In this document: in pieces, positions 1-64,000 of the stretch
How the letters are laid out: each line of letters opens with the position of its first letter
Position numbering within the stretch: position 1 is the first letter of the stretch
Notes under the pieces: generated by a model
Database searches by the model: none
Told to the model about the DNA's origin: nothing
Seen by the model: the letters and a program-made list of their open reading frames with translations, nothing else
Made by a program: the position numbers and the translations under genes
Source of the DNA: Escherichia phage EC_OE_11
Direction: 5' to 3' (one strand)
Sequence record: OQ108497.1
DNA length: 64,000 nt

Positions 1-64
1 AGTAATCTACACTTTCGTCATTAAGCAAGTTGTTACTTTCAATGTCGAAAGTAAAAGCTCCCAT
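1..64 (-). CDS. hypothetical protein, N-terminal fragment (gene runs off window start)
   Basis: Minus-strand ATG at 62-64 preceded by AAGGAGGGAG SD at 69-78; frame open to position 1. Confidence 0.4.
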   Translation of the reverse strand, partial: MGAFTFDIESNNLLNDESVDY

Positions 65-131
65 TCTCCCTCCTTAAAATATTTCTAAAGTCTTAATTTG
101 TTAATACTGTACCATAAATTAATTGTTTTGT

Positions 132-150
132 AAAGGGGCTTTCGCCCCTT
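132..150 (-). terminator. GC stem-loop aaaGGGGCtttcGCCCCtt, probable intrinsic terminator
   Basis: 5-bp GC stem with 4-nt loop just downstream of the 155..550 gene; near-identical hairpin recurs at 61091-61109. Confidence 0.45.
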
Positions 151-154
151 CTTG

Positions 155-550
155 TTATTTATTGTCAGCACTTAATTGTACTTTAATAAGGCAATTAGGG
201 ACACCATTGGTATTTCTCAAGCCTACACGGTCAATTTTAACTGTTCCTGTTAAGCCACTAAAAGTGGAAACAATGTTATTAATGTTTTCATCCTTACTAG
301 CGATATCAAGAACAACTTTATCACTAACATTTTTCAGCATACGATCTACAAGCTCTCCCACAAAACCACTGGTAGTTTGAATGAGAAGGTATAGGCAACC
401 ATCCTCAAACCACAAATGTTCACCATAAGCATAACCATATGGTTCTAACTCCGATCCATCTTGAAATTTAAACTTAGCAACAGTTTTCGTATAATCATAC
501 CCTAACGCAGAAGGGGATACCCCATAGAGGATGTTTTCGTTGTCTTTCAT
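155..550 (-). CDS. hypothetical protein
   Basis: 131-aa ORF, abuts primase-helicase gene; no recognisable motif. Confidence 0.55.
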   Translation of the reverse strand: MKDNENILYGVSPSALGYDYTKTVAKFKFQDGSELEPYGYAYGEHLWFEDGCLYLLIQTTSGFVGELVDRMLKNVSDKVVLDIASKDENINNIVSTFSGLTGTVKIDRVGLRNTNGVPNCLIKVQLSADNK

Positions 551-559
551 ATTTTCTCC

Positions 560-2332
560 TTAATAAGAACCAGCAGGAATATTCTCTGGGTTACTTGTGT
601 ATTGATCGTAATCGTGAAGTGTAGCTGTTTTAATCTCATAGAAGAAACTACCTGCTGCACCAGTCTCTGAGAACTCACGATTCTTTAGAATGTAGCAATA
701 TGTGCGGTTACGTTCCATAGGATCTTCAGCTTGTTTATCACGCTCCAGCGCAATTGTGATACCAGCACCTTTAGCAAGGAAGCTACTACCCATTGCATCA
801 TCTTCTACAATATGTTCATTGCTATTGTTAGAAGACTTTTTAACGTGTGAAATTACAACAATGGTGATTGCGTACTCTTTCATAATGCGTTTGAGCCACG
901 TCGCAAGTTCCTCTTGTTGTGACACGTCCATACCAGAAAGCAAGTCAGAATAAGGGTCGATAACAAGAATGGTTACTCCGAAATAAATAATCATTTCCAG
1001 AACCTTCTCTTTAATCACATCTACGTTAGCTCCACGATCATCACAAACATAGAAACGTGGTGTTCCATCTTCTCGTTCGTAAAAATCACGAATCTTTTCT
1101 TCATTATCTTTTAAAATCTTTTCCTTCTCTTCTTTCGTTTTACGGTGAAGAGGGATATGCAAGAATGAAGACAGTAAGTTACGAGAATACTTCTTATACG
1201 TTGCCTCCAAAGATAAAATACCAAGAGTATGTTCTGGGTGTGCAAGAATAATGTGCTTCGTAATCTCGTTAACCAACAGTGTCTTACCGATACTTGTTTT
1301 TGCAAGTATAACAGTAATTTCTTCTTCTACCAAGCCTCCACCTAACATATTAGAAGCAACACGCATGAATGGAGGAAGGGTGATCATTTTAGCTTCCAGG
1401 CATTCCAGGGCTGCTTCGTACAGTACGTTAGAAGCATAAACACCAGCAGGTGTGTACAGTTTAGCTTTGAAAAAGCGATCAATAAAGTGATCAATTTTTC
1501 CTTCTACTAACGCTTGGTTAGGATCTTTAACATCCGTTAGTTCCATCACGTAAACTTTATTACGTGGTAAGATTTTAACACATTTCTCAACTGCTGCACG
1601 TCCAGCTTCATCATTGTCCATACATAGAACAATCTTTTTAAATTGATCTAAGAATTTATAACGATGTTGAAGCTGCTTATGCAGAGATGTTTCGCCACAA
1701 GTACCAGATACTACAGCAGGAACAGGATATTTACCACCCTTGTTATAATCTTTTAGCATCTGTGTTGCAGCCAGCATATCGTGTTCACCACCAACGATTA
1801 GAATAGTACCGCTGTGGTTACGATATTTAAACTCCCCAAAAAGATCACAATCCTTTCCTGTTTCACCGATAGGATGCGAAAAATCTTTTGGATCGATACG
1901 TTGTTTATACCCAGCAATATTGTAATCTTTAGTTGTAGGGTATAGTGTTGAAATTACTTCGCCAGTAGCTTCATCGTACATATAGCGTACACCGAAAGGC
2001 TTAGAGATATCTTCACGAATACCACGATAACCTTTTGGATTAGTTCCAGTGCTGGCTTTTAGCTTATCATGCACTTCTGGATTAAACTCACTACCCAAGA
2101 TATCCTCCTCTTCAATTTCTTCGCCGTGTGCATTTAACCATTTTTGATCAGGGATAGTAAAGCCACAAGAAAAACAATGTGCGCCTCGATGGTCTTCATC
2201 GGCATCTAAGCCATATACCATTAAATTGTTTTGTGATCGATCACGTCCTCCTTTCATACAACGAGGACACCCAGTATGTCCTTCTTGACTTAGATCAATG
2301 TTATACCCATATTTATTTACAACATAAGACAC
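560..2332 (-). CDS. DNA primase/helicase (T7 gp4-like: zinc ribbon + TOPRIM + DnaB-type helicase)
   Basis: N-terminal CPRC..CFSCG zinc ribbon, TOPRIM-like GGEHD and DNDEAG motifs, Walker A AKTSIGKT, 590 aa. Confidence 0.85.
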   Translation of the reverse strand: MSYVVNKYGYNIDLSQEGHTGCPRCMKGGRDRSQNNLMVYGLDADEDHRGAHCFSCGFTIPDQKWLNAHGEEIEEEDILGSEFNPEVHDKLKASTGTNPKGYRGIREDISKPFGVRYMYDEATGEVISTLYPTTKDYNIAGYKQRIDPKDFSHPIGETGKDCDLFGEFKYRNHSGTILIVGGEHDMLAATQMLKDYNKGGKYPVPAVVSGTCGETSLHKQLQHRYKFLDQFKKIVLCMDNDEAGRAAVEKCVKILPRNKVYVMELTDVKDPNQALVEGKIDHFIDRFFKAKLYTPAGVYASNVLYEAALECLEAKMITLPPFMRVASNMLGGGLVEEEITVILAKTSIGKTLLVNEITKHIILAHPEHTLGILSLEATYKKYSRNLLSSFLHIPLHRKTKEEKEKILKDNEEKIRDFYEREDGTPRFYVCDDRGANVDVIKEKVLEMIIYFGVTILVIDPYSDLLSGMDVSQQEELATWLKRIMKEYAITIVVISHVKKSSNNSNEHIVEDDAMGSSFLAKGAGITIALERDKQAEDPMERNRTYCYILKNREFSETGAAGSFFYEIKTATLHDYDQYTSNPENIPAGSY

Positions 2333-2344
2333 ATGATTCTCCTA

Positions 2345-2614
2345 CTAAAATGATTCGTTTGTCTCCATAATATATTGCATTTCCAAATCTTCCATATGTT
2401 TCTTAAATTGGTAAACAATTTCCGATGGGGAAATATCTATATCAAAAAGTTCTTTTGTACCAGAATAAAACCTAATACCATCAACAATAAGACCACCATA
2501 ATAATCCCAATCACTTTCTCGTGAGAAAGGATTAGGTTCTTCATAATAGTAATCTACTTCAACAATAATAGGTTCTTTATTATCTTGTTTATACTCAAAA
2601 TCAAAAGTGTTCAT
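2345..2614 (-). CDS. hypothetical protein
   Basis: 89-aa ORF coupled to downstream gene. Confidence 0.5.
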   Translation of the reverse strand: MNTFDFEYKQDNKEPIIVEVDYYYEEPNPFSRESDWDYYGGLIVDGIRFYSGTKELFDIDISPSEIVYQFKKHMEDLEMQYIMETNESF

Positions 2615-3558
2615 TATAAATCCTCGATAAGCAGTCTGCGGGTTTCATTTAAATCATCAATATTGTAGTTATCTCTTACATACTTAGCAAGAGCCAATCC
2701 TTTCTCAATACAAACATCAGGAGATTCGATTAAGTATTCTACAATATCTTTCCACTCTTTAACTGAATCAGCAAAGAAGATTAGATCTTTAAACTCTTCA
2801 GTATAATAGTTCTCTCGTGGTGAACAAACGAGTGGCAAACCTTTAGCACCAGCTTCAAGAATTTTTAAATTACTTTTGGCATTATTAAAATGATTATTTA
2901 CTAATGGAGCTATGGAGATTTGATGACCATCGTATGCTTCCATATAGCACTCATAAGGACGAATACCTTCGTAAACACAATCTGGTTGAATATCTTCTTT
3001 AATTTGCAACCATTGAGCACTACTTAACTCTTCATGATCTCTACGAAATCCACATAAAGTTAAATCTTTACCAAAACTAGGAAGAATAGCTAAATCATGT
3101 TTATGTGTTTCACTTCCCGCCCAAACCAGTGGACTTTTAGAATAACGATCTTTCGTAAGAACAAACTGTCCTTCATCAAAAGGTAGTCCATTAGGCACAA
3201 TATGTACATTATCATTGTATTGGCTTAATTCAACCTTTAATGCTGGAGTTGTTGTAGTTACAAGATCGCTTCTTTCAAGGAACCATTTTAGATCATCTCG
3301 GATTTGATTTTCAAATAATCCTTCAAGCATATGTCCTTCAGGAATAATTAAAGAATCATCCAAATCCATTACCAATTTAAACCCAAGTTGTTTAAGAGCC
3401 AGGAAACCTGGCTTTCCACGGGTTGGTACTCCATTGAACACAAAAATATTATGCTTAGGATTAATGGTCAGTTTGCGTTTATATGGCAAAATGATTCTAT
3501 GAAAATCACATACACTATACTTTTCATTTCCGCGTGTGTCAAGAATAATATTAGGCAT
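2614..3558 (-). CDS. glycosyltransferase, GT-B-like (paralog 1)
   Basis: C-terminal KSNLKILEAGAKGLPLVCSP motif typical of GT1/GT4-type enzymes; paralogous to 3570..4544. Confidence 0.55.
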   Translation of the reverse strand: MPNIILDTRGNEKYSVCDFHRIILPYKRKLTINPKHNIFVFNGVPTRGKPGFLALKQLGFKLVMDLDDSLIIPEGHMLEGLFENQIRDDLKWFLERSDLVTTTTPALKVELSQYNDNVHIVPNGLPFDEGQFVLTKDRYSKSPLVWAGSETHKHDLAILPSFGKDLTLCGFRRDHEELSSAQWLQIKEDIQPDCVYEGIRPYECYMEAYDGHQISIAPLVNNHFNNAKSNLKILEAGAKGLPLVCSPRENYYTEEFKDLIFFADSVKEWKDIVEYLIESPDVCIEKGLALAKYVRDNYNIDDLNETRRLLIEDL

Positions 3559-3569
3559 ATCGCTCCTTA

Positions 3570-4544
3570 TTAAAGACTTTCAATAACTTGACGACGCAGT
3601 TCATTGGCATCTGCAAGATTATAATTAAGACGAACGTGTTCTGCAAGCATCATACCACGATCTTCTGTGTATCTAGGGTTTCTCATTAGCTTAACAACTT
3701 CATAATGCCAAGATGCTTTAGAGTCTGCATAGATAACAGCCTTTGCATCTACCGGATTGAAGTACGGCAGCACAGGAGAACAGATAATAGGAAGACCCTT
3801 TGCACCTGCTTCCAAAATCTTCAAATTGCTTTTACAATTGTTGAAGTCGTTATCTACCAGAGGAGCAATTGCAATACTGTGACCGTCATACACAGACATA
3901 TACTCACCTAAATTTTTAATAGCTGGTTTATACTGTGCATTTGGAATTTTACGTTTTACTTTAACCCACTCCGCAGTAGTTAGATACTGACTATTATTTC
4001 CAACAGGTGCAGAAGGATACACTTCATACCCTGCAATTGTCAATAGTGTATCATCAAATGTATTAGCTACAAGAGATAAATCAGGCTCATGGCTTGCTCC
4101 TCCAGCCCAAATAATAGGTGTGTCAGAATAACGGTCTTTTGTCAAAGTAAATTGACCTTCGTCGTAAGGTAGTGCGTTTCTAATAACGACAACATTACGA
4201 TTTAAATGACGAATTTTGTAAGCTAGGTATTCTGTTGTTACTGTAACAACATCTGCTAACTTAACCATCTCTACAATAGTCTTTGAATGATTAGTAAATA
4301 CGCCAGCCATATAATGTTCAGGATTAAGTGAATAAAAGTCATCTAAATCAACAATAATCTTAACACCTTGTGCCTTCAGGCGTTTAACTTCGTCTGCCCC
4401 ATGAGAATACACTCTATTAAAAACTAAAACGTCTTTCTTAGGTTTAAACGTATTTCCAGCAAATGGCATTACAATACGATGGTAATCACAACCACTGCCT
4501 AACTTATTATCACACTTAAGTACAGGAGTATTAGGATTTACCAT
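3570..4544 (-). CDS. glycosyltransferase, GT-B-like (paralog 2)
   Basis: Same KSNLKILEAGAKGLP motif and shared N-terminal CD(Y/F)HRI motif; start moved to ATG at 4544 with GAGGAGG SD. Confidence 0.55.
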   Translation of the reverse strand: MVNPNTPVLKCDNKLGSGCDYHRIVMPFAGNTFKPKKDVLVFNRVYSHGADEVKRLKAQGVKIIVDLDDFYSLNPEHYMAGVFTNHSKTIVEMVKLADVVTVTTEYLAYKIRHLNRNVVVIRNALPYDEGQFTLTKDRYSDTPIIWAGGASHEPDLSLVANTFDDTLLTIAGYEVYPSAPVGNNSQYLTTAEWVKVKRKIPNAQYKPAIKNLGEYMSVYDGHSIAIAPLVDNDFNNCKSNLKILEAGAKGLPIICSPVLPYFNPVDAKAVIYADSKASWHYEVVKLMRNPRYTEDRGMMLAEHVRLNYNLADANELRRQVIESL

Positions 4545-5217
4545 ATTTTTGAGCCTCCTCATAAGAGATAAAAGTTTTACCATTGCGAAGATCCTCCAGT
4601 GATTGTTTATATTGTTCCCAGTTTACACCAATCCCCTGTTCTTTCTCTTCTTTTGACAGATTCGCAAAAGGTAAAGGATTGTCTCCAAACACATCGTCAG
4701 GATGGATAAACGCCATAATTCGAATAGGACATGGTACGCCTGGAATACCTCGGTTCAAACCTGCCAGCGGAACGCGCTGAATCCACTCTGCATCTTCATA
4801 CCCATAACCGTGGGTGTATGAGCGGAAATAGCCAGCTTTCTCAATAACTGCACGGGAATACATACCAAACTGGCACATCCCTAGTTCCCAAATAACCACT
4901 TCTCCTTCAATACCTTTTACTTTATCTTTAAAGTATTCAGGCATACCAAAGAAATCCCAACCATTTTCTTTTGCCTGTTTTACAAAATATGTTTCCCAAC
5001 CTGGAACAACAGGATAACAATCATCATCAAAAATAAACCAGTAGTCATACCCTTCATCATAAAACTTTTTCATCAGTTCATTACGGGCATATGCAACACC
5101 TTTTCGTTCCCGATCATACTGCACAACAAAAGTAGCATTAGGATCAGTCACAAGATAATCTTTAAGAGGACGCTTACCTACAGTAATAACACCAACACCG
5201 ATTTTTGTATTTTCCAA
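4531..5217 (-). CDS. glycosyltransferase, GT-A-like (DxD motif)
   Basis: WFIFDDDCYP DxD-type motif, 228 aa. Confidence 0.5.
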   Translation of the reverse strand: MENTKIGVGVITVGKRPLKDYLVTDPNATFVVQYDRERKGVAYARNELMKKFYDEGYDYWFIFDDDCYPVVPGWETYFVKQAKENGWDFFGMPEYFKDKVKGIEGEVVIWELGMCQFGMYSRAVIEKAGYFRSYTHGYGYEDAEWIQRVPLAGLNRGIPGVPCPIRIMAFIHPDDVFGDNPLPFANLSKEEKEQGIGVNWEQYKQSLEDLRNGKTFISYEEAQKYGKS

Positions 5218-5226
5218 AATAACTCC

Positions 5227-5790
5227 TTAAATAATTTTATTCATGTCTTGACAATGTAAAAGGTGTGAAACAGCTTTCCTAGGATCATCACTACCTAAAC
5301 GGTATGTGTGAAATAAATATAACCCACGTAATAAACCTAGCCTTTTGTTGTTAGCATGTAATGCTTTAGAGAAAATTATATCAAATTGTATTGACCTTTC
5401 CTCAAAAGGGATTTCATTCCACAGGCTCTTACGAAAGAGAAGAAAGAATCCTGCTAAGATAGCATCTGTAGGTACTTCCTCTATTGAGTTTCCCCATTCT
5501 AGATGTGCTCTTTTTGCAATTTCAATGTGGTGTAATATATTTGGATCTTCACTTCTTTCATTATTAAATAATTGATATGTTGATCCCAGTCTATTACAAG
5601 ATGCACCAAGAACATCAAAATCAGGATTTGAACGGACTATTGATTCCAACCAAGCAGGTTGTTCTGGAAGAAGAAACATTGTATCAATGTCTCTTAGGCA
5701 AATCCAACTATCTTCTGGTAAGACACTTATTGTGTCATTGATACCTTTTCCAATATCTCCAGAAAGATAGGGAGTTATGTGAAATATCAT
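5227..5790 (-). CDS. hypothetical protein (possibly glycosyltransferase-associated)
   Basis: 187-aa ORF in glycosyltransferase cluster. Confidence 0.45.
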   Translation of the reverse strand: MIFHITPYLSGDIGKGINDTISVLPEDSWICLRDIDTMFLLPEQPAWLESIVRSNPDFDVLGASCNRLGSTYQLFNNERSEDPNILHHIEIAKRAHLEWGNSIEEVPTDAILAGFFLLFRKSLWNEIPFEERSIQFDIIFSKALHANNKRLGLLRGLYLFHTYRLGSDDPRKAVSHLLHCQDMNKII

Positions 5791-5847
5791 ACTCCCTCCG
5801 TATTATTACTTTAGCATTTTTAGACTAAAAAGTCCAAATGGTTTTAC

Positions 5848-6042
5848 CTATTGATTACGTTTTGCGAGTTCCATTTGGATAGCTAAACTGTGATCTCGTG
5901 CTTCCATATACTCTTTATATGTTTCATTAAGATGATCACGACAAACATCACGCAGTTTAATCAGTTTATCTGTAGGGATACCACTAAGATCATCCCAAGA
6001 CTTTACAACTTCACCAGTATCATTGATCCCAATGGTTTTCAT
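5848..6042 (-). CDS. hypothetical protein
   Basis: 64-aa ORF. Confidence 0.4.
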   Translation of the reverse strand: MKTIGINDTGEVVKSWDDLSGIPTDKLIKLRDVCRDHLNETYKEYMEARDHSLAIQMELAKRNQ

Positions 6043-6298
6043 CTACAACCTCCTTAATTGCTACAGCACAGTTTTTGCAGATACACTGCCCTTTACCTTT
6101 AGAAATCTGGATGTAAGGTTCATTTTCATTTTCGCCCTTACGTGAGTCATATATTACAGAATTGAAGCACACAACGCAAATATTTTTTAAGATTGTATAC
6201 TTATCAACTTTCTTTTTTGTTTTAAAGTTAACTTCAATAACATCAGCCATCAGTGTAACACTCCCAGTATGTTGTTTTGTGACATAACCATAGAACAT
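6020..6298 (-). CDS. hypothetical protein, Cys-rich (zinc-finger-like)
   Basis: CVVC...CICKNC cysteine pairs. Confidence 0.45.
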   Translation of the reverse strand: MFYGYVTKQHTGSVTLMADVIEVNFKTKKKVDKYTILKNICVVCFNSVIYDSRKGENENEPYIQISKGKGQCICKNCAVAIKEVVDENHWDQ

Positions 6299-6528
6299 TC
6301 AACATTATCGTGACTACGTGAAAAACGTTCCCAAACATCTTCATCGACTCGTAAAGCTATACAAGGATAGACGTTATCATTGATCATTTCAATTGAATAA
6401 ACATCCACATTGTCTTCGTCTTCGATGAACATCATTGCAAACTGTTCTAAATGTTTCCTAATGTAATGTACATCCTCTTCTGTAAGACCAATAACAAGAT
6501 AACTTGCAACGATAACGCCATCTTTCAT
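6250..6528 (-). CDS. hypothetical protein
   Basis: 92-aa ORF. Confidence 0.45.
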   Translation of the reverse strand: MKDGVIVASYLVIGLTEEDVHYIRKHLEQFAMMFIEDEDNVDVYSIEMINDNVYPCIALRVDEDVWERFSRSHDNVECSMVMSQNNILGVLH

Positions 6529-6538
6529 CTATATCTCC

Positions 6539-7048
6539 TTAGCGATAGAATTGATGTTCTTTGTAGCGGTACACTAGAACCATATCTTTTTCCCAGTGTG
6601 CTTTTATTGTAGATTTTTTAAAGTATAATGCGCCTTTTGTAATATCTAATGCAATTCGTAATTCTGGAAAATGGTTATCGAGATAAAGTAGACGTTCTGC
6701 TATAGCCTTAGCTTCCTTCCACTTATCGTGTTCCATAACATTGAATGTCTTCGTGTAAGAGAATTGTCCTTTTTGAAACAAAACTTCTTTTATAGTATCA
6801 GGGAAATATGAATCTCTCGCCCTATTCAATACTACATTACCAACAGCAGACATACCGCGCTTTCCTTGATTACGACTTTCTGCATAGATTGCACAAGCTA
6901 ATAGATTTTCTTTACTATCACGCTTTGTACACTTGTGAACTACTTTAGCAGTTTTTACGTTTGCAGCTTCGGCTTGCGCCACAACAGGTGTAAATGTAAA
7001 AGCAGTTAAGGATAGTAACGCAATTGCGACAAAGGTTTTTATTGACAA
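6539..7048 (-). CDS. SleB-like cell wall hydrolase with N-terminal signal/SAR sequence (candidate endolysin)
   Basis: Signal-like N-terminus then CAIYAESRNQG...VGNVVLNRARD...QFSY motifs of SleB/Hydrolase_2 family. Confidence 0.75.
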   Translation of the reverse strand: MSIKTFVAIALLSLTAFTFTPVVAQAEAANVKTAKVVHKCTKRDSKENLLACAIYAESRNQGKRGMSAVGNVVLNRARDSYFPDTIKEVLFQKGQFSYTKTFNVMEHDKWKEAKAIAERLLYLDNHFPELRIALDITKGALYFKKSTIKAHWEKDMVLVYRYKEHQFYR

Positions 7049-7111
7049 ACTTGCCTCCTATTTTGTTAAACGAACTTTTATTGTAACACAGAAGAGGCTG
7101 TTTTGCAAGTG

Positions 7112-7130
7112 GAGGGGGATAATCCCCCTC
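7112..7130 (-). terminator. GC stem-loop (possible terminator or RNA-stability hairpin)
   Basis: GAGGGGG-ataat-CCCCCTC hairpin downstream of 7141..7755; weak U-tract. Confidence 0.35.
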
Positions 7131-7140
7131 TTAGACTCTG

Positions 7141-7755
7141 TTAGATATTGTAAACCTTTGTATGAGTTACTACACCATCTTCTACAAAATCAATACGTTC
7201 TTGATCCGTAACTAGTGCAGACAACACTTTAAATTTAATTTTTACACGTTCAAAAGCTGGTTGACCATCTTTAAGATAATTATGTTCAGTTGTCACTGTC
7301 TTGTTTACAAAATCAACTTTTGCTTTACCGTTTTCGCGCAAATGGAATGTTTTCCCTGCTTTATACACAATTTCAACATTACCTTCAAGAGTAATTCCTT
7401 CAAAAAGTTCACCCTCGTCTTCATTTTCTTCTTCATTTTCTTCACTTTTGAACAGACGACGAAACTCTTCCATATCAAGATAAACAACATCTTCAGAATG
7501 ACTATCAGTAAGGTATGTCCTACCATCCATTAACCCGAAATATTGCCAGATTGCAGAATAAACATCACAAGTTGATCCTGCGGTTTCCTTTAGTTTAGTT
7601 CCACGGATTACTTCATAAACTTCAAAATTGAAACCAGATTGCAAAGCATTAAACAGTACATCACTAACCTCAAAAGCATAATCTTTATTGCTGTTAATAT
7701 CTACAAGAAAATTGCCACTGCGAATAAGTTTTTTACCTTCTAAAGTAATACCCAT
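7141..7755 (-). CDS. hypothetical protein (acidic stretch)
   Basis: 204-aa ORF with AGAGGAG SD; EENEEENEDEGE run. Confidence 0.55.
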   Translation of the reverse strand: MGITLEGKKLIRSGNFLVDINSNKDYAFEVSDVLFNALQSGFNFEVYEVIRGTKLKETAGSTCDVYSAIWQYFGLMDGRTYLTDSHSEDVVYLDMEEFRRLFKSEENEEENEDEGELFEGITLEGNVEIVYKAGKTFHLRENGKAKVDFVNKTVTTEHNYLKDGQPAFERVKIKFKVLSALVTDQERIDFVEDGVVTHTKVYNI

Positions 7756-7782
7756 TGTTTTCTCCTCTTTTATTTCGAATAT

Positions 7783-7798
7783 GCGCCCCGAAGGGCGC
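7783..7798 (-). terminator. GC stem-loop (possible terminator or processing hairpin)
   Basis: GCGCCC-cgaa-GGGCGC hairpin downstream of TerD-like gene; weak U-tract. Confidence 0.35.
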
Positions 7799-7807
7799 TA
7801 TGATTTA

Positions 7808-8404
7808 TTACTCGAACCAATCGTCGCCAGCGCCAAACGCTTTAACTACATCGTAAATGTCAAGCCCAGCTTTACCTACACCATATGCTTTCAGTTTCCA
7901 TTCGCTATCTTCTCGCACCAGGGAGGCAACGTGGCAAATGGTGTTACCTGCAAGTTCTGGAGCCAAGAAGTCAAAGTCCAGCAGTTCAACATTACGTTCA
8001 TCATCGAAGATTTTAAGGAAACCTTCGGTAGCGTGACCAAGGCGTTTCTTACCCGTTTCGTCATCAATAGTAATTACGAATGCAATTTCCTGTGCTTCAG
8101 CAGAGATATTATCCAGTGTAACATCAATCTGCTCCATTTGTCCTACACCGTCACGAACATCTTCACCTGCAAAAGTAGAACGTTCAGGATCAAATTTCTG
8201 CGCGTAGCATACCAGGTGGCGAGGAGACAACAGTTCCGGCAGACCAGATGCGTTGTGTCGGCAAATCAGAGCACTAACATCCAGATCCAGTTTTTCGTTA
8301 GATTTCCAAGAGAATTCCAGACGAATGCGTTTCAGTGCTGGTGCGATCTTTTTCAGAGAAACTTTTTCGCTAGAACCTTTTTTCAGGGAAATTTTCTGAG
8401 TCAT
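7808..8404 (-). CDS. terD: TerD-domain protein (tellurite-resistance/stress family)
   Basis: Alignable to TerD consensus: ISLKKG..VSL, LDLDVSAL, EIAFVITIDD, SEWKLKAYGVG; AAGGAG SD. Confidence 0.8.
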   Translation of the reverse strand: MTQKISLKKGSSEKVSLKKIAPALKRIRLEFSWKSNEKLDLDVSALICRHNASGLPELLSPRHLVCYAQKFDPERSTFAGEDVRDGVGQMEQIDVTLDNISAEAQEIAFVITIDDETGKKRLGHATEGFLKIFDDERNVELLDFDFLAPELAGNTICHVASLVREDSEWKLKAYGVGKAGLDIYDVVKAFGAGDDWFE

Positions 8405-8476
8405 AATTTATTATCTCCTTTGTTGTTAATTTACGTTGTCTATTTTACTAATCTTTTCTACAAAGTCAAGCGTTTT

Positions 8477-9271
8477 TTACGCTTTTGCTCCAAATTTTTT
8501 AACCCACTCGCCAAACTCTTCGGATAACAGTTTATCGTAAAGTTCTTCATCAGACAAGGACAAATCTGCAATACCGATAAAATCAACATTATCGTACTCT
8601 TTTGCCAAGTCTTTCAGGAATTTAAAGTTTGCATTACCTACACCAACCATAAACCAGTAAACAGGTGTATTGCGGTGTTTGTTCAGCAAGCTACGTACTG
8701 CTGAAGTATCCATGTTCTCCCCGTCAGTTTGGAAGAAAATCATTGCAGGAGTACGATCAACTTGTGCATTAGTATCTACAACCTGTTCTACAACAGTACG
8801 TGTAACTTGTACAAGTTCTTTTTTACCAGTTAGTTTAGCAAGGAAACCTTTAGCCGGAACTTCTTCATACTCAACGACTTCGCGTGTAATATTTTTCATA
8901 GGTACACTGCCGAAGTATGTATCATAAATCTCTTGCATTACTGGAGCATAAGCTGTACCACCGTTGATGCAAACATTAGACATGCAAGAGCCGACATAAT
9001 CATCATACACATCAGCCGTTGCAGGAGGCAGTTCAAAAGAAGAACTATTGAAAGCCCACATGTCAATCTGTGCATTATCATCAAACTTCATACCAAACGG
9101 CAGCAGTTTACCTACAAAATCACTAACAGTGCCATCACGATACAGTTCACACATACTGCCCGAAATATCTAAGGCGCTACCGACACGAAGAACAACATCG
9201 TTAATCTTTTTCTTACGCAGAGATACAGTAAGAGTTTCTTGACGTTTTTTAAGACTGATTTTATTGGACAT
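8477..9271 (-). CDS. von Willebrand factor A domain protein (TerY-like)
   Basis: MIDAS-type DISGSM, GGTAY and FFQTDGE motifs; adjacent to TerD gene. Confidence 0.65.
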   Translation of the reverse strand: MSNKISLKKRQETLTVSLRKKKINDVVLRVGSALDISGSMCELYRDGTVSDFVGKLLPFGMKFDDNAQIDMWAFNSSSFELPPATADVYDDYVGSCMSNVCINGGTAYAPVMQEIYDTYFGSVPMKNITREVVEYEEVPAKGFLAKLTGKKELVQVTRTVVEQVVDTNAQVDRTPAMIFFQTDGENMDTSAVRSLLNKHRNTPVYWFMVGVGNANFKFLKDLAKEYDNVDFIGIADLSLSDEELYDKLLSEEFGEWVKKFGAKA

Positions 9272-9272
9272 A

Positions 9273-9542
9273 TTATTTCTCCTTTCTGAGTGTAATGTTA
9301 GTAACTTCTAAATCCACTTCTACTACTTCTGTATCATATAAAATACAGTTAAGTTGACCTCTTTGTGAACCATTCAGACACATTGCTTGGTTTGTATTAA
9401 CCTTAATAAACACTAAGTTTCTGAACGTATCTAAACCAGCATCTTGATAGGCAACATAATATACGAATGTATCACCTGCGTCAAGTTCTCCAAAAGATTT
9501 AGGTTCATCTGATTTGTCGTCTTTGATATTAAATTTAAGCAC
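9273..9542 (-). CDS. hypothetical protein
   Basis: 89-aa ORF. Confidence 0.45.
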   Translation of the reverse strand: MLKFNIKDDKSDEPKSFGELDAGDTFVYYVAYQDAGLDTFRNLVFIKVNTNQAMCLNGSQRGQLNCILYDTEVVEVDLEVTNITLRKEK

Positions 9543-10098
9543 TGTCTTCTCCTTTACCTGCTCTCAAGCCTAAATAGAAAGCCTCTCTGGTGATCTTTTG
9601 CAACTCGTTTAAAGAGATAGTTACAACTAAATCATCTTCAATTTCTAGCCTTGAGTCTTCTTCTGTCTCAATGCAAGTATTATGCACTTTGTGGTAAGGA
9701 TTGTCAACACGTTTAAATTTATTATTTTCAGTGCTGAAGAAGCAATCTGGATCTTCTTCTCCATCACCCCAGCCCTGGTTAGGGTCTTCTTCAGATCTTT
9801 CTGTTGGGATCTCACCTGTAAAGTGCTCTTCTAATACCAGAGCAATACCATCCCCAAGATCGGAAGAGAACATCAAATTACAAACTTCTTCCCAAGGCAT
9901 AGACCACTTGAATCTTTTACGATTGCCATGTTTATCTTCTTCGTTAGAGAAAACACCACCATAGCTATCATAATTGCCATACATCTCTTCAACAACTTTA
10001 CCACCTTTCAAAAGAAATAGGTAGCAAGGAGAGCCATCGAAAGAGGTAGAAAGAGCAGCATTACCAGACTCTTTGCACAAGAAACTAAAGCACCCCAT
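9535..10098 (-). CDS. hypothetical protein
   Basis: 187-aa ORF. Confidence 0.5.
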   Translation of the reverse strand: MGCFSFLCKESGNAALSTSFDGSPCYLFLLKGGKVVEEMYGNYDSYGGVFSNEEDKHGNRKRFKWSMPWEEVCNLMFSSDLGDGIALVLEEHFTGEIPTERSEEDPNQGWGDGEEDPDCFFSTENNKFKRVDNPYHKVHNTCIETEEDSRLEIEDDLVVTISLNELQKITREAFYLGLRAGKGEDSA

Positions 10099-10298
10099 TA
10101 TACACCAGCCTTAAGATCAATTAAAGCCAAAGTTGTTTCAGAATGTGTTTGCTCGTCTACAGGTGCAGTCATATGATAATACAAAAAGTCTTCGGCATCA
10201 TACCAATCTGACTCTTGACCTTGTTTCCAACCATCAATGAAAGCATCTTCCATGATGGTTTGTAACTCTTCACGAGTTAAGTGAATATCTTTACTCAT
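10098..10298 (-). CDS. hypothetical protein
   Basis: 66-aa ORF, coupled. Confidence 0.45.
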   Translation of the reverse strand: MSKDIHLTREELQTIMEDAFIDGWKQGQESDWYDAEDFLYYHMTAPVDEQTHSETTLALIDLKAGV

Positions 10299-10531
10299 TA
10301 CACATTCTCCTCTTTTACCAATTCCATCGTTGAACTATCAAAACCATCTTTAGAAGAATAGGTATAGACAGGACGTAGTTCTCGCAGGACAGTGAATACA
10401 TTAGGATCATCTAACCAAGCATCCTGGAGGAGAACATAACGATCTTCATTGTCGTACTGGACAGCAATCATAGAACCAGACAGTTTGTAAATTTTAATAT
10501 TCATAATATATTTCTCCTTAAAGTAGACCAC
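10298..10531 (-). CDS. hypothetical protein
   Basis: 77-aa ORF, coupled. Confidence 0.45.
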   Translation of the reverse strand: MVYFKEKYIMNIKIYKLSGSMIAVQYDNEDRYVLLQDAWLDDPNVFTVLRELRPVYTYSSKDGFDSSTMELVKEENV

Positions 10532-11621
10532 GTTTAACAGTTTGAATCATACCATCTTCAAGAGATTGTACTTCTTGGATGTAATCAATACGAGCAGCAC
10601 GGGCTTCAGTGTTGATTCGGTTAGTTTCTTCCAACATTTTAACTAAGTTTTCTTGATCGCGACGTAGTGTTTCAATATCCAATACTTGACGATTAGCAAG
10701 TTGTGTAGCTTCAATTTGGTTTTGTGCAGCCAGATCACTACCCATTGCAATAGCAGCATTAAATTCATTCAGTACATTGTTCTGTGTATCGGCTGCTTTC
10801 TTCTGGCGTAGACTTTCAATATACATAGAAAAGTTTGCAGAGTAAGCAGGGATAACATTATTCACAATGTTACGTGCTGATCGCATCAAACTTGCAGATA
10901 CTTTCTGCATACTTTGTACACGTGGCCCCATCTGAACACACAGTAAACGCAAGGCTTTCAGGTCTGCAATACGAATTTCAAGCAGATCCATAGTATCACG
11001 AGTACGTTGACGCTCTTCTACTTCATTTTCAGGTAGAGTATTAAGGCGAACTTCTTCTTTTTCATAAGTAGCTGTTAGAAGCTCTATATCCCTGTTTAAG
11101 CTAAGAGCATATTTTGCAATAGCCTCTTCTAAACGTTGCAGATATCGTAAAGAATCTTCTTCTTTTTTCAAGTCTGTTTGGAGTGTCTTTACCAAACCTT
11201 CAATACGATTATTGATGGTGTCAAACTCTCCAAACAAATCTTCTTTCATACCTAACACTTTCTTAACTAGCTTACCTAAACCTTTAGATTGTTTAATAGA
11301 ATTAGGATCAAGTTGCTTTGCTTGCTTAATAAGTGCAGTTAAACGTTCACTCATTTCATCTCCCTGGGATGAACGCTGGTGTTTAAGCACTTCAGCATTA
11401 AGGTTACGAAGAGTAAGTCCTGCATCAGCACCAACTTGTTCAATCTCTTCACGAGACATTGGAGGCAGCATTTGTACAGGTCGTGCAACAGCAGGTGCAT
11501 ATACAGGGCTTGCATCCATAGCACTTGGAGCAAACAAAGACTTACTCTTTTCTGTTGTTGCCGTGAATACACTCATTTCAGACGGTTTGCTTTTTACGGC
11601 ACTGATAAAAGGACTGGACAT
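10518..11621 (-). CDS. TelA-like toxic-anion-resistance family protein (tentative)
   Basis: 367 aa, disordered N-terminus then long coiled-coil; size, architecture and Ter context match TelA/KlaB; not motif-proven. Confidence 0.45.
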   Translation of the reverse strand: MSSPFISAVKSKPSEMSVFTATTEKSKSLFAPSAMDASPVYAPAVARPVQMLPPMSREEIEQVGADAGLTLRNLNAEVLKHQRSSQGDEMSERLTALIKQAKQLDPNSIKQSKGLGKLVKKVLGMKEDLFGEFDTINNRIEGLVKTLQTDLKKEEDSLRYLQRLEEAIAKYALSLNRDIELLTATYEKEEVRLNTLPENEVEERQRTRDTMDLLEIRIADLKALRLLCVQMGPRVQSMQKVSASLMRSARNIVNNVIPAYSANFSMYIESLRQKKAADTQNNVLNEFNAAIAMGSDLAAQNQIEATQLANRQVLDIETLRRDQENLVKMLEETNRINTEARAARIDYIQEVQSLEDGMIQTVKRGLL

Positions 11622-11689
11622 TCAATTTCCTCCATATTCTTTAGTAGATGGTGATACCTCTGTACCACCATCATAACACAAATTAAGTA

Positions 11690-12541
11690 TTAAACAAACA
11701 TATCTAAATAATTTGTAGTAATAAATGCTCCATCTGCTTCCAGATTAACATAACCAGTAGCATTAGTGGTTAAGAAATCCAGATCGAAGGACTCTTTAAC
11801 ACCCCGTACCTCAACACGAGAGATATCGAATACAGGTAGTGTAACAGCCTCTTCGTGCAATACCGTACCTTTGTAGGTTGCCTTAATGATAAACTTGATA
11901 TTACCCGTTCCAGCATCATACAAAACACTTTCAAACCCTTTGAGAGTATATTTATCACCAGAAGTGAAGTGCAAAGTTGCTTTGTTTACAGTACGTTTTT
12001 TACGAGGAGTTCCTTTCACACGTTTATGATCACTACGTTTTTTGTATTTAGGAATGAATACAAACGATACACTCTCAAGAAAGGTATCAACATCAAGGAT
12101 TTTAATATCCTCTGTTGCAGCAAATTTTGAAGTCGTTGCATCAAAATGCTTTCCCCTGCGATCATACATAAAGATATCAAACCGATCTTCTAAATCAAAC
12201 AAATTATGTATCTTAATTTCAGAATGCTTGCACATTGCAGCAACCTTAAACTCTTCAAAACGTGGGTGTTCTACCAGTTCTTCAAGTTTTACACCAAAGA
12301 CAGTATATGGTTTCGAAGTTTTTTCTGGTGTTGGCATTACAGAAGCATAATCACCGATTGCGCTCTTAAAGCAAAATTGTTCTTGACCTGTATTTTTACC
12401 AACGAATTTACAGTATTCGTCATCGTGCATGCTTTCCTTGGTAGTACCAACAAACTCAAAACCATCTTTATTCTTCTCAAGAATTTCTTGATTAAAGATC
12501 CAACCTTCCAGGCGATACACTTTACCAACTTCTAGTTTCAT
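11690..12541 (-). CDS. hypothetical protein
   Basis: 283-aa ORF. Confidence 0.55.
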   Translation of the reverse strand: MKLEVGKVYRLEGWIFNQEILEKNKDGFEFVGTTKESMHDDEYCKFVGKNTGQEQFCFKSAIGDYASVMPTPEKTSKPYTVFGVKLEELVEHPRFEEFKVAAMCKHSEIKIHNLFDLEDRFDIFMYDRRGKHFDATTSKFAATEDIKILDVDTFLESVSFVFIPKYKKRSDHKRVKGTPRKKRTVNKATLHFTSGDKYTLKGFESVLYDAGTGNIKFIIKATYKGTVLHEEAVTLPVFDISRVEVRGVKESFDLDFLTTNATGYVNLEADGAFITTNYLDMFV

Positions 12542-12576
12542 CTGTTTCTCCTTCTTGTTTAATCTGTATTAAATTA

Positions 12577-13182
12577 TTAACGACGACGTGAGCTACTAAA
12601 ACTACGTTTCGACGAAGAATAACTTTTCGAAGACTTACTATAAGAGCTAATAGGACTTGAGTAAGACTTACGAGCAGAGTAATCACTATTCACTTTTGTT
12701 GTTGATGGGCGTGAATACGTTTGTACACTTTGCTGCTTAATTGTGTTTTGTTTAGTGGTTGTATATGTATTTACAGGTTTATCATAAAAACTACGCTTTT
12801 GTGTTGTATATGATTTACTGTTAGTTGTAGGAGCAGCATTGTTATTAATAATGGTTGTATTGCTACCACCATCTCTATAACCACCACCGCCACTATTACC
12901 ACTCAACATATGACCAAGAAGCATACCTGTAGCAAATTCACCTACACCAGAAGAACTACTACCGCCTCCTTGCACAACAACTGTTGAAGGTTGTGCAGGT
13001 GCTGCTTGAACAACTTGAGGTGCAGGTTGATTTACATATTGTTCATCTACCATCTGATTTGGTGTTTGTTGGTAACGTTGATTTTGTACATTTTCAGAAT
13101 CATCACAACCTACCAGCAATACACTACCTAATACAACTGCAACAATAAAAGATTTAATGTTTTTCATTTGTAACCCTCTCAT
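12577..13182 (-). CDS. lipoprotein, low-complexity S/T/Y/K-rich
   Basis: Signal peptide with LLVGC lipobox; C-terminal repetitive S/Y/K region. Confidence 0.55.
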   Translation of the reverse strand: MRGLQMKNIKSFIVAVVLGSVLLVGCDDSENVQNQRYQQTPNQMVDEQYVNQPAPQVVQAAPAQPSTVVVQGGGSSSSGVGEFATGMLLGHMLSGNSGGGGYRDGGSNTTIINNNAAPTTNSKSYTTQKRSFYDKPVNTYTTTKQNTIKQQSVQTYSRPSTTKVNSDYSARKSYSSPISSYSKSSKSYSSSKRSFSSSRRR

Positions 13183-13360
13183 TTAAAGTCTCAACACAAT
13201 TTTTAAAATCCCTAGAGAAACAATACATCTGTTCTCCGTTCCTGTTGATAGTAATTGTATGATTATCAATGTATGTTGTCAAGATAAAAATCAAACAAAA
13301 TAACCCTAAAGCAAAACAAATATTTTCAAACAGAATCCAAAGAACACGTAAAACCACCAT
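13154..13360 (-). CDS. small membrane protein (hypothetical)
   Basis: 68-aa hydrophobic ORF. Confidence 0.35.
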   Translation of the reverse strand: MVVLRVLWILFENICFALGLFCLIFILTTYIDNHTITINRNGEQMYCFSRDFKNCVETLNERVTNEKH

Positions 13361-13375
13361 CAGATCACCTCAACA

Positions 13376-13393
13376 AAGCCCCCGAAGGGGCTT
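13376..13393 (-). terminator. intrinsic terminator-like hairpin downstream of terC
   Basis: aaGCCCC-cgaa-GGGGCtt followed on minus strand by TTTGTT. Confidence 0.5.
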
Positions 13394-13399
13394 AATGAA

Positions 13400-14377
13400 T
13401 TAAGCAACAGCCTGGTCTTCTTTTTCAGGGAAGATTAAACTTGCAATGACACCCAGCCCCAGAGTACCTAACACAATATACATACTGATCGTCGGATCAA
13501 TGTGTGCTGGCAGGAAACTCACTTTTGCGTGCAGAGTTTCTGCAAACGGGTGATACATCAGTTTTACACCCACAAATACCAGGACTACGATAACTGCTTT
13601 CTCCAGATGAACCAAATATTTCAGTGCAACACTAAGGACAAAGAACAGAGCACGTAGACCTAAAATTGCACACAGCATTGAAGAAAATACAAGCAGAGGT
13701 TCTTGTGTCACTGCAATTACTGCTGGAACAGAGTCTACTGCAAAGATTACGTCAACCATTTCCATTACAAACACACAAACCAGAGCCGGAGTTGCTACAC
13801 GAACACCATTTTTGATTGTGAAGAACTTCTCACCATCCATCTGATCAGATACAGGGAACAGCTTACGAACAATGCGAGTAGCCCAGTGTTTAGAGTAATC
13901 AACTTCTGCGTCATTATCTCCAGCGAATACCATTTTAGCTGCACAGAAAAGGATGACCGCACCGAAGAAGATATTAACATACCAGCCCAAACTCAACAAA
14001 TAAGTGCCTACTGCTACAAACACACCTCGGAAGACAATCGCACCTGCAATACCCCAAAGTAGAATCTTGTGTTGCAAGTGTGTGCTTTTAATACCAAAAC
14101 TTGCGAATACTGCCACAAATACTACTAAGTTATCTACAGAAAGAGATTTCTCCAACACATATCCACTCAAGAACAAGCTCGCAAAATCAGCACCGTGCTG
14201 GAAGTATACAAAACCATAGTAGGCTAATGATACCCCAATCCAGAAAATTGACCAACCAATTGCAGATTTAAATGAAATTTCTTTGTTTTCTCTGTGTCCA
14301 AAGAAATCAATACAAATCGACAACACTAAAATACCCACTAAAACAACCACATCAATAATTGGGAAACCCAGTTGCAT
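13400..14377 (-). CDS. terC: TerC-family integral membrane protein
   Basis: Multi-TM protein with duplicated TerC signature (LEKSLSVDNLVVF...LWGIAGAIVFRG and AVDSVPAVIAV...ILGLRALFF). Confidence 0.8.
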   Translation of the reverse strand: MQLGFPIIDVVVLVGILVLSICIDFFGHRENKEISFKSAIGWSIFWIGVSLAYYGFVYFQHGADFASLFLSGYVLEKSLSVDNLVVFVAVFASFGIKSTHLQHKILLWGIAGAIVFRGVFVAVGTYLLSLGWYVNIFFGAVILFCAAKMVFAGDNDAEVDYSKHWATRIVRKLFPVSDQMDGEKFFTIKNGVRVATPALVCVFVMEMVDVIFAVDSVPAVIAVTQEPLLVFSSMLCAILGLRALFFVLSVALKYLVHLEKAVIVVLVFVGVKLMYHPFAETLHAKVSFLPAHIDPTISMYIVLGTLGLGVIASLIFPEKEDQAVA

Positions 14378-14395
14378 TCTTATCTCCTCTTTAAT

Positions 14396-14414
14396 GCGGA
14401 GGACAATCCTCCGC
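14396..14414 (-). terminator. GC stem-loop just upstream of terC SD (terminator/attenuator)
   Basis: GCGGAGG-acaat-CCTCCGC hairpin between 14455..14703 and terC. Confidence 0.4.
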
Positions 14415-14454
14415 TCTATGTCTTATACTATAAACTGTTTTTAAAGAAAGTCAA

Positions 14455-14703
14455 CTAGTTCAGTTCTGTAATTTTAAGTTTATCTTCTTTGTTAATGATA
14501 GGGAAAGCTACAGCATCACCTACGTCATCAATAAAGCAAATAGCAAGACCACCTTCCACTTTACTAATCTGACCCTTAAAGGCGCGATACGGGGCAGGAA
14601 CTTTATCTCCATCTTCAAGGATAATAGCCTCGTAAACCTTGCCGATAGTACAATCACGAGTGTTTCTAAATTTTTCAAGCACTTCAACATTTACTTTACG
14701 CAT
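14455..14703 (-). CDS. hypothetical protein
   Basis: 82-aa ORF. Confidence 0.5.
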   Translation of the reverse strand: MRKVNVEVLEKFRNTRDCTIGKVYEAIILEDGDKVPAPYRAFKGQISKVEGGLAICFIDDVGDAVAFPIINKEDKLKITELN

Positions 14704-14718
14704 ATAAAAAATCCTCTC

Positions 14719-14925
14719 TTATTTGTTAGATTGAAAGATACCACGAAGTACCGCAAGAATGAACGTCACACAGACTACACTCCAAAACGTTACAGGAACA
14801 TGATGCCAGTCTAAACCGATAATGTCAATCATATAGTTGTATGCTAAAAGCAGCAGCCAACTAGGGATTAACACAATCAAAAACACAACAATAAAACAAC
14901 CTAATACTGCTAAAACACCTGCCAT
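14719..14925 (-). CDS. small membrane protein
   Basis: 68 aa, two predicted TM helices. Confidence 0.5.
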   Translation of the reverse strand: MAGVLAVLGCFIVVFLIVLIPSWLLLLAYNYMIDIIGLDWHHVPVTFWSVVCVTFILAVLRGIFQSNK

Positions 14926-14934
14926 ACTTTCTCC

Positions 14935-15651
14935 TTATTTCAGTTTGTAAACAATTACATTTAAACCTTTGTTTACTAGAGTTTCTTCGATCATAAGTTT
15001 TACAATATTCCAAGAACCTCCAGCCAAACCACAACCAAGCATTGGTAAACCTACAATTTTACCGCCTGAAGATACAACATCGTCTCCCATACTATCTAGC
15101 GCATTGTAGATAGCTTCATAATTCAGATCACGCTTACCTTCCTCACGACTACTATAACCATATTGTCCATATAAATTATAAATTGTCAAATTGTTTTCTG
15201 TATATTTGGTAAACGTACCTAATTTTTTATAATCACCACGTTTAGTGGCACAATCTGCTTTAAACGCACCAGGCCACTTGCTTTTAATTTTTGGTGCAAT
15301 ACCACTACCCATAGTGCAAAAACAGTTACAGCAGTGTGCTATAGCGTCTATATCGCCTCTCTCGGCTGCTGCTAAAAGATCACCGTATACCTCAACGATA
15401 CCTGCTGGATAACTTGTTACAATTTCATCTTCCCAGTACATTTTCTCTACACCACCGATCAGTGCAAAGTTTTGTGTAATGCGATCATCAATATAGTTAA
15501 GACCTGAAACATACACAGCGTATTCATCCTGTGCTGTAATACCTTGCACACGAATTCTTAAGACACCATCTTTATCTGTTGCTACACGCCCAAAATCTTT
15601 TTCTGTAATATTGGTGATAGGATCTCCGAAAGTCATTACTTTATTAGACAT
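14935..15651 (-). CDS. macro-domain-like protein (putative ADP-ribose binding/processing), tentative
   Basis: DAIAHCCNCFCTMGSGIA resembles macro DAIVNAAN..LGGGGV motif, later LPMLGCGLAGG; start moved to ATG at 15651 (SD AAAGGGGA) to clear PRTase overlap. Confidence 0.4.
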   Translation of the reverse strand: MSNKVMTFGDPITNITEKDFGRVATDKDGVLRIRVQGITAQDEYAVYVSGLNYIDDRITQNFALIGGVEKMYWEDEIVTSYPAGIVEVYGDLLAAAERGDIDAIAHCCNCFCTMGSGIAPKIKSKWPGAFKADCATKRGDYKKLGTFTKYTENNLTIYNLYGQYGYSSREEGKRDLNYEAIYNALDSMGDDVVSSGGKIVGLPMLGCGLAGGSWNIVKLMIEETLVNKGLNVIVYKLK

Positions 15652-16501
15652 AATAATCCCCTTTAACATTAGATTTGTTGATAATGTTGCTTTCAAAAAA
15701 TTGACGTAGGAAATCAAAGTTCTCTTTGTATTTTTCAATGTTATTGTAGCCTTCTGCAAGGCAACCAAAGAACAGTTGTTCTACATAATACAAAGGAAGC
15801 TGTGAAAGTGCAATTTTAAAATCAACTTCGCTTTGACTCATTAGATACTTAATAGGACGAACCAAACATTTAGCATCAGTTTCTTGCTTAATCATTTTAA
15901 TAAAAGCTGCCAGGTTATTGATATAGTTGAAGTTAAGTGCAGCTTCGGTGTTGGCTTCTGTACCTTCATACTTTGCAAAGTACAGGAAAAACGTATCGTT
16001 TTCAACACCTTCTTTGTCTAAAATTTCAATAAGTTTTTCTTCGTGTGTTCCTGTAATATTAACATCATCAATGAAAATCAGAGTTTTATTACCCCAGAAA
16101 TCACGATTGATAGAGAAAGTGTCACCATCGATCAAAGCCTTACGATCTTCTTTGCTAAGAAATCCATAATCATTGATATAGCTCACTTTACGATGAACGA
16201 TATCCCACTCCACTGGTTTACCACCTTTGATAGAGATTAGGTAGTTGAGGTGATCTACAAAATGTTCAGATAACACTGTAGCTGCATTTTTCACATAGTT
16301 ATATGGAGATGGAATAACAACAAAACTTTCATTTACCAGTCGTTCTTCATACTTAGAAAAGAAACTTTCAGCCAGAATGCGCCCCATTCTTTTTGCTGCC
16401 TGGTTACTACCAAACTTTAGTTTGGAATAATCTGCAATGTTAAATTTTGCTTCCTTCAGGTTAGTAAAAGTATTAGCAAAATGTTGAATTTGATTACGCA
16501 T
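15644..16501 (-). CDS. phosphoribosyltransferase-like protein (Ter-associated PRTase type)
   Basis: PRPP-binding-like motif LIFIDDVNITGTHE; AGAGGA SD. Confidence 0.6.
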   Translation of the reverse strand: MRNQIQHFANTFTNLKEAKFNIADYSKLKFGSNQAAKRMGRILAESFFSKYEERLVNESFVVIPSPYNYVKNAATVLSEHFVDHLNYLISIKGGKPVEWDIVHRKVSYINDYGFLSKEDRKALIDGDTFSINRDFWGNKTLIFIDDVNITGTHEEKLIEILDKEGVENDTFFLYFAKYEGTEANTEAALNFNYINNLAAFIKMIKQETDAKCLVRPIKYLMSQSEVDFKIALSQLPLYYVEQLFFGCLAEGYNNIEKYKENFDFLRQFFESNIINKSNVKGDYYV

Positions 16502-17150
16502 TAATAAGTTCCTCTTTTTTAAGTTTAGCCAACAAGTTTTCTGGATTAATAATATGACAGAACTTCATCCCTATGTCAACAGCTTTTCCATCATAGATCA
16601 AACTATCTCCAACGTGTAAGATCTCCTCTGGTGCGAGATCAAACGTTACCATTTCATCAAAAGAGAGTTTAAAAAACCTAGGATCTGGTTTACACAAGCA
16701 AAACTCATCAGAAAAATGCATAAAGTCGAATGGTAATTTTGTCAAGCCAGAATATACAGCTAAGAAACTACCAGGTACAAAATTGGTATTGCTCTTAATA
16801 CTCAAAGAATAGGTTGAACTTAGCTCTTCCAACTTCTTGCAAAGTTCAGGGTTTAATGTTGGAGGATGTTTTATAAACATTGCTAAACAGTCTCTTTTTA
16901 ACCCATCCACCTTATCAAGATCAATGTTCAAATGAGCAGAAAGTGTTTCCCAAGCATTTCTAGATGTTCCACAAATGCCTTTTTCTGCTTTTAAATCCAA
17001 GAGAGTTTTTACCTCTTTATATACGGTAGCTGCTTCTACCTCAGAACAAGAGGCATACTCGGCAATAACCTTGTTGCGTTCTTCTGCATACAAAGGATTA
17101 GCAGTAATAAGAGTATTCCATACATCAAAAGAAATATGCTTAACAGTCAT
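16494..17150 (-). CDS. HAD-superfamily hydrolase (phosphatase)
   Basis: Motif I ISFDVWNTL and C-terminal HVGDSLIYDG; start set to ATG at 17150 with GGAGG SD. Confidence 0.6.
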   Translation of the reverse strand: MTVKHISFDVWNTLITANPLYAEERNKVIAEYASCSEVEAATVYKEVKTLLDLKAEKGICGTSRNAWETLSAHLNIDLDKVDGLKRDCLAMFIKHPPTLNPELCKKLEELSSTYSLSIKSNTNFVPGSFLAVYSGLTKLPFDFMHFSDEFCLCKPDPRFFKLSFDEMVTFDLAPEEILHVGDSLIYDGKAVDIGMKFCHIINPENLLAKLKKEELINA

Positions 17151-17319
17151 TTTTAATCCTCCGTCCAAAAGAATATCATCTGCTTAATTTTATTGATCTC
17201 TTGATGTAGTAACTTTCCAGCATGTAATTGATCTTTAATATTGACAGCAAGAATTTCAAGCTCCGTCAGTTTTTCTTGGATAGCTTTATATTCATCATCT
17301 GTAAGCATTTTCTTCCCCT

Positions 17320-17523
17320 TTAGAATGGTAATCTTTGTATGTCACTTGTCCCCACACCAAGAAGTCTAGCAATATCCTTATCTAAAAGCAACTCTTTTTG
17401 TTCTAAAATGTTAATCAGATCTCCTAATACTTCTTTAATGTCACGATCATTTTTAGCAACGTGACCACCTGCGGTATCAACTTTATCTTTAAAAATAAAA
17501 TAATGATCCATAATACCCTCCAT
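17320..17523 (-). CDS. hypothetical protein
   Basis: 67-aa ORF. Confidence 0.45.
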   Translation of the reverse strand: MEGIMDHYFIFKDKVDTAGGHVAKNDRDIKEVLGDLINILEQKELLLDKDIARLLGVGTSDIQRLPF

Positions 17524-17530
17524 ATAAATA

Positions 17531-17550
17531 AAGGAGGCTTTCGCCTCCTT
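17531..17550 (-). terminator. intrinsic terminator (bidirectional-looking)
   Basis: aAGGAGGC-tttc-GCCTCCTt with T-rich flanks on both strands, downstream of AAA+ ATPase gene. Confidence 0.55.
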
Positions 17551-17557
17551 TTATCAC

Positions 17558-18718
17558 TTAGTAAGAACGACCACCAAACACATACTCTGTGTAGTTTTTA
17601 CGTTCTTTGTTTTTAATAACAACTTCAATGTTGTTACCTTTATCATCGGTGAACATAAAGTGATAACCGTCACCACCCATTGTACGGATGTGTTTTTCAT
17701 CATACGTTAGCAAGATACGGTCTACACCCCAGTAGTAGTCACCTTCTTCATCTTTATCTTCTACGGTAACGATCCCTTCCATTTCAGGAAGATGCTCTTC
17801 ACCTAGTTTATGGTCTACAGCTACAACATAACGATTACCACTAAACAAACCTTGTGCTGTCATACCGTCAATATCGGTATCTGCCGAAACATCTCCTGTA
17901 CGATCTACACCGTTAACTTTCAGAAGTTTAACCTCTTTTGCAGCATAGCGGTGTTCAGTAATACTGATACCCATTAGTGCAAGTGCATCAGAGAATTTGT
18001 CATTAGGGTAACGGTTAAGTTCTTCTACTAATGACTGAACAATATCAAAGTTCAAATCCACGGAGAGATTATAAAGCGTTTCAAAGTCTGGTAAGAAGGC
18101 TTTGTTCTCCAGATTTTTAGCCAGATAATCATCCATAGTAGCTTTAGGTAGTTTCTTATAGCTAAAACTGTAGAAAATACGGCTAGGACGATTACGCAAA
18201 AATTCTGATACATAACCATCATTTTTAGTCAATACAAACAGTTTGTCGTAGCCACCAACACCATCCAGCAGGGTAAGCAAACCATCTTGTGCATCTTTTT
18301 CAGCATACAGTTTATCAAATTCATCGATCATAATCATTACAGGTTGTGTGATTTTAGACATAAAATTGATAAAGCCTTCACCATTAAAAGCACTGCCGAT
18401 AGAAATAGTAGGAATACCCATTTCACGAAGAGCAGAAGACAGCATTTTAGCTTGCAAAGTTTTACCGCTACCTTTCGTACCTTCAAGGAGAACACCTGTG
18501 TTTTTACCTTTGCGGCTAAGGAACGTTTTGATAATACGTTCTGATTTATCATCAGTATCACCGTATGTTACTGAAGGGACTTCCATATCGTTTTTAGGAT
18601 ACAGGAAGAACTCACCACTTTGAGTAACACCTACACCAAAAGTTCCTGCTGGAATTTCTTCAATATCTGTACCAGATTTCTGACGCAGGAAGATTTGATT
18701 GCCGAATACTGTAAACAT
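17558..18718 (-). CDS. AAA+ ATPase (paralog 1)
   Basis: Walker A GTKGSGKT, Walker B MIMIDEFDK, sensor-1 FVLTKN; paralog of 32445..33572. Confidence 0.7.
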   Translation of the reverse strand: MFTVFGNQIFLRQKSGTDIEEIPAGTFGVGVTQSGEFFLYPKNDMEVPSVTYGDTDDKSERIIKTFLSRKGKNTGVLLEGTKGSGKTLQAKMLSSALREMGIPTISIGSAFNGEGFINFMSKITQPVMIMIDEFDKLYAEKDAQDGLLTLLDGVGGYDKLFVLTKNDGYVSEFLRNRPSRIFYSFSYKKLPKATMDDYLAKNLENKAFLPDFETLYNLSVDLNFDIVQSLVEELNRYPNDKFSDALALMGISITEHRYAAKEVKLLKVNGVDRTGDVSADTDIDGMTAQGLFSGNRYVVAVDHKLGEEHLPEMEGIVTVEDKDEEGDYYWGVDRILLTYDEKHIRTMGGDGYHFMFTDDKGNNIEVVIKNKERKNYTEYVFGGRSY

Positions 18719-18738
18719 AGTTTTCTCCTCTATTTAAT

Positions 18739-19209
18739 TTAGTCAGATTCCCAAATGTTGTCTTTCTTAACCCACATTCGTTGATTATCTGAACCTCTAT
18801 AACGTTTCGTTGTTGGTTGATTCATATCATACTTACCATCTATCACTATGTCAACCAGTTTTTTAATTTTTTCTGGAATTTCTTCAAAAAGATATCCTGT
18901 ATATAAAACAATATCTTTTTTGTTTCCAAAACAATCTCTTACCTTCTCAAGAACATACTCTACAGTGTCAATGTTCTCTTTGTCAAGAGGTTCACCACCT
19001 AAAACTGTTAATCCTTTAATGAAAGGTCGAGATAAATCTTCCAAGATAAGATCTAATGTTTCAGCAGTGAACTCTTGTCCGTAGTTATACGACCAGGCTT
19101 TCTGGTTAAAGCAGCCACGGCAACCGTGGCTGCAACCGCTCACCCACAAAGAGCATCTTACACCGTCACCGTTGAGCATGTCAACAGGTTCATATCCGGC
19201 GTAATTCAA
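18739..19209 (-). CDS. nrdG: anaerobic ribonucleotide reductase activating protein (radical SAM)
   Basis: GCSHGCRGC CxxxCxxC cluster; 4-bp overlap with nrdD. Confidence 0.8.
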   Translation of the reverse strand: MNYAGYEPVDMLNGDGVRCSLWVSGCSHGCRGCFNQKAWSYNYGQEFTAETLDLILEDLSRPFIKGLTVLGGEPLDKENIDTVEYVLEKVRDCFGNKKDIVLYTGYLFEEIPEKIKKLVDIVIDGKYDMNQPTTKRYRGSDNQRMWVKKDNIWESD

Positions 19210-21005
19210 AAGTGTTTCTCCCTTTCTAGTACCTCTTGCATTTTACCTTTATTATAAGGGCGAGAGTTAGGGGCAGAAAGGTATCCTGACACTCTTCTGA
19301 TCACAGATATGGATTCTTCTTCATGATTACCGCAACTTGGACACTCGAAGCCTTTAGCCGTTGCTTTAAATTCACCATGAAAACCACATTTGAAACACTG
19401 ATCTACAGGTTGGTTCACGCCAAAATAAGGAATTTTGTTGTAGGCATAATCTACAAGAGTTTCCAGTGCTTGCAAGTTATTTTTAAGGTTTGGTGTTTCT
19501 ACATAACCTATGTTCCCACCATTACTAATTTGTGCAAAACCTTCCTCATAATCCCATTTTTGGAACGGGGTAGTGTGCATCCATACAGGTTGATGGAAAG
19601 AGTTTGTCAAGTAGTCACGATCAATAGAACCAGGATAGCGATCATTTAACGCTTTGGCAAATTTATAGCACAAGGATTCTGCTGGTGTTCCATACAAACT
19701 AAAAGCTAAACCAGAACGTTCTTTAAATGTGCAACAGATATCCTTCATATATTGAAGGATGTTTTTACCCATTGCTTTTGGATTGGTGTTATTTGGGTAT
19801 AAAATTTCCATAGCTTCTGCTAAACCTACATAACCGATACTAATAGAGGCATAACCACCCTCAAATAGTTTACCAATCTCTTCATTAGCTTCTAGTCGAG
19901 CTAAAGCCCCTTCCATAAACAATGTAGGGTTTTGAGATGCTTTGGTATGTCTAATACGGTTAACACGTAGCATATGTGCCTTATACGCCATCTCCATATG
20001 TTGTTCCAACAGTTCAGTAAATAAGATGCCCTTTTCACGGGACTCTGCTGCAATGATAGGTAAGTTTAAAGAAACCACGCCTAAGTTGAAACGACCATCA
20101 TATTTTTCACCTTGCTCTGTTGCATAATATGACAAGAAACTACGGCAACCCATGCTTGTGACGCGACCATCTGAAGATCCTGTAACTTCTTTGTTTAAAG
20201 GTACAGAGATAAAATCAGGATAAATGCGTTCAGCACAACACTCCATTGCCAGTTGCTTCAAATCATAGTTTGGATCGCCAGCTTTCATGTTAACACCATC
20301 TTCCAAGAAGAAGATAACTTTAGGAAACACAGGAGTTACCCTATCTTTTCCTAATCCTTGTTTGTGCACCATTAGGTAGTTTTTAGTGATCATTCTACCA
20401 AAAGCAGAGGTATCCAAGCCTAAACTAATTGTTATAAAAGGTGACTGACCATTTACACTCATCAAGGTGTTCACCTGGTAGATTAAAGTTTGCATTGCAT
20501 CGTAAACCTGTTTATCTACCATACGCATAGCAATATCATAATCGCCAACATCGGCATAGATTTTATTAAAACTTGCTTTAACGTATTGACTAAGCCCAGT
20601 ATCAATATGTGCACAAGTTTGTCCACCATATTGGCTAGAAGCTACTGCTTGAATAATTTGAGTTAGGACAGTAGTTGCTACACCGATAGATTTTGGTTTT
20701 TCAATATGTGCATTACCAATACGGAAACCGTTCTCAAGCATATCTTGGTAATTTACCAGGCAACAATTAGTTAGAGGTGAGAGTAAATAATCTAAATCGT
20801 GAATATGACCATACCCACTTTTATGCCATTCTGCCAGATCTTCCGGTAAAATATGGGTCATTGCCATGTGCTTGCTTAGGATACCTGCTAGTAAGTCTCG
20901 GTGAGTATTAACAATCATTGCAGGTTTGTTTGCATTTTCACGAGTAAATTCTTCGGATGTTTGTTCGAGGAATCCGATTACATCCTCATATAGTTTTTGG
21001 GTCAT
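19206..21005 (-). CDS. nrdD: anaerobic ribonucleoside-triphosphate reductase
   Basis: C-terminal glycyl-radical RVSGY motif and CFKCG..CPSCG zinc ribbon; start moved to ATG at 21005 with GGAGG SD. Confidence 0.9.
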   Translation of the reverse strand: MTQKLYEDVIGFLEQTSEEFTRENANKPAMIVNTHRDLLAGILSKHMAMTHILPEDLAEWHKSGYGHIHDLDYLLSPLTNCCLVNYQDMLENGFRIGNAHIEKPKSIGVATTVLTQIIQAVASSQYGGQTCAHIDTGLSQYVKASFNKIYADVGDYDIAMRMVDKQVYDAMQTLIYQVNTLMSVNGQSPFITISLGLDTSAFGRMITKNYLMVHKQGLGKDRVTPVFPKVIFFLEDGVNMKAGDPNYDLKQLAMECCAERIYPDFISVPLNKEVTGSSDGRVTSMGCRSFLSYYATEQGEKYDGRFNLGVVSLNLPIIAAESREKGILFTELLEQHMEMAYKAHMLRVNRIRHTKASQNPTLFMEGALARLEANEEIGKLFEGGYASISIGYVGLAEAMEILYPNNTNPKAMGKNILQYMKDICCTFKERSGLAFSLYGTPAESLCYKFAKALNDRYPGSIDRDYLTNSFHQPVWMHTTPFQKWDYEEGFAQISNGGNIGYVETPNLKNNLQALETLVDYAYNKIPYFGVNQPVDQCFKCGFHGEFKATAKGFECPSCGNHEEESISVIRRVSGYLSAPNSRPYNKGKMQEVLEREKHF

Positions 21006-21023
21006 TAATCCTCCGTGGAAAAT

Positions 21024-21048
21024 AAAAGCCAGCATTAAGCTGGCTTTA
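21024..21048 (-). terminator. intrinsic terminator upstream of nrdD
   Basis: AAAGCCAGC-ttaat-GCTGGCTTT followed on minus strand by TATTTT. Confidence 0.6.
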
Positions 21049-21094
21049 GGGTGGATCTTTATTTTAAATCTTTTTCGTAAGATTGTCCTTGATC

Positions 21095-22045
21095 TTAGTC
21101 AAGGTTTTTGGTAATACGTGTACAACCGTCAGAAGTCAAACCGTCAACTTGAGTTTCCCAAGTACCATGAATATTTCGGAACAATGTTGTTACACCTTTT
21201 GGTTCATTAATAATGATTGCCATAACAAGTTTAGGATCGATAACAGACATAATCTTTTCCTCAATACCCTCTGTAATAACGTTATTGCGCACAATATTAA
21301 TTGCATCTTCTTGTACAGTAAGAACACTTACGTTCTTAAGAGTATATACCTGCTGTGTAGTGTAAATGATACGAACATAACTTACAGAACGAGTAGGCAC
21401 AGGTTTACGCGGTCGGCGAAAACGTGGTTTTGGTGAAGATTCAGTTTTACTTTCATCTTTTGAATAATACTCCTCAAACAGTTTAGTAAATGTTTTTACA
21501 TCAACTACAAACCGATCTTTCCGATATGGAGAATTCTTATGTGCACCATTAATACCACTGTTTTCATCGAAGAAAGTAATGTTTTCTTCAGTTGAATACA
21601 TTAGATAATGATCTGCATTGTTCCAATGTGGTTGTGGACAACGAGAATTACAAACGGAAAGCAGATAATTAATATTTTCTTTCGTGGCCTCAGTATCCAG
21701 GAAACACGTATTATGCACAGTCAGTTGTACTTTTTCAGCCATATCCTTTTCTTTATCCCCATTGGTAAGATATTCAGTACGAAGAATTTCCAGAAAATTT
21801 TCAGGTGTTACTTCCATAAATGTATATTCAGGATGAAGTTCCATATATTCAAATCCACAACCATCTAATTGCTGTAGAAAGTTAGGGTAGAAGAACAAAT
21901 CATTAACACTGTGAATCAGATCATTGATTTCTGCTTCAGTTGTGTAACCAAAACTTTTGTGAATTGCCTCGTTAAGAGTATGCAGGATACCCATCTCTTC
22001 TGCTGCTTTTTTAACTTCCAGTTTATTAGCGTAAAATGCAATCAT
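21095..22045 (-). CDS. hypothetical protein
   Basis: 316-aa ORF. Confidence 0.55.
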   Translation of the reverse strand: MIAFYANKLEVKKAAEEMGILHTLNEAIHKSFGYTTEAEINDLIHSVNDLFFYPNFLQQLDGCGFEYMELHPEYTFMEVTPENFLEILRTEYLTNGDKEKDMAEKVQLTVHNTCFLDTEATKENINYLLSVCNSRCPQPHWNNADHYLMYSTEENITFFDENSGINGAHKNSPYRKDRFVVDVKTFTKLFEEYYSKDESKTESSPKPRFRRPRKPVPTRSVSYVRIIYTTQQVYTLKNVSVLTVQEDAINIVRNNVITEGIEEKIMSVIDPKLVMAIIINEPKGVTTLFRNIHGTWETQVDGLTSDGCTRITKNLD

Positions 22046-22062
22046 TATGTTCTCCTTCTAAA

Positions 22063-22497
22063 TTAGTTTAAAATTTCTTTTGCAATGGTAGAAGCAAGTT
22101 TTCCATCATATTGATTCGGATACTCTGCTTTAAGGTGTTTCATCATATCTGGCATTTTCTTGCCTGTCAAGGCAAATTCTTCAGCAATAGCTCGAAGATC
22201 ATCTTCAGATAGCATTTCTGGCAAATATTTTTCCAGAGCGGTGATATCACGCATAGCTCGCTCACATTTGCTAATGGAGGCATTAACTTTCTTAAGTGAG
22301 TCTAGTTCCTCTTTAGCGTGTGCAATACCAATCTTAACAATGTTAATCATAATATCGTCTTCTGATTTGTTTAGATTTGCCTTTTGAGTACGAGCAAGGT
22401 CAAACTCACCAATAATATTAGTTAACAAAGCAAAAGCACCCTTATCGGTTGTACGTGCTAAGATACGATCTGCTTTCATTTGTGTCACAATAGACAT
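22063..22497 (-). CDS. GatB/YqeY-domain protein
   Basis: 144 aa with YqeY-like pattern (EKYLPEMLSEDDL...DGKLAS...KEIL). Confidence 0.6.
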   Translation of the reverse strand: MSIVTQMKADRILARTTDKGAFALLTNIIGEFDLARTQKANLNKSEDDIMINIVKIGIAHAKEELDSLKKVNASISKCERAMRDITALEKYLPEMLSEDDLRAIAEEFALTGKKMPDMMKHLKAEYPNQYDGKLASTIAKEILN

Positions 22498-22509
22498 TCT
22501 ATTCTCCTC

Positions 22510-23082
22510 TTATTTGCTAATGCTTTGAGTTTTGTTTACAACACGGTTTATTGCCAGTGAAGCCCTAGGCTCTGCAATACCTGTTGCATAGATATAAGGA
22601 TGACCTTTTGGAGACTCCCTCATACCGAATGAACCTAATTCTAAACCATATTCATCCTCTACGTCAACCCCAATATTAGTGGGTACTAAATATGTTTTAA
22701 CTCCATAATAAGTAGAGAAGAAACAGCGCATAGCGTTAGCATACTCTTCAATTGTAGCATCAGGGTAGAACTCAATCAACTCCAATTTCAAGAAAATATT
22801 AAAATGGGTATCATCTAAATTTTCTTCTGTACGGTAACATGGTGTTAGTGCCATATACGGATTACCTGCTGCAAATTCAAAACCATCCTTCTCCATTTGC
22901 AGGAAAGATTGTTCTGCACTAGCTACATAGTATTTACCGTTAGGATGCCCTAATGGGCGATCCTCTTTATTTTCTGGTAGTGTGTACGCCAGTATATCAG
23001 TATCCACGAGATATGGAACTTCTAACATTTGTGCAAATCGACCATAGTAATCAATAGCTTGAGCTATTACTGCAACATTCAT
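22510..23082 (-). CDS. class II aminoacyl-tRNA-synthetase-like catalytic core protein (tentative)
   Basis: Motif-2-like CYRTEENLDDTHFNIFLKLELIEF; only 190 aa, so a truncated ligase-like domain. Confidence 0.35.
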   Translation of the reverse strand: MNVAVIAQAIDYYGRFAQMLEVPYLVDTDILAYTLPENKEDRPLGHPNGKYYVASAEQSFLQMEKDGFEFAAGNPYMALTPCYRTEENLDDTHFNIFLKLELIEFYPDATIEEYANAMRCFFSTYYGVKTYLVPTNIGVDVEDEYGLELGSFGMRESPKGHPYIYATGIAEPRASLAINRVVNKTQSISK

Positions 23083-23330
23083 GATCGACCTCCGTTGCGG
23101 AATGCACGTTTAGTAATGTTTGACATAGTGATCAAATCTTGAAGCGTCATATCAGGAAAATGCTGTTCAAGAACACCCTCAACAGCGCCTACAATATCTG
23201 ATAACTCAATAAGTTGCATCAGCTTGCAATCTTGATCAATAGCATCTTGAAGTTCATAAAGCTCTTCTTGAATCTTAGCAACAGAACCATATTCCTCTTT
23301 GCTAATCTCCTTCAAATGATACCCTGCCAC
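23079..23330 (-). CDS. MazG-like nucleotide pyrophosphohydrolase (small), tentative
   Basis: 83 aa with EExxELxDA-type acidic helix motif. Confidence 0.4.
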   Translation of the reverse strand: MAGYHLKEISKEEYGSVAKIQEELYELQDAIDQDCKLMQLIELSDIVGAVEGVLEQHFPDMTLQDLITMSNITKRAFRNGGRS

Positions 23331-23340
23331 TTTAACCCCC

Positions 23341-25077
23341 TTAGTTTACCAGTTTATTTATGTCTGGTAAAAGATTTATTTCACCTAAAAAATCACCTTC
23401 ACCTTCCTCTAGCCAACTCTCATATGCTTGTGCATGATTATAGTTACCATCAAAAGACTCTGCAACAAATTTTTCTACAGTTTTTCGAGATGTGCCAGCG
23501 CCAAATACACCAAGTTTAATACCATTGATCGGTAAAGTGGTGCTTGTAGGTACTTTCTCTGTTGCAACACGGTTGATATCTATAATCTCCTGTACGGTTG
23601 TGTTCCATTGTAAGCATTTAACACAACGGGTATGCGCTACATACAGTAGGTTTCGCTCTGCCTCTTCTAGTCCTACCCACTCACCAGTCTTTTTATCATA
23701 GTTGGAAGGAAAATCATTAGCAACAATAACCTGATCCCACTCCAAACCTTTAGACTTATGTGCTGTAGTCAATGTGACTTTTGCTGTAGGAGAATTTCTA
23801 TGCGTTCTAAGTGTATGTGCTATAGTGTTTGCCTTACCAGAAACTACAATGTTTAACAAGCGTTTAGCATCTGGATCAGCCTCTGCACACTCGACAAATT
23901 CATTCCAGTCTGCGTAAGGTAATACAGTTTCATGTTTTACTTTCTCAATATCTCCTCTCCGAAGAGCATTAACACTATCTACCATAGAGATAAAATCCCT
24001 GGTATCTACGTTAATAATAATTTCTTCCCCATCTGCAATACGATCCATTGCCTCCATAAGCAAGGTTAAATTCTTGCGAAAGATGATGGTGTAAGGTTTT
24101 GTATAGTCTACAACATCTGATTTGTAGCTACCTACTACAGTATCAAAGCCTTTACCAACCAAAGGATGACGCAAAGGTTCTTTATCACTTAAAATCATAT
24201 TCGCAATGTTTGCCACTTTGGGGCCAAAACGGAAGCAAGCAGTTAATGGAAGCTCTGCCCCATATGTAGAGGTTTCCTTCATCATATTTTGGCTTCCACG
24301 GAACTGGTAGATGCTCTGATATTCATCCCCCACCACCACTACTTGTTTTGCAGATTTAGCATTTCGCAGAATAGACAAGAATGCAGGGTTAACATCCTGG
24401 AATTCATCCCCAAAAATAATGTCATAACCAAGATCAGCACCTGATAACTCAAACAATTTTACATAGGTGTCATGAGTCATCAAAGTATCTGTGTTAGGAT
24501 CAATGCGCTCTCGCCACAATTGTTTTGCATACTTAACTACTTCTGTAATTAGTTTGTGTTCGTTAATACCTTTTCTTTTAATATCTGCAAGATGTACACT
24601 AGGAAAATGTTTACGGCTGATAAAAGGATCATCCGAAAATTCAAACTTACCTACGGTTTGCTTGATCATTAAACCAATCATAGCACGAGTTAAAAGTGTT
24701 TTCCCTCGTTTATCAATAAGATTATTAATCTTGAATTTCTTTGCTATCTCGCTACCTGTACCTGCAACGTTAACATACTGTCCTTCTGGTCGTGACAGTT
24801 TTGCACGTAAACGATGATCCAGGAATTGATAGCAAATGGAATGCAATGTACGGCATTCTACATTTGGTGGCATCTTACGCCGTGCTTCTTCTGCCATGCT
24901 TTTATTGAAAGCTAAGTAAAGAATGCGATCTTCTGTACTGTTAGCCAGCAAATAAAGTGTTGACGTTTTGCCTGACCCAGATTTAGCTTGGATAGTTAAA
25001 AAGCGATGATCTGGAAAAGCCTCCTTAATAGCTGTTTGCTCTTCTGTTGGAGTAAAACTCAACTCTTTCTTAGCCAT
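23341..25077 (-). CDS. UvrD/PcrA-like SF1 DNA helicase
   Basis: Walker A AKSGSGKTST, DEFQD, C-terminal TAHKSKGLEWDQV; start moved to ATG at 25077 with AGAGAGG SD. Confidence 0.75.
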   Translation of the reverse strand: MAKKELSFTPTEEQTAIKEAFPDHRFLTIQAKSGSGKTSTLYLLANSTEDRILYLAFNKSMAEEARRKMPPNVECRTLHSICYQFLDHRLRAKLSRPEGQYVNVAGTGSEIAKKFKINNLIDKRGKTLLTRAMIGLMIKQTVGKFEFSDDPFISRKHFPSVHLADIKRKGINEHKLITEVVKYAKQLWRERIDPNTDTLMTHDTYVKLFELSGADLGYDIIFGDEFQDVNPAFLSILRNAKSAKQVVVVGDEYQSIYQFRGSQNMMKETSTYGAELPLTACFRFGPKVANIANMILSDKEPLRHPLVGKGFDTVVGSYKSDVVDYTKPYTIIFRKNLTLLMEAMDRIADGEEIIINVDTRDFISMVDSVNALRRGDIEKVKHETVLPYADWNEFVECAEADPDAKRLLNIVVSGKANTIAHTLRTHRNSPTAKVTLTTAHKSKGLEWDQVIVANDFPSNYDKKTGEWVGLEEAERNLLYVAHTRCVKCLQWNTTVQEIIDINRVATEKVPTSTTLPINGIKLGVFGAGTSRKTVEKFVAESFDGNYNHAQAYESWLEEGEGDFLGEINLLPDINKLVN

Positions 25078-25078
25078 T

Positions 25079-25555
25079 TCAACCTCTCTTAATTTGTTTA
25101 ACAAGCATAGGAACAAAATCTCGTTTTAAAATTTGTTCAATAATGTGATCAGGTAGCTGTTGGAAATTATAATTAAAAGCTACTGTTTCACCTTTAGGTG
25201 TTTCTACTCGCACATATAACATGTTGCGAAGTTTATCCACTTGTGCTGTATATTCTAAACCACGTAATTGATGCATTGCAAACATCAAATCATCAGTTTC
25301 AGTTTGGAATCTATCCCTTGTCTGCATCAAGGATAAGGCAAAAGGTAGATTTTCCCTAAGAGCCACCTTCTTAGGCACTAGTGAAGGGAAATACTCCCCA
25401 ATAACTTCCTGTGTAAGCTGAATACACTCTTTTTCAAGCTGGTTTTGTTCCTTGAGTTCACAAACACTTTTTTGTAAAGTGTTAACCTCTTTTTGCAAAG
25501 CTGCTAGTTGAGCACTTAACTTTCTTTTTTGATTACGACCAAAACGTTTAGACAT
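25079..25555 (-). CDS. hypothetical protein (coiled-coil N-terminus)
   Basis: 158-aa ORF. Confidence 0.5.
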   Translation of the reverse strand: MSKRFGRNQKRKLSAQLAALQKEVNTLQKSVCELKEQNQLEKECIQLTQEVIGEYFPSLVPKKVALRENLPFALSLMQTRDRFQTETDDLMFAMHQLRGLEYTAQVDKLRNMLYVRVETPKGETVAFNYNFQQLPDHIIEQILKRDFVPMLVKQIKRG

Positions 25556-25563
25556 ATTTCCCC

Positions 25564-26079
25564 CTAGTAAAACCCCTTAACAATTTGTATTAACTCGGCA
25601 CAACGGTTGACCAACTTTTCCTCGTACAATACACGTTGTGGCATATGTTGTATAATATACTCCATTTGCTCATGCCATGTCCACTTTTCTTTTTTGTCTG
25701 GGATAACATCACTAGCACGAGAATTATCTTTTAATGTTTGTATAATCCAATTGCTTGGAAAGTGCTCTCCACCTTTCTTAAATGGTTTATAGTGGCCTAG
25801 AGTGAATTGAGAATCCCCTGTTAGAGCACCCAATTTATTTAGATGGATAATCAAACTACGAAACACGTAGTATTCATAGATGTTATCCACCGTATAGCAA
25901 GCATAATATTTCAAGATGCCCTTATCTCGCGGATACTTACCAACATCCAGATTACACCAGTTGACATTTTCTGGATCATAGTGGTGTTCCTTAAGCCATA
26001 TTTCTCTTTCATCAAAGTCTGGATATATTACCGCCCTGCTTACAGAGTCAACAAGTGGAGATTGAGCATCAAAAAACAT
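25564..26079 (-). CDS. hypothetical protein
   Basis: 171-aa ORF. Confidence 0.5.
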   Translation of the reverse strand: MFFDAQSPLVDSVSRAVIYPDFDEREIWLKEHHYDPENVNWCNLDVGKYPRDKGILKYYACYTVDNIYEYYVFRSLIIHLNKLGALTGDSQFTLGHYKPFKKGGEHFPSNWIIQTLKDNSRASDVIPDKKEKWTWHEQMEYIIQHMPQRVLYEEKLVNRCAELIQIVKGFY

Positions 26080-26100
26080 TATATTTTCCTTATTGGTTTG

Positions 26101-26466
26101 TTAAACGTTTTCTAAATCTTTTAAGGCATTACCCAACGTTAGAACAATAACATCGTTTGCTGCCTCTTCCCCATTGATATTGGTGAAATTTGGTGTGACA
26201 AAAGTAACCATATAAAACTCGTCCACCTGGAAGATAGCAATAACACCATCCATCTTAACATCTTGACGAAAGGAAAAACCAATCATCTTCTCTTGCAAAG
26301 GCATATCCCCTTCCTTCATTACCGCCAGGGAGTTTTCAGGAATGTTATATTTATCTGCTCCGATGTAGATGTACGTAATGTTATCTTTATCGTGATGATA
26401 CAGGGTTGCTTTTTCCATGTCTAAACCTGACAGATCAAATACGTTAATTTCTTGTGTAGTCTTCAT
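26101..26466 (-). CDS. hypothetical protein
   Basis: Start moved to ATG at 26466 with GGGAGG SD. Confidence 0.5.
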   Translation of the reverse strand: MKTTQEINVFDLSGLDMEKATLYHHDKDNITYIYIGADKYNIPENSLAVMKEGDMPLQEKMIGFSFRQDVKMDGVIAIFQVDEFYMVTFVTPNFTNINGEEAANDVIVLTLGNALKDLENV

Positions 26467-26830
26467 AAATATCCTCCCAAATCCAATAATCATCTGTGTA
26501 AGTAGGATGCCTTTTATCCCACTCTGTTCTAGCCCAAGCAACCGCTGCTACCAACACATCACCATGACAAGGTTGAGGTGAGCAGAAGCAAACTAAGTCT
26601 TTCCCTTCTAATTCTAACAAATCTTCAAGAGTGATTTTACCACAACGAATTTGCTCCCACAACCACTCTTTATATCTTTGTATAGTTGATCCTCGTGGTT
26701 CATCATCCTTTAACTTGAAAGGATTTGCAAACTTTGAGGCTTTTAACCCCATATGAGGCATAGCTCTACCAATGTACACTGCACCTTCAGGTATTACTTT
26801 ACCTAAGTGGTAAAAATTTAATACTTTCAT
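26444..26830 (-). CDS. DUF4326-like protein (tentative)
   Basis: CFCSPQPCHGDVL motif. Confidence 0.4.
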   Translation of the reverse strand: MKVLNFYHLGKVIPEGAVYIGRAMPHMGLKASKFANPFKLKDDEPRGSTIQRYKEWLWEQIRCGKITLEDLLELEGKDLVCFCSPQPCHGDVLVAAVAWARTEWDKRHPTYTDDYWIWEDIYEDYTRN

Positions 26831-26831
26831 A

Positions 26832-27182
26832 TTAACCCAAACACATCCGCGCGATCAAGCCTTGTATAAATTTATTAGCTTCTTTACTGTCGTAGTCAGT
26901 CTCTTCTGGATATCCATCTTCATCGTACACAACTGTACCTTCAATATACCCTGCCTCAATTAAGGCGCGGATCATATCAAATTGCCAGCATGAGTTACCA
27001 AATGGACGTTTACCATTAAAACACTCTTCTTCTCTCCATAACGTAGAGAGTAGTTGTCGGAAATATTCCCGTACAGTGACAGTACCAAGATCTGAATCCT
27101 CAAACATAACATCCAGAGCATCAGGATTGCTTTTCTCTACGTAAGGAATATATTTAACACCATTAATAGTTACATCAAGCAT
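26832..27182 (-). CDS. hypothetical protein
   Basis: 116-aa ORF. Confidence 0.5.
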   Translation of the reverse strand: MLDVTINGVKYIPYVEKSNPDALDVMFEDSDLGTVTVREYFRQLLSTLWREEECFNGKRPFGNSCWQFDMIRALIEAGYIEGTVVYDEDGYPEETDYDSKEANKFIQGLIARMCLG

Positions 27183-27545
27183 TTATTTCTCCTTATCATC
27201 ATATTCTAGGAACATATCTGCACGATATGCTTTACGCTCTTCAAACTTAGCAGGATTTACAACAATAAGCAATACAAGGTTAACATCTAAATACTTCTTA
27301 ACAAATAGAAATAAATCTTTTCCACAGTTAAAACCTACACCAGTATAGGCATCCCCATATTGATCTACTGATTTAATCTTCTTACTAACCGTACACTCTA
27401 TGCTATTCTTTTCTTCTTGGTATAAGGCTTTCCCACCCCAATATGTAAAGAATTTAGTACCGTCAGCACCAAGTTTAAAACCTTCTGTTGCATGTCCAGC
27501 AAATGAAAGTAAACATAACCAAGTAATCATCAGGTACTTTAGCAT
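27183..27545 (-). CDS. secreted/periplasmic protein (signal peptide)
   Basis: Start at ATG 27545 (GGGTGG SD); N-terminal signal-like MLKYLMITWLCLLSFAGHA. Confidence 0.5.
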   Translation of the reverse strand: MLKYLMITWLCLLSFAGHATEGFKLGADGTKFFTYWGGKALYQEEKNSIECTVSKKIKSVDQYGDAYTGVGFNCGKDLFLFVKKYLDVNLVLLIVVNPAKFEERKAYRADMFLEYDDKEK

Positions 27546-27546
27546 T

Positions 27547-28029
27547 TTAACCACCCAATTGCAAATGTTTAGAAAGAACAATATCCCATTGATCACCACA
27601 ACCGTTATCTATGCGGAACATAATGTACGTATCATCTTCTTCTACAACATACCGTACCTCATAGGAGTTACAACAGCCTTCCCAATTTTTAACGGCTTCT
27701 GGTGTATGATGTGTAAGAATTTCATTACCATCATATGACCAAAACAAAGGGGTAAGGTTTTCGAAGGTCAGTGAAGTAGGGTTTACTTCATCTTTAACTG
27801 CTTCCTCATATTCCTTATGCGTTTGTACTGCTTTAGTTAGTGTACTCATGTCTATCTCCTTTTCTCCTTCTTGACTATGGAGGATAGCGAACTCTCTAAA
27901 CTCCACCTCACGCCATGTTTTCAGGTAGTGCTTTATAATTTGATCAACATCTGCCTGTTCAACGTTACTTTTCAAGCAATAGTAGTCATGGTCTTCACCC
28001 ATTCTACCCCATATGCTATACATTGTCAT
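27547..28029 (-). CDS. hypothetical protein
   Basis: 160-aa ORF with AAGGA SD. Confidence 0.5.
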   Translation of the reverse strand: MTMYSIWGRMGEDHDYYCLKSNVEQADVDQIIKHYLKTWREVEFREFAILHSQEGEKEIDMSTLTKAVQTHKEYEEAVKDEVNPTSLTFENLTPLFWSYDGNEILTHHTPEAVKNWEGCCNSYEVRYVVEEDDTYIMFRIDNGCGDQWDIVLSKHLQLGG

Positions 28030-28297
28030 CTGATTGATCCTTCACATTGTTCTTGGCATACACAGGAATAACATCATGGTGATCTTTATTACTTTCGTCT
28101 GTTAAAGCCCAAAACAACTTACCTGCCGGATGTTTAAAGATGTAAGCAATAGGTTCCTCTTCCTGTGCTTCTTTGCTACGGATGCCATCCCGCCAGGCAA
28201 GCCAAGTGTAGATCATCATCTCTTGACGTTCTTCTTCATTAGGCCACAGATGGGGTAGAAAGTTTTTATCAAACCATTGCTTAAACTCTTCAGTCAT
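28016..28297 (-). CDS. hypothetical protein
   Basis: 93-aa ORF with AAGGAG SD. Confidence 0.5.
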   Translation of the reverse strand: MTEEFKQWFDKNFLPHLWPNEEERQEMMIYTWLAWRDGIRSKEAQEEEPIAYIFKHPAGKLFWALTDESNKDHHDVIPVYAKNNVKDQSDDNV

Positions 28298-28307
28298 AGT
28301 CTACTCC

Positions 28308-28472
28308 TTAGCGTACAAAGTTAACTTCTGCTTCTTTCAGCTTTGACACTTCTACATAACCACCATGATCATCTTTAATCCATTCTTTTCCTTTACGGAT
28401 GATAACAGGATATGTAGAGTGAGTAAGTTTAGGTACAGATCTTTTTGTTTTAGTGATAGAAATGTTTTGCAT
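28308..28472 (-). CDS. small hypothetical protein (54 aa), not in ORF track
   Basis: ATG at 28472 preceded by TAAGGAG SD; stop overlaps SD of next gene. Confidence 0.45.
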   Translation of the reverse strand: MQNISITKTKRSVPKLTHSTYPVIIRKGKEWIKDDHGGYVEVSKLKEAEVNFVR

Positions 28473-28532
28473 AGTAATCTCCTTAGTAAATTTTACATAG
28501 AGTCTAGATTATTTAGTAGGTAGAGTCAATAA

Positions 28533-28799
28533 CTAATTACTGTTAGATCTGTACTCTGTCTTCCATTCACAATGGTAAACTTCAACAGGTTCTAACTTCC
28601 AGTGTTCAGGAACTAGTTCAGGACAATATCTACAAAAGAGAAATAGATAGATAACTAAGACAGGTATTAAATAGTAAAATGGTATACGATCATAACCATA
28701 CTTACGAGATAACATGTAGACATATAGATAGGGTATAACAATTAATCCTATAACTATAAGTAAGAAGAGAAGTATAAACCTTAGTGTAGTAACATCCAT
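28533..28799 (-). CDS. small membrane protein
   Basis: 88 aa, two TM helices. Confidence 0.5.
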   Translation of the reverse strand: MDVTTLRFILLFLLIVIGLIVIPYLYVYMLSRKYGYDRIPFYYLIPVLVIYLFLFCRYCPELVPEHWKLEPVEVYHCEWKTEYRSNSN

Positions 28800-28878
28800 A
28801 GTATTCTCCTATACAGTAATATACTCTGTTCCTGCCCCTCCATGAGTGACAGGAACAATATCTATAGAGAATACTAAC

Positions 28879-28935
28879 TCGCTTCGCTCGTCACCTTTCA
28901 GGTTTAGGGTAGCATGTTTTTCTGAAAAAGTCAAT
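28879..28935. repeat. intergenic conserved element, copy 1 (core TTAGGGTAGCATGTTTTT)
   Basis: 18-mer at 28904-28921 identical to 56766-56783; shared upstream TCGCT..CGCTCG. Confidence 0.55.
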
Positions 28936-28963
28936 ACTCTCCACAAAACTTTACAAAATACTT

Positions 28964-29236
28964 TTACATAGGTACAACAGAGTCTGTTTTGAAGTCGTAC
29001 ATATGATTTACACCTGTGATTTTTGACATAGAGATTGCACGTTTAACACCTGCAATTACCTGGTCTGTCTTCTTAATCTCTTCACGGAACTTACGCACAG
29101 TTAGAGAGAAGAAACGATGATCCATCCATTGACGATTCACACGATCACGCTTGAAGTGACGGAAATCTTCAATCTGTTTATTGCGCAATCGGCGCAGTAC
29201 ATGCAATAATTTATAGTAAGGGTGTTTATTTTTCAT
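28964..29236 (-). CDS. hypothetical protein (basic)
   Basis: 90-aa ORF. Confidence 0.5.
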   Translation of the reverse strand: MKNKHPYYKLLHVLRRLRNKQIEDFRHFKRDRVNRQWMDHRFFSLTVRKFREEIKKTDQVIAGVKRAISMSKITGVNHMYDFKTDSVVPM

Positions 29237-29239
29237 AAT

Positions 29240-29668
29240 TTATTCTCCAAATCGAAAATCGTCAATATCATCAAACCATACACAATGGTGAGTCCTTTCT
29301 TTTTCTGTTGCAGACATTGTTTCAACAGCTTTAGGACTAAGCACAACAGGAATGTAACGAATAGGTCGTTCATAATAGTAGCCATACTTTTCTGTATTAG
29401 CTGCCTCAAAGACTTTACGGCGTTCTTCAAGATCTTCTATGGTGAATCCTACCATATAACCATCATATTTGCTACCCCATCCTTCCTCACTTTCAACAAT
29501 CGGGATATAAAAGCCGTTACGCGTCCCTGACGCTGGTTCTTCTTGAGCCTGAAGGCAAGCCTCCCATCCTGCTTTAAAGACGTTATAGAGCGATTTACGC
29601 ACGTTATGAGTGCCGCTTTCGCTTGCTGGATAGAGTTCATTAAATTTATCTTGGATTTGTTGTGTCAT
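29240..29668 (-). CDS. hypothetical protein
   Basis: 142-aa ORF. Confidence 0.5.
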   Translation of the reverse strand: MTQQIQDKFNELYPASESGTHNVRKSLYNVFKAGWEACLQAQEEPASGTRNGFYIPIVESEEGWGSKYDGYMVGFTIEDLEERRKVFEAANTEKYGYYYERPIRYIPVVLSPKAVETMSATEKERTHHCVWFDDIDDFRFGE

Positions 29669-29811
29669 ACTCGCCCCTTAGTGATTATTTGACCAGCTAA
29701 ACAAATAGCTTGTAGTACAATAAAGAAGTAGCCTAATTTTACACTACCCAATACCCAGAATGCAATGTTTGCAAACAAACAAAAAGCAATATTAAGTCTA
29801 AAGAATAACAT
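29665..29811 (-). CDS. small membrane peptide (48 aa), not in ORF track
   Basis: ATG at 29811 with GGGGA SD; stop overlaps next ATG (ATGA coupling). Confidence 0.4.
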   Translation of the reverse strand: MLFFRLNIAFCLFANIAFWVLGSVKLGYFFIVLQAICLAGQIITKGRV

Positions 29812-30012
29812 TTAATCCCCTTCATATTTAGGTAAAGGCATATATGCCACAATAGGAGGGTAATCAAAGTGAAAATGATGGTTCACCACAATAATCTTAC
29901 CAGACATACTTTTATGCACTTCACAATACCCTTTTTCACCATCTTCCATTACCACCACATACTCACCTAGTGGGATATCGTATGGATCTTCTACTTTTAC
30001 CCATTCTGTCAT
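29812..30012 (-). CDS. hypothetical protein (66 aa)
   Basis: Start moved to ATG at 30012 with GAGGAG SD. Confidence 0.5.
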   Translation of the reverse strand: MTEWVKVEDPYDIPLGEYVVVMEDGEKGYCEVHKSMSGKIIVVNHHFHFDYPPIVAYMPLPKYEGD

Positions 30013-30161
30013 TTTGTAAACTCCTCGTAGTAAGGTAAAGCCTTGACCAGTTGTTCTGAAGTGCCATTTTGCACCCACGTAACACCATTGTCAACAGAAA
30101 CATACCCTTTTTTGTCAATAAATTTACGCAGACAGCCAGTGAACTTATTTTTGTAGATCAT
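30009..30161 (-). CDS. small hypothetical protein (50 aa), not in ORF track
   Basis: ATGA coupling at both ends (30158-30161 and 30009-30012). Confidence 0.4.
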   Translation of the reverse strand: MIYKNKFTGCLRKFIDKKGYVSVDNGVTWVQNGTSEQLVKALPYYEEFTK

Positions 30162-30325
30162 TTCTTCTTTCCTTTTTGATTACAGCCCCCATCACTCTCT
30201 TGCCAAACTTCCGATCTGAATTCCATCTCAAACCACTCACCACCGCAAAAACGGTTATGTTCAACACGTCTATCTTCCTTCATTGCTTCTTTAGCTTCGA
30301 TAGAAGTTAGTTCGATGTTTTGCAT
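30158..30325 (-). CDS. small hypothetical protein (55 aa); first gene of minus-strand transcription unit
   Basis: ATG at 30325 with AAGGAG SD; ORF-track version extended into promoter region. Confidence 0.5.
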   Translation of the reverse strand: MQNIELTSIEAKEAMKEDRRVEHNRFCGGEWFEMEFRSEVWQESDGGCNQKGKKK

Positions 30326-30355
30326 TTGTTTTTCTCCTTTCATTTGGTATGCGCT

Positions 30356-30384
30356 AATCTTAACAAAATAAAAATGTATGTCAA
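30356..30384 (-). promoter_or_regulatory. sigma70-like promoter driving the minus-strand block
   Basis: On minus strand TTGACA-16nt-TAAGAT about 25 nt upstream of 30325 start. Confidence 0.45.
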
Positions 30385-30392
30385 TACTTGAT

Positions 30393-30425
30393 TTGACATT
30401 AGTTTCTGGTACTCTGTGGGTATCG
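30393..30425 (+). promoter_or_regulatory. possible divergent plus-strand promoter
   Basis: TTGACA at 30393-30398; -10 not clear. Confidence 0.3.
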
Positions 30426-30443
30426 TAACAAAAGAGGTTAGAT

Positions 30444-30734
30444 ATGAACATCACACTAGCAACTAAGAATATTACAGAAACTTTTGATGGTTTTGGCATT
30501 ATTATTGCTGTTCATGGGCATAACGAAAAATGGTTAGCCTCTTTTGAAGAGGACAAAGAACGTAATGTACGTTTGAATGCACCAATCAAAGTTTTACACC
30601 AGGTAAGTGAGAATAAGAAACAATGGAGATCATACAAAGAGTGGAACATTACGAACGAGTTAATACACAAACTTGACAAAGTGATAAACATGTTCGACAA
30701 TGCACCAAGCAGTGCAAAACGTGTTTTACTATAA
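30444..30734 (+). CDS. hypothetical protein
   Basis: 96-aa ORF, AGAGG SD. Confidence 0.5.
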   Translation: MNITLATKNITETFDGFGIIIAVHGHNEKWLASFEEDKERNVRLNAPIKVLHQVSENKKQWRSYKEWNITNELIHKLDKVINMFDNAPSSAKRVLL

Positions 30735-30745
30735 AGGAGAGTGAT

Positions 30746-31099
30746 ATGAAAATTGTACACGATGAAATTCAATTTGAAGAGAGTGATCTTCTTGATCTGG
30801 ATGTGACACTAAGTAAACTGATCTACAACGCACTTTCTGCATATCGTGCAAAAGTGATAGCCACAAACAATGTTAAAATTCCTAGTGGGTTACTTCGTCG
30901 GATGTACCCACACGCTAAAGGTGACTATCTACCTTATATGGAAGAACGAGCAGCAGAACACTGGTTAGAAATTCTTGAAAAAATGGAGTCCTCTTTTAAA
31001 GATTCAACTCCACCTGAAGAAGTTAATGAAAAACAACGGCAAGAGCGTTTAGAAGGTCGTATTTTGTTTGCTAAGTATTTCCATAATTTGTGGAGCTAA
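30746..31099 (+). CDS. hypothetical protein
   Basis: 117-aa ORF, AAAGGAG SD. Confidence 0.55.
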   Translation: MKIVHDEIQFEESDLLDLDVTLSKLIYNALSAYRAKVIATNNVKIPSGLLRRMYPHAKGDYLPYMEERAAEHWLEILEKMESSFKDSTPPEEVNEKQRQERLEGRILFAKYFHNLWS

Positions 31100-31197
31100 A
31101 CATATCTGGTAAAATCACTTATATGTTCTTAGTATACTTGTGTAAAGAAGTTATCTAATAGGTGTTGAGTGGACTATTAAATTAGGAGGGCTTTAAT

Positions 31198-31536
31198 ATG
31201 TTTAGTAAAGAAATGAGAGAAGTAATTGCCACTTTGGTAGTTGATCATGGTGTTGAAGTTGAGCGTCACGTTTGGAACGATGAACCTCCTTTCTTCGATT
31301 TGGCATCACGAGCTAAAAGTCATATGCACCTGCTGGAAGACGGTAATGAGTTTGTTCTCCGTATGCGTTATGATCGAGAGTTTCGAATTCCGCTTGACAC
31401 TGAACCAGATGGTGTAGTAATGTGGTTGGCAGAACATTTCGCATACGATGCACTACATGGAAGAAGTTTTGGTAATGAGCGTTGGGATGCCATTTGTCGT
31501 AAGCATAATATTGAACCAGAGTACGGAGTTTTATAA
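31198..31536 (+). CDS. hypothetical protein
   Basis: 112-aa ORF, AGGAGGG SD. Confidence 0.55.
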   Translation: MFSKEMREVIATLVVDHGVEVERHVWNDEPPFFDLASRAKSHMHLLEDGNEFVLRMRYDREFRIPLDTEPDGVVMWLAEHFAYDALHGRSFGNERWDAICRKHNIEPEYGVL

Positions 31537-31787
31537 TGTTAAGTATCAAACCTAAAATGATAACAGCAGATGAAGCAGACTTTATTTTCAAATGTGGACG
31601 TGTATGGAGAGAATTCACAAAAGGGAATGAAGTGGTTGTTGTTGTCGAACACAAGATATCTATCCAGGATCTGTTTGGACAATATGTTGATGTTATTAAA
31701 TTAGGTATTGACAAGGGTTTAGTTGAGGTGTTAACATTAGATCAAGTTGAAGCAGAGCACCTCGATAAAGTGGTGGTTGAATTTTAA
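31536..31787 (+). CDS. hypothetical protein
   Basis: 83-aa ORF, coupled. Confidence 0.5.
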   Translation: MLSIKPKMITADEADFIFKCGRVWREFTKGNEVVVVVEHKISIQDLFGQYVDVIKLGIDKGLVEVLTLDQVEAEHLDKVVVEF

Positions 31788-31807
31788 AATACAGACGGGA
31801 GAAAGGT

Positions 31808-31981
31808 ATGAGTTTCTTTGTTACAGTATTTATGGCTATCTGGATTGTAGTCTCACTCGTTCTTTTCCTGGTGGGTTGTCTGGAAGAGATTAAGAAAGCA
31901 GTTATTTGCGGTTTCTTTGGCTTTATTATCTCTCCTGCCTGGATGTGGTTCTTCATTATGATTGGTTTCCTTAAAAGGTAA
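31808..31981 (+). CDS. small membrane protein (57 aa), not in ORF track
   Basis: ATG 31808 with GGGAGAAAGG SD; two TM helices. Confidence 0.45.
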   Translation: MSFFVTVFMAIWIVVSLVLFLVGCLEEIKKAVICGFFGFIISPAWMWFFIMIGFLKR

Positions 31982-31995
31982 GTGAGGAATAAAGA

Positions 31996-32433
31996 ATGAG
32001 TAAAACAAACGCAATCGCAGATAAAGCAACGGATGTACTTCTGAACATGGTTAACGTCACTATTCAAACAATGAGTGATGTTGTGGAGTTTGGAAAACAA
32101 CAAATTCCAGAAGTAATCCATCAATTACTAGTGTGGAAAGCAGTATCCGCAGGTTTATGGCAACTTTTTAGTATTTGCTTTATGTTTATTACTTTTATTG
32201 CTGTGCGGAACCTCGTAAAAGCAATTAAAGATAAAGAATGCCTGTGGTCACGAGATCGCTATGGTGAAGTATCTGCTTTACCTATTGTTGGTCTTGTTGT
32301 CTGTGCTTTCTTTTTCTTTTTAGGATTTGTTATTTTCTTTTCGAATTTTGATTGGCTAAAAATCATTATTGCACCAAAAGTGTATCTGATTGAATTTGCT
32401 GCTGATTTAATTCGTTCATCTCAACAAAAATAA
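31996..32433 (+). CDS. membrane protein
   Basis: 145 aa, several TM helices. Confidence 0.55.
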   Translation: MSKTNAIADKATDVLLNMVNVTIQTMSDVVEFGKQQIPEVIHQLLVWKAVSAGLWQLFSICFMFITFIAVRNLVKAIKDKECLWSRDRYGEVSALPIVGLVVCAFFFFLGFVIFFSNFDWLKIIIAPKVYLIEFAADLIRSSQQK

Positions 32434-32444
32434 AAGGGGTTAAA

Positions 32445-33572
32445 ATGAAATACACGATTTATGGTGATATTGTAAGTGTAAATAAAGATATGGGTGTGGA
32501 ATCTAATTATCTTCCACCTGGATTCTATACTGTTAGTCGTGATCCCCTTGGCAATTATTTTTTAAGCCGTGGTAATCTAACAGGTGTACCGGATGTTCTG
32601 TATGGTGAAACAGAAAAACGAGCAAATCACGTTATCCGTACATTCCATCGCCGGAGTGCACAAGGTAAAAATACAGGTTTGCTTCTGACAGGAACTAAGG
32701 GCAGTGGTAAAACTATGTTAGCCAAGCTCATTAGTCGTGACCTTGTAGAAGAAGGTATTCCAACTATTATGGTTACTCAAGCCTACAGTGATGCTAATTT
32801 CATTGAACTTATTAGCAAGATCACCGACAAAGCAGTGATTATTTTTGACGAGTTTGATAAAGTATATGAGAAGAAACAAGATCAAGAAGCACTTCTCACT
32901 TTGTTAGATGGTACTGGCAGTGGTAATAAACTGTTTATTCTAACTAAAAACAGTGGCTTTATCTCTGAATTCTTTCTAAATCGTCCTAGTCGTGTGTTTT
33001 ATAATTTTAATTATGATAAAATCTCACTAGAAACTATGATTGACTATTTAGATAAAAACCTGGATAACAAAGCACACTTTGATAATTTCCAAAGACTTTG
33101 GGATGTAAGTTTAGAGTTGTCCTTTGATGTGATCCAAGGTATAGTAGAAGAACTTAATTTCTACCCTGATTTATCCTTTAAAGAATGCATCTCTATGATG
33201 GGCGTTTCTTTGGGTGGTGGTAATAAATGGGATATCAGTAGCGTTATTATTAATGGAAAACTTCAGAAAGTTAGCTGGGTATCTAGTTGGCATAACTTTA
33301 CACCTGCAATCTTTTTAGGTGGCTCGTGCACACTAGACGTGTACTTGTCATCTCCAAGTGATGCAGATTCTAAAGAAGCCCTTGCTAATAGCTCTTACGT
33401 GGTTTTTGATGATGAAGGCGATGCTCGAATTCCGTTGAATGCGACAAAAATGAAAGCAGACCTTATCACAGGCGGTAAAATCGTTGTGTTTAGTGATGAT
33501 CCAGAAGATTCTTTCCGTATTGTTCTGGAACCAACTATCACCAATGGTGCAACTTTGGCAAGTGTGTTTTAA
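32445..33572 (+). CDS. AAA+ ATPase (paralog 2)
   Basis: Walker A GTKGSGKT, Walker B IIFDEFDK, FILTKN; collinear with 17558..18718. Confidence 0.7.
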   Translation: MKYTIYGDIVSVNKDMGVESNYLPPGFYTVSRDPLGNYFLSRGNLTGVPDVLYGETEKRANHVIRTFHRRSAQGKNTGLLLTGTKGSGKTMLAKLISRDLVEEGIPTIMVTQAYSDANFIELISKITDKAVIIFDEFDKVYEKKQDQEALLTLLDGTGSGNKLFILTKNSGFISEFFLNRPSRVFYNFNYDKISLETMIDYLDKNLDNKAHFDNFQRLWDVSLELSFDVIQGIVEELNFYPDLSFKECISMMGVSLGGGNKWDISSVIINGKLQKVSWVSSWHNFTPAIFLGGSCTLDVYLSSPSDADSKEALANSSYVVFDDEGDARIPLNATKMKADLITGGKIVVFSDDPEDSFRIVLEPTITNGATLASVF

Positions 33573-33585
33573 GTAAGCCAGCAAA

Positions 33586-33610
33586 TAAAAACCCGCTTCG
33601 GCGGGTTTTC
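33586..33610 (+). terminator. intrinsic terminator
   Basis: AAACCCGC-ttcg-GCGGGTTTTCTTGTAT; identical copy at 60338-60361. Confidence 0.8.
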
Positions 33611-33646
33611 TTGTATTGATGCCAGATTTAATAAAAGGAGTAGTAG

Positions 33647-34819
33647 ATGGTAGCACTAAAATCATGGGAACAATATAAAGAAGAATTAATACCCCTTGCT
33701 AAAAATCACAATATTCAAATCTTGGGTTATGTTGGTGAATGGAAAGGGAACAAGACTAAACTTAAGCTATCTTGCCCTAAACATGGAGAGTGGAACACCA
33801 CGAACATTAATGATTTTAAGAAGGGACGTGGTTGTCCTATCTGTTCTGGTAAGAAGCCGTTAACATGGGAAACAGAATTGCCGATCTTGGAAGAGATAGC
33901 ACAGAAGAGGGGGTATCAGGTGTTAGGGTACGTGGGAGAATGGAAAGGGAATAAAACAAAACTTGATTTGTTGTGTCATTGTGGTAATAAATGGGATACT
34001 ACAAGTATTAACAATTTTAAACGTGGTAGCGGTTGTCCACAATGTAAGAGGGAGAGACAAACAATGTCCGACGATCAACATATTGCAGATTTCTTTTCTA
34101 CAGGGGAATTTAAGGAAGGCACTATCTTCACCAATACAGGGAAACGTAACAAGCGTGATGCAGTATGGATGGTTGAGTGTCCTGTTTGCTCCCATGATGA
34201 ATATGTTCAAGCAGGTGTTTGTGATGGTAAATTTTACTCTGCAGGACATAACCTTAAACAAGGGTATATTCCGTGTCGTTGTGGGAACTATCAGTATACA
34301 GAAGACCAGATCACCTATAGGGTAAAAAAGGAAGTAGAAGGGAAAGGGTATGTCTGGGTAGATTGGATTACCAAACCCTCTTCTATAGGTAAGTTTAAAT
34401 ATCTTTGTCTTGTGCATGGTGAGCAGATAGGGAGTGCTCGTAATTTATTAAGCCTCGGTCAAGGTTGTCCACAGTGTGCTGGTCATAATCAACAGCAATT
34501 ATATATTAATATTGTTAAAGATAATGATATTATAGTTGCTCTTAAGTTTGGCATAGCTAAAGATAGTGACAGGCGATTAAACAATCAAAATAGGCGTAAT
34601 ATGTTTTTTATGGAGCGTATTTGTTTATATGATTTTAGTACAGTGAAACAGTGTAAGGCTGCTGAAAGAGCTATAAAGAAAAAACTAAAAACTGGTATTT
34701 TAACAGCAAGAGAGTTGAAAGATGGTTATACAGAAACAGTAAGTGTTTCTGATTTGGAAAATCTTCAAAAAATTATTACACAATATGGTGGCAAGTTAGT
34801 ATACAGTAAGGAGGTGTAA
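33647..34819 (+). CDS. zinc-ribbon-repeat protein with C-terminal GIY-YIG-like (T5orf172/MUG113-type) domain
   Basis: Two about 45-aa repeats (GYVGEWKGNKTKL..C..G.W.TT.IN.FK.G.GCP.C) plus more CxxC pairs; C-terminal LYINIV...KFGIAKDSDRRL...AERAIKKKL. Confidence 0.45.
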   Translation: MVALKSWEQYKEELIPLAKNHNIQILGYVGEWKGNKTKLKLSCPKHGEWNTTNINDFKKGRGCPICSGKKPLTWETELPILEEIAQKRGYQVLGYVGEWKGNKTKLDLLCHCGNKWDTTSINNFKRGSGCPQCKRERQTMSDDQHIADFFSTGEFKEGTIFTNTGKRNKRDAVWMVECPVCSHDEYVQAGVCDGKFYSAGHNLKQGYIPCRCGNYQYTEDQITYRVKKEVEGKGYVWVDWITKPSSIGKFKYLCLVHGEQIGSARNLLSLGQGCPQCAGHNQQQLYINIVKDNDIIVALKFGIAKDSDRRLNNQNRRNMFFMERICLYDFSTVKQCKAAERAIKKKLKTGILTARELKDGYTETVSVSDLENLQKIITQYGGKLVYSKEV

Positions 34820-35371
34820 ATGCGGATTACTGATAAGTATGTGTTCTTCTTCTCGGCAAAAGATGAATTTAGCAACTGGTATCTATCATCTTTTATTGAA
34901 CCTTTAGCTCCCAAGTATAATAATTCTATTACAAGTTCTGTTGAATTTACTTGTGTGGAACAATATATGATGTGGAGAAAAGCATGTTTGTTTTATGATT
35001 ACAACATTGCATCTTCTATTTTAACCGGAGATCTAAGATATACAGGAGAAAAAGAACAGGCATATTATAAGCGACTAGGTAGATTAGTTAAAGATTACGA
35101 TGAAGCTACTTGGACTTCTTTACGGGAGAAGATTGTCAAGCGTGGTTTGTATCTTAAATACACACAAAATGAAGATCTCAAAAATAAACTTATAGCTTAC
35201 GCAGATAAGGAGTTTGTAGAGGCAAGTCCTTATGATTCTATTTATGGTATCAAAATGGGGATGTGGGATCGGGACGTGGAAAATAAGGATTGTTGGAAAG
35301 GACAAAATCTTTTAGGAAAATGGCATACAGACCTTGCTGTTTATCTAAAATCACAATCTGATATTTCCTGA
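34820..35371 (+). CDS. NADAR-family protein (YbiA-like)
   Basis: FFFSAKDEFSNW, CVEQYMMWRKA, EASPYDSIYGIK, GQNLLGKW align to YbiA motifs. Confidence 0.7.
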   Translation: MRITDKYVFFFSAKDEFSNWYLSSFIEPLAPKYNNSITSSVEFTCVEQYMMWRKACLFYDYNIASSILTGDLRYTGEKEQAYYKRLGRLVKDYDEATWTSLREKIVKRGLYLKYTQNEDLKNKLIAYADKEFVEASPYDSIYGIKMGMWDRDVENKDCWKGQNLLGKWHTDLAVYLKSQSDIS

Positions 35372-35585
35372 TATTTTGAAAATTTTTACTTTTATAAAAA
35401 GGGGTGTGGGTTTCATGTACGGAAATCCACCCTCTGAATAATATATCCAGAGTAAATATTATTCTGTACTCTGTTAATAAAGTATTTAATTTGTTTGTTG
35501 GACTATGGTATCTGATCTTTAAAAGGCATACTATCTCTTAACTACTATTTATAACAGAACAGTAAAATCATTTTTATAAAAAGGA

Positions 35586-35790
35586 CAAAATTATTTAAAG
35601 TTTTTACAGATTTTTGGATACAAATTTTGAAAATGAAAAGTTCAAGTTTGGTCAAAATTATTTAAAGTTTTTGTACGTATTTCTATCCAGATTTTGAAAA
35701 TGAAAACTTCAATTTTTTAAAAATTCCCCAGTTTATTTAAAGTTTTTTTGCCTTTTTCCGTAGAAAAATCAAAAATGAAAAGTTCAATTT
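35586..35790. repeat. 3 tandem copies of about 67-bp AT-rich unit
   Basis: Each unit has AAAATTATTTAAAGTTTTT and ATTTTGAAAATGAAAAGTTCAA. Confidence 0.7.
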
Positions 35791-35811
35791 CGTGTTTTTA
35801 TAGGTGTGCGT

Positions 35812-35925
35812 ATGATAATCATTCTCATTTGTAAATGAGAATCATTATCATTTAATTATGTAAGTGATAATCATTCTCAGTAAGAGAATGAGAATCATTA
35901 GCAAATGAGAATTTTTCTCATTTAG
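35812..35925. promoter_or_regulatory. cluster of Fur-box-like motifs (GATAATCATTCTCATT / AATGAGAATCATTATC)
   Basis: At least 5 units in both orientations resembling Fur consensus GATAATGATAATCATTATC. Confidence 0.5.
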
Positions 35926-35929
35926 AGAA

Positions 35930-36480
35930 TAACGCGCAGGGGTGGTGTTTGTCTCGCGCTCCCGTGTCCCTCGCCATACAATAAGAATAGCATAACCAAC
36001 AACAAAAGCAAGCGATTATTTTTATCTTTACATTTCTTTACAAATTTATTTTAGACGAGCTACCGGCGATCAACCTTCCAACCAGTGCCCCTGGTATGTT
36101 AGCCCCGCCTTTACGCCGTGGGGGTGGCGCTTCCTCTTCTGTATGTAAAACAGTATAAGCCCGATCCCTGGGCTTGTCAAGATTATTTTTTGTTTTCTTG
36201 CCAGGAAAGGACACCTAACCAAAAATACATATCGCCCCGCGCCCCTGGCGGGATCTTGCTTTCCCCGCCGCCACTGCAAGCCCATAAATAACCATCAGCG
36301 AACGGATCAAAATGTTCTATCTCTTCCACCTTATGATCGCCCAGGTTGAGAACGGTTTCAACCTTTAAGCCCGTTGCGCTTGCTACCTGGTGCACCGTGC
36401 CGCCTTGCCAGCCCAATGAGTGCATGAGATGTAAAGGAGTATTTGTCATGGTATCGCCCTTTCTTTGATGTGCGCCCTGG
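35930..36480. other. GC-rich compositional island inside AT-rich non-coding hub
   Basis: Visibly GC-rich versus flanks; only weak ORFs. Confidence 0.5.
36183..36449 (-). CDS. hypothetical protein (88 aa) within GC-rich island; possibly acquired
   Basis: ATG 36449 with AAAGGGCG SD-like; atypical codon composition. Confidence 0.3.
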   Translation of the reverse strand: MTNTPLHLMHSLGWQGGTVHQVASATGLKVETVLNLGDHKVEEIEHFDPFADGYLWACSGGGESKIPPGARGDMYFWLGVLSWQENKK

Positions 36481-36714
36481 TTGGCGCGGTAGAAAGATAA
36501 TAGCCGTTTCCTTTATAGATAGCAAGCAAAAAGAAATGAAAAAAAGATTAAAAAATGGTTGACGTTCCTCACCTGGTAGCGTAGTATTCATCTTGTCGAG
36601 GGGGGCAAGGCACAACGACAATAAACAATAGGCGGGTGCAATGCAGGACGGGCAAAGGTGAGGATCTCCACAATCCACCGTCACAATAACATTACTTATA
36701 AAAGGTTGATAACG

Positions 36715-36810
36715 ATGATCAAGAAAGAAAACAGCTTGACGGTTGGAACGATTAACGCTATCATTCTAGCCGTTCCATTTTGGATTGTAGTAGCGGTTGT
36801 TATTTTCTAA
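36715..36810 (+). CDS. small membrane peptide (31 aa), speculative
   Basis: ATG 36715; single hydrophobic helix; weak SD. Confidence 0.25.
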   Translation: MIKKENSLTVGTINAIILAVPFWIVVAVVIF

Positions 36811-36819
36811 AAAATATTC

Positions 36820-36878
36820 TTGACAACGTTTTTTAATCTGATAAGATGTATCACATAGGGCGGCAATAGTGCCGCTCA
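36820..36878 (+). promoter_or_regulatory. promoter + 5'-leader stem-loop cassette (PeSL-like, type B)
   Basis: TTGACA-16nt-TAAGAT then GCGGC-aatagt-GCCGC hairpin, SD, ATG 36900. Confidence 0.55.
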
Positions 36879-36899
36879 TAACAGAAGAGAGAAATAATC

Positions 36900-37172
36900 A
36901 TGGCATCATATAGCGCATCAATGATCGTAACGGGCATGACTGGTAAACCTATGCGCGGTGGCGGATCTTTCGCTAACATCAATATTGATGGGCGTTTATC
37001 CCTGGATGCAGCGATCACCGTGGCACGGGAAACATTTAAAAAAGAATGTAATTTCAATAAACAAGATTATCTCGGCTTCGTTATTGAAAAAACCGCGCGC
37101 TTTGTTGATTATAAAAGCCCGAAAATGATCGACACTACACTAAAAGCGCAAGATGTAGCATTTTTGCTTTAA
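36900..37172 (+). CDS. hypothetical protein
   Basis: 90 aa. Confidence 0.55.
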   Translation: MASYSASMIVTGMTGKPMRGGGSFANINIDGRLSLDAAITVARETFKKECNFNKQDYLGFVIEKTARFVDYKSPKMIDTTLKAQDVAFLL

Positions 37173-37175
37173 GGC

Positions 37176-37235
37176 TTGACACTGAAAAATAATTTAGTAA
37201 TATATACCACATAGGGCGGGAAATGGTTTCCCGCC
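37176..37235 (+). promoter_or_regulatory. promoter + stem-loop cassette (type A: GGGCGGGaaatggtttCCCGCC)
   Basis: TTGACA-16nt-TAATAT then 22-nt hairpin. Confidence 0.6.
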
Positions 37236-37257
37236 AAATCAAAGAAAGGGTAACACA

Positions 37258-37620
37258 ATGAGCAAGCAAATCAATACTATCATGTTAAACCTGGTATCTT
37301 TCCGCGATGACGTGAAAAATCTTTCGCGTGATGCAGTGGATGCACGGATCGAAAGCTATCGCACACAGATCGCGACATTACCGTTAAAACGTGATCAACA
37401 TGCCGCTAATATGATGCTTGATGCTATGATTAAAAAGATGATTCAATGTGATCTTACCCTGGCTTATGAATATGCTGGCGATCTTTTTGTAACGTATAAT
37501 AAACCCGTTCCAGGTATGAGCACCACGGAAGAATTGCATGCCTTAAATCTGCGACAAGATGCATGGGATAACATGCGCCGTGTTATGGTATGGGTAGAAA
37601 GCGGTAAAATTTACGAATAA
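37258..37620 (+). CDS. hypothetical protein
   Basis: 120 aa. Confidence 0.55.
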   Translation: MSKQINTIMLNLVSFRDDVKNLSRDAVDARIESYRTQIATLPLKRDQHAANMMLDAMIKKMIQCDLTLAYEYAGDLFVTYNKPVPGMSTTEELHALNLRQDAWDNMRRVMVWVESGKIYE

Positions 37621-37626
37621 AAACGG

Positions 37627-37680
37627 TTGACATTGCACGAAAACCTGATAAGCTATCTTAAAGCGGGAATTGTTCCCGCT
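37627..37680 (+). promoter_or_regulatory. promoter + stem-loop cassette (variant AGCGGGaattgttCCCGCT)
   Basis: TTGACA-16nt-TAAGCT then hairpin. Confidence 0.55.
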
Positions 37681-37698
37681 TACATAGGATAAAACTTT

Positions 37699-37845
37699 AT
37701 GAAACAATATGTAATGAGTATCCACACCAAAAACGGCGCTACTGTTACGACTCCGGCACGGTTTGCACTTGTAAACCGTTGCAAGAGACTAAAACGAGAG
37801 TTAAAAAATAACCGTGCAACGGGCTTTAAACGCTGGGGAGGATAA
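37699..37845 (+). CDS. small basic protein (48 aa), not in ORF track
   Basis: ATG 37699 downstream of cassette. Confidence 0.45.
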   Translation: MKQYVMSIHTKNGATVTTPARFALVNRCKRLKRELKNNRATGFKRWGG

Positions 37846-37847
37846 TC

Positions 37848-38108
37848 TTGTTTTTTCTAAAAGTTTGTGATAATGTGATCGCTTTTGAACATGCTACAAC
37901 GTTCGACCTGGCGAGATACGCTATCAGGTTTAAAGATAATGTTTATCCCCGTGCTGGCGGCGGTTACACTATTTTTAATCACCGTAACGCTCAATTAACG
38001 GATATAACTAATCCAGATCCTGGAGTGTATCGCATAGGCTGGCTACCGTCAAAAGACGCTGCAAGCATGTTTAAGGTGTGCAAACTACTAACAGAAGAGG
38101 CGAACTAA
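37848..38108 (+). CDS. hypothetical protein (TTG start as in ORF track; GTG at 37875 alternative)
   Basis: GGAGG SD 7 nt upstream of TTG. Confidence 0.45.
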   Translation: MFFLKVCDNVIAFEHATTFDLARYAIRFKDNVYPRAGGGYTIFNHRNAQLTDITNPDPGVYRIGWLPSKDAASMFKVCKLLTEEAN

Positions 38109-38109
38109 C

Positions 38110-38664
38110 ATGGGGCGTGAATATGTGATCCAGTCCTGGGTAAAGCATGATGCTAATGATCCGCGCATAATACCAGATGACATGATCGATCACATGGTAG
38201 GGTATAGCGGGGAGCAGATAGGAAATCGAGCGGCAAAGAGCAACGGCAACACCAGGACGCGATCCGTTCGCCCTGGATGGCTGGCGAATGGTAACGCTGA
38301 CATTGCAAGCGCCGCAGATCCAAGCGATGACGCTAAAAATAATCCCTTATACAGCATTGATCCGGCTTTTAAGGTGTTAGAAGAGTATCCCGCTAAATTA
38401 GCCGCACTAGATAAGGCATACGAAGAAAAGCGCATGGCATGGACTGTATACAACACCGCTAAAATGGTGCTAGATGCAAAATTGATTAAAGCCCAGGAGA
38501 AGATCAATAAACTTGTTACCATAGCGCAAGAGGAAGACCAGGACTACCAGGAGGAAGCGGAAGAAATCATGCCTACTCTGGAAGAGGAAGAGATCCAGCC
38601 ATACATGCCGACGGAAGAGGAAAAAAGACAAGCCCTAAAAAATTATGAAAATTGCATTGTGTAA
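38110..38664 (+). CDS. hypothetical protein with acidic C-terminal tail
   Basis: 184 aa, coupled. Confidence 0.55.
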   Translation: MGREYVIQSWVKHDANDPRIIPDDMIDHMVGYSGEQIGNRAAKSNGNTRTRSVRPGWLANGNADIASAADPSDDAKNNPLYSIDPAFKVLEEYPAKLAALDKAYEEKRMAWTVYNTAKMVLDAKLIKAQEKINKLVTIAQEEDQDYQEEAEEIMPTLEEEEIQPYMPTEEEKRQALKNYENCIV

Positions 38665-38667
38665 GGC

Positions 38668-38724
38668 TTGACATAGGCAAACAAGCCCCGTAATATGTAC
38701 CACATAAAGCGGGGCAACGCCCCA
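38668..38724 (+). promoter_or_regulatory. promoter + stem-loop cassette (variant)
   Basis: TTGACA-17nt-TAATAT then GGGGC-aac-GCCCC hairpin. Confidence 0.5.
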
Positions 38725-38745
38725 TAAGGTGAAATAAAAAATCAC

Positions 38746-38773
38746 TTGACACCTGAAATCAGTAAGCTATAAT
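38746..38773 (+). promoter_or_regulatory. sigma70-like promoter (no stem-loop)
   Basis: TTGACA-16nt-TATAAT. Confidence 0.55.
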
Positions 38774-38810
38774 GCTTATATAGATTGAAACATTACTAAG
38801 GAATAAAAGC

Positions 38811-38990
38811 ATGGCTATTATTGCAAAGACTGAGATCGTAGGTTTAGATTCTATCATCCTGGCATATGAGGAAGCTATAGAAATGTATGTGGTTTCCTAT
38901 GGTGATTATATCCGTGAATATAAATCTATTGATCTAGCTTTTGAATGCTATATTCGCCAGGTCAATAAAGCATATGATGATTATCGTTAA
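38811..38990 (+). CDS. small hypothetical protein (59 aa), not in ORF track
   Basis: ATG 38811 downstream of tandem promoters. Confidence 0.45.
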   Translation: MAIIAKTEIVGLDSIILAYEEAIEMYVVSYGDYIREYKSIDLAFECYIRQVNKAYDDYR

Positions 38991-39009
38991 AAGTTTTAGT
39001 CTTGTGCTA

Positions 39010-39038
39010 TTGACAACGAACGATAGTACAAGCATAAT
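39010..39038 (+). promoter_or_regulatory. sigma70-like promoter
   Basis: TTGACA-17nt-CATAAT. Confidence 0.5.
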
Positions 39039-39085
39039 AACTTTTATCGGGAATACTCCTAACTAATCAAAAGAGATTAAAGACT

Positions 39086-39451
39086 ATGGCTAAAAATATC
39101 AATGTTTCTGCTTATGCTACCCTGGCTAACACTGCTAAAATTGAACTATCCAGCATTGAAGCGGTACATATTAGCGCCCGTCGCTGGTTTCAAAAGTCTT
39201 ATGGTAATACTTATTTCTCTTTGATGGTTGACGTTGAGATCGGCGGTAAACTGATCGAAGTAGTTAACGTTCCGTTTCAATATGGTTATGGGGATCATTT
39301 TGATACCGTTGCCCTAGAAGAGTTTAGCAAGGTTATCAACCTGGAAGGTAAAGACTTTTCAAATTATGCTTACCTTTCCCGCTTTTGCCGTGATAATGGG
39401 ATCGCTGTATACAGTCATGCAAGCGATGTAAAACGTAAAAAAGATTTATAA
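39086..39451 (+). CDS. hypothetical protein
   Basis: 121 aa. Confidence 0.55.
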   Translation: MAKNINVSAYATLANTAKIELSSIEAVHISARRWFQKSYGNTYFSLMVDVEIGGKLIEVVNVPFQYGYGDHFDTVALEEFSKVINLEGKDFSNYAYLSRFCRDNGIAVYSHASDVKRKKDL

Positions 39452-39457
39452 AAAGCA

Positions 39458-39517
39458 TTGACAGCACGAATAAAAAGCATATAATACTTATATCGAGAGC
39501 GGGAATAGTTCCCGCCT
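39458..39517 (+). promoter_or_regulatory. promoter + stem-loop cassette (variant AGCGGGaatagttCCCGCC)
   Basis: TTGACA-16nt-TATAAT then hairpin. Confidence 0.6.
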
Positions 39518-39539
39518 CACTGAAAAAGAGATTAACATC

Positions 39540-39779
39540 ATGGCTAAATCTAAAATGTACAACGGTCACAAAAATAAAACTCATTGGAATGTAAGCCTTT
39601 GGATTAATAATGATGAATCGTTATACTTATACGCTGTAGGTTTAATAAATGAGTGCGGCAATAAAGATAAAGCGGCGGATCTGATGTGCTACAGATTAAA
39701 ACAGGATGGAATCACTCATACACCTGATGGTTTCAAGTATAGTAAAACTGCAATCCGTGCCGCTATGGTAGGAATGTAA
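39540..39779 (+). CDS. hypothetical protein
   Basis: 79 aa. Confidence 0.55.
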   Translation: MAKSKMYNGHKNKTHWNVSLWINNDESLYLYAVGLINECGNKDKAADLMCYRLKQDGITHTPDGFKYSKTAIRAAMVGM

Positions 39780-39788
39780 TAAAAGCAG

Positions 39789-39848
39789 TTGACAACGTTT
39801 TTTAATCTGGTATAGTTTATCGCATAGGGCGGGAAATGGTTTCCCGCC
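39789..39848 (+). promoter_or_regulatory. promoter + stem-loop cassette (type A)
   Basis: TTGACA-16nt-TATAGT then GGGCGGGaaatggtttCCCGCC. Confidence 0.6.
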
Positions 39849-39870
39849 AAATCAAAGAAAGGTTATCATT

Positions 39871-40098
39871 ATGGCTATCGTTATTGTTCGCGTATCCGGC
39901 ACGGTTGGAATCTCCCAGGTAGTAGCAGTTATCACCGAGAAGAAAGGGGATGATCTTCACTCCTCATTGAATAGCTGGGCGGTCGCTAACTTTGGGCAAT
40001 GGTCGAGCGTTGAGTACATCGAATCCTACCAGGTGCCAACGATTAGCCTGACCGATCTCAACGTTGATCGTCTGTTATGCCTGGATCAATTAAACTAA
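39871..40098 (+). CDS. hypothetical protein
   Basis: 75 aa. Confidence 0.55.
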   Translation: MAIVIVRVSGTVGISQVVAVITEKKGDDLHSSLNSWAVANFGQWSSVEYIESYQVPTISLTDLNVDRLLCLDQLN

Positions 40099-40106
40099 AA
40101 ATAATA

Positions 40107-40164
40107 TTGACAAGACAACTAAAATTAGTAAAATGTAATTCATAGGGCGGCAATAGTGCCGCCC
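40107..40164 (+). promoter_or_regulatory. promoter + stem-loop cassette (type B)
   Basis: TTGACA-16nt-TAAAAT then GGGCGGC-aatagt-GCCGCCC. Confidence 0.6.
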
Positions 40165-40185
40165 CTAGTAAGAGAGATTATCAAA

Positions 40186-40401
40186 ATGGCTAATATCCGC
40201 ACCTTGTTAAAAAATGCAAAGCAAGTTTTATTTTCAGATGACGAGTATTTCAACAAAGACATTACAGGCGTGAAAAATTTAAAAGACGTGAAGGATGTTA
40301 TCGGTATCCGTGGATCTTTACGTAAAGGTGACATATACGGTAACAAGGTGCAATATAAACTGTCAAAAGATTATGATTTTACTTTGACAATTATTTCATA
40401 A
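40186..40401 (+). CDS. hypothetical protein (71 aa)
   Basis: Start moved to ATG 40186 (MANIRTLL). Confidence 0.5.
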   Translation: MANIRTLLKNAKQVLFSDDEYFNKDITGVKNLKDVKDVIGIRGSLRKGDIYGNKVQYKLSKDYDFTLTIIS

Positions 40402-40407
40402 AACTAC

Positions 40408-40470
40408 TTGTAAACCTGGTAAAATAAAGTAAACTATATTCATCAAGGCGGTGGAATAGCCCACCGCCTA
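40408..40470 (+). promoter_or_regulatory. promoter-like + stem-loop cassette (variant GGCGGTGGaatagCCCACCGCC)
   Basis: TTGTAA -35-like, long hairpin, then SD and ATG 40493. Confidence 0.45.
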
Positions 40471-40492
40471 ACAAAGAGAAGAGGAAAATATC

Positions 40493-40663
40493 ATGATCAC
40501 TTTCGCTACCCGTGAAGCCGCTCGCAACGTTGCACGTAAAGTTAACGCCGCAAACCTGGGCGCTACGCTTAAAGCCCCGGTGAAAGATGAATCAGGAAAA
40601 TGGATCTTTCCTGGTCTGCGTCACGCTGATAAGCTGGGAACATTAACGTTAAAAAATAAATAA
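40493..40663 (+). CDS. small hypothetical protein (56 aa), not in ORF track
   Basis: ATG 40493 with GAGGAAAA SD-like. Confidence 0.45.
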   Translation: MITFATREAARNVARKVNAANLGATLKAPVKDESGKWIFPGLRHADKLGTLTLKNK

Positions 40664-40670
40664 TATCCGC

Positions 40671-40729
40671 TTGACAGTAGCATCATTTATAAGTAAAGTA
40701 ACAACAACGGCGGGAAATGGTTTCCCGCC
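40671..40729 (+). promoter_or_regulatory. promoter + stem-loop cassette (type A)
   Basis: TTGACA, -10-like, GGCGGGaaatggtttCCCGCC. Confidence 0.55.
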
Positions 40730-40749
40730 ATCAATAAAGAGATAAGATT

Positions 40750-41109
40750 ATGAAATCAGTAAAAGCAATTAAAACTTACATTGTGTCGGCTATTTCTTTT
40801 GATGGTACTACAACCGAAAAAGAAAAAATCACCGAACTGATGCGCCGTTTTAACTCTGAATACTGGTATCAATCTAATCGTGATCGTTATAATAACAATA
40901 TGGTACAAGCTGTTAAAAGCTGGTTGCAAGGTTTACCGTCAGATATCAATATCGCTTTTAATTATAACGAGATCGATCAATTATTAATTGAATGGAAGTA
41001 CATAAAAGAAACAAGCAAAGAAACAACCGTTACCCGTGAGCGGGAAAATTATTGGTTATATATTGCAAGCATGATCGTAACTTTGGCAAAATATCATAAC
41101 GTAGCGTAA
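40750..41109 (+). CDS. hypothetical protein
   Basis: 119 aa. Confidence 0.55.
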   Translation: MKSVKAIKTYIVSAISFDGTTTEKEKITELMRRFNSEYWYQSNRDRYNNNMVQAVKSWLQGLPSDINIAFNYNEIDQLLIEWKYIKETSKETTVTRERENYWLYIASMIVTLAKYHNVA

Positions 41110-41123
41110 TCGAGAGGAAAAAC

Positions 41124-41261
41124 ATGAACGCATCACAGCAGATCGAAAAATTCAACCGCAACAAAGCGCGTAAAGATTGGAACGAAGAGATCACCAAGAA
41201 AGGCGACAAGCGGAACAAAACAAAGAGAGATCGCAGCAGCAAAAGATACTGGAACGAATAA
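41124..41261 (+). CDS. small basic protein (45 aa), not in ORF track
   Basis: ATG 41124 with GAGAGG SD; K/R-rich. Confidence 0.4.
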   Translation: MNASQQIEKFNRNKARKDWNEEITKKGDKRNKTKRDRSSKRYWNE

Positions 41262-41263
41262 CA

Positions 41264-41290
41264 AAAAAGGGCGCAATAAGCGCCCTTTTA
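41264..41290 (+). terminator. intrinsic terminator
   Basis: GGGCGC-aataa-GCGCCC + TTTT. Confidence 0.75.
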
Positions 41291-41379
41291 GCTTATATAG
41301 GGGCTTGTTAGTTATAGGCAATGGTAACGCCAGGATAAGCCTATAAACCACGTTAGACAGCTTTACAGGAGCTTTAAAA

Positions 41380-41562
41380 ATGAAATTAGACGAAATAAGC
41401 AAGGCACTAGCCCAGGGGCAAAGGTTATGCGCCCGATATCGTGATCAATATGGCTTTATAACTAGCGGCGTGATCCTGGGGATTGAAGACAATAAAATTT
41501 TTATTGACACGTGGAAAAACGTTGTATATAGTGACAATATAATCTCAATAAAACATATATGA
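41380..41562 (+). CDS. hypothetical protein
   Basis: 60 aa. Confidence 0.5.
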   Translation: MKLDEISKALAQGQRLCARYRDQYGFITSGVILGIEDNKIFIDTWKNVVYSDNIISIKHI

Positions 41563-41570
41563 GGCAAGAA

Positions 41571-41972
41571 ATGAAAAAATTATTGATCGCTGGTTTACTC
41601 TCTTTTGGTATGGTTGGAACATCTAGCGCGGCGATATCCTCCACAGTAGCAGAATTAAGCGCCGTTGATGCAATGGAAAACGTCATGATCATTAATAATG
41701 CGATCCCCGATGAAATCATGGAGGATTCACACATGATCGCTTATGGTGCTATTACACAACTGACGGCAAAAATAGATAAATCTATTGTTAATGGCTTAAA
41801 TGAAGATGTACCATGCGAAATTATTACCAGTGTGCTCACTACTCAAAATTTTACGCCGTGGTTAAAAAGTATTCAAAAAGTACACAGTACAGCCGCAGAT
41901 CGTAGCAATGAAAAACTAGTGTCAGCACTTGCAACGTATACCCTAGCAAAATGTACTGAAATAAAAGATTGA
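41571..41972 (+). CDS. secreted protein (signal peptide)
   Basis: MKKLLIAGLLSFGMVGTSSA signal; start at 41571 with GAGG SD (ORF-track start 41559 also possible). Confidence 0.5.
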   Translation: MKKLLIAGLLSFGMVGTSSAAISSTVAELSAVDAMENVMIINNAIPDEIMEDSHMIAYGAITQLTAKIDKSIVNGLNEDVPCEIITSVLTTQNFTPWLKSIQKVHSTAADRSNEKLVSALATYTLAKCTEIKD

Positions 41973-42019
41973 CAACATAGAAAGCACGTTATAAGATACA
42001 CACAACAAAGGAGAACTAC

Positions 42020-42322
42020 ATGAACGGCATAGCTAAAACGTTTTTTCTTTTTTCTGGTGTAAATGATCCATCAATAAAAGTCGATAGCGTAAAAGAAAAC
42101 AATACTATCACCGCTAAATTATTTCAAGATGAAACAAATAACGTGCTAATCATTAATCTTAAAGAAATAACAAAAGGTTATTATACTATTGCTTACCATG
42201 CGATCTATAATGCTGATACTAGTGAGGAAGTGCAAACAAGCAACAACGAAAGCGCGGCGCTACCTGGTGATCTGGTGCTGGGCGTTATCAGTTTAATTGT
42301 CAATGATTTTTTTAAGGAGTAA
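42020..42322 (+). CDS. hypothetical protein
   Basis: 100 aa. Confidence 0.5.
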   Translation: MNGIAKTFFLFSGVNDPSIKVDSVKENNTITAKLFQDETNNVLIINLKEITKGYYTIAYHAIYNADTSEEVQTSNNESAALPGDLVLGVISLIVNDFFKE

Positions 42323-42326
42323 AACC

Positions 42327-42422
42327 ATGCCCTATTTACATTTATTTTTCGGTATCTTATTGACAGGATCTTTTTTCTTCTGTATGCTTGTTTCTATTGT
42401 AAACCACGTTTTAAGACATTAA
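42327..42422 (+). CDS. tiny membrane peptide (31 aa), speculative
   Basis: AAGGAG SD 7 nt upstream of ATG 42327. Confidence 0.35.
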   Translation: MPYLHLFFGILLTGSFFFCMLVSIVNHVLRH

Positions 42423-42431
42423 GGAAACAGC

Positions 42432-42551
42432 ATGAAAATTATTCCCGTACAGTATAGCGTAATAAATCCAGCATATGAGGAAGGAAGGAAAACAAGCATG
42501 GCTTTATGTTGTATTGCTACTATAACCATGTTGTTATACATTGTGTTTTAA
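42432..42551 (+). CDS. small membrane peptide (39 aa), speculative
   Basis: ATG 42432; hydrophobic C-terminus. Confidence 0.25.
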   Translation: MKIIPVQYSVINPAYEEGRKTSMALCCIATITMLLYIVF

Positions 42552-42580
42552 TAGGTTTTATAGTTGTACGCTTTAAAGGC

Positions 42581-42608
42581 TTGACAATTTTTTGTTATGC
42601 TTTAAAAT
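42581..42608 (+). promoter_or_regulatory. sigma70-like promoter
   Basis: TTGACA-16nt-TAAAAT. Confidence 0.5.
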
Positions 42609-42651
42609 ATATCTTGAAAACGGCAAAGGCCGCAAACAAAAGGGTAAAATT

Positions 42652-42975
42652 ATGAAATCTGTGATCGGTGTTTATTTGGATAACTCTGATTTTTTCTATC
42701 ATCGCGCTCGTTTCCTTGATGCGATTGAAATGATAGAATCAGGCTTTAAAGAGTATCGCCTTGCACATGATGACCTGGAAGCATTACAGGACAATAGTGT
42801 TTTTACATTGCAAGCTAAAGCACTATGCAAAAGCCGGATCGACATTGCAAGCAAAAAGATAGAACGCGGCATGTCCTGGTTGCGCACCGCAGAAATCAAC
42901 ATGGGGCAATGGTACGGCGAAAACTTAGAAAATAAACACACTTTTGTAAATGTAGAAAATATTAAAGATTATTGA
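42652..42975 (+). CDS. hypothetical protein (107 aa)
   Basis: Start moved to ATG 42652 downstream of promoter. Confidence 0.5.
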   Translation: MKSVIGVYLDNSDFFYHRARFLDAIEMIESGFKEYRLAHDDLEALQDNSVFTLQAKALCKSRIDIASKKIERGMSWLRTAEINMGQWYGENLENKHTFVNVENIKDY

Positions 42976-43037
42976 TTGACAGCACACCTGATAAGTAATA
43001 TATTGTATCTCATAGAGCGGGGAAATGGTTTCCCCGC
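42976..43037 (+). promoter_or_regulatory. promoter + stem-loop cassette (type A variant)
   Basis: TTGACA, TAATAT-like -10, AGCGGGGaaatggtttCCCCGCC. Confidence 0.55.
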
Positions 43038-43057
43038 CTTAACAGAAGAGATAAGAT

Positions 43058-43342
43058 ATGAAGATCACAAAAGCACTTTCCAACTATGCAGCACGTCGCG
43101 GCTTATGTTTAACCGTTGAAAACCTGGGGAAAGAAGATTTTTTGTGCTTTTGGGAGCTTGAGAATGATAATGAGTGGATCTTCTCTTATTCTATCTGCGA
43201 AGATCAAAACGGTTGTTTATTAACCTGGCGCGGTAATATCTATTTACCGCAAGAAATCAAAGAGGAACTACCAGGCACGATCATGACTGAGAAACAGCTT
43301 AAGGAAGTGATCAATTTTGTAGGGCAAAACATTAAAAAATAA
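43058..43342 (+). CDS. hypothetical protein
   Basis: 94 aa. Confidence 0.55.
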   Translation: MKITKALSNYAARRGLCLTVENLGKEDFLCFWELENDNEWIFSYSICEDQNGCLLTWRGNIYLPQEIKEELPGTIMTEKQLKEVINFVGQNIKK

Positions 43343-43343
43343 T

Positions 43344-43404
43344 TTGACACTAGGCAAACAACGTAGTAAAGTTTATCACATAGGGCGGGAAATGGTTTCC
43401 CGCT
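43344..43404 (+). promoter_or_regulatory. promoter + stem-loop cassette (type A)
   Basis: TTGACA then GGGCGGGaaatggtttCCCGCT. Confidence 0.55.
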
Positions 43405-43426
43405 CACAGTAGAAGAGAAACAAATC

Positions 43427-43597
43427 ATGATCCCAACTATGTTTTATGTATCGCGCAAAGGTCACAATATTTTTTGGTCTGAAGATTTAAATGAAGCCAT
43501 GACGTTTGCCCGTGATCGTGTTGCTATTGGTGGCGTTAATATCACTGTAACCGATGAAAATGGCATTGAATACTATAACGGCGACGATGAAGAGTAA
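43427..43597 (+). CDS. small hypothetical protein (56 aa), not in ORF track
   Basis: ATG 43427 downstream of cassette. Confidence 0.45.
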   Translation: MIPTMFYVSRKGHNIFWSEDLNEAMTFARDRVAIGGVNITVTDENGIEYYNGDDEE

Positions 43598-43604
43598 TTA
43601 ATGA

Positions 43605-43630
43605 GGCGGGGGGAGTATTCCCCGCCGTCA
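43605..43630 (+). promoter_or_regulatory. orphan GC stem-loop without obvious promoter
   Basis: GGCGGGGGG-agtatt-CCCCGCC between coupled genes. Confidence 0.4.
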
Positions 43631-43645
43631 ATAAAGAGATAAATC

Positions 43646-43915
43646 ATGAAAATATCATTAGACGTTGCAATCAAGGCCATCGAATCCGGTTACATCCTGG
43701 TAAAAGATGATAAGGCTAAAACCGTGCACCACGTTAACAAGGAAACAGGCGAAAGCATGATCACATATAAAGCCGCCTACTTTCTCCAATCAGTAGCAGA
43801 TCCGCGCGTACAACGCCAGGTTACAGCGGCTATTGCTAAAAAATTATGTGCTTTACAGGGCACAAGTTTTAACGAGATCGCCCCGTGTTTTGACTGGTCG
43901 AGCTTGAAAAAATAG
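43646..43915 (+). CDS. hypothetical protein
   Basis: 89 aa. Confidence 0.55.
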   Translation: MKISLDVAIKAIESGYILVKDDKAKTVHHVNKETGESMITYKAAYFLQSVADPRVQRQVTAAIAKKLCALQGTSFNEIAPCFDWSSLKK

Positions 43916-43916
43916 T

Positions 43917-43972
43917 TTGACAACAATTATAAATCGGGTAGAATGTATTTCGTAGGGCGGCAATAGTGCCGC
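43917..43972 (+). promoter_or_regulatory. promoter + stem-loop cassette (type B)
   Basis: TTGACA-16nt-TAGAAT then GGGCGGCaatagtGCCGC. Confidence 0.6.
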
Positions 43973-43995
43973 TCACAACTAAAAGAGAAATCATC

Positions 43996-44190
43996 ATGGC
44001 GCTTAAAAAATTAACAAGCAATACTCGTTGGGATGAAATCGACGGGGAAGTATACATTTTCGCCCGTAAACCAGGTGATCAAAAATGGTCAAAGGCTTTT
44101 ACTTGCCACCCTGCAACAATAGATCTAATAAAAAGTAAAGGTTTACGTGAAGCAGTAGCAAGGAGCTTACTGATCCCTTATAAAAAATAG
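43996..44190 (+). CDS. hypothetical protein (64 aa)
   Basis: Start moved to ATG 43996. Confidence 0.5.
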   Translation: MALKKLTSNTRWDEIDGEVYIFARKPGDQKWSKAFTCHPATIDLIKSKGLREAVARSLLIPYKK

Positions 44191-44191
44191 T

Positions 44192-44250
44192 TTGACAATA
44201 CGCGGTTATCTGGTAAAGTGTACGACATAGGGCGGGGCAATAAGGCAACG
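44192..44250 (+). promoter_or_regulatory. promoter + imperfect stem-loop cassette
   Basis: TTGACA-16nt-TAAAGT then GGGCG...CGCCC. Confidence 0.5.
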
Positions 44251-44271
44251 CCCACTAATGAGGGTAAAATC

Positions 44272-44376
44272 ATGTTAGAGAAAATTTTCACGGTTGTAGT
44301 AGTGGGCCTGGCGTTATCGGTTGGAGTGATTGCAACTATGGCTAACATGATCCTATCTTCCCACGGTATTGGATAA
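44272..44376 (+). CDS. small membrane peptide (34 aa), not in ORF track
   Basis: ATG 44272; single TM helix. Confidence 0.4.
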   Translation: MLEKIFTVVVVGLALSVGVIATMANMILSSHGIG

Positions 44377-44386
44377 GGTGAATCAA

Positions 44387-44602
44387 ATGATCACGAATAA
44401 GACAGGTAAAACAGAATTTTTACGCGGCTTGCAAATAGGTAAACCTGAAATCTGGCATTGCACTAAAACACCACGTGACGAAATGAAAGATTTCACCGCT
44501 ACTTTACAACGTGTTAAAATATCTATCACACAGAAAAAAGCCTTGTTAGTAGTAGAAAACGAGATCCCGCAAACCATTATTATTGTTGAGCGTACAGCAT
44601 GA
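44387..44602 (+). CDS. hypothetical protein (71 aa)
   Basis: ATG 44387 with AAGGTG SD; ORF track used upstream TTG. Confidence 0.5.
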   Translation: MITNKTGKTEFLRGLQIGKPEIWHCTKTPRDEMKDFTATLQRVKISITQKKALLVVENEIPQTIIIVERTA

Positions 44603-44985
44603 AAACAGAAATCATTATTGAAATCATCAACGGTTATAAAGAAGCCTTTATTTTTGCTGAATCCGCCAGGGATCATGAAGGTAATTTTATTGATAACTTA
44701 GACGATTATGATTTTTCAGATCAAGCCCATCAGCGGATTATACGTGACGTGGCGGCGTTTTGTGATGCCAATGATGCCGCTATCTCTGAGGCAATGAGCG
44801 ACGGCGCAACAGCCAACCAGATCGGGAATGATTTACATTTTACCCGTAATAGTCACGGCGTAGGCTTTTGGGATCGCCCTGAAATATACACTACTAACAC
44901 CGCCAACCGCTTAACTAATGCAGCTAAATTGATGCCATCGGTGCATGCTTACATTGGTGAAGATAATTTGATTTATATTGAATAA
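44599..44985 (+). CDS. hypothetical protein
   Basis: 128 aa, ATGA coupling. Confidence 0.55.
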   Translation: MKTEIIIEIINGYKEAFIFAESARDHEGNFIDNLDDYDFSDQAHQRIIRDVAAFCDANDAAISEAMSDGATANQIGNDLHFTRNSHGVGFWDRPEIYTTNTANRLTNAAKLMPSVHAYIGEDNLIYIE

Positions 44986-44991
44986 AAAGTA

Positions 44992-45050
44992 TTGACACCG
45001 ATCCCCAATATGGTATGATTTACCACGTAGGCGGGAAATGGTTTCCCGCC
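44992..45050 (+). promoter_or_regulatory. promoter + stem-loop cassette (type A)
   Basis: TTGACA-16nt-TGGTATGAT (extended -10) then GGCGGGaaatggtttCCCGCC. Confidence 0.6.
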
Positions 45051-45073
45051 AGGTAATCAAAAAGGTAAATACT

Positions 45074-45463
45074 ATGCGCAACCTGGTTTCTGTTTCTAAC
45101 GTTGAAAAATTTCAATCCTTGCAGGGTATCGTTAACAACGTAGCGCCTTTTTTAGTCAATGGCTTGATTGCAAAGATGAAGAATAAACATCATGCGGCAT
45201 GGTCTGCTTACTGCTTTGATAATGATGAAAAAGCGGCTGAAATGATGTTAAATATGCTGTTAGATAGTGTAGAATCATCTTTACCGGAAAACATCGCAGA
45301 AGAGATCACCTATCGTTATAATATGGCGATCACTTACCAGGAAGTGGCGCAATTTAATATGATGGATGATGACGAACAACAGGATCAGGAAATTTTCTGG
45401 GAGTATGCAGATCGTCAATCAGCTTTTGATGAAAAATTAGCGATGTATTATAACGAATATTAA
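45074..45463 (+). CDS. hypothetical protein (129 aa)
   Basis: Start moved to ATG 45074. Confidence 0.5.
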   Translation: MRNLVSVSNVEKFQSLQGIVNNVAPFLVNGLIAKMKNKHHAAWSAYCFDNDEKAAEMMLNMLLDSVESSLPENIAEEITYRYNMAITYQEVAQFNMMDDDEQQDQEIFWEYADRQSAFDEKLAMYYNEY

Positions 45464-45472
45464 TACACGGTA

Positions 45473-45504
45473 AAAGAAAGGGGCGCACTAAGCGCCCTTT
45501 TTTG
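45473..45504 (+). terminator. intrinsic terminator
   Basis: GGGCGC-actaa-GCGCCC + TTTTTT. Confidence 0.8.
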
Positions 45505-45849
45505 TATTCTTTTTTTCACGATGGAAACAACACGTAAAGAATAGGCGTAAAGGTGGCGTAAAACCATCTAAAACCGACTGTAACCGCTTAAACAAGGTAG
45601 GAATGATTAATCACCTTACCAGGATGAAAAAGCTGTTAGAGAGCTATTCAGAGCGTTTAAAGCACATAGGAAATAATTTGCTTTTTATCTTGCCTTTTAT
45701 CCTGCTTTTGATTATTATTATGGAACGGGCGGCACCTGGGGACAGGGGAAGATAATCACCGGAAGATCCCGCTATATATTAATAGCTAATACCTATTAAA
45801 CAACAAAACATCAAAGGTATAAACTATCAAATCTTTACAATTCTACCTA

Positions 45850-45878
45850 TTGACACCGGATCACGCTTACACTATTAT
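45850..45878 (+). promoter_or_regulatory. sigma70-like promoter
   Basis: TTGACA-17nt-TATTAT. Confidence 0.55.
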
Positions 45879-45924
45879 TTATCACGTAGGGCAAATCATT
45901 TTAAACGGTAAACGAGGAATCACC

Positions 45925-46308
45925 ATGAGCAATATCATCAACCTGGCAGCGACTGTAAACGGTAAAGACTTTAACGGCGCTGTAGACCGTGATCCTATGT
46001 GGTGCTTGTCAGTGTTTAAAGGCGATCTGGTTGAAGTTAGAACAACCGAAGGTTATAGCGACGATTATAAATGCGAGATCCATTTACATAACTGGTACAC
46101 GGGGAAAACTTATGCGCTGAATCACGCGTTTATCGGGAAAATTGAATATCGCGAGATGATCGACGAAGAAACGGGGCAAGATTTTAGCGATTATGTTTAT
46201 ATCCGTTCAGAAACATTAGCCGAACGTTTGATCGAGAAAATGAAAGCAAAAAATAAAATTAATTTATCTCATTGGATTGATATAACAAACGATCCTGCTT
46301 ATCAGTAA
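45925..46308 (+). CDS. hypothetical protein (127 aa)
   Basis: Start moved to ATG 45925. Confidence 0.5.
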   Translation: MSNIINLAATVNGKDFNGAVDRDPMWCLSVFKGDLVEVRTTEGYSDDYKCEIHLHNWYTGKTYALNHAFIGKIEYREMIDEETGQDFSDYVYIRSETLAERLIEKMKAKNKINLSHWIDITNDPAYQ

Positions 46309-46332
46309 ATAACATTTCATACCAGGGCGCAC

Positions 46333-46360
46333 AAAGCGCCCTTTCTTTTTACCTAAATAA
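46333..46360 (+). terminator. intrinsic terminator
   Basis: GGGCGC-acaaa-GCGCCC + TTTCTTTT. Confidence 0.75.
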
Positions 46361-46554
46361 AGATGATAGCTTTTACCTATCAAAAACGTTCACCGAAAAA
46401 AGTGAATAGATCGCGGTATCGAGCTAATCAAGGAGCAGATGAACAACCATACCATGAAGATCATAAGGCGCTTACAACGTGTTTTAGACCGCTTATTTTT
46501 AATTTCTCAATGTAACTATCGGGCAAAAACAGCCTTTTTCTTGTCTTTCCTCTT

Positions 46555-46572
46555 AAATGATAATCATTCTTA
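46555..46572. promoter_or_regulatory. Fur-box-like motif AAATGATAATCATTCTTA
   Basis: Matches GATAATGATAATCATTATC-type consensus. Confidence 0.45.
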
Positions 46573-46610
46573 TTTATAGCTGATTATTTATGCAATAAAC
46601 TGCATAATGC

Positions 46611-46630
46611 AATAATGATAATCATTCTTA
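46611..46630. promoter_or_regulatory. Fur-box-like motif AATAATGATAATCATTCTTA
   Basis: Second copy about 55 bp downstream. Confidence 0.45.
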
Positions 46631-46924
46631 ACTTATGACCATCTAACCTATAAAATAATAAGTTATCTAACTAAATTAAAGCTAACTATTTCACCTTTAT
46701 TTATAACTTACTGTTACTATCTCATTGATAACCTTATATTAAACAACAATAACTAATATAAATCATTACTAAGCTAAATATAATCTATCTAACCTTTAAA
46801 ACTATAACTATAATCTATCGAATTGTTGCACAAAGTAACTATTAAATTGTTAGTAACATTACTAAATAATTCACATCCTATCTATTTATGATCTAATCTT
46901 TACCTTCCTATCTATTACCTAAGT

Positions 46925-46956
46925 AATCATTTCATACAGCAATCATTTCATACAAC
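46925..46956. repeat. tandem direct repeat AATCATTTCATACA(G/A)C x2
   Basis: Two adjacent 16-bp units in ORF-free AT-rich region. Confidence 0.6.
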
Positions 46957-47019
46957 AACTATAACAAGAAATATAATTAGCAAGCGTATCATTAGCAGCC
47001 TATGCCGGACACATAGGCG

Positions 47020-47165
47020 GCTAATAATAACGCAACTACACACCCCACATAATAACCATCACCGATAGTTATTATCTGTGCTTATGTAGCTTGCAACAAT
47101 TGCAAGCGCAACAATATACATGGTATATTGTATCCCTTACATTGTTGCGGTGCGTTATTATTAGC
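47020..47165. repeat. large dyad-symmetry element: 14-bp inverted repeats flanking about 120 bp with internal hairpins
   Basis: GCTAATAATAACGC at 47020-47033 vs exact reverse complement at 47152-47165; internal CGCAACAAT...ATTGTTGCG hairpin. Confidence 0.6.
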
Positions 47166-47511
47166 TAATGTTTGGAACATTGGCTATAATATAAGCTACA
47201 TATAATAAGCTATTCAATAATAAACATCGTGAATAATGACATTGAAATGAATAATGACACTGATGATCATAATGCGCCACCTTCCAGGGGGCGCTATGTG
47301 AACACAAAGAAATCTTTCTTGTCAAGAAAAATATCACCATTATTGCGCAAAATTATTTATATCTGAATAGATGATTTTTCATACTATTGCCCCTATACAC
47401 TACCTCATTTGTTGCAATGTATCCCCCTATTTGTTGAGCCTATTCTCTTAAAAGCGCAATAAATCAGAATTATCTTGATTTTTAGTGGATTTTATAGTAT
47501 AGAAAATATGC

Positions 47512-47529
47512 AAATGATAATCATTATCA
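47512..47529. promoter_or_regulatory. Fur-box-like motif AAATGATAATCATTATCA
   Basis: Near-consensus Fur-box-like palindrome. Confidence 0.45.
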
Positions 47530-47694
47530 GCTATCTTCCACGGGTGGCACTATTTCACGCCAGATCATTTCATTTGGCAAGGTGTATATAGATGTTTAGA
47601 AATGCCAAGCCATTGATTTACTTAGAATTTATCTGTTTTGTTGTGAGTAGTGCCTTTCTTGCTCAGAAAATAATCAAAAGTCTTATAAGTCATT

Positions 47695-47730
47695 GAATGA
47701 TAATGCAAATGATAATAATTCTCATTGATA
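47695..47730. promoter_or_regulatory. tandem Fur-box-like motifs
   Basis: GAATGATAATGCAAATGATAATAATTCTCATTGA. Confidence 0.45.
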
Positions 47731-47846
47731 TTTGAGGGGGACGGTCGGCAGAAATCGGGGGGCGCTGAAAATCGCGTTAAGCACCTCTCGCAAGCGAGCA
47801 GTATTTTGCGGCAAGTTATTGATATTATTGGCTTTACGCTTATGGA

Positions 47847-47954
47847 AAGGGGGTGTGTCGAAATAAATCGGGTATACCGGAAAATTTTTGTGGCATAGAT
47901 ATTTATTTGTCTATATTATGTACAAAGGGGTGTGTTAAAAATATTAGGTATATA
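47847..47954 (+). repeat. two copies of about 30-bp direct repeat (AAAGGGGTGTGT..AAATA..GGTATA), possible promoter elements
   Basis: 47847-47876 and 47924-47954, about 75 bp apart, upstream of first gene of 48-60 kb cluster. Confidence 0.5.
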
Positions 47955-48085
47955 TAGAATAATTGATAGGGAAATCCTATACTAATTCCTCTATTAATGA
48001 TGCTTCTAGGTTGCTGTTCTTGTAATAGATGAAAAGACGCTATATGATGTGTGGCATGAAACGTAAATTTATAAAGGAGTCTGAT

Positions 48086-48445
48086 ATGTGTGTTCCTCTT
48101 AGCAGTCCACTGCTGTTAGAATTTTACAAAGCATGGATGGAAGATCATTCCTCAATGCATCGTGAGAATGTTGGTTTGTGTAATTGCCTTATGGATTACC
48201 TGGCAACCACTATGTCAAAGAAAAAACCTACGGAAGAAGATATAGAATATTTCAAGATGGTTCGTAGCAAAACGCTGGAAGAGATGAAACTGCAATTCAC
48301 GTGTGCTGGGCTATGCTCCTTCCTACCCTTTAATTATGATCTTCTGTGTTATGAAGATGAAGGTAAGACACATTCTTGCCATACCAACCCAAAGAGATTG
48401 CAGTGGGTGAAAGATCGTATTGCCGATTCATGCAAGGGTGTGTAG
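48086..48445 (+). CDS. paralog family member A (conserved-Cys family)
   Basis: ATG 48086 with AAAGGAG SD; shared LLEFYKAW, GLC.CL, FTCAGL, LPFN.D, RLQWVKDRI. Confidence 0.55.
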   Translation: MCVPLSSPLLLEFYKAWMEDHSSMHRENVGLCNCLMDYLATTMSKKKPTEEDIEYFKMVRSKTLEEMKLQFTCAGLCSFLPFNYDLLCYEDEGKTHSCHTNPKRLQWVKDRIADSCKGV

Positions 48446-48446
48446 A

Positions 48447-48602
48447 ATGTTGGAATTGATTGGGATAGTTTGGTTAATGATAAAAGCAGGTTTCGTCGGT
48501 TTCGGACTTCTTATAATTTTGTGTATGTTCCTTAGTGCAATACAGGCATTCTTTTATCTGCTAGGTAGAATACTTAAGTTGGGAGGTGATAATGAAAAGT
48601 AA
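48447..48602 (+). CDS. small membrane protein (51 aa)
   Basis: ATG 48447 right after upstream stop. Confidence 0.4.
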   Translation: MLELIGIVWLMIKAGFVGFGLLIILCMFLSAIQAFFYLLGRILKLGGDNEK

Positions 48603-48960
48603 TATTCCGTTGAGTAGTGCAGCTTTAATACGATTCTATAAAGCATGGATTGCCAACCATCCTGCAATGAATCGCACAACGAGTGGCTTATGTGGTTGTC
48701 TGGTAGATTATGTAGATGATTTTGTTGGGGAGATAACTAGAGAAGAAGATAAAAGATGGCGTGATCGTTTGTTGGATAGTTTGAAATACGAAATGAGGAA
48801 ACAATTTACATGTGCAGGACTGGACTACAATCTTCCGTTCAATGCAGATTGCATGGATTACCTTTCAGAGTGTATAGACTTGGCGTGTCATACCAACACG
48901 TTACGTCTTCAATGGGTGAAAGACAGAATCGAAGATGCAAATAATGCTTGCATTGAATAG
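48592..48960 (+). CDS. paralog family member B
   Basis: ATG 48592 with GGGAGGTG SD; same motif set. Confidence 0.55.
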   Translation: MKSNIPLSSAALIRFYKAWIANHPAMNRTTSGLCGCLVDYVDDFVGEITREEDKRWRDRLLDSLKYEMRKQFTCAGLDYNLPFNADCMDYLSECIDLACHTNTLRLQWVKDRIEDANNACIE

Positions 48961-49030
48961 AAATGTCTGTACACTGTGTTCCATAAGATATACAATATCG
49001 CGCATAACAAACTACTAATGAGAGGTGTAA

Positions 49031-49489
49031 ATGAAAACTGTATCTTTGTATCTTGCTAACACGGAGCGTGTACATAATCTTGTAAAAGAATGCGGTGTGA
49101 GTGTTCAATTTAACATAGGAAAGCCTTCCGTGGTGACAGGCAGTGAGATGTGTGTTATTGATTTCCTCAATGAGTATTTTCGTGGAAAACCTATTGCTCG
49201 TCACTTCATTCAAGAAATGCGAGATGTACTACAGGCTTATGAATTCTACCCAGAAATTTGTGAACGCTATGAAACGATTCTTAGTTCTGTAGAAGATCCA
49301 GATACTAGTGAAACAGGTGCTTCCCACTTGCTGTGGATGTTGAATGAAATTCAGGATGGGTGTAATGGTATGTCTGAAACCAAACGCCATCGCTGGCTAG
49401 GCTATATTCAGGGTGTTATGGTTATGAAAAACCTTATTACAGTGAATGATGAACGTAACGCTACCCGCCCAGTCTTTAATGGAGCATAA
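49031..49489 (+). CDS. hypothetical protein
   Basis: 152 aa. Confidence 0.55.
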   Translation: MKTVSLYLANTERVHNLVKECGVSVQFNIGKPSVVTGSEMCVIDFLNEYFRGKPIARHFIQEMRDVLQAYEFYPEICERYETILSSVEDPDTSETGASHLLWMLNEIQDGCNGMSETKRHRWLGYIQGVMVMKNLITVNDERNATRPVFNGA

Positions 49490-49490
49490 C

Positions 49491-49706
49491 ATGAAAAGCA
49501 TTAGGGTGTGTATCGAAAATAATTGTGGCTATCTGGGGTTGACACACGTTGCTTTCCCTCTTATATTGGATGCCGATATAGCTTACAGTGGAGTTGCTTA
49601 TGTGTCATTCAAGACAATGAGCCAAGTACCTGGCTGGAATTGGGAAGTGGTTGATGTTGTTGAAGGAGAAGACTATGTTTTCCTTCCACACGAATATACT
49701 GTTTAA
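49491..49706 (+). CDS. hypothetical protein (71 aa)
   Basis: ATG 49491 with GGAG SD. Confidence 0.5.
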   Translation: MKSIRVCIENNCGYLGLTHVAFPLILDADIAYSGVAYVSFKTMSQVPGWNWEVVDVVEGEDYVFLPHEYTV

Positions 49707-49721
49707 AGAGAGGAAAAGAAG

Positions 49722-49904
49722 ATGGATAAACAAACTACTGTGTACTTAGTAACAAAGAATACCCTAGACTGGAACCAATGCAGCACTGTCCCTTACAAGA
49801 TCTGTGCAACATTAGAACTAGCACAACGTGCAGAAGCAGAAGTGGATGCCATGCAAATGCAACACAGCTATGGTGAAATCATTCCTTTTACTATTGAACA
49901 ATAA
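49722..49904 (+). CDS. hypothetical protein
   Basis: 60 aa. Confidence 0.5.
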   Translation: MDKQTTVYLVTKNTLDWNQCSTVPYKICATLELAQRAEAEVDAMQMQHSYGEIIPFTIEQ

Positions 49905-49915
49905 GGAGTTGTGTA

Positions 49916-50368
49916 ATGTTTGAAATTGGTAAAGTGTATCGTTTTAAGAACGAATCTTATATCCGTAAGTTTGCTAATGTGTCTGAGTGCAATAGCAGGA
50001 TTGCTTCTTTCTTAGGTGATTCCTGTTTTCGTGTATTAGATGTGGATGCCTGGTATGGTGTCACTTCTTTGCAATCCTTAGCAGGAGAGCAAGAAATTAT
50101 CACTCAAAATGAAGGAGACTTTGTTCTGTGTTACACATTGCTTGCAGAAAGTGAGTTTGAATACTTTGTAGAAGTAGTAGAGGAAACACCAAAAAGTAAA
50201 CATGAAGAGAAATACCTGCTTGTAGTGGATGGAGTTCCAATCGTGGAAACCATCTACCGTGAGGAAGTTGAAAAAGAGGCAAAACGTTACAAGCTGGATC
50301 GTACACAGAGTGTAGTTGAAGTCTATTCTCTTATTGGTGTTGCAGATGTTCATGTGAACATTGTATAA
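49916..50368 (+). CDS. hypothetical protein
   Basis: 150 aa, AAGGAG SD. Confidence 0.55.
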   Translation: MFEIGKVYRFKNESYIRKFANVSECNSRIASFLGDSCFRVLDVDAWYGVTSLQSLAGEQEIITQNEGDFVLCYTLLAESEFEYFVEVVEETPKSKHEEKYLLVVDGVPIVETIYREEVEKEAKRYKLDRTQSVVEVYSLIGVADVHVNIV

Positions 50369-50369
50369 T

Positions 50370-50582
50370 ATGTGTAATGATAGATACATTCTTCGTGTAT
50401 CTGATAAGTCTCCTATGTTTGACTGGCGGGGCTGGTGGCTACTAGCTCCGATGCTAGGTCTGACTGACGTGGAAAAGGAGGCTTATGTGTATACAAAAGA
50501 AGAGATAGAAGATAGCCTTTATTTGACAGATAACATTAAGAATGGTATCTTTGAGTGTAAATTGAAAGGAGAGGAAGAATGA
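50370..50582 (+). CDS. hypothetical protein (start uncertain)
   Basis: First ATG at 50370; weak SD. Confidence 0.35.
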   Translation: MCNDRYILRVSDKSPMFDWRGWWLLAPMLGLTDVEKEAYVYTKEEIEDSLYLTDNIKNGIFECKLKGEEE

Positions 50583-50878
50583 CTGTTACAGAAAAACTGC
50601 GTTGTATTGCAAAGCAAAGCGGGGAAGGTTTGTGGTTTCCTATTGATGAAGTTATTCAGGACTGTTATGATCAGGCTAAGACTGGTAAATACTCCAAAGC
50701 ATTTAAACCATCTGTTTTCGGTCTGGATGACTATCCGACAAATGAACAAGCAAGGAAACGCCAAGTTGATTTGATTGATCTTGCTATGGAAGCACTACGG
50801 GAGCGTGGACTTAGTAAGGTGTATGCTTTAAACACCAAAGAGGGTTTTGTAGATTCCGTGATCGTAGACTGGCATTAA
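50579..50878 (+). CDS. hypothetical protein
   Basis: 99 aa, AAAGGAGAGG SD. Confidence 0.55.
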   Translation: MTVTEKLRCIAKQSGEGLWFPIDEVIQDCYDQAKTGKYSKAFKPSVFGLDDYPTNEQARKRQVDLIDLAMEALRERGLSKVYALNTKEGFVDSVIVDWH

Positions 50879-50887
50879 GGAGAGATC

Positions 50888-51127
50888 ATGCAAGACAAGA
50901 ACCTAGCTGTAGGTGATACTGTTATTTACACACCGATGAAGCCCAATGGTTTTCCTATGCTCGGTACTGTTGTAGATATTACAGACCGTTTTGTCACCAT
51001 CTCTACAGGAGATATGCAGGTTGTACGTGATCGCAAGAATATCACTCGCTTTACGGACACTAAAACAGCATATGAGTCGAGAGATAAATTGGCTGAAGAG
51101 ATTGCCAAGTGGTATCCTGTACACTAA
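50888..51127 (+). CDS. hypothetical protein
   Basis: 79 aa, AAGGAG SD. Confidence 0.55.
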   Translation: MQDKNLAVGDTVIYTPMKPNGFPMLGTVVDITDRFVTISTGDMQVVRDRKNITRFTDTKTAYESRDKLAEEIAKWYPVH

Positions 51128-51141
51128 AAGGAGTGTGTAAC

Positions 51142-51483
51142 ATGAAAAGCAGCCCCTATTTGCTACAATTTTATGAGTGGTGGTTAGAACAAGAAGATAC
51201 AAACTTTAGCAAAAAGCACTATGGTCTTTGCACGTGTCTTGTAGACTTCTTATACAATATTGCTTGGATAAAAGATGTTGAGAATGTATCAAAACTCCAG
51301 TCCTCTGTACGAGAGGAAATGAAGGAACAGTTTAAGAAAGCGGGTTTGAACCATTTACACCCATTTAATACAGATTTCTCACATTACTTTACGGAAACAG
51401 AGTTAGGCATTGCACACCTTAACAAAAAACGTGTACAATGGGTGATTGATCGTATTCGTGATATGGAGGAATATAATGGTTAA
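51142..51483 (+). CDS. paralog family member C
   Basis: ATG 51142 with AAAGGAG SD; LLQFYEWW, GLC.CL, FKKAGL, HPFN.D, RVQWVIDRI. Confidence 0.55.
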   Translation: MKSSPYLLQFYEWWLEQEDTNFSKKHYGLCTCLVDFLYNIAWIKDVENVSKLQSSVREEMKEQFKKAGLNHLHPFNTDFSHYFTETELGIAHLNKKRVQWVIDRIRDMEEYNG

Positions 51484-51694
51484 GTTTAAAACTTTCTGTG
51501 CAATCTCTGTTTGTCTTGTTCTTGCATACGTGTTATTCTCTGGTATCATTCGTTTAGGTGATCATATGGCAAGAGAAGCTCGTGAAAGTGAAGCTAAAAA
51601 AGAACAGTGTATTGTGTTCAAGCATCAAAGAGATGCTGAAAAGTTTCTCGCACTTGATTGCAATCGTTATGTATCTTATCAAATGTATAAGTAA
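51476..51694 (+). CDS. small N-terminally membrane-anchored protein (72 aa)
   Basis: ATG 51476 with GGAGG SD; paralog of 56188..56412. Confidence 0.5.
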   Translation: MVKFKTFCAISVCLVLAYVLFSGIIRLGDHMAREARESEAKKEQCIVFKHQRDAEKFLALDCNRYVSYQMYK

Positions 51695-51703
51695 GGAGGA
51701 TTT

Positions 51704-51928
51704 ATGGTAAAACGTCTGGAATGGGATGCGTGTACTGCTCACGCTTGTCACTGCGATATTGTTGAAGATCCTAATGGGGAGATGGTGTATTACGAGGATT
51801 ACGAAGCATTGCATAATGCTGTGATCGCTTTACTGGATGATATTAGCTCACGCTATCCAGGACAACAGTTTACGTGTCCACATATTCAACTGTTAGCCAA
51901 ACTTACGGAGTATCCAAGTGTTCCATAA
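51704..51928 (+). CDS. hypothetical protein (Cys/His-rich N-terminus)
   Basis: 74 aa, AAGGAGG SD. Confidence 0.55.
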   Translation: MVKRLEWDACTAHACHCDIVEDPNGEMVYYEDYEALHNAVIALLDDISSRYPGQQFTCPHIQLLAKLTEYPSVP

Positions 51929-51929
51929 T

Positions 51930-52097
51930 ATGGGTGTCCCTGAACAACTCCTCTTTATTGTAGGACTAGTAGGCTTATTGGCGGCTGGAGCTAAAGCCGC
52001 TTCTCACACGCGTCACATAATGTTAAGATTTCTATTCCTGCTCCCTTCTATCCTCGTACTACTAGTCATACTGATCGATAACATTTTGCACAACTAA
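51930..52097 (+). CDS. small membrane protein (55 aa), speculative
   Basis: ATG 51930; hydrophobic; no clear SD. Confidence 0.25.
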   Translation: MGVPEQLLFIVGLVGLLAAGAKAASHTRHIMLRFLFLLPSILVLLVILIDNILHN

Positions 52098-52106
52098 GGA
52101 GAAGTC

Positions 52107-52691
52107 ATGAGTAAAATTATACCAAGCAGTTATGAATTATTGCAGTTTTATGTCTATTATATAGACTGGGTTACTAGATCGAATGTTAAAGACAATGCGA
52201 TGTTTAGTAAAAACATCTGTTTAACAGAAAGTATCTTCCGTTACTGGCACACAGGCAGAAAGTGTACACACAGTGAAGCTATGCGCATTGTAGGTGAATA
52301 CCTGGAGCAATTGCAAAAAGCAGAACTTCCTGTCCTTCACCCATTCAATGAATCTAAAGAAGAATTAGAACAAGAGTGTAGGGAAGGTAAGTGTCATTTG
52401 AATGAAAAACGTATTGAATGGGTAAGGCAACGTTTAGCCGATGCAGGAAAGCCTCCTAGTGACTCTGACTATACGTGGTACGATGTAGAGGGTTTAGTTC
52501 AAGGTTTTGAGGCTTGTGCTATAAATAATACCAACTTTGCTAAAGTTTTATGCGAGGTTTATGATTTGGCAGATAAAATCCGAAATCAAGGATGGAAACA
52601 AGAGCATAAAGAATCATATGAACGCCTTGACAAGATTTTCAAACAGATCTATTCTAACCACAAAGAGATGTTCCAAATGGAGGATGTGTAA
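52107..52691 (+). CDS. paralog family member D (longer C-terminal extension)
   Basis: LLQFYVYY, FSKNICL, QKAELPVLHPFN, RIEWVRQRL; 194 aa. Confidence 0.5.
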   Translation: MSKIIPSSYELLQFYVYYIDWVTRSNVKDNAMFSKNICLTESIFRYWHTGRKCTHSEAMRIVGEYLEQLQKAELPVLHPFNESKEELEQECREGKCHLNEKRIEWVRQRLADAGKPPSDSDYTWYDVEGLVQGFEACAINNTNFAKVLCEVYDLADKIRNQGWKQEHKESYERLDKIFKQIYSNHKEMFQMEDV

Positions 52692-53377
52692 TGAAAGAGA
52701 TTATGTTTGAAGGGCATCGTTACGAAGTTCCAGATAATGCAAATTTCATGGCTCGTGATATCACTGGAGATGTGTTCTGGTTTGAAGATGAACCTGTGTT
52801 TTCTTCGAACAAACACTGGTTTTCACAACAATCTTCTTCGGAAAATATGACTTTTGGCTACGTAGAGCCTAAAGTGCGCTGCAAAGCAGCTTCTTCTTTG
52901 GTAAAAATTTCCCAAGATGATCAAGAAAATACTCAAGATGTTGTTAGTGCACTACTGAAGTACATTGCCGAACTTGAGAATAAAATTAAAGAAGCAGAAA
53001 CTAAAGTGAAAGCACGATCAGCAATCATTGAAGCTATGTCTGAACGTATTTTAGAACTAGAAGATTTGTGTGGAGAGGCTTATCAAGTGGTTGGTGCACT
53101 GGCTTGTGAAGCAGAAATGTTTGAAACTTCAGAACAAGTTTCACATATGTTAGATAATTTGAGTGAATGTAAAATGATTCATGATGATGTATTGCCATTT
53201 TGTTGCAATGTTAACAAAACAGAGCAAACAGAAGATTCAGAAACAGTTTATGTTCCGCTGATGTGTATTCCAGATCATCTAAAAGGTGTATTCTCTTGTA
53301 AATGGTCATTGTTGAGCGTTACTAATTGTGGTGAAAATTATTCTGCTAACATTGAATTGCTAAAACACGTTAAATAA
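52691..53377 (+). CDS. hypothetical protein (central coiled coil, Cys-rich C-terminus)
   Basis: 228 aa, GGAGG SD. Confidence 0.55.
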   Translation: MKEIMFEGHRYEVPDNANFMARDITGDVFWFEDEPVFSSNKHWFSQQSSSENMTFGYVEPKVRCKAASSLVKISQDDQENTQDVVSALLKYIAELENKIKEAETKVKARSAIIEAMSERILELEDLCGEAYQVVGALACEAEMFETSEQVSHMLDNLSECKMIHDDVLPFCCNVNKTEQTEDSETVYVPLMCIPDHLKGVFSCKWSLLSVTNCGENYSANIELLKHVK

Positions 53378-53387
53378 GGAGAGTAAT

Positions 53388-53792
53388 ATGTGGTCTGTTA
53401 AAATCAAATATAATGCGCAGTATTATGGTGGGAAGCCTTACGAAGTTGTTATTTGTGACTGTATCTCTAAAGAAGTTGCACAGCTTTGTGGCGCTGGTGT
53501 TAGTGAAGCTATGAACAAAATGCATAACTCCACTGTACGTTACCTGGATCGGGATATTTCAGAAGATGTAAATGACTATGATTACGAGGTTATTTACAGT
53601 GAAGGTAAGAAACTCTCTATTGAAGATGCACTTAAAGCACTACCTGCTCTCTGCAATCCGACACCAGAAGCAGTTAAAGAGATTTTACCAGAATCCAACC
53701 CCGATGAATATGCCTCTATGGTTGCTTCAGATATGTGGAATCTCTGTCGAGAAACTATGATTAAAAATCTTGTGGAAATGGCACATGAGTAA
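53388..53792 (+). CDS. hypothetical protein
   Basis: 134 aa, AAGGAG SD. Confidence 0.55.
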   Translation: MWSVKIKYNAQYYGGKPYEVVICDCISKEVAQLCGAGVSEAMNKMHNSTVRYLDRDISEDVNDYDYEVIYSEGKKLSIEDALKALPALCNPTPEAVKEILPESNPDEYASMVASDMWNLCRETMIKNLVEMAHE

Positions 53793-54003
53793 AACGCACT
53801 TTATACATCCGTTTGATCCAAAGAACAAGGCGGTTATACACCGCCGTTGGACTGAAACGCGCATTACAAAATGTCCTGTGCCAGCAGCAGAGGAATATAA
53901 CAAAACATATAAAGCAGAATTCGTGGAGTACACCTTTGTGAATAACAAAGGGAAAGAGGTTTATGTTCCAGAATACTGTCTTTGGATAAAATGGGAGGAA
54001 TAA
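53785..54003 (+). CDS. hypothetical protein (72 aa)
   Basis: ATG 53785. Confidence 0.45.
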   Translation: MSKTHFIHPFDPKNKAVIHRRWTETRITKCPVPAAEEYNKTYKAEFVEYTFVNNKGKEVYVPEYCLWIKWEE

Positions 54004-54170
54004 TGCAAACATTTTTTATCGACAAGTTCAATAAAAATATGAACACGTGGATGGCAACATTCACTATGCAATTTGCGTCGTTTAAAGAAGCTCAAGAATG
54101 GTGCGATCAGCACAAGGATTTTGATTTTTACTATCAAATTAATACAAATCTCTCTCCAGAGGAGAAATAA
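54003..54170 (+). CDS. hypothetical protein (55 aa)
   Basis: ATG 54003 with GGGAGG SD, TAATG overlap. Confidence 0.45.
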   Translation: MQTFFIDKFNKNMNTWMATFTMQFASFKEAQEWCDQHKDFDFYYQINTNLSPEEK

Positions 54171-54171
54171 T

Positions 54172-54516
54172 ATGTTGGCTGATATTGAAATCCTTATGTA
54201 CCGACAAGGTATGATCAAAATGTGGCTGGACTCTTTTAGCAACATATACAGCACAGTGCGATCAGCAGAGGAGCGTAAAACGCTTATTTTATCTGCTATT
54301 GTTGATAAACAACGTTTCTTCAAAGAAGTTTTGCAAACAGGCTTCTCTGATGCAGGAGTAGAAATTGCAACTCTAAGTCTTGGGGTGCTGTCTTACTTGG
54401 AGTCCGTTGTTTTATATGTCTTCTCTTTAGAAGAAGACTTGCAATTTGAAGCATTAAAACTTATCTTAGATGCTGCAATTGACATAGAACAAAATCGAAT
54501 TGATTCTTTTGAATAA
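54172..54516 (+). CDS. hypothetical protein (114 aa)
   Basis: ATG 54172 with GAGGAG SD. Confidence 0.5.
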   Translation: MLADIEILMYRQGMIKMWLDSFSNIYSTVRSAEERKTLILSAIVDKQRFFKEVLQTGFSDAGVEIATLSLGVLSYLESVVLYVFSLEEDLQFEALKLILDAAIDIEQNRIDSFE

Positions 54517-54532
54517 AAATAAGGAGAAAACT

Positions 54533-54991
54533 ATGCAAGAGGTTAAACATTATCCACATGGTCGTAGTTTTGTAGCTGTATGGCATGTTCCTGCTCGTAA
54601 TGAACTGTTTTGTGCATCTTTTCATTACAAAGATGGACAATATTTCACCTATGACGAGACGATGGATGATTTTATCCCAGAGTGCGATCATGGGTATACA
54701 CCAATGTTCTTTAAACGTATGAAAGCTCGTTTCTTCGTTACAGATGTTGATGGTGAACCTACTTGGCACATCGAAGAAGATTGGCAAGATTCTGTGGATA
54801 TTAAAGAAGCCCCAGAATGGGCTACACTACTGGTACACGTGAAAACCCCTACCCTTGATATTATGGCGTGGGTTAATCATGATGATACCCATTACCAATA
54901 CATAAACAGTAGCACAGAGATTTCTGGTGAGATTATTGGTCGTTGGAAGCCTACGAATCAGGTTGCTATTGTCGGATATAAGACAGTATAA
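54533..54991 (+). CDS. hypothetical protein (152 aa)
   Basis: ATG 54533 with AAGGAG SD. Confidence 0.55.
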   Translation: MQEVKHYPHGRSFVAVWHVPARNELFCASFHYKDGQYFTYDETMDDFIPECDHGYTPMFFKRMKARFFVTDVDGEPTWHIEEDWQDSVDIKEAPEWATLLVHVKTPTLDIMAWVNHDDTHYQYINSSTEISGEIIGRWKPTNQVAIVGYKTV

Positions 54992-54992
54992 T

Positions 54993-55187
54993 ATGAAAAG
55001 TAGCGTAGATTGGGATGATTTATCCGCTTTTGAAAAATGGTTCTTAGGTAGTGGTTGTTATGCAGATGGGGATCTCGAAAGAGATCCTTCTGGAAACTAC
55101 ATTATGCCATTAACCCAAGGTTTTTATGAGTGCTGGTGTGCAGCACAAAACAACGTACTGAATAAGGAGACAACACAATGCAATTAA
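54993..55187 (+). CDS. hypothetical protein (64 aa)
   Basis: ATG 54993 right after upstream stop. Confidence 0.4.
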   Translation: MKSSVDWDDLSAFEKWFLGSGCYADGDLERDPSGNYIMPLTQGFYECWCAAQNNVLNKETTQCN

Positions 55188-55417
55188 ACATCGGACAACC
55201 AATTTTTGATGCAGATACTGGTCAATATGCAGTGATTGTTGCTCGTATGAGCGGTGATGACTTTATTGTTTCAGAACTACTAGGATCAGATCCGCAACTA
55301 CGCGTAGTATGTGATCTATATCTTCGAGACGAAAGTGATCGCATTGCATTGAAGGAAGATGGTATGCTCTACTACACCTGGACTAGAGATCCTGGGGTAA
55401 CGGAGGTAGAGGTATAA
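55178..55417 (+). CDS. hypothetical protein
   Basis: 79 aa, AAGGAG SD. Confidence 0.55.
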   Translation: MQLNIGQPIFDADTGQYAVIVARMSGDDFIVSELLGSDPQLRVVCDLYLRDESDRIALKEDGMLYYTWTRDPGVTEVEV

Positions 55418-55716
55418 TGGTAAGGAATAGGGGTTTACATAAAAGAAGACACCTTACTTACTGGCATCGCAAAGTACATGAACCTGTATCAAAGAAAGAA
55501 TGGCAATACCTGCCTTATGGAAAGGAGCGAAGGAAGTATTTGTTAGCTCATTTAAGGGTACATGGTTCGCTTCCTGTTAACAGTAAGTGGCAATTGCAAA
55601 CAGCTTATGACGAAGATATGAAATATCTGTTAAAGAGAGGCATTATTTGCCTTGTTAAGATAGGGAGATGGAAATCTCGTCAATCCTATATCGTACTTAA
55701 ACAGGAGAAACCATGA
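55417..55716 (+). CDS. hypothetical basic protein
   Basis: 99 aa, K/R-rich N-terminus, GGAGG SD. Confidence 0.5.
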   Translation: MVRNRGLHKRRHLTYWHRKVHEPVSKKEWQYLPYGKERRKYLLAHLRVHGSLPVNSKWQLQTAYDEDMKYLLKRGIICLVKIGRWKSRQSYIVLKQEKP

Positions 55717-55964
55717 ATATCAAAGATGTTGTAGCATACGTAGAAGATGAAGTTAAAAACCATACAAGTTTACTGAAAGTAATGGTTGTGGTTAAAAATG
55801 GCATTGGACAAGTAAACGTGCAACATGTCCTATCTGATACTGTATATAATGTGTTTGAATGTAAAGACACACCTCATGGAGTACGTGTGGTGTATATTGA
55901 TAACAATTTCAAAGAGTGTGTGAGACATACCTTAGAAAATGAGCTAAGGATCACAATCTTATGA
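55713..55964 (+). CDS. hypothetical protein
   Basis: 83 aa, AGGAG SD. Confidence 0.55.
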   Translation: MNIKDVVAYVEDEVKNHTSLLKVMVVVKNGIGQVNVQHVLSDTVYNVFECKDTPHGVRVVYIDNNFKECVRHTLENELRITIL

Positions 55965-56134
55965 GTTATTATGTTGTACCCTATGCTAATAAGTGGAGAG
56001 TAAGAGAAACTTGTTTTCTATTCTCCTGGTGGGCTACGTTCGGAGATGGTTGTGGAAATGATACAGGGAAGCCTGTAGAGTATGACACAAAAGAAGAATG
56101 TGAACAGTGGATAAAATTAACACAAAGATGTTGA
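55961..56134 (+). CDS. small hypothetical protein (57 aa), not in ORF track
   Basis: ATGA coupling with upstream gene. Confidence 0.35.
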   Translation: MSYYVVPYANKWRVRETCFLFSWWATFGDGCGNDTGKPVEYDTKEECEQWIKLTQRC

Positions 56135-56159
56135 CACGATCTTAACTTCTTGTTAGTAT
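56131..56159 (+). promoter_or_regulatory. sigma70-like promoter
   Basis: TTGACA-17nt-TAGTAT upstream of 56188. Confidence 0.5.
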
Positions 56160-56187
56160 CAATATGTACTAACGATAAGGAGGGTTT

Positions 56188-56412
56188 ATGAAGTCTGTAA
56201 ACAAGTTGCAACAATTTTTGTTATCAACAGCAATCTTTTTGCTTTTGTTAATTGGTATTCTGTATGGTGCATCTAACTTATACAATCTACACAACAATGT
56301 AGAACATAATATAGAGAAGTGCACCATCCTAAAACACAATAAACAAGCAGAAGATTTCTTAAAGAATAAGTGTTACAATTACATTGATTATGAGGAGACA
56401 AACAATGATTAA
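56188..56412 (+). CDS. small N-terminally membrane-anchored protein (74 aa)
   Basis: AAGGAGGG SD; shares E(K/Q)C.(I/V).KH...AE.FL...C..Y motif with 51476..51694. Confidence 0.55.
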   Translation: MKSVNKLQQFLLSTAIFLLLLIGILYGASNLYNLHNNVEHNIEKCTILKHNKQAEDFLKNKCYNYIDYEETNND

Positions 56413-56647
56413 ACAATTAGGGATGCGAGTATACAGTGAGTGGACTCCAAGCAATGGCCCAGGAGTTGTTGCAGCTAAATGTATCAATGGTCGTATTGAG
56501 TACCTGGAAGGTTATGAAGATAATGAAGAGTTAGTAGATTATGCTAAATCTTTTATTGAAGATGATACAGACTTTATTGTATTATATGATACAGGAGAGT
56601 TAGAGTATGGATATGATGGAGATGGGGATATCTTTGAACTTCAATAA
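56405..56647 (+). CDS. hypothetical acidic protein (80 aa)
   Basis: ATG 56405 with GAGGAG SD. Confidence 0.5.
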   Translation: MIKQLGMRVYSEWTPSNGPGVVAAKCINGRIEYLEGYEDNEELVDYAKSFIEDDTDFIVLYDTGELEYGYDGDGDIFELQ

Positions 56648-56742
56648 GAGTAGTAAGTAAGATATAAAGAGTATATAGTTAGCTATAGAGTTAGTAACAT
56701 TACATATACTCTTTCCATGTATAACATGGAATATTCTCTACC

Positions 56743-56800
56743 TCGCTATCGCTCGGTATATAAGATTAGGGTAGCATGTTTTTTACGAAAAGTAAAACTG
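56743..56800. repeat. intergenic conserved element, copy 2 (core TTAGGGTAGCATGTTTTT)
   Basis: 18-mer at 56766-56783 identical to 28904-28921. Confidence 0.55.
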
Positions 56801-56854
56801 TTTGTACCGATTGATAGCAGGTTTTTAATAGATTTTATCTATGAGGAGTAGAAA

Positions 56855-57073
56855 GTGTACAAATTATATAAAGCAAAAGATAAGTTTACGGGCAATACAT
56901 CTGGTTTCTATGTAACACCCCGTGGTGTTGCTGTGTTTGATTGGATCTCTGGTACTCCAGATCGTGAAATGATCTCTCTTGTAAAACTGTCAGAACAAGA
57001 TTATACTTACGGTGACATTACAACGTTCTATTCTCGTGCAGAAAATCCAAAACTGATTGCGGAGTGGGAATAA
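56855..57073 (+). CDS. hypothetical protein (GTG start)
   Basis: GAGGAG SD 7 nt upstream of GTG at 56855. Confidence 0.45.
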   Translation: MYKLYKAKDKFTGNTSGFYVTPRGVAVFDWISGTPDREMISLVKLSEQDYTYGDITTFYSRAENPKLIAEWE

Positions 57074-57336
57074 TGGTTACACGATATGGTTTAGAGGTGT
57101 ACAGCCAAGGTGCTGCTGGTCAGTGTGATATTGTACCAGATCCAGAAGGGGATTATGTTCTTCTTGCTGATTACAATAAGCTAGAAGAAAGACTTCTGGC
57201 TGTGTATGCTAAAGAGAACAAAACAATCTGTCCTTATTGCAGTGGAATGGGTTGGGTTGTTGCAGATATTGGACAAATGTATGAATGTGTACCTTGTAAA
57301 ACCACAGGATTTATTGAAAAGGATACTGACAAATGA
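57073..57336 (+). CDS. zinc-ribbon protein (CPYCSG...CVPCKTTG), 87 aa
   Basis: ATG 57073 with GGAGTGGG SD; two CxxC pairs. Confidence 0.5.
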   Translation: MVTRYGLEVYSQGAAGQCDIVPDPEGDYVLLADYNKLEERLLAVYAKENKTICPYCSGMGWVVADIGQMYECVPCKTTGFIEKDTDK

Positions 57337-57581
57337 CTGTAGCAGATAAAATGAGAGAACTGGCAGAAAACGCAGAACTTAACAAAGCAAAGGAGAGTTT
57401 ACAAAATATCTACGCGTATATTGAGAGAGCAGCTAAAGACGGGGACAGAGAAGTTGCTATCTACACGCTTTATCCAACTTTTGTAAAAGTTAGCTTGGAT
57501 GCTGAAGGTTTTTCAACTTTTATTGATACAGCAACATCTCATTACGATGAAAACTTTACTCGAATAGTTATTCGATGGTAA
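57333..57581 (+). CDS. hypothetical protein
   Basis: 82 aa, ATGA coupling. Confidence 0.5.
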   Translation: MTVADKMRELAENAELNKAKESLQNIYAYIERAAKDGDREVAIYTLYPTFVKVSLDAEGFSTFIDTATSHYDENFTRIVIRW

Positions 57582-57686
57582 ATTTCTGACATTTATGCGC
57601 CCTGGCTACCTGGGCGTAATAAATTCAGCTTATATTTGATCCGCGCCTTCGGCGCTTAGGCAAAGCCACGCCACACAGGAGGGTTT

Positions 57687-58097
57687 ATGTTCAAATGGTT
57701 AAAAGGGTTTCTAACATCTTTGGCAGAACCTAAGCAAGATGTTATTAAAAGCTCTATCACAGGAAAACCGCTTGTTATAGTTACAGGCGGCTTTGGTCAT
57801 GGGTTTTCCCTTAAACAAACAGATATAGGTTTACAGGGATGTTTGATTAGTTTTAGAATCACTCAATTAGGAGACAACAGACAAACAATCTTAGATCTTT
57901 TCAATGGAGAGTTTGATGATTATTTATCTAAGAGTGATAAAGAACGTCTGATCGAGCATATAAAACATCGTTATGAGCGTGGTGGTTACTATCTAGAGAC
58001 AAAACGTAATTCACAAGGTAATCTTGACATAGTTAGCACAGCGTGGGATAATGAATTTAAAACTAAACTTGGTAAACTTCTGGAGGAGTTATGGTAA
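57687..58097 (+). CDS. hypothetical protein
   Basis: 136 aa, AGGAGGG SD. Confidence 0.55.
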   Translation: MFKWLKGFLTSLAEPKQDVIKSSITGKPLVIVTGGFGHGFSLKQTDIGLQGCLISFRITQLGDNRQTILDLFNGEFDDYLSKSDKERLIEHIKHRYERGGYYLETKRNSQGNLDIVSTAWDNEFKTKLGKLLEELW

Positions 58098-58273
58098 ATA
58101 TTAAAACAGGTGATATTGTACGTCTTGCCAGCGAAGAAATGTTAATGACTGTAATGGTATCTACTTACGATACTTGCGAAGTGGTGTGGTTTGATGTTAA
58201 TGAGCAACTACAGAAAGCTACATTTGATAAACGTATGCTTCGTAAAGTTGAAGAAGTGAAGGAGGAAGAATAA
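58091..58273 (+). CDS. hypothetical protein
   Basis: 60 aa, GGAGGAG SD. Confidence 0.5.
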   Translation: MVNIKTGDIVRLASEEMLMTVMVSTYDTCEVVWFDVNEQLQKATFDKRMLRKVEEVKEEE

Positions 58274-58274
58274 T

Positions 58275-58487
58275 ATGGGAATGTTGCTTCGTGTTTTTGT
58301 GTTTCTTATGTTCTGGATTATCGTTGGTAATGGTATTGTATTTTTGATTTTTCCTGAAGTGATGACAGGTAATGAAAATAAGGCAGTGCCTTACATTATG
58401 CTTATCGGTTACGGTATTGGTACACTTGGACTACTGTTTGCTGACTGGTTGATCAATACTTTGTTCTCTAAGTACAGGAACAACTAA
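58275..58487 (+). CDS. membrane protein (2 TM)
   Basis: 70 aa, AAGGAGGAAG SD. Confidence 0.55.
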   Translation: MGMLLRVFVFLMFWIIVGNGIVFLIFPEVMTGNENKAVPYIMLIGYGIGTLGLLFADWLINTLFSKYRNN

Positions 58488-58488
58488 T

Positions 58489-58761
58489 ATGTCGGAAAAA
58501 TTACCTAACGTTTTCTTTTGTTTTGTAGATTGCGTTACACAAGAAATTATAGTTGACGAAGAAGGTATGTTTACTTATTTTGCATCTGAAGAAGAGGCAA
58601 AACTGTCAGCTATAAAGTGTATAAGCCAATTGTCAGTACCTGCTGTCAACAGGTTCGGTATTGCACAGGTGTATAAAACAGTAACAGAGTTTACACCAGA
58701 TCGAAAACTAACTTTTCTTAACGTTCACTTTGTTTGTAAGTTTAGTGAACTACGACATTAA
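58489..58761 (+). CDS. hypothetical protein
   Basis: 90 aa. Confidence 0.5.
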   Translation: MSEKLPNVFFCFVDCVTQEIIVDEEGMFTYFASEEEAKLSAIKCISQLSVPAVNRFGIAQVYKTVTEFTPDRKLTFLNVHFVCKFSELRH

Positions 58762-58774
58762 ATCAGGAGTAAAA

Positions 58775-59374
58775 ATGAAAGAATATTGGAGTGGTGAGAA
58801 GGGCTTGCTAAAGCCAGGAATGCTTTTGCGAGTAAAGAACATGTTGATCACACAAGATTACATAATGCCTAATCCTGGAGCATTAGTAGAATTCCTTACT
58901 GCGCGAGATCAACCTGGGGTTGGTGAAATGTGGATTGTAACGTGGATATCTCTCGATAGTAAATTACGCGTTGCTCCTATTGACCCAAAACACTTGGAAT
59001 CTCCTTACGCCAGCATTGATTCTCGGATCATAGATTTGGCTAGAGTTTATAAGGCTAGAACTGGTGTAGAATTAGATGTAGAAATTTTAAATCAATGTAT
59101 TGACTTCTTACCTGAAAAAGTGCATAATGCACAACAAGAAGATAGCGGTTTAGAAGTTATTCTTCTGAATGATGGGATGTTCTCTGGTCTGGCATCTGTA
59201 GATTTTCCAATAACATTAAGATTGTTACCTGGGGAATACGTACTGGATGACACTACTATTGCTATATCCTCTAAAATTTTAGAACTCATTCCAGGTGCAA
59301 GGTGTGTTGGTGATACATCTTCCTTGCTGTTTACTCTGAATGAAGAAGCCATTATAGTTAAAAAGGAGAAGTAA
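58775..59374 (+). CDS. hypothetical protein (199 aa)
   Basis: ATG 58775 with AGGAG SD. Confidence 0.55.
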   Translation: MKEYWSGEKGLLKPGMLLRVKNMLITQDYIMPNPGALVEFLTARDQPGVGEMWIVTWISLDSKLRVAPIDPKHLESPYASIDSRIIDLARVYKARTGVELDVEILNQCIDFLPEKVHNAQQEDSGLEVILLNDGMFSGLASVDFPITLRLLPGEYVLDDTTIAISSKILELIPGARCVGDTSSLLFTLNEEAIIVKKEK

Positions 59375-59479
59375 ATGATGACGTTTATTGTTGGTGTTGT
59401 TGTTGGTTATTTTGGTCACAAGTACCAGGATGTTATCATCGCTAAAGTTGACGAAGTAATCGAAAAATTTAAACACTAA
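59375..59479 (+). CDS. small membrane peptide (34 aa), not in ORF track
   Basis: AAGGAG SD; ATG right after upstream stop. Confidence 0.4.
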   Translation: MMTFIVGVVVGYFGHKYQDVIIAKVDEVIEKFKH

Positions 59480-59530
59480 TTTTCTAAAAGGCTGTACTAT
59501 TGTGCAGCCTATCTTTCAAAGGAGAGTAAA

Positions 59531-59695
59531 ATGTTCAAAGATACCAATTATAAATGTGTACATTGTGGTAAATCTTTTGGTGATCACCAAGCTAAGACGT
59601 TCAATTGTCCACGAAAAGGGCGAGGTAGCTTTAAAGGTTTTAATCCATCCCACGTTTATTCTCCCAACTACGAGAAACCAGAAGAAGAAAAATTT
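59531..59695 (+). CDS. small zinc-finger-like protein (54 aa), not in ORF track
   Basis: AAGGAG SD 7 nt upstream of ATG 59531; CVHCG...CPRKG; preferred over ORF-track 59502..59699. Confidence 0.5.
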
Positions 59696-59713
59696 GTAAT
59701 CTGAGGAGGCAAT

Positions 59714-60001
59714 ATGGAACTAGTACAAGAAGTTTATGAAAAACTAAAAGAAGAGAATCTTGATTGGCCTGAACATGCTCTTATTGTCGTCAAAGATACT
59801 AATGGTGAAATAAAATTCTCAAGTGTAAGTGAAGATGATGTTGTTTTAAGTCCTACAGGATATTATATGAGAGGTGTTACGTGTCTATTCAACACCAAAG
59901 TGTATCCTGAAGTTAAACTTAGTTACGGTGAACCTGATCATCCAGAAATCGTTACACGTAATGAATATGAAAATTATTATTTTGCTCGTGAAAGCAAATA
60001 A
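59714..60001 (+). CDS. hypothetical protein
   Basis: 95 aa, GAGGAGG SD. Confidence 0.55.
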   Translation: MELVQEVYEKLKEENLDWPEHALIVVKDTNGEIKFSSVSEDDVVLSPTGYYMRGVTCLFNTKVYPEVKLSYGEPDHPEIVTRNEYENYYFARESK

Positions 60002-60009
60002 GGAAAACT

Positions 60010-60333
60010 ATGCAAAAAATAAACACTGGTTCTCGTCCTAAACAGAAGCAAACAAAAGCAAGGGTGTCTTATATTGATAACTCTTGCTATAATTTCAAAA
60101 ATGTTAAAGAAGTCATCATTGATGAAAAAGAAGGTTTGATTCACATTTCATCTGAACGTTTGAAAGGTAGTGTTACTCTTCGTGAGAATGTATCTATACC
60201 TATGAAAGTTGTGGCTACACTCTGTGTTGATAAACCAGATGTTGCTAACTATTATGTGTTCCGTGATAATCGTATTTCATTACATAACAAGATTTTTAAA
60301 TCTTCGCACGTTAAAACAAAACACATTGTATAA
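60010..60333 (+). CDS. hypothetical protein
   Basis: 107 aa. Confidence 0.55.
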   Translation: MQKINTGSRPKQKQTKARVSYIDNSCYNFKNVKEVIIDEKEGLIHISSERLKGSVTLRENVSIPMKVVATLCVDKPDVANYYVFRDNRISLHNKIFKSSHVKTKHIV

Positions 60334-60337
60334 CGCA

Positions 60338-60361
60338 TAAACCCGCTTCGGCGGGTTTTCT
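60338..60361 (+). terminator. intrinsic terminator (duplicate of 33586-33610)
   Basis: AAACCCGC-ttcg-GCGGGTTTTCTTGTAT. Confidence 0.8.
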
Positions 60362-60418
60362 TGTATATATGCTCTTTATATGTTATAAACACTTTTAGCA
60401 TAAACAATAGGAGGTATT

Positions 60419-60640
60419 ATGTCTGTAGTTGTAGAAGGTAGTATTGGTTTCTTAGTAGATAACCCTCACCCTTTCGTGGTTAAGGTTCATATTCAAGAAA
60501 AGGTAAGCAACAATACGTGGTTGTGCTTGTTAGATAGTAAGATACACTCTTATACAGAGGTTTATCTTCACACTTGGCAAATTGGTACGATAACAGCAGA
60601 GGATGAATTGATAATTGAACTATATGAACGAGATTTATAG
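60419..60640 (+). CDS. hypothetical protein
   Basis: 73 aa, AGGAGG SD. Confidence 0.55.
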   Translation: MSVVVEGSIGFLVDNPHPFVVKVHIQEKVSNNTWLCLLDSKIHSYTEVYLHTWQIGTITAEDELIIELYERDL

Positions 60641-60715
60641 ATGACTTTACTAGAGAGTATTGTAGTGTTAATCATCTTTATCATTGTTGTCATAGGATAT
60701 TTTACAGAAGACTAA
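60641..60715 (+). CDS. tiny membrane peptide (24 aa), speculative
   Basis: ATG right after upstream stop; single hydrophobic helix. Confidence 0.25.
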   Translation: MTLLESIVVLIIFIIVVIGYFTED

Positions 60716-60716
60716 A

Positions 60717-60753
60717 ATAAAGCCCCTAGAAGCGATTCTAGGGGCTTTTGTTT
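60717..60753 (+). terminator. strong intrinsic terminator ending the plus-strand block
   Basis: AGCCCCTAGAA-gcga-TTCTAGGGGCT + TTTTGTTTG. Confidence 0.85.
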
Positions 60754-60815
60754 GCATTAGGTAGGGAAACGTATTACTAAAATAAAAAGTGCGTTAGAAT
60801 GCGTTACAGAAGGTT

Positions 60816-61073
60816 TTAGGAATGCATAAAATCTTCTTCAGGGCAGGTTGAGAGATAAGAGATGCACGTTGGGACAACAACAACATTATCTTTAAGGTTT
60901 GCAACCAGTCCTTTTGTAATCCCAGCCACTGCCCCGTTAATATCTGCTTGACGGATACCAAAACCTTGTTGTGCGGATAGATAACAAAATCCTTCACCTT
61001 TCTGTTGATTGTTATTGAAGTAATAAACGTAGTGCATCATAAAATGGTCTTTAACGATTTGTTCTGTGGTCAT
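60816..61073 (-). CDS. hypothetical protein
   Basis: 85 aa; ATG 61073 with AGGAG SD. Confidence 0.5.
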   Translation of the reverse strand: MTTEQIVKDHFMMHYVYYFNNNQQKGEGFCYLSAQQGFGIRQADINGAVAGITKGLVANLKDNVVVVPTCISYLSTCPEEDFMHS

Positions 61074-61090
61074 AATATTCTCCTATAAGA

Positions 61091-61109
61091 AAAGGGGCTT
61101 TCGCCCCCT
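61091..61109 (-). terminator. intrinsic terminator downstream of Sir2-like gene
   Basis: aaGGGGC-tttc-GCCCCc then TTTTCTTA on minus strand; sequence family shared with 132-150. Confidence 0.6.
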
Positions 61110-61117
61110 TGGTTAAG

Positions 61118-61930
61118 TTATTTAGTCAAATGATCTTCTATCATTTTTATGAAAGCAGGATTGCTAAAAGCATCTGCGGCCTTTTCTCGATAAACAAAGA
61201 CTCCTCTATCTTCGTAAAGAAGAGTTTCTTCGTAATTAATTCCTGGGTTAACAACGATCATTTTTGTACCCATATTAAGTGCAGGGAATAATTCCCAATT
61301 AAAATTGATAACTTGGTTTGAACATCCTACTACTACAACCAAATCTTGCATGGTCAAAGTATCAAACAAGTGAGCCATATCTGCATACAAAGGTGCAGCC
61401 TCACCAAAAAATACAACATTAGGCTTCACCCAGTTGTAATCATCTATGTTTATACTGTTGTAACCAATATCTACCAGTGTTTTGTAATCCCCAGGATGCA
61501 TACGGTAAACTATTTCAGGAAGATATCCGTGCACGTGAATAACCGAATCTCTGTCTACACCTGCTCGCTCTAGTAGATCATCGACGTTTGTTGTCAAGTT
61601 TACTACTTGGTTAGGATATTCCTTAAACCACTTTGCTATTTGAATATGTGCAGCATTAGGTTGTACATCTTTAAGCTCAACACGTCTTTTGTTATAAAAT
61701 TCGTGTGTTTTGGCATACAAATCCATACCGTTCTCGTCTACACCACCAACCACGGGAAGATCTGGAGATGTTCTAACACGATAACCTGCTTGGAAAGCTC
61801 CAATATCGCAGACCTCTTCTAAATCATATTCTTCCCATAAGGCACGACCACTATCGGTGTCTGTTCGGAATGTTCGAATCCCACTGTCTGCACTTAAACC
61901 TGCGCCACTGACAAAAATTACTCTTCGCAT
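61118..61930 (-). CDS. Sir2-family protein (sirtuin-like NAD-dependent deacylase or ADP-ribosyltransferase)
   Basis: VIFVSGAGLSADSGIRTFR, PNAAHIQIA, TTNVDDLLERAG...HVHG, VVFFGE, VVVGCSNQV; no obvious Zn-binding CxxC pairs. Confidence 0.75.
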   Translation of the reverse strand: MRRVIFVSGAGLSADSGIRTFRTDTDSGRALWEEYDLEEVCDIGAFQAGYRVRTSPDLPVVGGVDENGMDLYAKTHEFYNKRRVELKDVQPNAAHIQIAKWFKEYPNQVVNLTTNVDDLLERAGVDRDSVIHVHGYLPEIVYRMHPGDYKTLVDIGYNSINIDDYNWVKPNVVFFGEAAPLYADMAHLFDTLTMQDLVVVVGCSNQVINFNWELFPALNMGTKMIVVNPGINYEETLLYEDRGVFVYREKAADAFSNPAFIKMIEDHLTK

Positions 61931-62472
61931 TCAATATCCTCTTCGTAATCATCATCCCAAGAAGATGCATCGTAACGCTCTTCCTCTTCGAAATCCCAAT
62001 TAATTTCTACTCCAAAATCTAAAAACAATTTAACAATGTTTTCTGTAGAATAGTATTTATCATAAGCGTTAGCTAGTTCCCAATACTTGTCACTCAATTT
62101 TTTATAAGTAGGATCATTATAGTCATAATCTACTTTATAACCATAGTCATACATCTCTTGTTCAGCTTTAAGCATAGCTTCTGGTGTAAGAAGATTAGGG
62201 AACGGACGATTTCTTTCTTTTAACTTAGAAGTAATCCAGTTTGCAACATTCGCCACTTCACCATCTCGATTATCACCTAAACAACTTGCATAATCTCCAT
62301 CTTCGTAAGTGCCTAAATCCCCACTGACTTCATGTACAATAGATGAATACGATCCACACGTTTCACAATCTGAAAAAGTGTCTACTGTTGTAATATCAAT
62401 AGATAAAACTGGTAAAGCCATAGCTTCTTTCACACAAGCCTCCTCATATAATAACATGTCATCAAAACCCAT
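61918..62472 (-). CDS. hypothetical acidic protein (184 aa)
   Basis: Start moved to ATG 62472 with GGAGG SD. Confidence 0.5.
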   Translation of the reverse strand: MGFDDMLLYEEACVKEAMALPVLSIDITTVDTFSDCETCGSYSSIVHEVSGDLGTYEDGDYASCLGDNRDGEVANVANWITSKLKERNRPFPNLLTPEAMLKAEQEMYDYGYKVDYDYNDPTYKKLSDKYWELANAYDKYYSTENIVKLFLDFGVEINWDFEEEERYDASSWDDDYEEDIECEE

Positions 62473-62490
62473 ATATCCTCCAGACAAATA

Positions 62491-62509
62491 AAGCCCCTGC
62501 TTGGGGCTT
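62491..62509 (-). terminator. intrinsic terminator-like hairpin
   Basis: aaGCCCC-tgctt-GGGGCtt then TATTTGT on minus strand. Confidence 0.5.
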
Positions 62510-62526
62510 TGGTTAAGTTTTACGGA

Positions 62527-63138
62527 TTATACCAGACTTTTAAGGTACTTGTCAAGGGCTTCTTGATCACCTTGACAAACATAGCAACGGAAGTCTTGAG
62601 CAGAAGGTTCTTTGTCCTCGTCCCAATCCCAGTAGACAGTACCTTTATAGCGTGAGCCTGGGAACTCGAAGTATGCTACATGAGTAATATGGTGTGGGCC
62701 ACCCCAAAACTCTGTAAAAGTAAATTGAGGATACGCGGCTTTAACTGTATTTTCAAACCAAGTTTTACGATCTAATGCTTCGTTTATAAAATAAGCATGG
62801 CGTTCCATTTCATCCCAATCTTTCCAAACGCATTTTTCATCCAGAGAGAAAACAAAATTTTCACTGTTAAACTCGTCTGTATCTGATTCCAAAATATCAT
62901 AGTCATGTGCACTAGGTATCCACCACCCAGCTTCTAATAGTGCTTTTGCAGGTACAAAACCTTTTTCAGCGTATTGATCAAATTCTTTTACTCTACGTAC
63001 AGTGCAGTATTCATCTTCACCACCAATGTCCAATAGACAAGCGCCTCTGCGTCTTGCTGCAAGACCATGTGTATCAAAAACTACAACGCTACCTTCACCA
63101 TCTTCACGATCTACTTGATATGCAACTTTTTGAGTCAT
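62527..63138 (-). CDS. hypothetical protein
   Basis: 203 aa; GGGGG SD. Confidence 0.55.
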   Translation of the reverse strand: MTQKVAYQVDREDGEGSVVVFDTHGLAARRRGACLLDIGGEDEYCTVRRVKEFDQYAEKGFVPAKALLEAGWWIPSAHDYDILESDTDEFNSENFVFSLDEKCVWKDWDEMERHAYFINEALDRKTWFENTVKAAYPQFTFTEFWGGPHHITHVAYFEFPGSRYKGTVYWDWDEDKEPSAQDFRCYVCQGDQEALDKYLKSLV

Positions 63139-63139
63139 A

Positions 63140-63262
63140 TTACCCCCAATGTATATGGGAAATTACCCAAAAGATAAATTCCCAAAAACACCAACCAAGA
63201 AAAGTTAATGGAATTATAAAAGCTATCAGAGCAGTCTTCCAGCCTTTCCACAATGTTTCCAT
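63140..63262 (-). CDS. small membrane peptide (40 aa), not in ORF track
   Basis: ATG 63262 with GGGGGAATA SD, overlaps upstream stop by 1 nt. Confidence 0.4.
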   Translation of the reverse strand: METLWKGWKTALIAFIIPLTFLGWCFWEFIFWVISHIHWG

Positions 63263-63999
63263 TATTCCCCCATAGATTTAAGAATATGTGCAATAACAGG
63301 TATAGTCCAACCATTGCCTAACATCTTATATGCTTGTGTGTTACTACTCACTTTAAAGTAATCATCTGGAACACCTTGTAAGCGGCAACACTCTTTAACC
63401 GTTAACTTTCTATAATGTACGCCTTCACTCAATTTTTCAAAGGCATCTAGATATCTTCCAGGTGGAATGTAAGCTAGTAGTACGTCTTTAGGCACAGTCG
63501 TGAGGCAACGAGTTTTTTCACTGTCCTGAACTTCCAAACAATGTACCAAACGATCAGTTTTAGATGTATTACGTTTGCCATTTTCATTAATTCTACGCCC
63601 ATATATTGCTGCCGGATAAAAAGCCAGTTGTCTGCGACTCTTTTCAAAATACTGTTCTATATTACCACCTTTGGCATAATTTGCATCTATGCAATAAGCC
63701 TTATCTCTGTCTACGATACTATCATCTTCAATGATATCTTGCAACACTTCATTGGTAATATCCCAAGGTTTTATTTCCCAATTGCACCAGTATAAACGTT
63801 GTCTATTCTGTGCCGTGAAATCTGCGGAGTTAATGAATACGGGATCAACACCTAAGTAACTTGTGATCACGTTTTCCCACTCCACCTTCATCTTAACGTT
63901 TTCAAGCATGAACTTAACATTAGGGTTAAACTTTTTAATATGTTCAAGAATTTCAACATATTCAAAGAACAGTTTTGATCGCGGGTCTTCAAAGTTCAA
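63262..63999 (-). CDS. DNA (cytosine-5)-methyltransferase, C-terminal part (5' end beyond window)
   Basis: Motif VI FMLENVKMK, motif VIII TAQNRQRLY, motif X MLGNGWTIPVIAHIL; motifs I and IV (PCQ) expected upstream. Confidence 0.7.
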   Translation of the reverse strand: MNFEDPRSKLFFEYVEILEHIKKFNPNVKFMLENVKMKVEWENVITSYLGVDPVFINSADFTAQNRQRLYWCNWEIKPWDITNEVLQDIIEDDSIVDRDKAYCIDANYAKGGNIEQYFEKSRRQLAFYPAAIYGRRINENGKRNTSKTDRLVHCLEVQDSEKTRCLTTVPKDVLLAYIPPGRYLDAFEKLSEGVHYRKLTVKECCRLQGVPDDYFKVSSNTQAYKMLGNGWTIPVIAHILKSMGE

Positions 64000-64000
64000 A

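Follow-up and report, generated by a model that had tools for sequence, protein, structure and literature searches.

Organization of the early-gene array

The window analyzed here is a 64,000-nucleotide stretch of Escherichia phage EC_OE_11 (OQ108497.1), a phi92-like myovirus of the Stephanstirmvirinae, genus Justusliebigvirus, that is ~98.7-98.8% identical to phage JohannJBalmer. It contains a 9-kb array of about 20 copies of a ~85-bp unit, composed of a strong host-type promoter, a GC hairpin and a ribosome site, ahead of unrelated small genes. Each unit opens with the stop codon that ends the preceding gene, lying in an A-rich tract, and continues with a near-consensus sigma70 promoter and then a short leader from ~CATAG; next come a GC hairpin whose core is GCGG...CCGC, a purine-rich SD and the ATG.

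All cassettes of the array are on the + strand. Cassette 1 (36820-36899) has a promoter at 36820-36847 (TTGACA-16-TAAGAT), a hairpin at 36858-36877 (GGGCGGCAATAGTGCCGCTC) and an SD, and precedes the gene at 36900-37172. Cassette 2 (37176-37257; promoter 37176-37203, hairpin 37215-37235, GGCGGGAAATGGTTTCCCGCC) precedes gene 37258-37620. Cassette 3 (37627-37698; promoter 37627-37654 with -10 TAAGCT, 9/12; hairpin 37661-37681) heads a mini-operon of genes 37699-37845, 37848-38108 and 38110-38664. Tandem promoters occupy 38668-38810 ahead of gene 38811-38990: the first (38668-38696) is followed by a short hairpin at ~38711-38723, and the second (38746-38773) scores 12/12 and lacks a hairpin. The next cassette, 39010-39085, has no strong hairpin (promoter 39010-39038, TTGACA-17-CATAAT; gene 39086-39451). 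It is followed by 39458-39539 (12/12 promoter 39458-39485, hairpin 39499-39515, GCGGGAATAGTTCCCGC, gene 39540-39779), the mosaic cassette 39789-39870 (promoter 39789-39816, hairpin 39828-39848, gene 39871-40098) and 40107-40185 (promoter 40107-40134, hairpin 40145-40164, GGGCGGCAATAGTGCCGCCC, gene 40186-40401). Cassette 40408-40492 has a weak promoter (TTGTAA-16-TAAACT, 8/12) and a hairpin at 40446-40469 (AGGCGGTGGAATAGCCCACCGCCT) before gene 40493-40663, and 40671-40749 (promoter 40671-40699, hairpin 40709-40729) serves genes 40750-41109 and 41124-41261.

Farther along, 41969-42019 is promoter-only (promoter 41969-41997, 22-nt leader, no hairpin, gene 42020-42322), and 42581-42651 has only a 4-bp hairpin (promoter 42581-42608, CGGCAAAGGCCG, gene 42652-42975). 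Complete units follow at 42976-43057 (promoter 42976-43004, hairpin 43017-43037, GCGGGGAAATGGTTTCCCCGC, gene 43058-43342) and 43344-43426 (promoter 43344-43372, hairpin 43383-43405, gene 43427-43597). The junction at 43598-43645 has a hairpin (43605-43626, GGCGGGGGGAGTATTCCCCGCC) and an SD without a promoter before gene 43646-43915, and is conserved in four relatives. The remaining cassettes are 43917-43995 (promoter 43917-43944, hairpin 43955-43974, gene 43996-44190); 44192-44271 (promoter 44192-44219, imperfect hairpin 44230-44255), which heads genes 44272-44376, 44387-44602 and 44599-44985; 44992-45073 (promoter 44992-45019, hairpin 45030-45050, gene 45074-45463); and the last, 45850-45924 (promoter 45850-45878, degenerate hairpin, gene 45925-46308). 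An outlying cassette of like design lies on the - strand at 14377-14454 (TTGACT-16-TATAGT, CATAG, hairpin 14414-14396, GCGGAGGATTGTCCTCCGC, then AAAGAGGAG and ATG).

The first-pass annotation had reported a promoter-cassette array at this locus, and the promoter counts against shuffles and the hairpin folds given below confirm it. It had also placed a promoter in nearly every intergenic gap and called the cassettes nearly identical. No cassette is present at ten gene junctions, several cassettes accordingly head mini-operons of 2-4 genes, and pairwise identity between the cassettes, which are mosaic, is 60-83%.

Promoters and downstream genes

A strict promoter pattern (TTGACA, 16-17 nt, TAnnnT) has 19 matches in 36811-45927, all on the + strand, which is the gene strand, and none on the - strand. 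The rest of the window (54.9 kb, both strands summed) has 10, and 300 dinucleotide shuffles of the region gave 0.11 +/- 0.33 matches with a maximum of 2. A gap-by-gap survey finds a perfect TTGACA at 18 intergenic sites, namely every promoter of the array listed above except the weak one at 40408. Promoter scores are 9-12 out of 12, with A-rich tracts upstream. Two possible intragenic promoters lie at 41504-41532 and 42360-42388 (+ strand). The earlier count of at least 18 promoter cassettes was correct, and its description of near-consensus sigma70 promoters in a repeated cassette ahead of unrelated small ORFs is supported. Promoter-early stem-loop (PeSL) cassettes are known from the T4-type phages RB49/phi1, T4/PST and KVP40/nt-1 (Arbiol et al. 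2010, PMC2839356; Comeau et al. 2014, PMC4122927), and the RB49 equivalents were measured as very strong promoters (PMC2839356). A literature search for start-site, RNA half-life and 3'-end data on the phages studied here, relatives included, found none.

Downstream lie 29 ORFs with a median length of 79 aa, among which BLASTP found no match at E <= 1e-3. A PHROGs scan of ten ORFs placed all in families of unknown function. For the ten largest ORFs, Pfam gave one match (Phage_30_8, gene 45925-46308) and PADLOC no credible match. These scans speak neither for nor against the host-takeover or anti-defense functions that the first-pass annotation had suggested.

Leader hairpins

A GC hairpin follows 14 promoters, beginning at 36858, 37215, 37661, 38710 (weaker), 39499, 39828, 40145, 40446, 40709, 43017, 43383, 43955, 44230 and 45030, which agrees with the about 13 counted previously; the hairpin at 43605-43626 is additional. 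Stems are 7-10 bp. Folding of the leaders gives stable hairpins of -14 to -19 kcal/mol, with z-scores of -3.3 to -5.2 relative to shuffles; only 38710 departs from these values (-8.6 kcal/mol, z -1.6). The SD and ATG stay unpaired.

Over 75 unique leaders, drawn from the window and nine relatives (10 phages in all), the median distance from the -10 box to the start of the stem is 10 nt (sd 1.7), and the distance from stem to ATG is looser (median 21, sd 3.3). The hairpin had been placed about 20 nt before the SD; that figure fits the ATG, and the stem end is 7-13 nt from the SD. In EC_OE_11 the stem begins 10-11 nt after the -10 box and is predicted to be transcribed, at about +4 to +24. This position downstream of the -10 box supports the first-pass view of the hairpin as a leader element rather than a canonical terminator.

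The hairpin design is conserved across Justusliebigvirus, Phapecoctavirus, WPEC1, Seunavirus and Vequintavirus, and in the complete JohannJBalmer genome covariance-model matches are confined to 80.4-88.3 kb. Stem pairing is kept through double-sided changes; pair 5, for instance, is G-C in 30 cases, C-G in 11, T-A in 1 and A-T in 1. Pairs 1-4 are invariant and there are only about 10 arm combinations, so the covariation rests on few independent events. On the sense strand, G.U outnumbers A.C by 13 to 1 in the covariance-model alignment; a cruder count gives 15 to 7 (p = 0.13). Some family members use other stems (GGGGC/GCCCC, GGGCA/TGCCC, AGGAGAGC/GCTCTCCT). Five hairpin-less cassettes and the hairpin-only junction suggest that promoter and hairpin can work apart.

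Recombination at the cassettes

Comparison with six relatives gave 24 distinct indel or replacement breakpoints, of which 17 lie inside cassettes (19% expected, p = 6e-8) and five of the other seven within 15 nt of one. They are spread over the whole cassette (-35 box, spacer, -10 box, hairpin and SD/ATG), with no focus on the hairpin. Positions 43421-43906 of the window are absent from phi92, which has a single hybrid cassette at the junction. Cassette 39789 is chimeric, its promoter half matching cassette 36820 and its leader half cassette 37176. At 43344-43426, JohannJBalmer has a hairpin patch of another type despite its ~98.7% genome identity, which indicates a short gene-conversion tract. 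JohannJBalmer and alia have a 320-nt cassette-plus-ORF insertion exactly at the -35 box of cassette 45850, and gene order differs in ASO2A. Cassette-plus-ORF modules are 87-94% identical to those of the rV5-like Vequintavirus Mangalyan (86.9% for module 43905-44600), whereas the capsid gene has <=66% identity across <=23% of its length to Vequintavirus.

Proposed role of the cassettes and the hairpin

We favor, at a probability of roughly 55%, the reading that the array represents a hyperplastic region of early genes in a phi92-like phage, assembled from portable ~85 bp cassettes that act as recombination homology, and that the hairpin is a leader RNA stabilizer or insulator rather than an intrinsic terminator. 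As the sequence and the tested RB49 analogues suggest, unmodified host RNA polymerase would start at each cassette right after infection, giving each small ORF or mini-operon of 2-4 genes its own strong early transcript. The hairpin would be the first structured element of that mRNA and would stand between cistrons in read-through transcripts. From this position it may act at the RNA level by limiting 5'-end-dependent attack by RppH and RNase E, by blocking 3' exonucleases and so protecting the upstream cistron, or by keeping a standard SD single-stranded regardless of the ORF that follows. The usual start 7-8 nt past the -10 box would leave 3-4 unpaired nt at the 5' end. Two unpaired nucleotides suffice for RppH and RNase E, and three or more are preferred (PMC8833179), so the 5' end may be only weakly protected. 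RNase E scanning is also hardly impeded by a simple orthogonal stem-loop (PMC11194081). As comparative genomics shows, the shared cassette sequence provides homology for deletion, insertion, replacement and translocation of modules; recombination turns cassettes into mosaics of one another and passes modules between phage subfamilies infecting the same hosts.

It is unlikely that the hairpins terminate or attenuate transcription coming in from upstream, as proposed for PeSL, and so keep read-through from accumulating across the series of strong promoters. The RB49 stem-loop did lower lacZ expression downstream of it to the same extent as the rrnB T1 terminator (PMC2839356), the ASO2A record MZ726793.1 labels the homologous hairpins 'rho-independent terminator' (a WebGeSTer or TransTermHP prediction), and one hairpin persists without a promoter. 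However, the geometry differs in RB49, where the stems precede the start site, and an efficient terminator downstream of its own promoter would abort its own transcripts. There is no U-tract, the 8 nt past the stem being A-rich with ~1.3 T on average (75 leaders). The terminators of this phage have an A-tract/GC-stem/T-tract design, exemplified by a canonical bidirectional terminator within the array at 41265-41289 (AAAAGGGCGC-loop-GCGCCCTTTT); a strong one at 45475-45503 (+ strand, 12-bp stem then T-run) closes the main array. A terminator scan calls these two and 46324, yet none of the cassette hairpins on the + strand.

Rather doubtful is recognition of the hairpin by an RNA-binding factor of phage or host origin, for instance an endoribonuclease or translational regulator, that would time when early mRNAs as a class are shut off or processed. 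The base of the stem, GCGG/CCGC, does not vary and its flanks are kept (CATAG upstream, A-rich downstream) in two subfamilies with barely alignable core genes, loops are biased to A/U-G-G or UAG, and the G.U bias points to an RNA-level element. Common descent and gene conversion among cassettes could equally explain this conservation, however, and several members use the different stems given above. No candidate protein was found, the PHROGs scans of neighboring genes giving unknown functions.

That the inverted repeat acts as DNA, either as a +4 to +24 operator for a repressor of all early promoters or as a cruciform hotspot of site-specific recombination, is improbable. A palindrome just past the start site of about 14 promoters has the classic roadblock position, and RB49 crossovers were mapped in or beside the stem-loop (PMC2839356). 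Against this, half-site spacing ranges from 3 to 9 nt, a poor fit to a dimeric DNA-binding protein, both half-sites change together, and G.U is favored over A.C; the spread of breakpoints across the whole cassette fits general homologous recombination. Finally, a functionless passenger of a cassette spreading by duplication and gene conversion might account for the five cassettes that persist without a strong hairpin and for the few independent stem variants, but is very improbable given a fixed hairpin position in two subfamilies, pairing that survives changes on both sides and one hairpin kept without a promoter in five phages.

Comparison with known systems

T7 RNase III sites and REP-like 3' exonuclease barriers are intercistronic hairpins that shape phage early mRNAs, and the hairpins described here, lying between early cistrons, could likewise define stable mRNA ends. 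At 7-10 bp, their stems are far shorter than RNase III substrates.

The T7 gene 10 leader reportedly is a 5'-terminal stabilizing stem-loop. Those of E. coli mRNAs include the ompA and papA 5' UTRs (among the references in PMC3997798). The resemblance is a stable hairpin a few nt from the predicted 5' end, with pairing as the sole sequence requirement, followed by an unstructured SD region. The differences are that the predicted 3-4 unpaired nt are at the limit where RppH and RNase E still act, and that the element is repeated about 14 times per array and persists once without a promoter.

For the Vequintavirinae, two papers describe sigma70-like promoter clusters in small-ORF early regions of Certrevirus CB7/CR3/CR8/CR9 (PMC7344957) and 33 predicted promoters in rV5 (PMC3606486). 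These clusters share with our array consensus host-type promoters, an A-rich upstream element, a region of short hypothetical ORFs and the same phage supergroup. The promoter, terminator and hairpin passages of both papers give a promoter motif only and mention no leader hairpin, cassette structure or recombination role.

PeSL of T4-type phages is the system to which the first-pass annotation had likened the cassettes. The functional likeness stands. The cassettes behave like PeSL cassettes: they occupy a variable early region, are sites of breakpoints, form mosaics and share modules with rV5-like phages. Both are repeated intergenic composites of 65-90 bp, in which a stop codon within A/T-rich sequence is combined with a near-consensus sigma70 promoter, a stable GC stem-loop, and an SD with its ATG. 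Both cluster where small ORFans make up a hyperplastic region, and both coincide with breakpoints at which close relatives differ by insertion, deletion or replacement. The lineage does not agree, the present phage not being T4-type: PeSL belongs to the Straboviridae, the present cassettes to the Stephanstirmvirinae and Vequintavirinae, and a cassette query at blastn sensitivity found no T4-type phage. Nor does the stem position. The RB49 stem-loop is inside or astride the promoter (PMC2839356); checked directly, RB49 stems lie in the -35/-10 spacer or astride the -10 box, and their ends range from 5 nt short of the end of that box to 9 nt beyond it. Here the stem starts beyond the -10 box and is fully transcribed from the predicted start site, and its position is fixed, unlike the five positional subclasses of PeSL. 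The phi92-like cassettes appear to be much like the cassettes already described in T4-type phages, differing in hairpin position and lineage.

An array of probable early-gene expression cassettes

The array at 36820-45878 is real and highly non-random. On the + strand of 36811-45927 there are 19 copies of the strict promoter pattern TTGACA-N16/17-TAnnnT, and on the - strand none. The other 54.9 kb of the window contain 10 copies, both strands summed, and 0.11 ± 0.33 are expected per shuffle (300 dinucleotide-preserving shuffles). The first-pass annotation had proposed at least 18 promoters and about 13 hairpins, and both counts hold. There are 18 intergenic sites with a perfect -35 (scores of 9-12/12), one weak site (40408), and two inside short ORFs. 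A GC hairpin follows 14 of the promoters, and there is one more hairpin (43605-43626) that lacks a promoter. The stop codon of the upstream gene sits in an A-rich tract, and the gaps that hold cassettes are 78-95 nt long. The cassettes had been called nearly identical, but they are only similar: an independent repeat finder that recovered the cassette families gives 60-83% identity to the reference copy.

The array has 29 + strand ORFs with a median length of 79 aa. None has a BLASTP match to another, which agrees with their earlier description as unrelated small proteins. That cassettes precede small ORFs is true of the array but not of each gene, since ten junctions have no cassette; some cassettes therefore head mini-operons of 2-4 genes. 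The array genes are hypothetical in public records, and the phi92 record annotates ribosome-binding sites only. Searches for small-ORF function with PHROGs (10 ORFs) and with Pfam and PADLOC (the 10 largest) gave one Pfam match, Phage_30_8, and nothing else credible. The sole scanned ORF with a Pfam family, at 45925-46305, belongs to this T4 gp30.8 family (E = 3.7e-29).

The flanks have features of their own. An ORF-poor stretch of ~1.3 kb just upstream of the array carries three AT-rich direct repeats of ~70 nt each (35570-35790) and a 29-nt tandem repeat in two copies (35818-35879). The record of the related phage alia has repeat_region features upstream of its array, and the stretch at 35570-35879 is possibly an origin or regulatory region. 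Just ahead of the array, the ORF at 33647-34816 (390 aa) has matches in PHROGs to endonuclease and HNH endonuclease families (E = 2e-86) and is hypothetical in the JohannJBalmer listing. Between a strong terminator and the last cassette, 45464-45849 (386 nt) has no convincing + strand ORF and includes a short tandem repeat at 45678-45709; JohannJBalmer annotates two small - strand ORFs across it.

Lineage and distribution

The whole of 36820-45878 is 98.8% identical to JohannJBalmer (MZ501084.1, 80047-89077), and the array is ~95% identical to phi92, alia, VEcB, BME3 and other Justusliebigvirus members (subfamily Stephanstirmvirinae). Among genomes whose array region is ~95% identical, the capsid gene is 98.6-99.2% identical. 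The identity of the array to Justusliebigvirus makes the phage a phi92-like myovirus and not a T4-type phage. T4-type phages were absent from the matches listed and from the organism-name tally of a cassette query (blastn 'distant' mode, 130 records). The matches listed from these 130 records belong to Stephanstirmvirinae or Vequintavirinae, apart from one Enterococcus phage record that is probably chimeric. That record, phage heks (MT119359.1, Efquatrovirus, 39.7 kb), is 94-96% identical over ~1-1015 to window 36525-37796, and its coliphage-like first ~1 kb holds two cassettes and two genes. The probable origin of this ~1 kb is chimeric assembly, or contamination by a Justusliebigvirus of Danish wastewater, like alia and muut.

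Position and sequence of the leader hairpin

Cassette anatomy was compared in 75 unique leaders from the window and nine relatives (Justusliebigvirus, Phapecoctavirus, WPEC1, Seunavirus and Vequintavirus). The start of the stem lies at a median of 10 nt past the last -10 base (sd 1.7), and at 10 or 11 nt in 47 of the 75. The distance from stem to ATG is looser (median 21, sd 3.3); the stem thus ends ~21 nt before the ATG, and not ~20 nt before the SD as first described. Transcription by E. coli RNA polymerase usually begins 7-8 nt past the -10, which would place the start at the A of a conserved CATAG and the hairpin at about +4 to +24 of its own transcript. Folding of the leaders, suggested as a check in the first-pass annotation, bears out the hairpins at -14 to -19 kcal/mol (z of -3.3 to -5.2), with the short 38710 stem as the exception. 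The SD and ATG are single-stranded in the folded leaders.

A covariance model was built from six equal-length window hairpins, and its credible matches are confined to 80.4-88.3 kb of the complete JohannJBalmer genome. A promoter-plus-hairpin scan of that genome finds two more, outlying, cassettes of the same design with different stems, one of which lies inside the window at 14454-14377 on the - strand. An Rfam search of the whole window gives no match that reaches a gathering threshold; in the array region there are three weak, chance-level matches at E ≤ 1.

The stem base, GCGG/CCGC, is essentially invariant, with pairs 1-4 unchanged. Double-sided changes occur at pairs 5-7: pair 5 is G-C in 30, C-G in 11, T-A in 1 and A-T in 1, and pair 6 is A-T in 36, G-C in 5 and G.T in 2. 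Other stems are GCGGAGG/CCTCCGC, GGCGGTGG/CCACCGCC, GGGGC/GCCCC, GGGCA/TGCCC and AGGAGAGC/GCTCTCCT. There are ~9-10 distinct arm combinations, so independent stem events are few. A MAFFT alignment of the leaders was structurally inconsistent, and anchored counting and the six-hairpin covariance model were used instead. A crude count of G.U against A.C (15 vs 7, p = 0.13) is not significant. An alignment of 26 unique sense-strand cores to the covariance model, which leans towards the model, gives G.U 13 vs A.C 1 over at least six pair positions. This second count may give moderate support to selection at the level of the sense-strand RNA. Loop length, and with it half-site spacing, ranges from 3 to 9 nt; this speaks against an operator for a dimeric DNA-binding protein.

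Possible roles of the hairpin

Protection of the mRNA 5' end is plausible because the arrangement is as in ompA and papA, where a hairpin lies within a few nt of the 5' end (references in PMC3997798). A stabilising 5'-terminal stem-loop has at most ~2-4 unpaired nt ahead of it. It is not secure, because 3-4 unpaired 5' nt are predicted if transcription starts 7-8 nt past the -10, a start site that is itself predicted, and this number falls within the preference of RppH and RNase E, for which two unpaired nt suffice and three or more are preferred (PMC8833179). The hairpin without a promoter (43605-43626) has the normal spacing to its SD and is conserved in four relatives, which suggests that part of the function is independent of 5'-end position. 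Candidate roles of that kind are a 3' exonuclease barrier for the upstream cistron, or insulation that would hold a standard SD unpaired.

Recognition by a dedicated factor is possible, because the GCGG/CCGC base is invariant. A broader version of this idea, which we consider unlikely, is that the hairpin, with its invariant base and CAUAG flank, is a class tag on phi92-like and rV5-like early mRNAs, read by a dedicated phage or host factor for joint protection, processing or shut-off; the whole cassette would then be a self-contained 'expression plus recombination' module for early-gene trade between unrelated myovirus subfamilies in co-infection.

The record of Phapecoctavirus ASO2A (MZ726793.1; compared segment 4113-8266) places a 'promoter' and then a 'rho-independent terminator' (WebGeSTer), at sites homologous to the cassettes, upstream of successive genes; the promoter and terminator passages of the accompanying paper give counts only. 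The sequence 3' of the stem is A-rich and then purine-only (AAGAG-type SD), with a mean of ~1.3 T in the first 8 nt, and the U-tract that follows the stem of an intrinsic terminator is absent from the cassette hairpins. The real terminators of the phage, at 41265-41289, 45475-45503 and 46324-46342, consist of an A-tract, a GC stem and a T-tract. A terminator scan finds all three and calls none of the cassette hairpins on the + strand. The three form one family, with the stem GGGCGC-loop-GCGCCC between A and T runs, and at least two are predicted on both strands, in contrast to the cassette hairpins. A terminator role is unlikely because transcripts from the cassette's own promoter would abort, because there is no U-tract, and because the hairpins differ from the phage's real terminators. 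The ASO2A 'terminators' are probably mis-annotated leader hairpins.

Other candidates were set aside: an obstacle to RNase E scanning, considered for internal hairpins, is unlikely because a simple stem-loop is a negligible one (PMC11194081), the stems are too short for an RNase III site, there is no GGA loop motif for CsrA, a put-like antitermination RNA is not matched by a single short hairpin, and for an Srd-like RNase E activator beside the array (an idea from the rV5 paper, PMC3606486) nine of ten neighbouring proteins have unknown function and one is an endonuclease by PHROGs.

Recombination at cassettes

A comparison with relatives, which the first-pass annotation had proposed for cassette-flanked gene swaps, places breakpoints at cassettes. 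Blastn of 35500-47500 against phi92, alia, muut, cardinal, BME3 and JohannJBalmer gives 24 distinct homology-block ends inside the array. Seventeen of these 24 breakpoints lie inside cassettes (± 5 nt), against 19% expected from the share of the region that cassettes occupy (binomial p = 6e-8), and five of the remaining seven are ≤15 nt from one. Window 43421-43906 (two genes) is missing from phi92, where both flanking window cassettes align to a single cassette with an 84-nt overlap. Hybrid cassettes are found at junctions. In JohannJBalmer and alia, 320 nt comprising a cassette and an ORF are inserted precisely at the TTGACA of cassette 45850, muut lacks 36567-37618, bounded by two -35 boxes, and BME3 and muut have extra ORFs between duplicated cassette sequence. 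An 87-nt insert at window position 39780 in alia (compared segment 4465-4551), cardinal and BME3 carries a 24-codon ORF that has its own SD and no cassette; the insert lies after a stop codon and before the following -35 box.

Within cassettes, breakpoints occur in the -35, the spacer, the -10, the hairpin and the SD/ATG, a spread that fits general homologous recombination better than a site-specific event at the hairpin. Cassettes are themselves mosaics. Cassette 39789 has its promoter half as in 36820 and its leader half as in 37176, and at one locus a ~28-nt patch that exchanges hairpin types is the sole difference between the window and JohannJBalmer.

Gene order differs in ASO2A. The Vequintavirus Mangalyan is 93.8% identical over 38799-38992 and 86.9% over 43905-44600, whereas the major capsid gene has at most 66% identity to Vequintavirus over 23% of its length. 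Because of this high identity against a poorly aligning capsid gene, cassette-plus-ORF modules are concluded to move between subfamilies.

Significance and comparison with known systems

Clusters of sigma70-like promoters in small-ORF regions of Vequintavirinae are described for Certrevirus (PMC7344957), and promoters are counted in rV5 (PMC3606486). Outside the phi92 (PMC3457257) and PVP-SE1 genome papers, where an earlier mention is possible, the literature search found promoter counts only for phi92-, rV5- and PVP-SE1-like phages, and no description of a leader hairpin, a cassette or a link to recombination.

If the present reading is true, the idea behind the promoter-early stem-loop (PeSL) cassettes of T4-type phages, that regulatory cassettes double as recombination sites, reaches a second, unrelated group of large coliphages, the phi92-, phAPEC8-, rV5- and PVP-SE1-like phages, which are widely isolated for therapy. 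The sites at which these phages gain, lose and exchange accessory early genes, also across subfamilies, would then follow a concrete rule. The array also flags ~14 hairpins that stand downstream of their own promoters, yet are of a kind that at least one database record labels 'terminators'. The standard promoter-leader-SD unit would be a ready-made, naturally insulated expression part, and the 29 early ORFans are candidates for host-takeover and anti-defence screens.

PeSLs consist of a repeated intergenic AT-rich tract, a sigma70-like early promoter, a stable stem-loop, and an SD and start codon; they are enriched in hyperplastic regions and at indel boundaries, they form mini-circles, and their stem-loop behaves as a terminator (PMC2839356, PMC4122927). 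Their five positional subclasses are all at or upstream of the start site: the stem may overlie the -35 or the -10, or it may lie in the AT-rich tract, in the spacer or immediately ahead of the start site (PMC2839356, PMC4122927). In 17 intergenic gaps of the T4-type phage RB49, promoter-embedded stems occupy the -35/-10 spacer or lie across the -10, and their ends range from 5 nt before to 9 nt after the -10 end; two of the same gaps have an upstream T-tailed terminator instead, and one has no stem.

The PeSL resemblance proposed in the first-pass annotation stands for composite design, genomic setting and breakpoint association, and fails for lineage and stem position. The array cassettes share with PeSLs a sigma70-like promoter, an AT-rich upstream tract, and an SD and start codon. 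They lie in a hyperplastic region of ORFans (29 unrelated ORFs, those scanned being without known function) and match in position the boundaries at which close relatives show insertions, deletions and replacements. They differ in that their stems, though stable, start 10-11 nt past the -10, outside the PeSL placements, and in belonging to another lineage, with no T4-type phage among the cassette-query matches listed. Judged from sequence, the cassettes appear to work like PeSLs as recombination modules, but neither descent nor stem placement makes them PeSL members. The best description is a family of portable early-expression cassettes, PeSL-like but distinct in architecture, common to phi92-like and rV5-like phages. 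The PeSL principle was known; its extension to this phage group and the leader placement of the stem are new.

Follow-up and report, generated by a model that had tools for sequence, protein, structure and literature searches.

The gene-free gap of Escherichia phage EC_OE_11 appears to be the genome-end, or concatemer-junction, region of a phi92-like myophage that packages its DNA with short exact direct terminal repeats (DTR), a reading to which we assign a probability of roughly 0.85. The window, that is, the whole 64-kb stretch of DNA analysed here, belongs to a 147-kb phi92-like myophage (Justusliebigvirus): it matched 79 phage records, of which 47 extend over 80% or more of the query; identity is 90-98% for most matches, and the annotated records among the best ones are Justusliebigvirus. 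In phi92 (FR775895.2), a 343-bp DTR is annotated, as features PHI92_DTR-L/R, at 1-343 and at 148270-148612, the two copies being identical. This repeat maps to positions 47437-47779 of the window (plus strand), where it is present as a single, collapsed copy with 97% identity. In BME3 (PP239276.1), the first 342 nt are the same as the last 342 nt, and they map to 47437-47778. The initial annotation had left the choice between a replication origin, a packaging site and a genome-end junction; we retain the last of these because the phi92 DTR maps here and the ends of BME3 fall on the same two positions within 1 nt. It had also suggested a comparison with the termini of related phages, in which the record ends of phi92, BME3 and WPEC1 were found to agree to within 1 nt; the last of these, a phage grouping with the Phapecoctavirus relatives, likewise ends in ...CGCGTT. 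For BME3, the published description gives a DTR of 342 bp and lists PhageTerm as packaging-analysis tool (PMC12210895), and further Stephanstirmvirinae genomes have been reported to end in DTRs (PMC12695924). The position of the terminus itself is already known, the DTR being annotated in phi92.

Both DTR boundary motifs are invariant in 10 relatives. The right-end motif, GAAAATCGCGTTA followed across the boundary by AGCAC (47767-47784, plus strand), is where the records of phi92, BME3 and WPEC1 end, and it is conserved in Justusliebigvirus, in most Phapecoctavirus and in the Klebsiella-phage relatives. On the other side, a variable array of (C)CTATTTGTTG(C) units (47395-47436, plus strand) abuts the left genome end, its last unit running directly into AGCCTA. 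The number of units varies among relatives; the last one and AGCCTA are invariant, and TGTTGAGCC is retained also in the Klebsiella-phage group. Judging by homology to relatives that are 93-98% identical, the virion DNA of EC_OE_11 would start at 47437 (AGCCTA...) and end at 47779 (...CGCGTTA). A packaged molecule would then carry the 343 bp at each end, and a replicating concatemer would have them just once at every junction, hence the one copy in the window. Overall, the region resembles that of phi92 and BME3 in being homologous over the 343 bp, in its boundary motifs and in its flanking genes, a homologue of the Gp30.8-like gp248 on the left and small early genes on the right. It differs from them in that the window holds one collapsed copy in a permuted record, in how many CTATTTGTTG units precede the left end and in the copy numbers of two tandem repeats.

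The same arrangement is reminiscent of a T7-type concatemer junction, with its short exact repeat, its fixed ends and its non-coding, dyad-symmetric flanks left of the repeat. Models of T7 packaging have been summarised as involving a short exact DTR, sequence-specific cuts and duplication of the repeat during packaging (PMC4281155). By analogy, the EC_OE_11 terminase may recognise the end region and cut sequence-specifically at the two conserved boundary motifs, and the DTR could be duplicated by fill-in or strand-displacement synthesis. The CTATTTGTTG array abutting the left cut is a candidate terminase recognition array, and the conserved non-coding DNA that surrounds the repeat may act in cis. 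The analogy has limits: EC_OE_11 is a 147-kb myophage without a phage RNA polymerase promoter or CJ terminator; its repeat measures 343 bp as compared to 160 bp in T7, and its dyad is a four-helix structure located 270 nt away rather than a simple inverted repeat. The elements that had originally been flagged are not themselves the termini, since the DTR is separated by 270-510 nt from the tandem 16-mers and the nested dyad on its left, and by 65-175 nt from the "30-bp repeats" on its right.

The gap begins after the stop codon of the Gp30.8-like gene at 46308 and extends to the ATG of the next gene at 48086, which is preceded by AAGGAG (the mechanical ORF starts at 48029). The earlier claim that it is devoid of genes proved correct: from 46309 to 48085, the ORFs of both strands are at most 59 aa long and none is conserved. 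Candidate ORFs above 30 aa (30-59 aa) were rejected. Most of those with a detectable counterpart, including the longer ones and one with a Shine-Dalgarno sequence at 46439, are interrupted by in-frame stops in some or all of the Phapecoctavirus and Klebsiella-phage relatives; the remaining candidates gave short matches or none in these phages. Both genes flanking the gap are conserved at the protein level and encode small proteins of no recognisable function. The gap itself is 94-99% identical among 10 Justusliebigvirus genomes, a conservation at least equal to that of the neighbouring genes, and what is retained of it in other genera comprises the dyad and the two DTR boundaries, together with blocks 46325-46670 and 47896-47988. 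As for its composition, the region had been called AT-rich, which holds for a core with short dispersed repeats (46540-46984, 23.4% GC), but the gap overall is moderately so, because its GC content is 32.1% compared with 37.4% in the window. The core is 94-99% conserved within Justusliebigvirus and genus-specific past 46670, alignment of this part to other genera being limited to 46325-46670.

The terminator expected near 46333 was found at 46324-46342, where a 7-bp stem with 6 GC pairs is followed by the T-run TTCTTTTT (the whole element spanning 46324-46352, plus strand). It closes the plus-strand gene block of the right arm and is annotated as a terminator in PATM and Paula. Direct repeats had been noted at 46925-46956, and indeed two tandem 16-nt copies with 94% matches were detected there (repeat AATCATTTCATACAAC, 46925-46958, plus strand, 2.1 copies; 1, 2 or 3 copies in relatives). 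Another tandem repeat, of 18 nt (TGAATAATGACAYTGAWR, 47230-47265, plus strand), is present as a single copy in 8 of 10 relatives. At the other extremity, the leader between the DTR and the first gene (47780-48085, plus strand) is conserved to other genera at 47896-47988, and its sigma-70-like sites reach only 9/12. Two 30-bp direct repeats had been placed in this leader: both are present (47845-47877 and 47922-47954, plus strand, motif AAAGGGGTGTG...GGTATA), but they are imperfect, with 82% identity over a 17-nt core (47847-47863 and 47924-47940) and, by eye, about 70% over some 30 nt with one gap. A scan for tRNA and tmRNA genes returned none. Rfam searches of the whole window at gathering score, and of 46200-48200 at E up to 1, returned nothing credible, the two chance-level matches (E 0.5-0.7) both lying outside the dyad. 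No sigma-70 promoter scoring at least 10/12 was found between 45878 and 49539, and the sigma-70-like sites of the gap (14, versus 11.4 in shuffles) are not in excess.

Four predicted Fur boxes are present in the gap. Box 1 (AAATGATAATCATTCTTATTT, 46555-46575, 25.9 bits) contains the exact 13-mer core AATGATAATCATT, and its position is conserved in all three genera. Box 2 (TAATGATAATCATTCTTAACT, 46613-46633, 19.3 bits) matches the 19-bp consensus GATAATGATAATCATTATC at 16 of 19 positions and is overlapped by a 9/12 sigma-70-like site, TTAACT-17-TAAAAT (46628-46656). The other two are inside the DTR. Box 3 (AAATGATAATCATTATCAGCT, 47512-47532, 25.2 bits) matches the E. coli consensus at 17/19; a box is found at the equivalent position in Phapecoctavirus, and a weaker one in the Klebsiella group. 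Box 4 (AAATGATAATAATTCTCATTG, 47707-47727, 24.7 bits) lies 63 nt from the right end, and in each of the three genera a box is found 62-66 nt from the right-end motif, though the sequence of the box differs. Three of the gap boxes match the consensus at 17, 16 and 15 of 19 positions; the box at 46555, with about 14/19 by eye, is absent from the consensus-scan listings. Allowing up to three mismatches, the consensus was matched 5 times in the window (0.03 expected), and the 13-mer core, with up to one mismatch, 12 times (0.38 expected). A matrix built from 9 phage sites only was run on 26 kb of E. coli K-12 sequence, where its top 7 sites all fell in the fepB-entC, fepA-fes and fepD-entS intergenic regions; in the 64-kb window, it detected no further site of at least 10 bits. 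Five more boxes form a second cluster in a different gap (35810-35923), immediately upstream of a block whose conservation extends to rV5-like phages. The phage probably encodes no Fur of its own, since a tblastn search of all phage records with the E. coli protein gave no homologue in this group of phages. Literature searches on Fur boxes in lytic phages or T5, and on Fur titration by phages, yielded nothing relevant, and the phage Fur boxes appear unreported.

What the boxes might do can be considered from two known systems. The first is the E. coli Fur operators (fepA-fes, fepD-entS, fepB-entC), which share the 19/21-bp palindrome, entC having in AAATGATAATCATTAT an operator identical to the phage Fur core. 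Unlike these operators, the phage boxes stand in the terminal repeat and non-coding gaps of a virulent phage, with no recognisable iron-related gene or clear promoter. The second is lambda cosB, where a site for the host bending protein IHF is found at a fixed distance from the terminase nicking site. Similarly, a site for a host DNA-binding protein would be held here at a conserved 62-66 nt from the cut; however, lambda ends are cohesive and its protein is IHF, whereas EC_OE_11 has a DTR and Fur, and a packaging role for Fur is speculation. The boxes may serve as an iron-responsive operator or bind an architectural host factor, in the way that lambda cos binds IHF.

The operator function leads to an alternative reading, which we consider tentative: the gap would mainly be Fur-controlled, Fur-Fe2+ repressing transcripts that run from or near the terminal repeat into the first left-end genes, so that early expression would follow the iron status of the host. 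Several observations are consistent with such control. The boxes score at least as well as the ent/fep operators of E. coli, box 2 coincides in part with a -35-like hexamer, the left-end genes (48086-49500) lack a near-consensus constitutive promoter, unlike the right-arm genes, and the second five-box cluster (35810-35923) is also upstream of a block, the one conserved in rV5-like phages. Yet a convincing, conserved sigma-70 promoter is lacking at boxes 1, 3 and 4, and an operator would have no obvious promoter to act upon, since none of at least 10/12 occurs between 45878 and 49539. Moreover, the fixed spacing runs to the genome end and not to a gene start, and the boxes are predicted sites. 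Regulation by Fur is compatible with the region being the terminus. A small transcript starting from box 4 and crossing the right end was also considered and discarded, its fold being weak and unconserved.

The second conspicuous element of the genome-end region is a nested dyad located 270 nt left of the DTR and conserved in three genera. It forms a cloverleaf-like four-helix element (46985-47165), present as a single copy in the window, in which hairpin 1 (46998-47018) is followed by an outer stem (47020-47034 with 47151-47165) that closes three arms: H2 (47036-47089, tip at 47052-47072), H3 (47090-47106) and H4 (47107-47149). A copy related to the CTATTTGTTG array is found inside the dyad (47129-47147). 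The initial annotation described a 14-bp perfect inverted repeat enclosing internal hairpins; the repeat is indeed perfect but 15 bp long, and the hairpins it encloses are three. Folding of the region, which had been proposed as a check, gave z-scores of -5.6 (plus strand) and -7.65 (minus strand) relative to dinucleotide shuffles. In an alignment of 15 sequences from the 3 genera, 14 of the 48 consensus pairs showed compensatory changes on both sides, and 98.5% of the alignment cells were paired, as compared to 21-47% when the partners were slid. The observed values were reached by none of 500 shuffles, and the slid controls gave 0-3 doubly changed pairs. A search of IMG/VR for wider homologues by exact pattern yielded just 4 contigs, so the covariation rests on three clades. 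Pairing of 47020-47034 with an upstream arm (46986-46998) was also tried: the other genera keep only the invariant ATTAGC/GCTAAT and the pairing does not covary, which argues that the outer stem is the selected one. The element appears unreported. It is a candidate DNA-level hairpin or cruciform for end processing or priming, or alternatively it may function as RNA. Work by Chung, Nardone and Hinkle (1990) reportedly dealt with a hairpin intermediate of T7 DNA.

If the RNA possibility is followed, the dyad would be a structured non-coding RNA gene of about 180 nt, likeliest expressed from the minus strand, and the rest of the gap its regulatory surroundings. The strong covariation across three genera is in line with this proposal, as is the fold of the minus strand, which is more stable by 16-21 kcal/mol and has the better z-score in 5 of 5 representatives. 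In addition, C-A mismatches of the plus strand, which correspond to G-U pairs of the minus strand, occupy 9 cells, versus 4 cells with U-G on the plus strand. We nevertheless find an RNA gene rather doubtful. Nearly all of the 720 cells are Watson-Crick, and wobble pairs, at about 1% for either strand, are scarce for an RNA; such pairing fits a structure needed at the DNA level or on both strands. Neither strand carries a conserved promoter or intrinsic terminator, the sole promoter candidate (TTGAAT-18-TATATT, 47217-47188) being lost by a 14-bp deletion in three relatives, and no Rfam family matched the dyad even at E = 1.

A replication origin was among the readings first offered for the gap, with the AT-rich core (46540-46984) as unwinding region and the hairpin element loading a helicase or primase, or serving in priming. 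We found nothing in its support, and an origin here now seems unlikely: no DnaA box with up to one mismatch was found between 42683 and 53937, the gap contains no iterons, its repeats being two-copy tandems of variable number, and the neighbouring genes encode small proteins, not replication proteins. The core, at 23% GC, has the composition required for AT-rich unwinding, a property that is necessary but not specific; it adjoins a conserved structured element, and the non-coding DNA as a whole is strongly conserved. However, the core is genus-specific whereas other blocks are shared, and GC skew follows gene orientation, its turns at about 31 kb and 61 kb being switches of gene strand and not located at the gap. 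Another gap, with 67-bp repeats, is an equally good candidate.

T5-like phages provide a further comparison, with their "Repeat Region 3", or injection-stop region, in the left terminal repeat: it too is terminal-repeat non-coding DNA with nested repeats, palindromes and sites for host proteins. By analogy, the EC_OE_11 region could act in DNA entry, the arrays of Fur sites and the palindromes holding or pausing the incoming end, but we regard this as improbable. The untranslated region of the T5 terminal repeat is described as containing nested repeats, palindromes and 8 DnaA boxes (bioRxiv 10.1101/866236), and the equivalent region of the T5-like phage chee24 has at least 4 strong Fur boxes. 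On the other hand, two-step injection is not known for phi92-like phages, DnaA boxes are absent from the EC_OE_11 region and the T5 model is itself a hypothesis; the T5 repeat, furthermore, is about 10 kb long and gene-coding, and has no sequence homology to the one described here. Finally, a headful pac site on a circularly permuted genome, the packaging site of the initial annotation, has for it the general look of a repeat-rich non-coding region alone, and it is excluded for practical purposes because relatives have fixed ends, the two extremities of their records carrying the same exact repeat at set positions, and BME3 is reported with a DTR, PhageTerm being the packaging-analysis tool.

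The assignment of the gap to the genome ends has practical consequences. Located ends tell annotators where the genome truly starts, and they explain a 1.7-kb "empty" stretch that is filled with spurious small ORFs in many records. They also define the cis region that packaging-based engineering would require in phi92-like phages, whose broad host range makes them attractive for therapy. Less ordinary are the near-consensus Fur operators at conserved end positions, also seen in the unrelated T5-like family: if Fur really binds, they would directly link the iron status of the host to the life cycle of a virulent phage. The covarying four-helix element, for its part, is a clean, mutable candidate for the recognition or duplication of DTR ends in large myophages, processes so far worked out in T7-like phages only.

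A possible joint reading, which we advance with reserve, is that large virulent phages of enterobacteria carry high-affinity Fur sites within or beside their terminal repeats. This would apply to the phi92-like and phAPEC8-like groups and the related Klebsiella phages, and independently to T5-like phages. Fur might act there as an iron-responsive host factor of the genome end, making DNA entry, early transcription or the terminase cut at 62-66 nt sensitive to iron. Otherwise, some 11 boxes per genome, multiplied by replication, might titrate Fur and derepress host iron uptake, to the benefit of the phage. The dyad, as a covarying four-way DNA or RNA element, would be a new cis-acting signal for the processing of DTR genome ends.

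Two of the related records deserve a remark. In that of BME3, the DTR feature is misplaced and an odd duplicated block is found near the end. In the FKP3 record, 317 bp are repeated exactly at a period of 500 bp, starting close to the left boundary, which hints that the length of the repeat or its right boundary may differ in that clade.

The 1.8 kb around the gap, a gene-free stretch at 46309-48085, matched 79 phage records, of which 47 cover at least 80% of the query. Identity is 90-98% for most of them, and the annotated top matches are Justusliebigvirus (phi92-like myophages, Stephanstirmvirinae). On its left is a gene whose Gp30.8-like product (Pfam PF06019) is homologous to phi92 gp248, and the terminator noted near 46333 behind this gene is real (46324-46342); the right neighbour is a small early gene of unknown function. 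The carefully annotated relatives PATM, Paula, inny and outra leave the stretch without genes, and up to 11 'hypothetical proteins' are annotated within it in other records. Neither strand has an ORF above 59 aa between 46309 and 48028. Of the candidates above 30 aa for which a counterpart could be detected, most are broken by in-frame stop codons in all or some of the Phapecoctavirus and Klebsiella-phage relatives; the flanking genes are conserved as proteins in the same comparison. The gap is thus truly non-coding, as the initial annotation held. It is strongly AT-rich only in the core (46540-46984, 23.4% GC), the whole gap having 32.1% GC against 37.4% in the window. Of the direct repeats noted there, the short AT-rich ones are present as tandem 16-mers (46925-46958); the two 30-bp copies before the next gene exist near 47850 and 47925 but are only ~70% alike (82% over a 17-nt core).

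The record ends of relatives bear on the nature of the gap. That of phi92 (FR775895.2) falls within the query, and its annotation places a 'left/right end direct terminal repeat' (DTR) at 1-343 and 148270-148612; the two copies are identical to each other and map to window 47437-47779 at 97%. A 342-bp DTR was reported for BME3, with PhageTerm named for the packaging analysis (PMC12210895); the first 342 nt of that record equal the last 342 exactly, and its two ends correspond to window positions 47778 and 47437. WPEC1, a phage that falls among the Phapecoctavirus relatives, has a record terminating at ...AAAATTCGCGTT, the identical site, and Stephanstirmvirinae genomes are stated to end in DTRs (PMC12695924). 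Both the left boundary (...CTATTTGTTG followed by AGCCTA) and the right boundary (GAAAATCGCGTTA followed by AGCAC) are invariant in 10 Justusliebigvirus genomes and largely retained in the other two clades. The fixed DTRs of relatives therefore support a genome-end junction, one of the roles originally proposed. By homology, the virion DNA of EC_OE_11 would start at 47437, run rightwards round the map and end at 47779, the window displaying the predicted DTR junction in collapsed form. As inferred from T7-type phages, sequence-specific nicks would cut the ends and the repeat would be duplicated by fill-in or displacement synthesis; a DNA hairpin intermediate has been reported in T7-type end formation (PMC4281155). 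The terminus itself is already annotated in phi92 and reported in BME3, and EC_OE_11 is another member.

Left of the DTR lies a nested dyad (46985-47165). Its perfect inverted repeat and internal hairpins, three in number, were confirmed, with arms of 15 bp rather than 14 (47020-47034 and 47151-47165). On both strands, the predicted fold of 46975-47175 is far more stable than those of shuffled sequences (z = -5.6 and -7.65). Aligning 15 distinct sequences from three clades gave a consensus of 48 pairs: a 7-bp hairpin (46998-47018), then a 15-bp stem closing three arms. Two-sided changes occur at 14 of the 48 pairs; the outer stem appears as CGC/GCG, GCC/GGC, CAC/GTG or CCG/CGG, and arm H2 remains paired in Klebsiella phages despite unrelated sequence. 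Because of these compensatory changes, the 98.5% of cells that are paired (21-47% with partners slid) and a covariation reached by none of 500 shuffles, we conclude that the pairing is under selection. An RNA would fit the minus-strand fold, which is the more stable by 16-21 kcal/mol in each of the five representatives; however, wobble pairs make up only ~1% of 720 cells whichever strand is read, and no conserved promoter or terminator was found flanking the dyad, making this reading unlikely. A hairpin or four-way structure formed by the DNA itself, or one needed on both strands, seems the better reading. The dyad may also be a protein-binding array, since ATTAGC/GCTAAT occurs five times in the 350 nt around it against 0.2 expected. 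This covarying four-helix element is apparently unreported and deserves experiments.

The E. coli Fur box core, AATGATAATCATT, is exact at 46556, 46614 and 47513 and has one mismatch at 47708. Allowing one mismatch, the window holds 12 matches against 0.38 expected, all within the gap or a second gap at 35.8 kb. A 21-bp matrix derived solely from nine phage sites was run over a 26-kb stretch of E. coli K-12 surrounding the enterobactin cluster: its best seven matches all fell in the three classical Fur-controlled divergent promoter regions, fepB/entC (24.3 bits), fepA/fes and fepD/entS. Elsewhere in the 64-kb window no further site reached 10 bits. In each of the three clades the DTR contains two boxes, and a further one or two lie 370-520 nt to the left of the centre of the dyad. 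The final box is always 62-66 nt from the right end, although its sequence differs (AAATGATAATAATTCTCATTG, GAATGATAATTATTCTCATTC, GAATGAGAATGATTCGCATTG). As no related phage record encodes a Fur homologue, the predicted ligand is likely host Fur. No conserved promoter for the boxes to control was found; operator, architectural factor near the cut site and Fur titration are hypotheses for their role. IHF is an architectural factor at lambda cos, to which a host factor near the cut site may be likened, with predicted Fur here in its place. The literature searched yielded no mention of Fur boxes at the termini of virulent phages, and their predicted presence at a phage genome end, apparently new, deserves experiments.

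By analogy, two systems would come closest in function: the T7 concatemer junction and, in T5, an untranslated end of the terminal repeat that is rich in palindromes and carries DnaA boxes (bioRxiv 10.1101/866236). In the left terminal repeat of T5-like chee24 (NC_047885.1, 9151-9670), four or more strong Fur boxes (22.6-30.3 bits, phage-derived matrix) adjoin DnaA boxes within the untranslated 'Repeat Region 3' or injection-stop region; the T5 paper describing this region does not mention Fur (bioRxiv 10.1101/866236). A synthetic double Fur box query matched 883 phage records, mostly of enterobacterial phages.

The gap shows 94-99% identity among 10 close relatives; its conservation equals or exceeds that of the adjoining genes and, in contrast to them, it is never swapped for a different allele. 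Three spots vary: the copy numbers of the 16-mer and of an 18-mer (47230-47265), and how many (C)CTATTTGTTG(C) units directly precede the DTR left end. Five islands can be followed into other genera, where they retain 68-85% identity: 46325-46670, 47896-47988, the dyad, and the two DTR boundaries together with their adjacent boxes. A replication origin, also proposed initially, is quite improbable: we found no DnaA boxes between 42683 and 53937, no iterons in the gap and no nearby replication genes, and GC skew tracks gene orientation. A headful pac site is ruled out by the fixed terminal repeats of relatives.

Several records showed peculiarities. In BME3 (PP239276.1), which includes an N, the annotated 'DTR-L' (146957-147298) lies 73 nt away from where the terminal duplication really is (147030-147371 = 1-342), and a block resembling window 47003-47241 occurs a second time just before this feature. 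Klebsiella phage FKP3 (PP895363.1, 1-817) opens with a 317-bp exact direct repeat of 500-bp period, starting ~11 nt inward of the position that corresponds to the DTR left boundary: either that clade has a longer DTR (~500 bp) or this is an assembly artefact of the terminal repeat. MG065639, MG065645, MG065656 and MG065689, named 'Campylobacter phage' (host Campylobacter jejuni), match the gap region full length at 94%; the stated host is probably mistaken, unless the records are contaminants.

The two genes that come first after the left end (48086-48445 and 48586-48960) both belong to phrog_2510 and are paralogues. In relatives there are one or two copies, in differing allelic forms, and the site is a mosaic hot spot where identity falls to 33-66% (48300-48700). 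These first genes have no obvious strong host promoter, since none of near-consensus sigma-70 quality lies between 45878 and 49539; about 22 such promoters, nearly all with perfect TTGACA, occur among small plus-strand genes at the right genome end (36700-45900). In the second ORF-free, AT-rich gap (35372-36070, 28% GC), a 67-bp direct repeat is present in two full copies and part of a third (35586-35790). Next come five strong Fur boxes that overlap one another (35810-35923, conserved in phi92 at 136990-137103), then a GC-rich block; rV5-like phage CarlMeissner twice has a Fur box followed by a matching GGTGxTTGTCTC block. Candidate roles for this second gap are a small RNA or regulatory locus under Fur control, or an origin. 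Beyond it, within 36000-36700, an 88-aa minus-strand ORF (36183-36449; phrog_19316, function unknown; homologue of phi92 gp224) opposes the surrounding plus-strand block in a GC-rich island (44.7% against 37%), its terminator hairpin doubling as the spacer of an 11/12 sigma-70-like promoter (36180-36152). Just upstream of the second gap, 34820-35371 (plus strand) encodes a protein with a NADAR domain (PF08719, E = 2e-36); since proteins of this kind reverse ADP-ribosylation, the gene may serve in anti-defence.

Follow-up and report, generated by a model that had tools for sequence, protein, structure and literature searches.

Textbooks describe Fur boxes as elements of bacterial iron genes. 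Sites for other host nutrient regulators are known from lytic cyanophages, in which NtcA and PhoB boxes lie on promoters of specific phage genes. Sites for host proteins are also found at phage DNA ends: lambda cos carries the IHF sites I1 and I2, and DnaA boxes have been reported in the T5 terminal repeat. Titration of a regulator is exploited in Fur titration assay plasmids and occurs at datA, a chromosomal titration locus for DnaA. In the literature, the phage Fur boxes that we found all precede cargo genes of temperate phages (sit; stx, stx1), apart from entries for nohA and nohB. The nohB site was traced to a study using the Fur titration assay, and for the nohA site of the Qin prophage (22.3 bits), Fur binding was shown by gel shift in vitro and by selection in vivo (PMC2189734). 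Neither Fur boxes in phi92-, rV5- or phAPEC8-like phages nor Fur sites as a feature of phage genome ends, those of nohA and nohB included, were described in the papers that we found. The matches to the Fur box described here have a new setting: a virulent phage, in its direct terminal repeat (DTR) and its non-coding hubs. Lambda and many uncultured phages offer parallels.

The window analysed is a stretch of 64,000 nucleotides from Escherichia phage EC_OE_11 (OQ108497.1), and all positions refer to it unless stated otherwise. Its region 46300-48100 matched 79 phage records, the closest being Escherichia phage 92CQ (98% identity); 47 of the 79 covered at least 80% of this query, mostly with 90-96% identity. 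Judging by the annotated close matches examined, the phage is a phi92-like myophage (Justusliebigvirus, Stephanstirmvirinae). The gap of interest is flanked by a T4 gp30.8-like gene (45850-46308), a homologue of phi92 gp248, and by the first small early gene, starting at 48087. An earlier sequence-only reading had described a 1.7-kb region free of ORFs here, and we found just ORFs of 59 amino acids or fewer between 46309 and 48028/48086. The region is free of longer ORFs as claimed; what had been missed is that it appears to be the junction of the physical genome ends. By homology, it consists of three segments that the circular assembly has brought together at the genome ends: non-coding DNA of the right end (46330-47436), the DTR (47437-47779) and a left-end leader (47780-48086).

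The assignment of the 343-bp DTR (47437..47779), and with it of the physical genome ends, was based on Salmonella phage UAB_1, in which a left and a right 343-bp DTR are annotated; all 343 of the 343 bp aligned to 47437-47779 (97.4%). In phage BME3, the termini were set by PhageTerm, with a DTR of 342 bp (PMC12210895). The start of the BME3 record corresponds to window position 47778 on the minus strand, which is independent support for the DTR boundary. The two boundaries, 5′-TGTTG^AGCC and 5′-GCGTTA^AGCA, have 5′-TTR^AGC in common and are conserved across genera. There is one DTR copy in the window because the assembly was circularly joined.

The motif core had been reported to recur at 46555, 46611, 47512 and 47695-47730. 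This recurrence was borne out, with shifts of 1-3 nt in the coordinates. Exact copies of the 15-mer AATGATAATCATTMT occupy 46556-46570, 46614-46628 and 47513-47527, and a copy with one mismatch occupies 47708-47722. We call the sites boxes 1 through 4. Box 1 (TTAAATGATAATCATTCTT, 46553..46571) and box 2 (AATAATGATAATCATTCTT, 46611..46629) have the exact core and matrix scores of 21.7 and 24.0, and lie 0.81-0.88 kb before the DTR. Box 1 is the best conserved, with a core identity of 0.96 and 85% invariant columns across genera. Box 2 has 3 mismatches to the 19-mer consensus and a core identity of 0.87, and is degenerate in the phAPEC8 group; a weak -10-like element overlaps it, and a -35-like 5′-TTAACT adjoins it.

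The other two boxes are inside the DTR. Box 3 (GCAAATGATAATCATTATC, 47510..47528; DTR positions 74-92) has a score of 26.8 and, with only 2 mismatches, comes closer to the E. coli 19-mer consensus than any other box in the window. It is preceded by an invariant 5′-TTGATT (47474-47479), and was kept in five of the six aligned phages with a core identity of 0.88, its loss being in KP2025. Box 4 (GAATGATAATGCAAATGATAATAATTCTCATTGATA, 47693..47729; DTR positions 257-293) is a composite of overlapping sites offset by 6 bp, at 47705 (score 24.2) and 47711 (14.8). It was present in all six aligned phages (0.87 identity, 66% invariant columns). Box 3 is 73-91 bp from the left DTR boundary, and box 4 is 50-86 bp from the right one. 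Because both are inside the DTR, both ends of the virion DNA should carry both clusters. The location of two of the four sites in the DTR changes what the purpose of the sites could be.

The first cluster, far from these boxes, forms an internal hub of five tandem Fur boxes (35808..35919) with a spacing of 17-29 bp and scores of 18.5-25.0. It lies 11.9 kb from the right end and is preceded by three direct repeats of ~70 bp (35560-35800). A homologous hub was found in phAPEC8, with at least four boxes, and in UAB_1. The motif GGGGTGTG, considered as a genome-wide promoter motif, was rejected as it is local.

The frequency of the motif clearly exceeded expectation. In dinucleotide shuffles of the whole window, the check that had been proposed for the motif, 11.6 +/- 4.0 matches with at most 3 mismatches were obtained (maximum 22), compared with 46 in the real sequence. 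For the 13-mer core, there were 3 exact matches (0 expected) and 9 matches with at most 1 mismatch (0.4 expected). Local Markov models of 46309-48086 (32% GC) gave an expectation of 0.02-0.04 sites with at most 1 mismatch versus 4 observed, and none of 1000 simulations reached 4. Even relative to the local 32% GC composition, the motif was thus ~100 times more frequent than expected. The sites are also confined: all 12 matrix matches of at least 14 bits in the 64-kb window were within the two non-coding hubs. In the complete genome of UAB_1, 11 of the 12 core sites were in three non-coding hubs, and the twelfth, at 124026, was inside an annotated UvrD/REP helicase gene (122569-125343).

The core of the phage boxes is the Fur consensus. 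Each of the four sites differs from the E. coli 19-mer consensus GATAATGATAATCATTATC, or its 7-1-7 form TGATAATnATTATCA, at 2-5 positions. By inspection, 3 mismatches were counted in both the known fepB-entC operator and the verified nohA site; the lambda site identical to the latter also scored 3. For a reciprocal comparison, a symmetric matrix was made from the 9 phage boxes alone and scanned over 600-640 kb of E. coli K-12 and 12 kb of Qin. In the 40 kb of K-12, the top 4 matches were the fepB-entC and fepD-entS intergenic operators, and 6 of the 10 top matches were in three Fur-controlled bidirectional promoters of the ent-fep cluster. In the 12 kb of Qin, the top match was the site ~230 bp upstream of nohA. 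Known Fur clusters have overlapping sites shifted by 6 bp (PMC2189734). Pairs with a 6-bp offset were present in the phage at 35808/35814, 35831/35837 and 47705/47711, but these are weak support because the periodic matrix itself favours such pairs. A tblastn search of the phage gave no significant match to Fur. We therefore predict from the sequence comparisons that the motifs are, with good probability, genuine binding sites for the Fur protein of the host.

We aligned the gap with its homologs in phAPEC8, ZCKP1, phiWec188, KP2025 and SF1-1, giving six phages of three genera. About one third of the gap was alignable with the five relatives by BLAST, at 72-82% identity, and the alignment of the ORF-free gap had indels and poor conservation, with a mean identity of 0.69 over the whole gap. 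The boxes were islands of conservation in this alignment, with 0.87-0.96 identity versus 0.69 for the whole gap and 0.51-0.67 for the variable flanks. They persist in all five relatives and in Av-05, a member of Vequintavirinae, in which similar boxes follow a homologous terminator.

Its counterpart in the window is a predicted intrinsic terminator (46324..46350, plus strand), a stem-loop with a T run that would close the right-arm early operon after the gp30.8-like gene. Its mean identity was 0.96 in the six phages of three genera, and it is annotated as a terminator in PATM and phAPEC8. Downstream, between box 2 and the structured element described below, is an A/C/T-rich tract with ~5% G by composition in 50-nt bins (46630..46960, plus strand). 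This right-end non-coding tract has short direct repeats (D4-D8) and a low sequence identity (0.51); the homologous tract of the phAPEC8 group is likewise CA-rich. About 270 bp to the left of the DTR, a conserved multi-branch structured element is predicted at 46998..47165, as a non-coding RNA or a DNA cruciform. It has 49 consensus pairs, 12 of them with compensatory changes among 8 sequences, and its folding z was -5.7 on the plus strand and -9.0 on the minus strand. It had no match in Rfam. The G-U evidence for a functional strand was conflicting. On the other side of the DTR, the left-end leader (47780..48086, plus strand) carries two AAGGGGTGTGT repeats (D9) and weak promoters, with candidates scoring 7.7-10.6, and leads to the first early gene (ATG at 48087), which is annotated in relatives.

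Searches of the region with Rfam, at gathering thresholds and in permissive mode, detected no family, and no tRNAs were found in it. A search for a RyhB-like or anti-RyhB Fur-regulated RNA detected no complementarity of 10 nt or longer. In the genes flanking the hubs, Pfam identified NADAR, CapR/T5orf172 and gp30.8-like domains and no DNA-binding regulator.

Fur cores were also found in other phages. Two Fur cores within 4-34 bp of each other were present at 38 loci of IMG/VR, in 25 sequence clusters; 37 of the 38 loci were not alignable to this phage, and two scrambled palindromes of equal composition gave 9 and 2 loci as controls. Many of the loci are tandem arrays, in which the copy number ranges from 3 to at least 12, the repeat units differ and the core is constant. 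Terminase or portal genes lie 0.3-2 kb downstream of the arrays in 8 unrelated viral contig clusters. One locus is similar to jumbo phages; the jumbo phage BF of Serratia has a consensus promoter ~1 kb from its record start and, after this promoter, a hairpin that carries a Fur box in its loop.

In the 48.5-kb genome of lambda, the best match was at lambda positions 48447-48471 (21.0 bits, and 15.8 at +6), the next non-overlapping match having 14.2. This site adjoins 5′-GGGTCCT, which we take to be cosQ, at a distance of 31-55 bp from the right cohesive end, and has the same sequence as the nohA site of Qin. The best match in HK97 was weak (11.2) and was 60-78 bp from the right end. In a control scan of the T7 genome, there was nothing above 10.9. 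The sites are therefore not a general need of virulent coliphages.

The early promoters of the phage are elsewhere. With a sigma-70 matrix, we detected some 25 or more near-consensus early promoters (5′-TTGACA-16/17-TATAAT, 13-16 bits). They lie at 36.7-46 kb and 49.5-58 kb, outside the Fur hubs. Around box 2, uncertain sigma-70-like candidates were found on the plus strand (46587..46656): 5′-TTTATG-18-AATAAT with an extended TG (7.5) and 5′-TTAACT-17-TAAAAT (11.1). Promoter candidates adjoining the boxes scored 4-11 bits; the best candidate differed between genera, and its position was not conserved. In a generic scan, promoter-like sites were no more numerous in the region than expected (16 versus 13.6 +/- 3.5), and a single terminator was detected.

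These results bear on the earlier claim that the recurrence reflects a real regulatory motif. The reciprocal matrix test, the conservation islands across genera and the enrichment argue for a real, selected element that matches the Fur box. The word "regulatory" found less support: the boxes are off the strong early promoters, and the adjoining promoter-like sites are weak and not positionally conserved.

Because the boxes are off strong promoters, multiple, and arrayed in other phages, we consider sequestration of Fur the most defensible consequence. We tentatively propose that the likeliest effect of the boxes is to sequester Fur on replicating phage DNA, with the benefit that this would bring; this titration is what we infer from the features that follow. 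The phage encodes NrdAB and NrdDG, it has its near-consensus promoters free of boxes, its internal hub is a tandem array of five, and unrelated viral contigs have tandem arrays of Fur boxes. Dimers of Fe2+-Fur would occupy 11 clusters (15 overlapping 19-mers) per virion DNA. The Fur pool of a cell is estimated at roughly 5,000-10,000 monomers, and the phage genome would reach 100-200 copies. Replication to this copy number would provide 1,100-3,000 high-affinity sites that could absorb the Fur pool, a number comparable to the pool and larger than that provided by the one-box multicopy plasmid in the Fur titration assay. The iron-starvation regulon (RyhB and uptake systems) would then be derepressed in mid-infection, which would favour the iron-dependent ribonucleotide reductases of the phage. 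The weak promoters adjoining the boxes would be repressed by Fur at low phage copy number and might act as switches gated by copy number or iron.

Two other effects of Fur binding were weighed against sequestration. The boxes might be classical operators, at which Fe2+-Fur represses the sigma-70 promoters that they overlap. A non-coding transcript crossing the junction would start near 46620, with box 2 on its -10/+1 and box 1 upstream; further starts would be inside the DTR, shortly upstream of boxes 3 and 4; and terminal transcription would depend on iron or, after titration of Fur, on the number of genome copies. In E. coli, 83% of Fur clusters overlap promoters (PMC2189734). In support of operators, a -10-like hexamer occupies the same alignment columns at box 2 in different phages (5′-AATAAT with extended TG here, 5′-TATAAT in the phAPEC8 group, and 5′-GATAGT with TG in KP2025), 5′-TTGATT upstream of box 3 is invariant, and the Fur box of the jumbo phage BF follows a consensus promoter near the record start. 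The shared columns at box 2 and the invariant 5′-TTGATT suggest that there may be weak promoters under Fur control. However, the candidates at the boxes reach 4-11 bits against 13-16 for the evident early promoters, the best one varies among genera, the region has no excess of promoter-like sites, and the tandem arrays of other phages are not promoter arrays. As the candidates are weak and non-conserved, operators are not our first choice, and we regard them as rather unlikely to be the main explanation. Alternatively, Fur might be a host factor at DNA ends, bound less than 100 bp from the cut sites as IHF is at lambda cos, where it could mark or slow terminase ahead of the terminal cut, or capture the first DNA entering the cell. 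The distances of boxes 3 and 4 from the DTR boundaries and their conserved flanks fit this role, as do the genome-best Fur site of lambda, the sequence of which binds Fur in vitro and in vivo in Qin (PMC2189734), the weak best match near the right end of HK97, and the arrays upstream of terminase or portal genes in the 8 unrelated contig clusters. The role does not account for the internal hub, at a distance of 11.9 kb from the end, or for boxes 1 and 2, at 0.8 kb; KP2025 is without box 3, and T7, also a phage with terminal repeats, is without a site. The concentration of non-coding space at genome ends could by itself explain the placement, and Fur is not known to act in packaging or injection. 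We consider an end factor unlikely. Some observations remain unaccounted for by a decoy. The conserved placement less than 100 bp from both DTR boundaries is more precise than a decoy needs, and the invariant flanking motifs TAAGTNATTGAAT and TGATATTTG are not needed by one at all. The single cluster of lambda is too few to titrate Fur, yet it is at the genome end. The arrays upstream of terminase genes would fit an end-related role or merely a tolerated non-coding space.

Two further explanations do without Fur. The palindromes might be sites for a phage-encoded protein, such as a repressor, the small terminase or a replication initiator, and only resemble Fur boxes. Palindromic repeats in hubs near the termini, beside direct repeats of ~70 bp, are typical of sites for phage-specific proteins, and most of the neighbouring genes have no known function. 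Against this, the matrix made from the phage boxes retrieved the E. coli Fur operators on top, a match to Fur too exact for such a resemblance, and the core recurs with different flanks in 25 unrelated contig clusters and in lambda, which points to a shared host protein rather than to lineage-specific phage proteins. We regard a phage-encoded protein as very unlikely. Chance similarity would be favoured by the AT-rich non-coding sequence, the region having 32% GC; but the local-composition simulations never reached the observed count, and the flanks diverge between genera around conserved sites. The earlier argument against chance AT-rich similarity is upheld by the enrichment relative to the local 32% GC and by this pattern of conservation. 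With the 13-mer enrichment in addition, we rejected chance, the probability of which we consider negligible.

If Fur binds the boxes, the infection must sense or perturb the iron regulation of its host. A strictly lytic family has kept about eleven consensus sites for the host iron sensor across subfamily-level divergence. Such binding would be relevant to phage performance in the iron-poor gut, urine and serum and to phage therapy, and would give a function to the long-known, unexplained Fur sites of nohA and nohB. Sites at or near DNA ends include those in the DTRs of phi92-like phages, that of lambda beside 5′-GGGTCCT, and the arrays upstream of terminase genes in uncultured phages. Fur sites at or beside phage DNA ends could, with considerable doubt, be a widespread and unrecognised class of phage elements, as a host factor for end transactions or as decoy arrays that reprogram iron homeostasis.

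The E. coli Fur operators fepB-entC and fepD-entS share with the phage boxes the 19-bp or 7-1-7 palindrome, overlaps shifted by 6 bp and a comparable or better match to the consensus. They differ in context: the phage boxes are on the chromosome of a virulent phage, off iron genes and off recognisable strong promoters, in 11 clusters in three non-coding hubs, the DTR included. The NtcA and PhoB boxes of cyanophages are likewise sites for a host nutrient-status regulator in a lytic phage, whereas the phage studied here has its Fur boxes in non-coding hubs and in the DTR. The Fur titration assay plasmids and datA resemble the proposed decoy in that many copies of a high-affinity site lower the free regulator; datA titrates an initiator protein and not a metal sensor, and titration by the phage genome is what we infer here. 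The IHF sites of lambda cos and the DnaA boxes of T5 are, as here, sites for abundant host DNA-binding proteins adjoining phage DNA ends, for a different protein. The closest parallels are at Qin nohA, DLP12 nohB and the right end of lambda, which also have a strong Fur site tens of bp from a phage DNA end. Those phages are temperate and have cohesive ends and a single cluster, and the site has been read as the promoter of a terminase-subunit homologue, whereas the myophage studied here is virulent, ends in direct terminal repeats and has several clusters.

The boundaries of the terminal repeat lie at 47432-47440 (TTGTTG^AGCC) and 47774-47784 (GCGTTA^AGCA), with TTR^AGC common to both, and both boundary sequences are kept across genera. 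TTR^AGC is likely the motif at which the terminase cuts.

A conserved, multi-branch structured element (46998-47165) precedes the terminal repeat by about 270 bp, and 12 of its 49 pairs show compensatory changes across three genera. Its z value was -5.7 on the + strand and -9.0 on the - strand, and a search of Rfam with the element gave no match. The outer stem is formed by GCTAATAATAACGCA and TGCGTTATTATTAGC and encloses three inner hairpins. The element could be a non-coding RNA, or a DNA cruciform that acts in concatemer processing.

The non-coding DNA on either side of the terminal repeat has features of its own. An A/C/T-rich, G-poor tract (46630-46960, + strand; about 5% G) contains short direct repeats (ATCTAACC... 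and two copies of AATCATTTCATACA); its sequence differs between genera while the G-poor, CA-rich composition is retained. In the left-end leader, two copies of the repeat AAGGGGTGTGT(C/T)(G/A)AAA were found (47847-47863 and 47924-47940), each followed after about 13 nt by GGTATA. The second copy is kept across genera, and the motif is local in its distribution, with no spread through the genome.

Some relatives, such as 92CQ and J-01, are annotated with up to 10-11 'hypothetical proteins' in the ORF-free gap. The stretches carrying these ORFs (46363-46579; 47161-47340, - strand; 47725-47898) have indels and poor conservation in the alignment and, therefore, the ORFs look like over-annotation. 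Four GenBank records labelled 'Campylobacter phage' with C. jejuni as host (MG065639, MG065645, MG065656 and MG065689) are about 94% identical to EC_OE_11 over the region; this host label looks doubtful.

The first cluster, with its five Fur boxes, is directly bordered on its left by three direct repeats of about 70 bp (35560-35800; ATTATTTAAAGTTTTT ... TTTTGAAAATGAAAAGTTCAA). These repeats resemble iterons and could indicate an origin. At the equivalent position, phAPEC8 has a similar AT-rich sequence containing ATTTAAAGTTT. The stretch at 33647-35371 encodes a protein of 390 aa, in which three CapR homology domains are combined with T5orf172, and then a NADAR-domain protein, a domain with a role in ADP-ribose processing. 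The small early genes are preceded by near-consensus sigma-70 promoters (TTGACA-16/17-TATAAT), of which there are more than 25 on the + strand at 36700-46000 and 49500-58100, none of them with a Fur box.

IMG/VR viral contigs unrelated to EC_OE_11 (L024, 10765-11325; L030, 14038-14134; L042, 14696-14798; L033, 9409-9480; L050, 276-430) contain tandem arrays in which every repeat unit has a consensus Fur box; the number of units ranges from 3 to at least 12. Several of these arrays are found at the end of a contig or upstream of terminase genes. In another arrangement, a Fur box occupies the loop of a long inverted repeat that comes after a consensus promoter (TTGACA-17-TATAAT), as in Serratia phage BF (NC_041917, ~930-1100) and IMG/VR contig L019 (1180-1340); in the jumbo-phage record, this combination is about 1 kb from the record start.

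The strongest Fur-box match in lambda (NC_001416) is at 48447-48471, 31-55 bp from the right cohesive end, and adjoins GGGTCCT, the cosQ sequence. In E. coli K-12, the identical sequence lies in the Qin prophage (L068, 6589-6613), where it is known as the 'nohA' Fur site and has been experimentally verified (PMC2189734).
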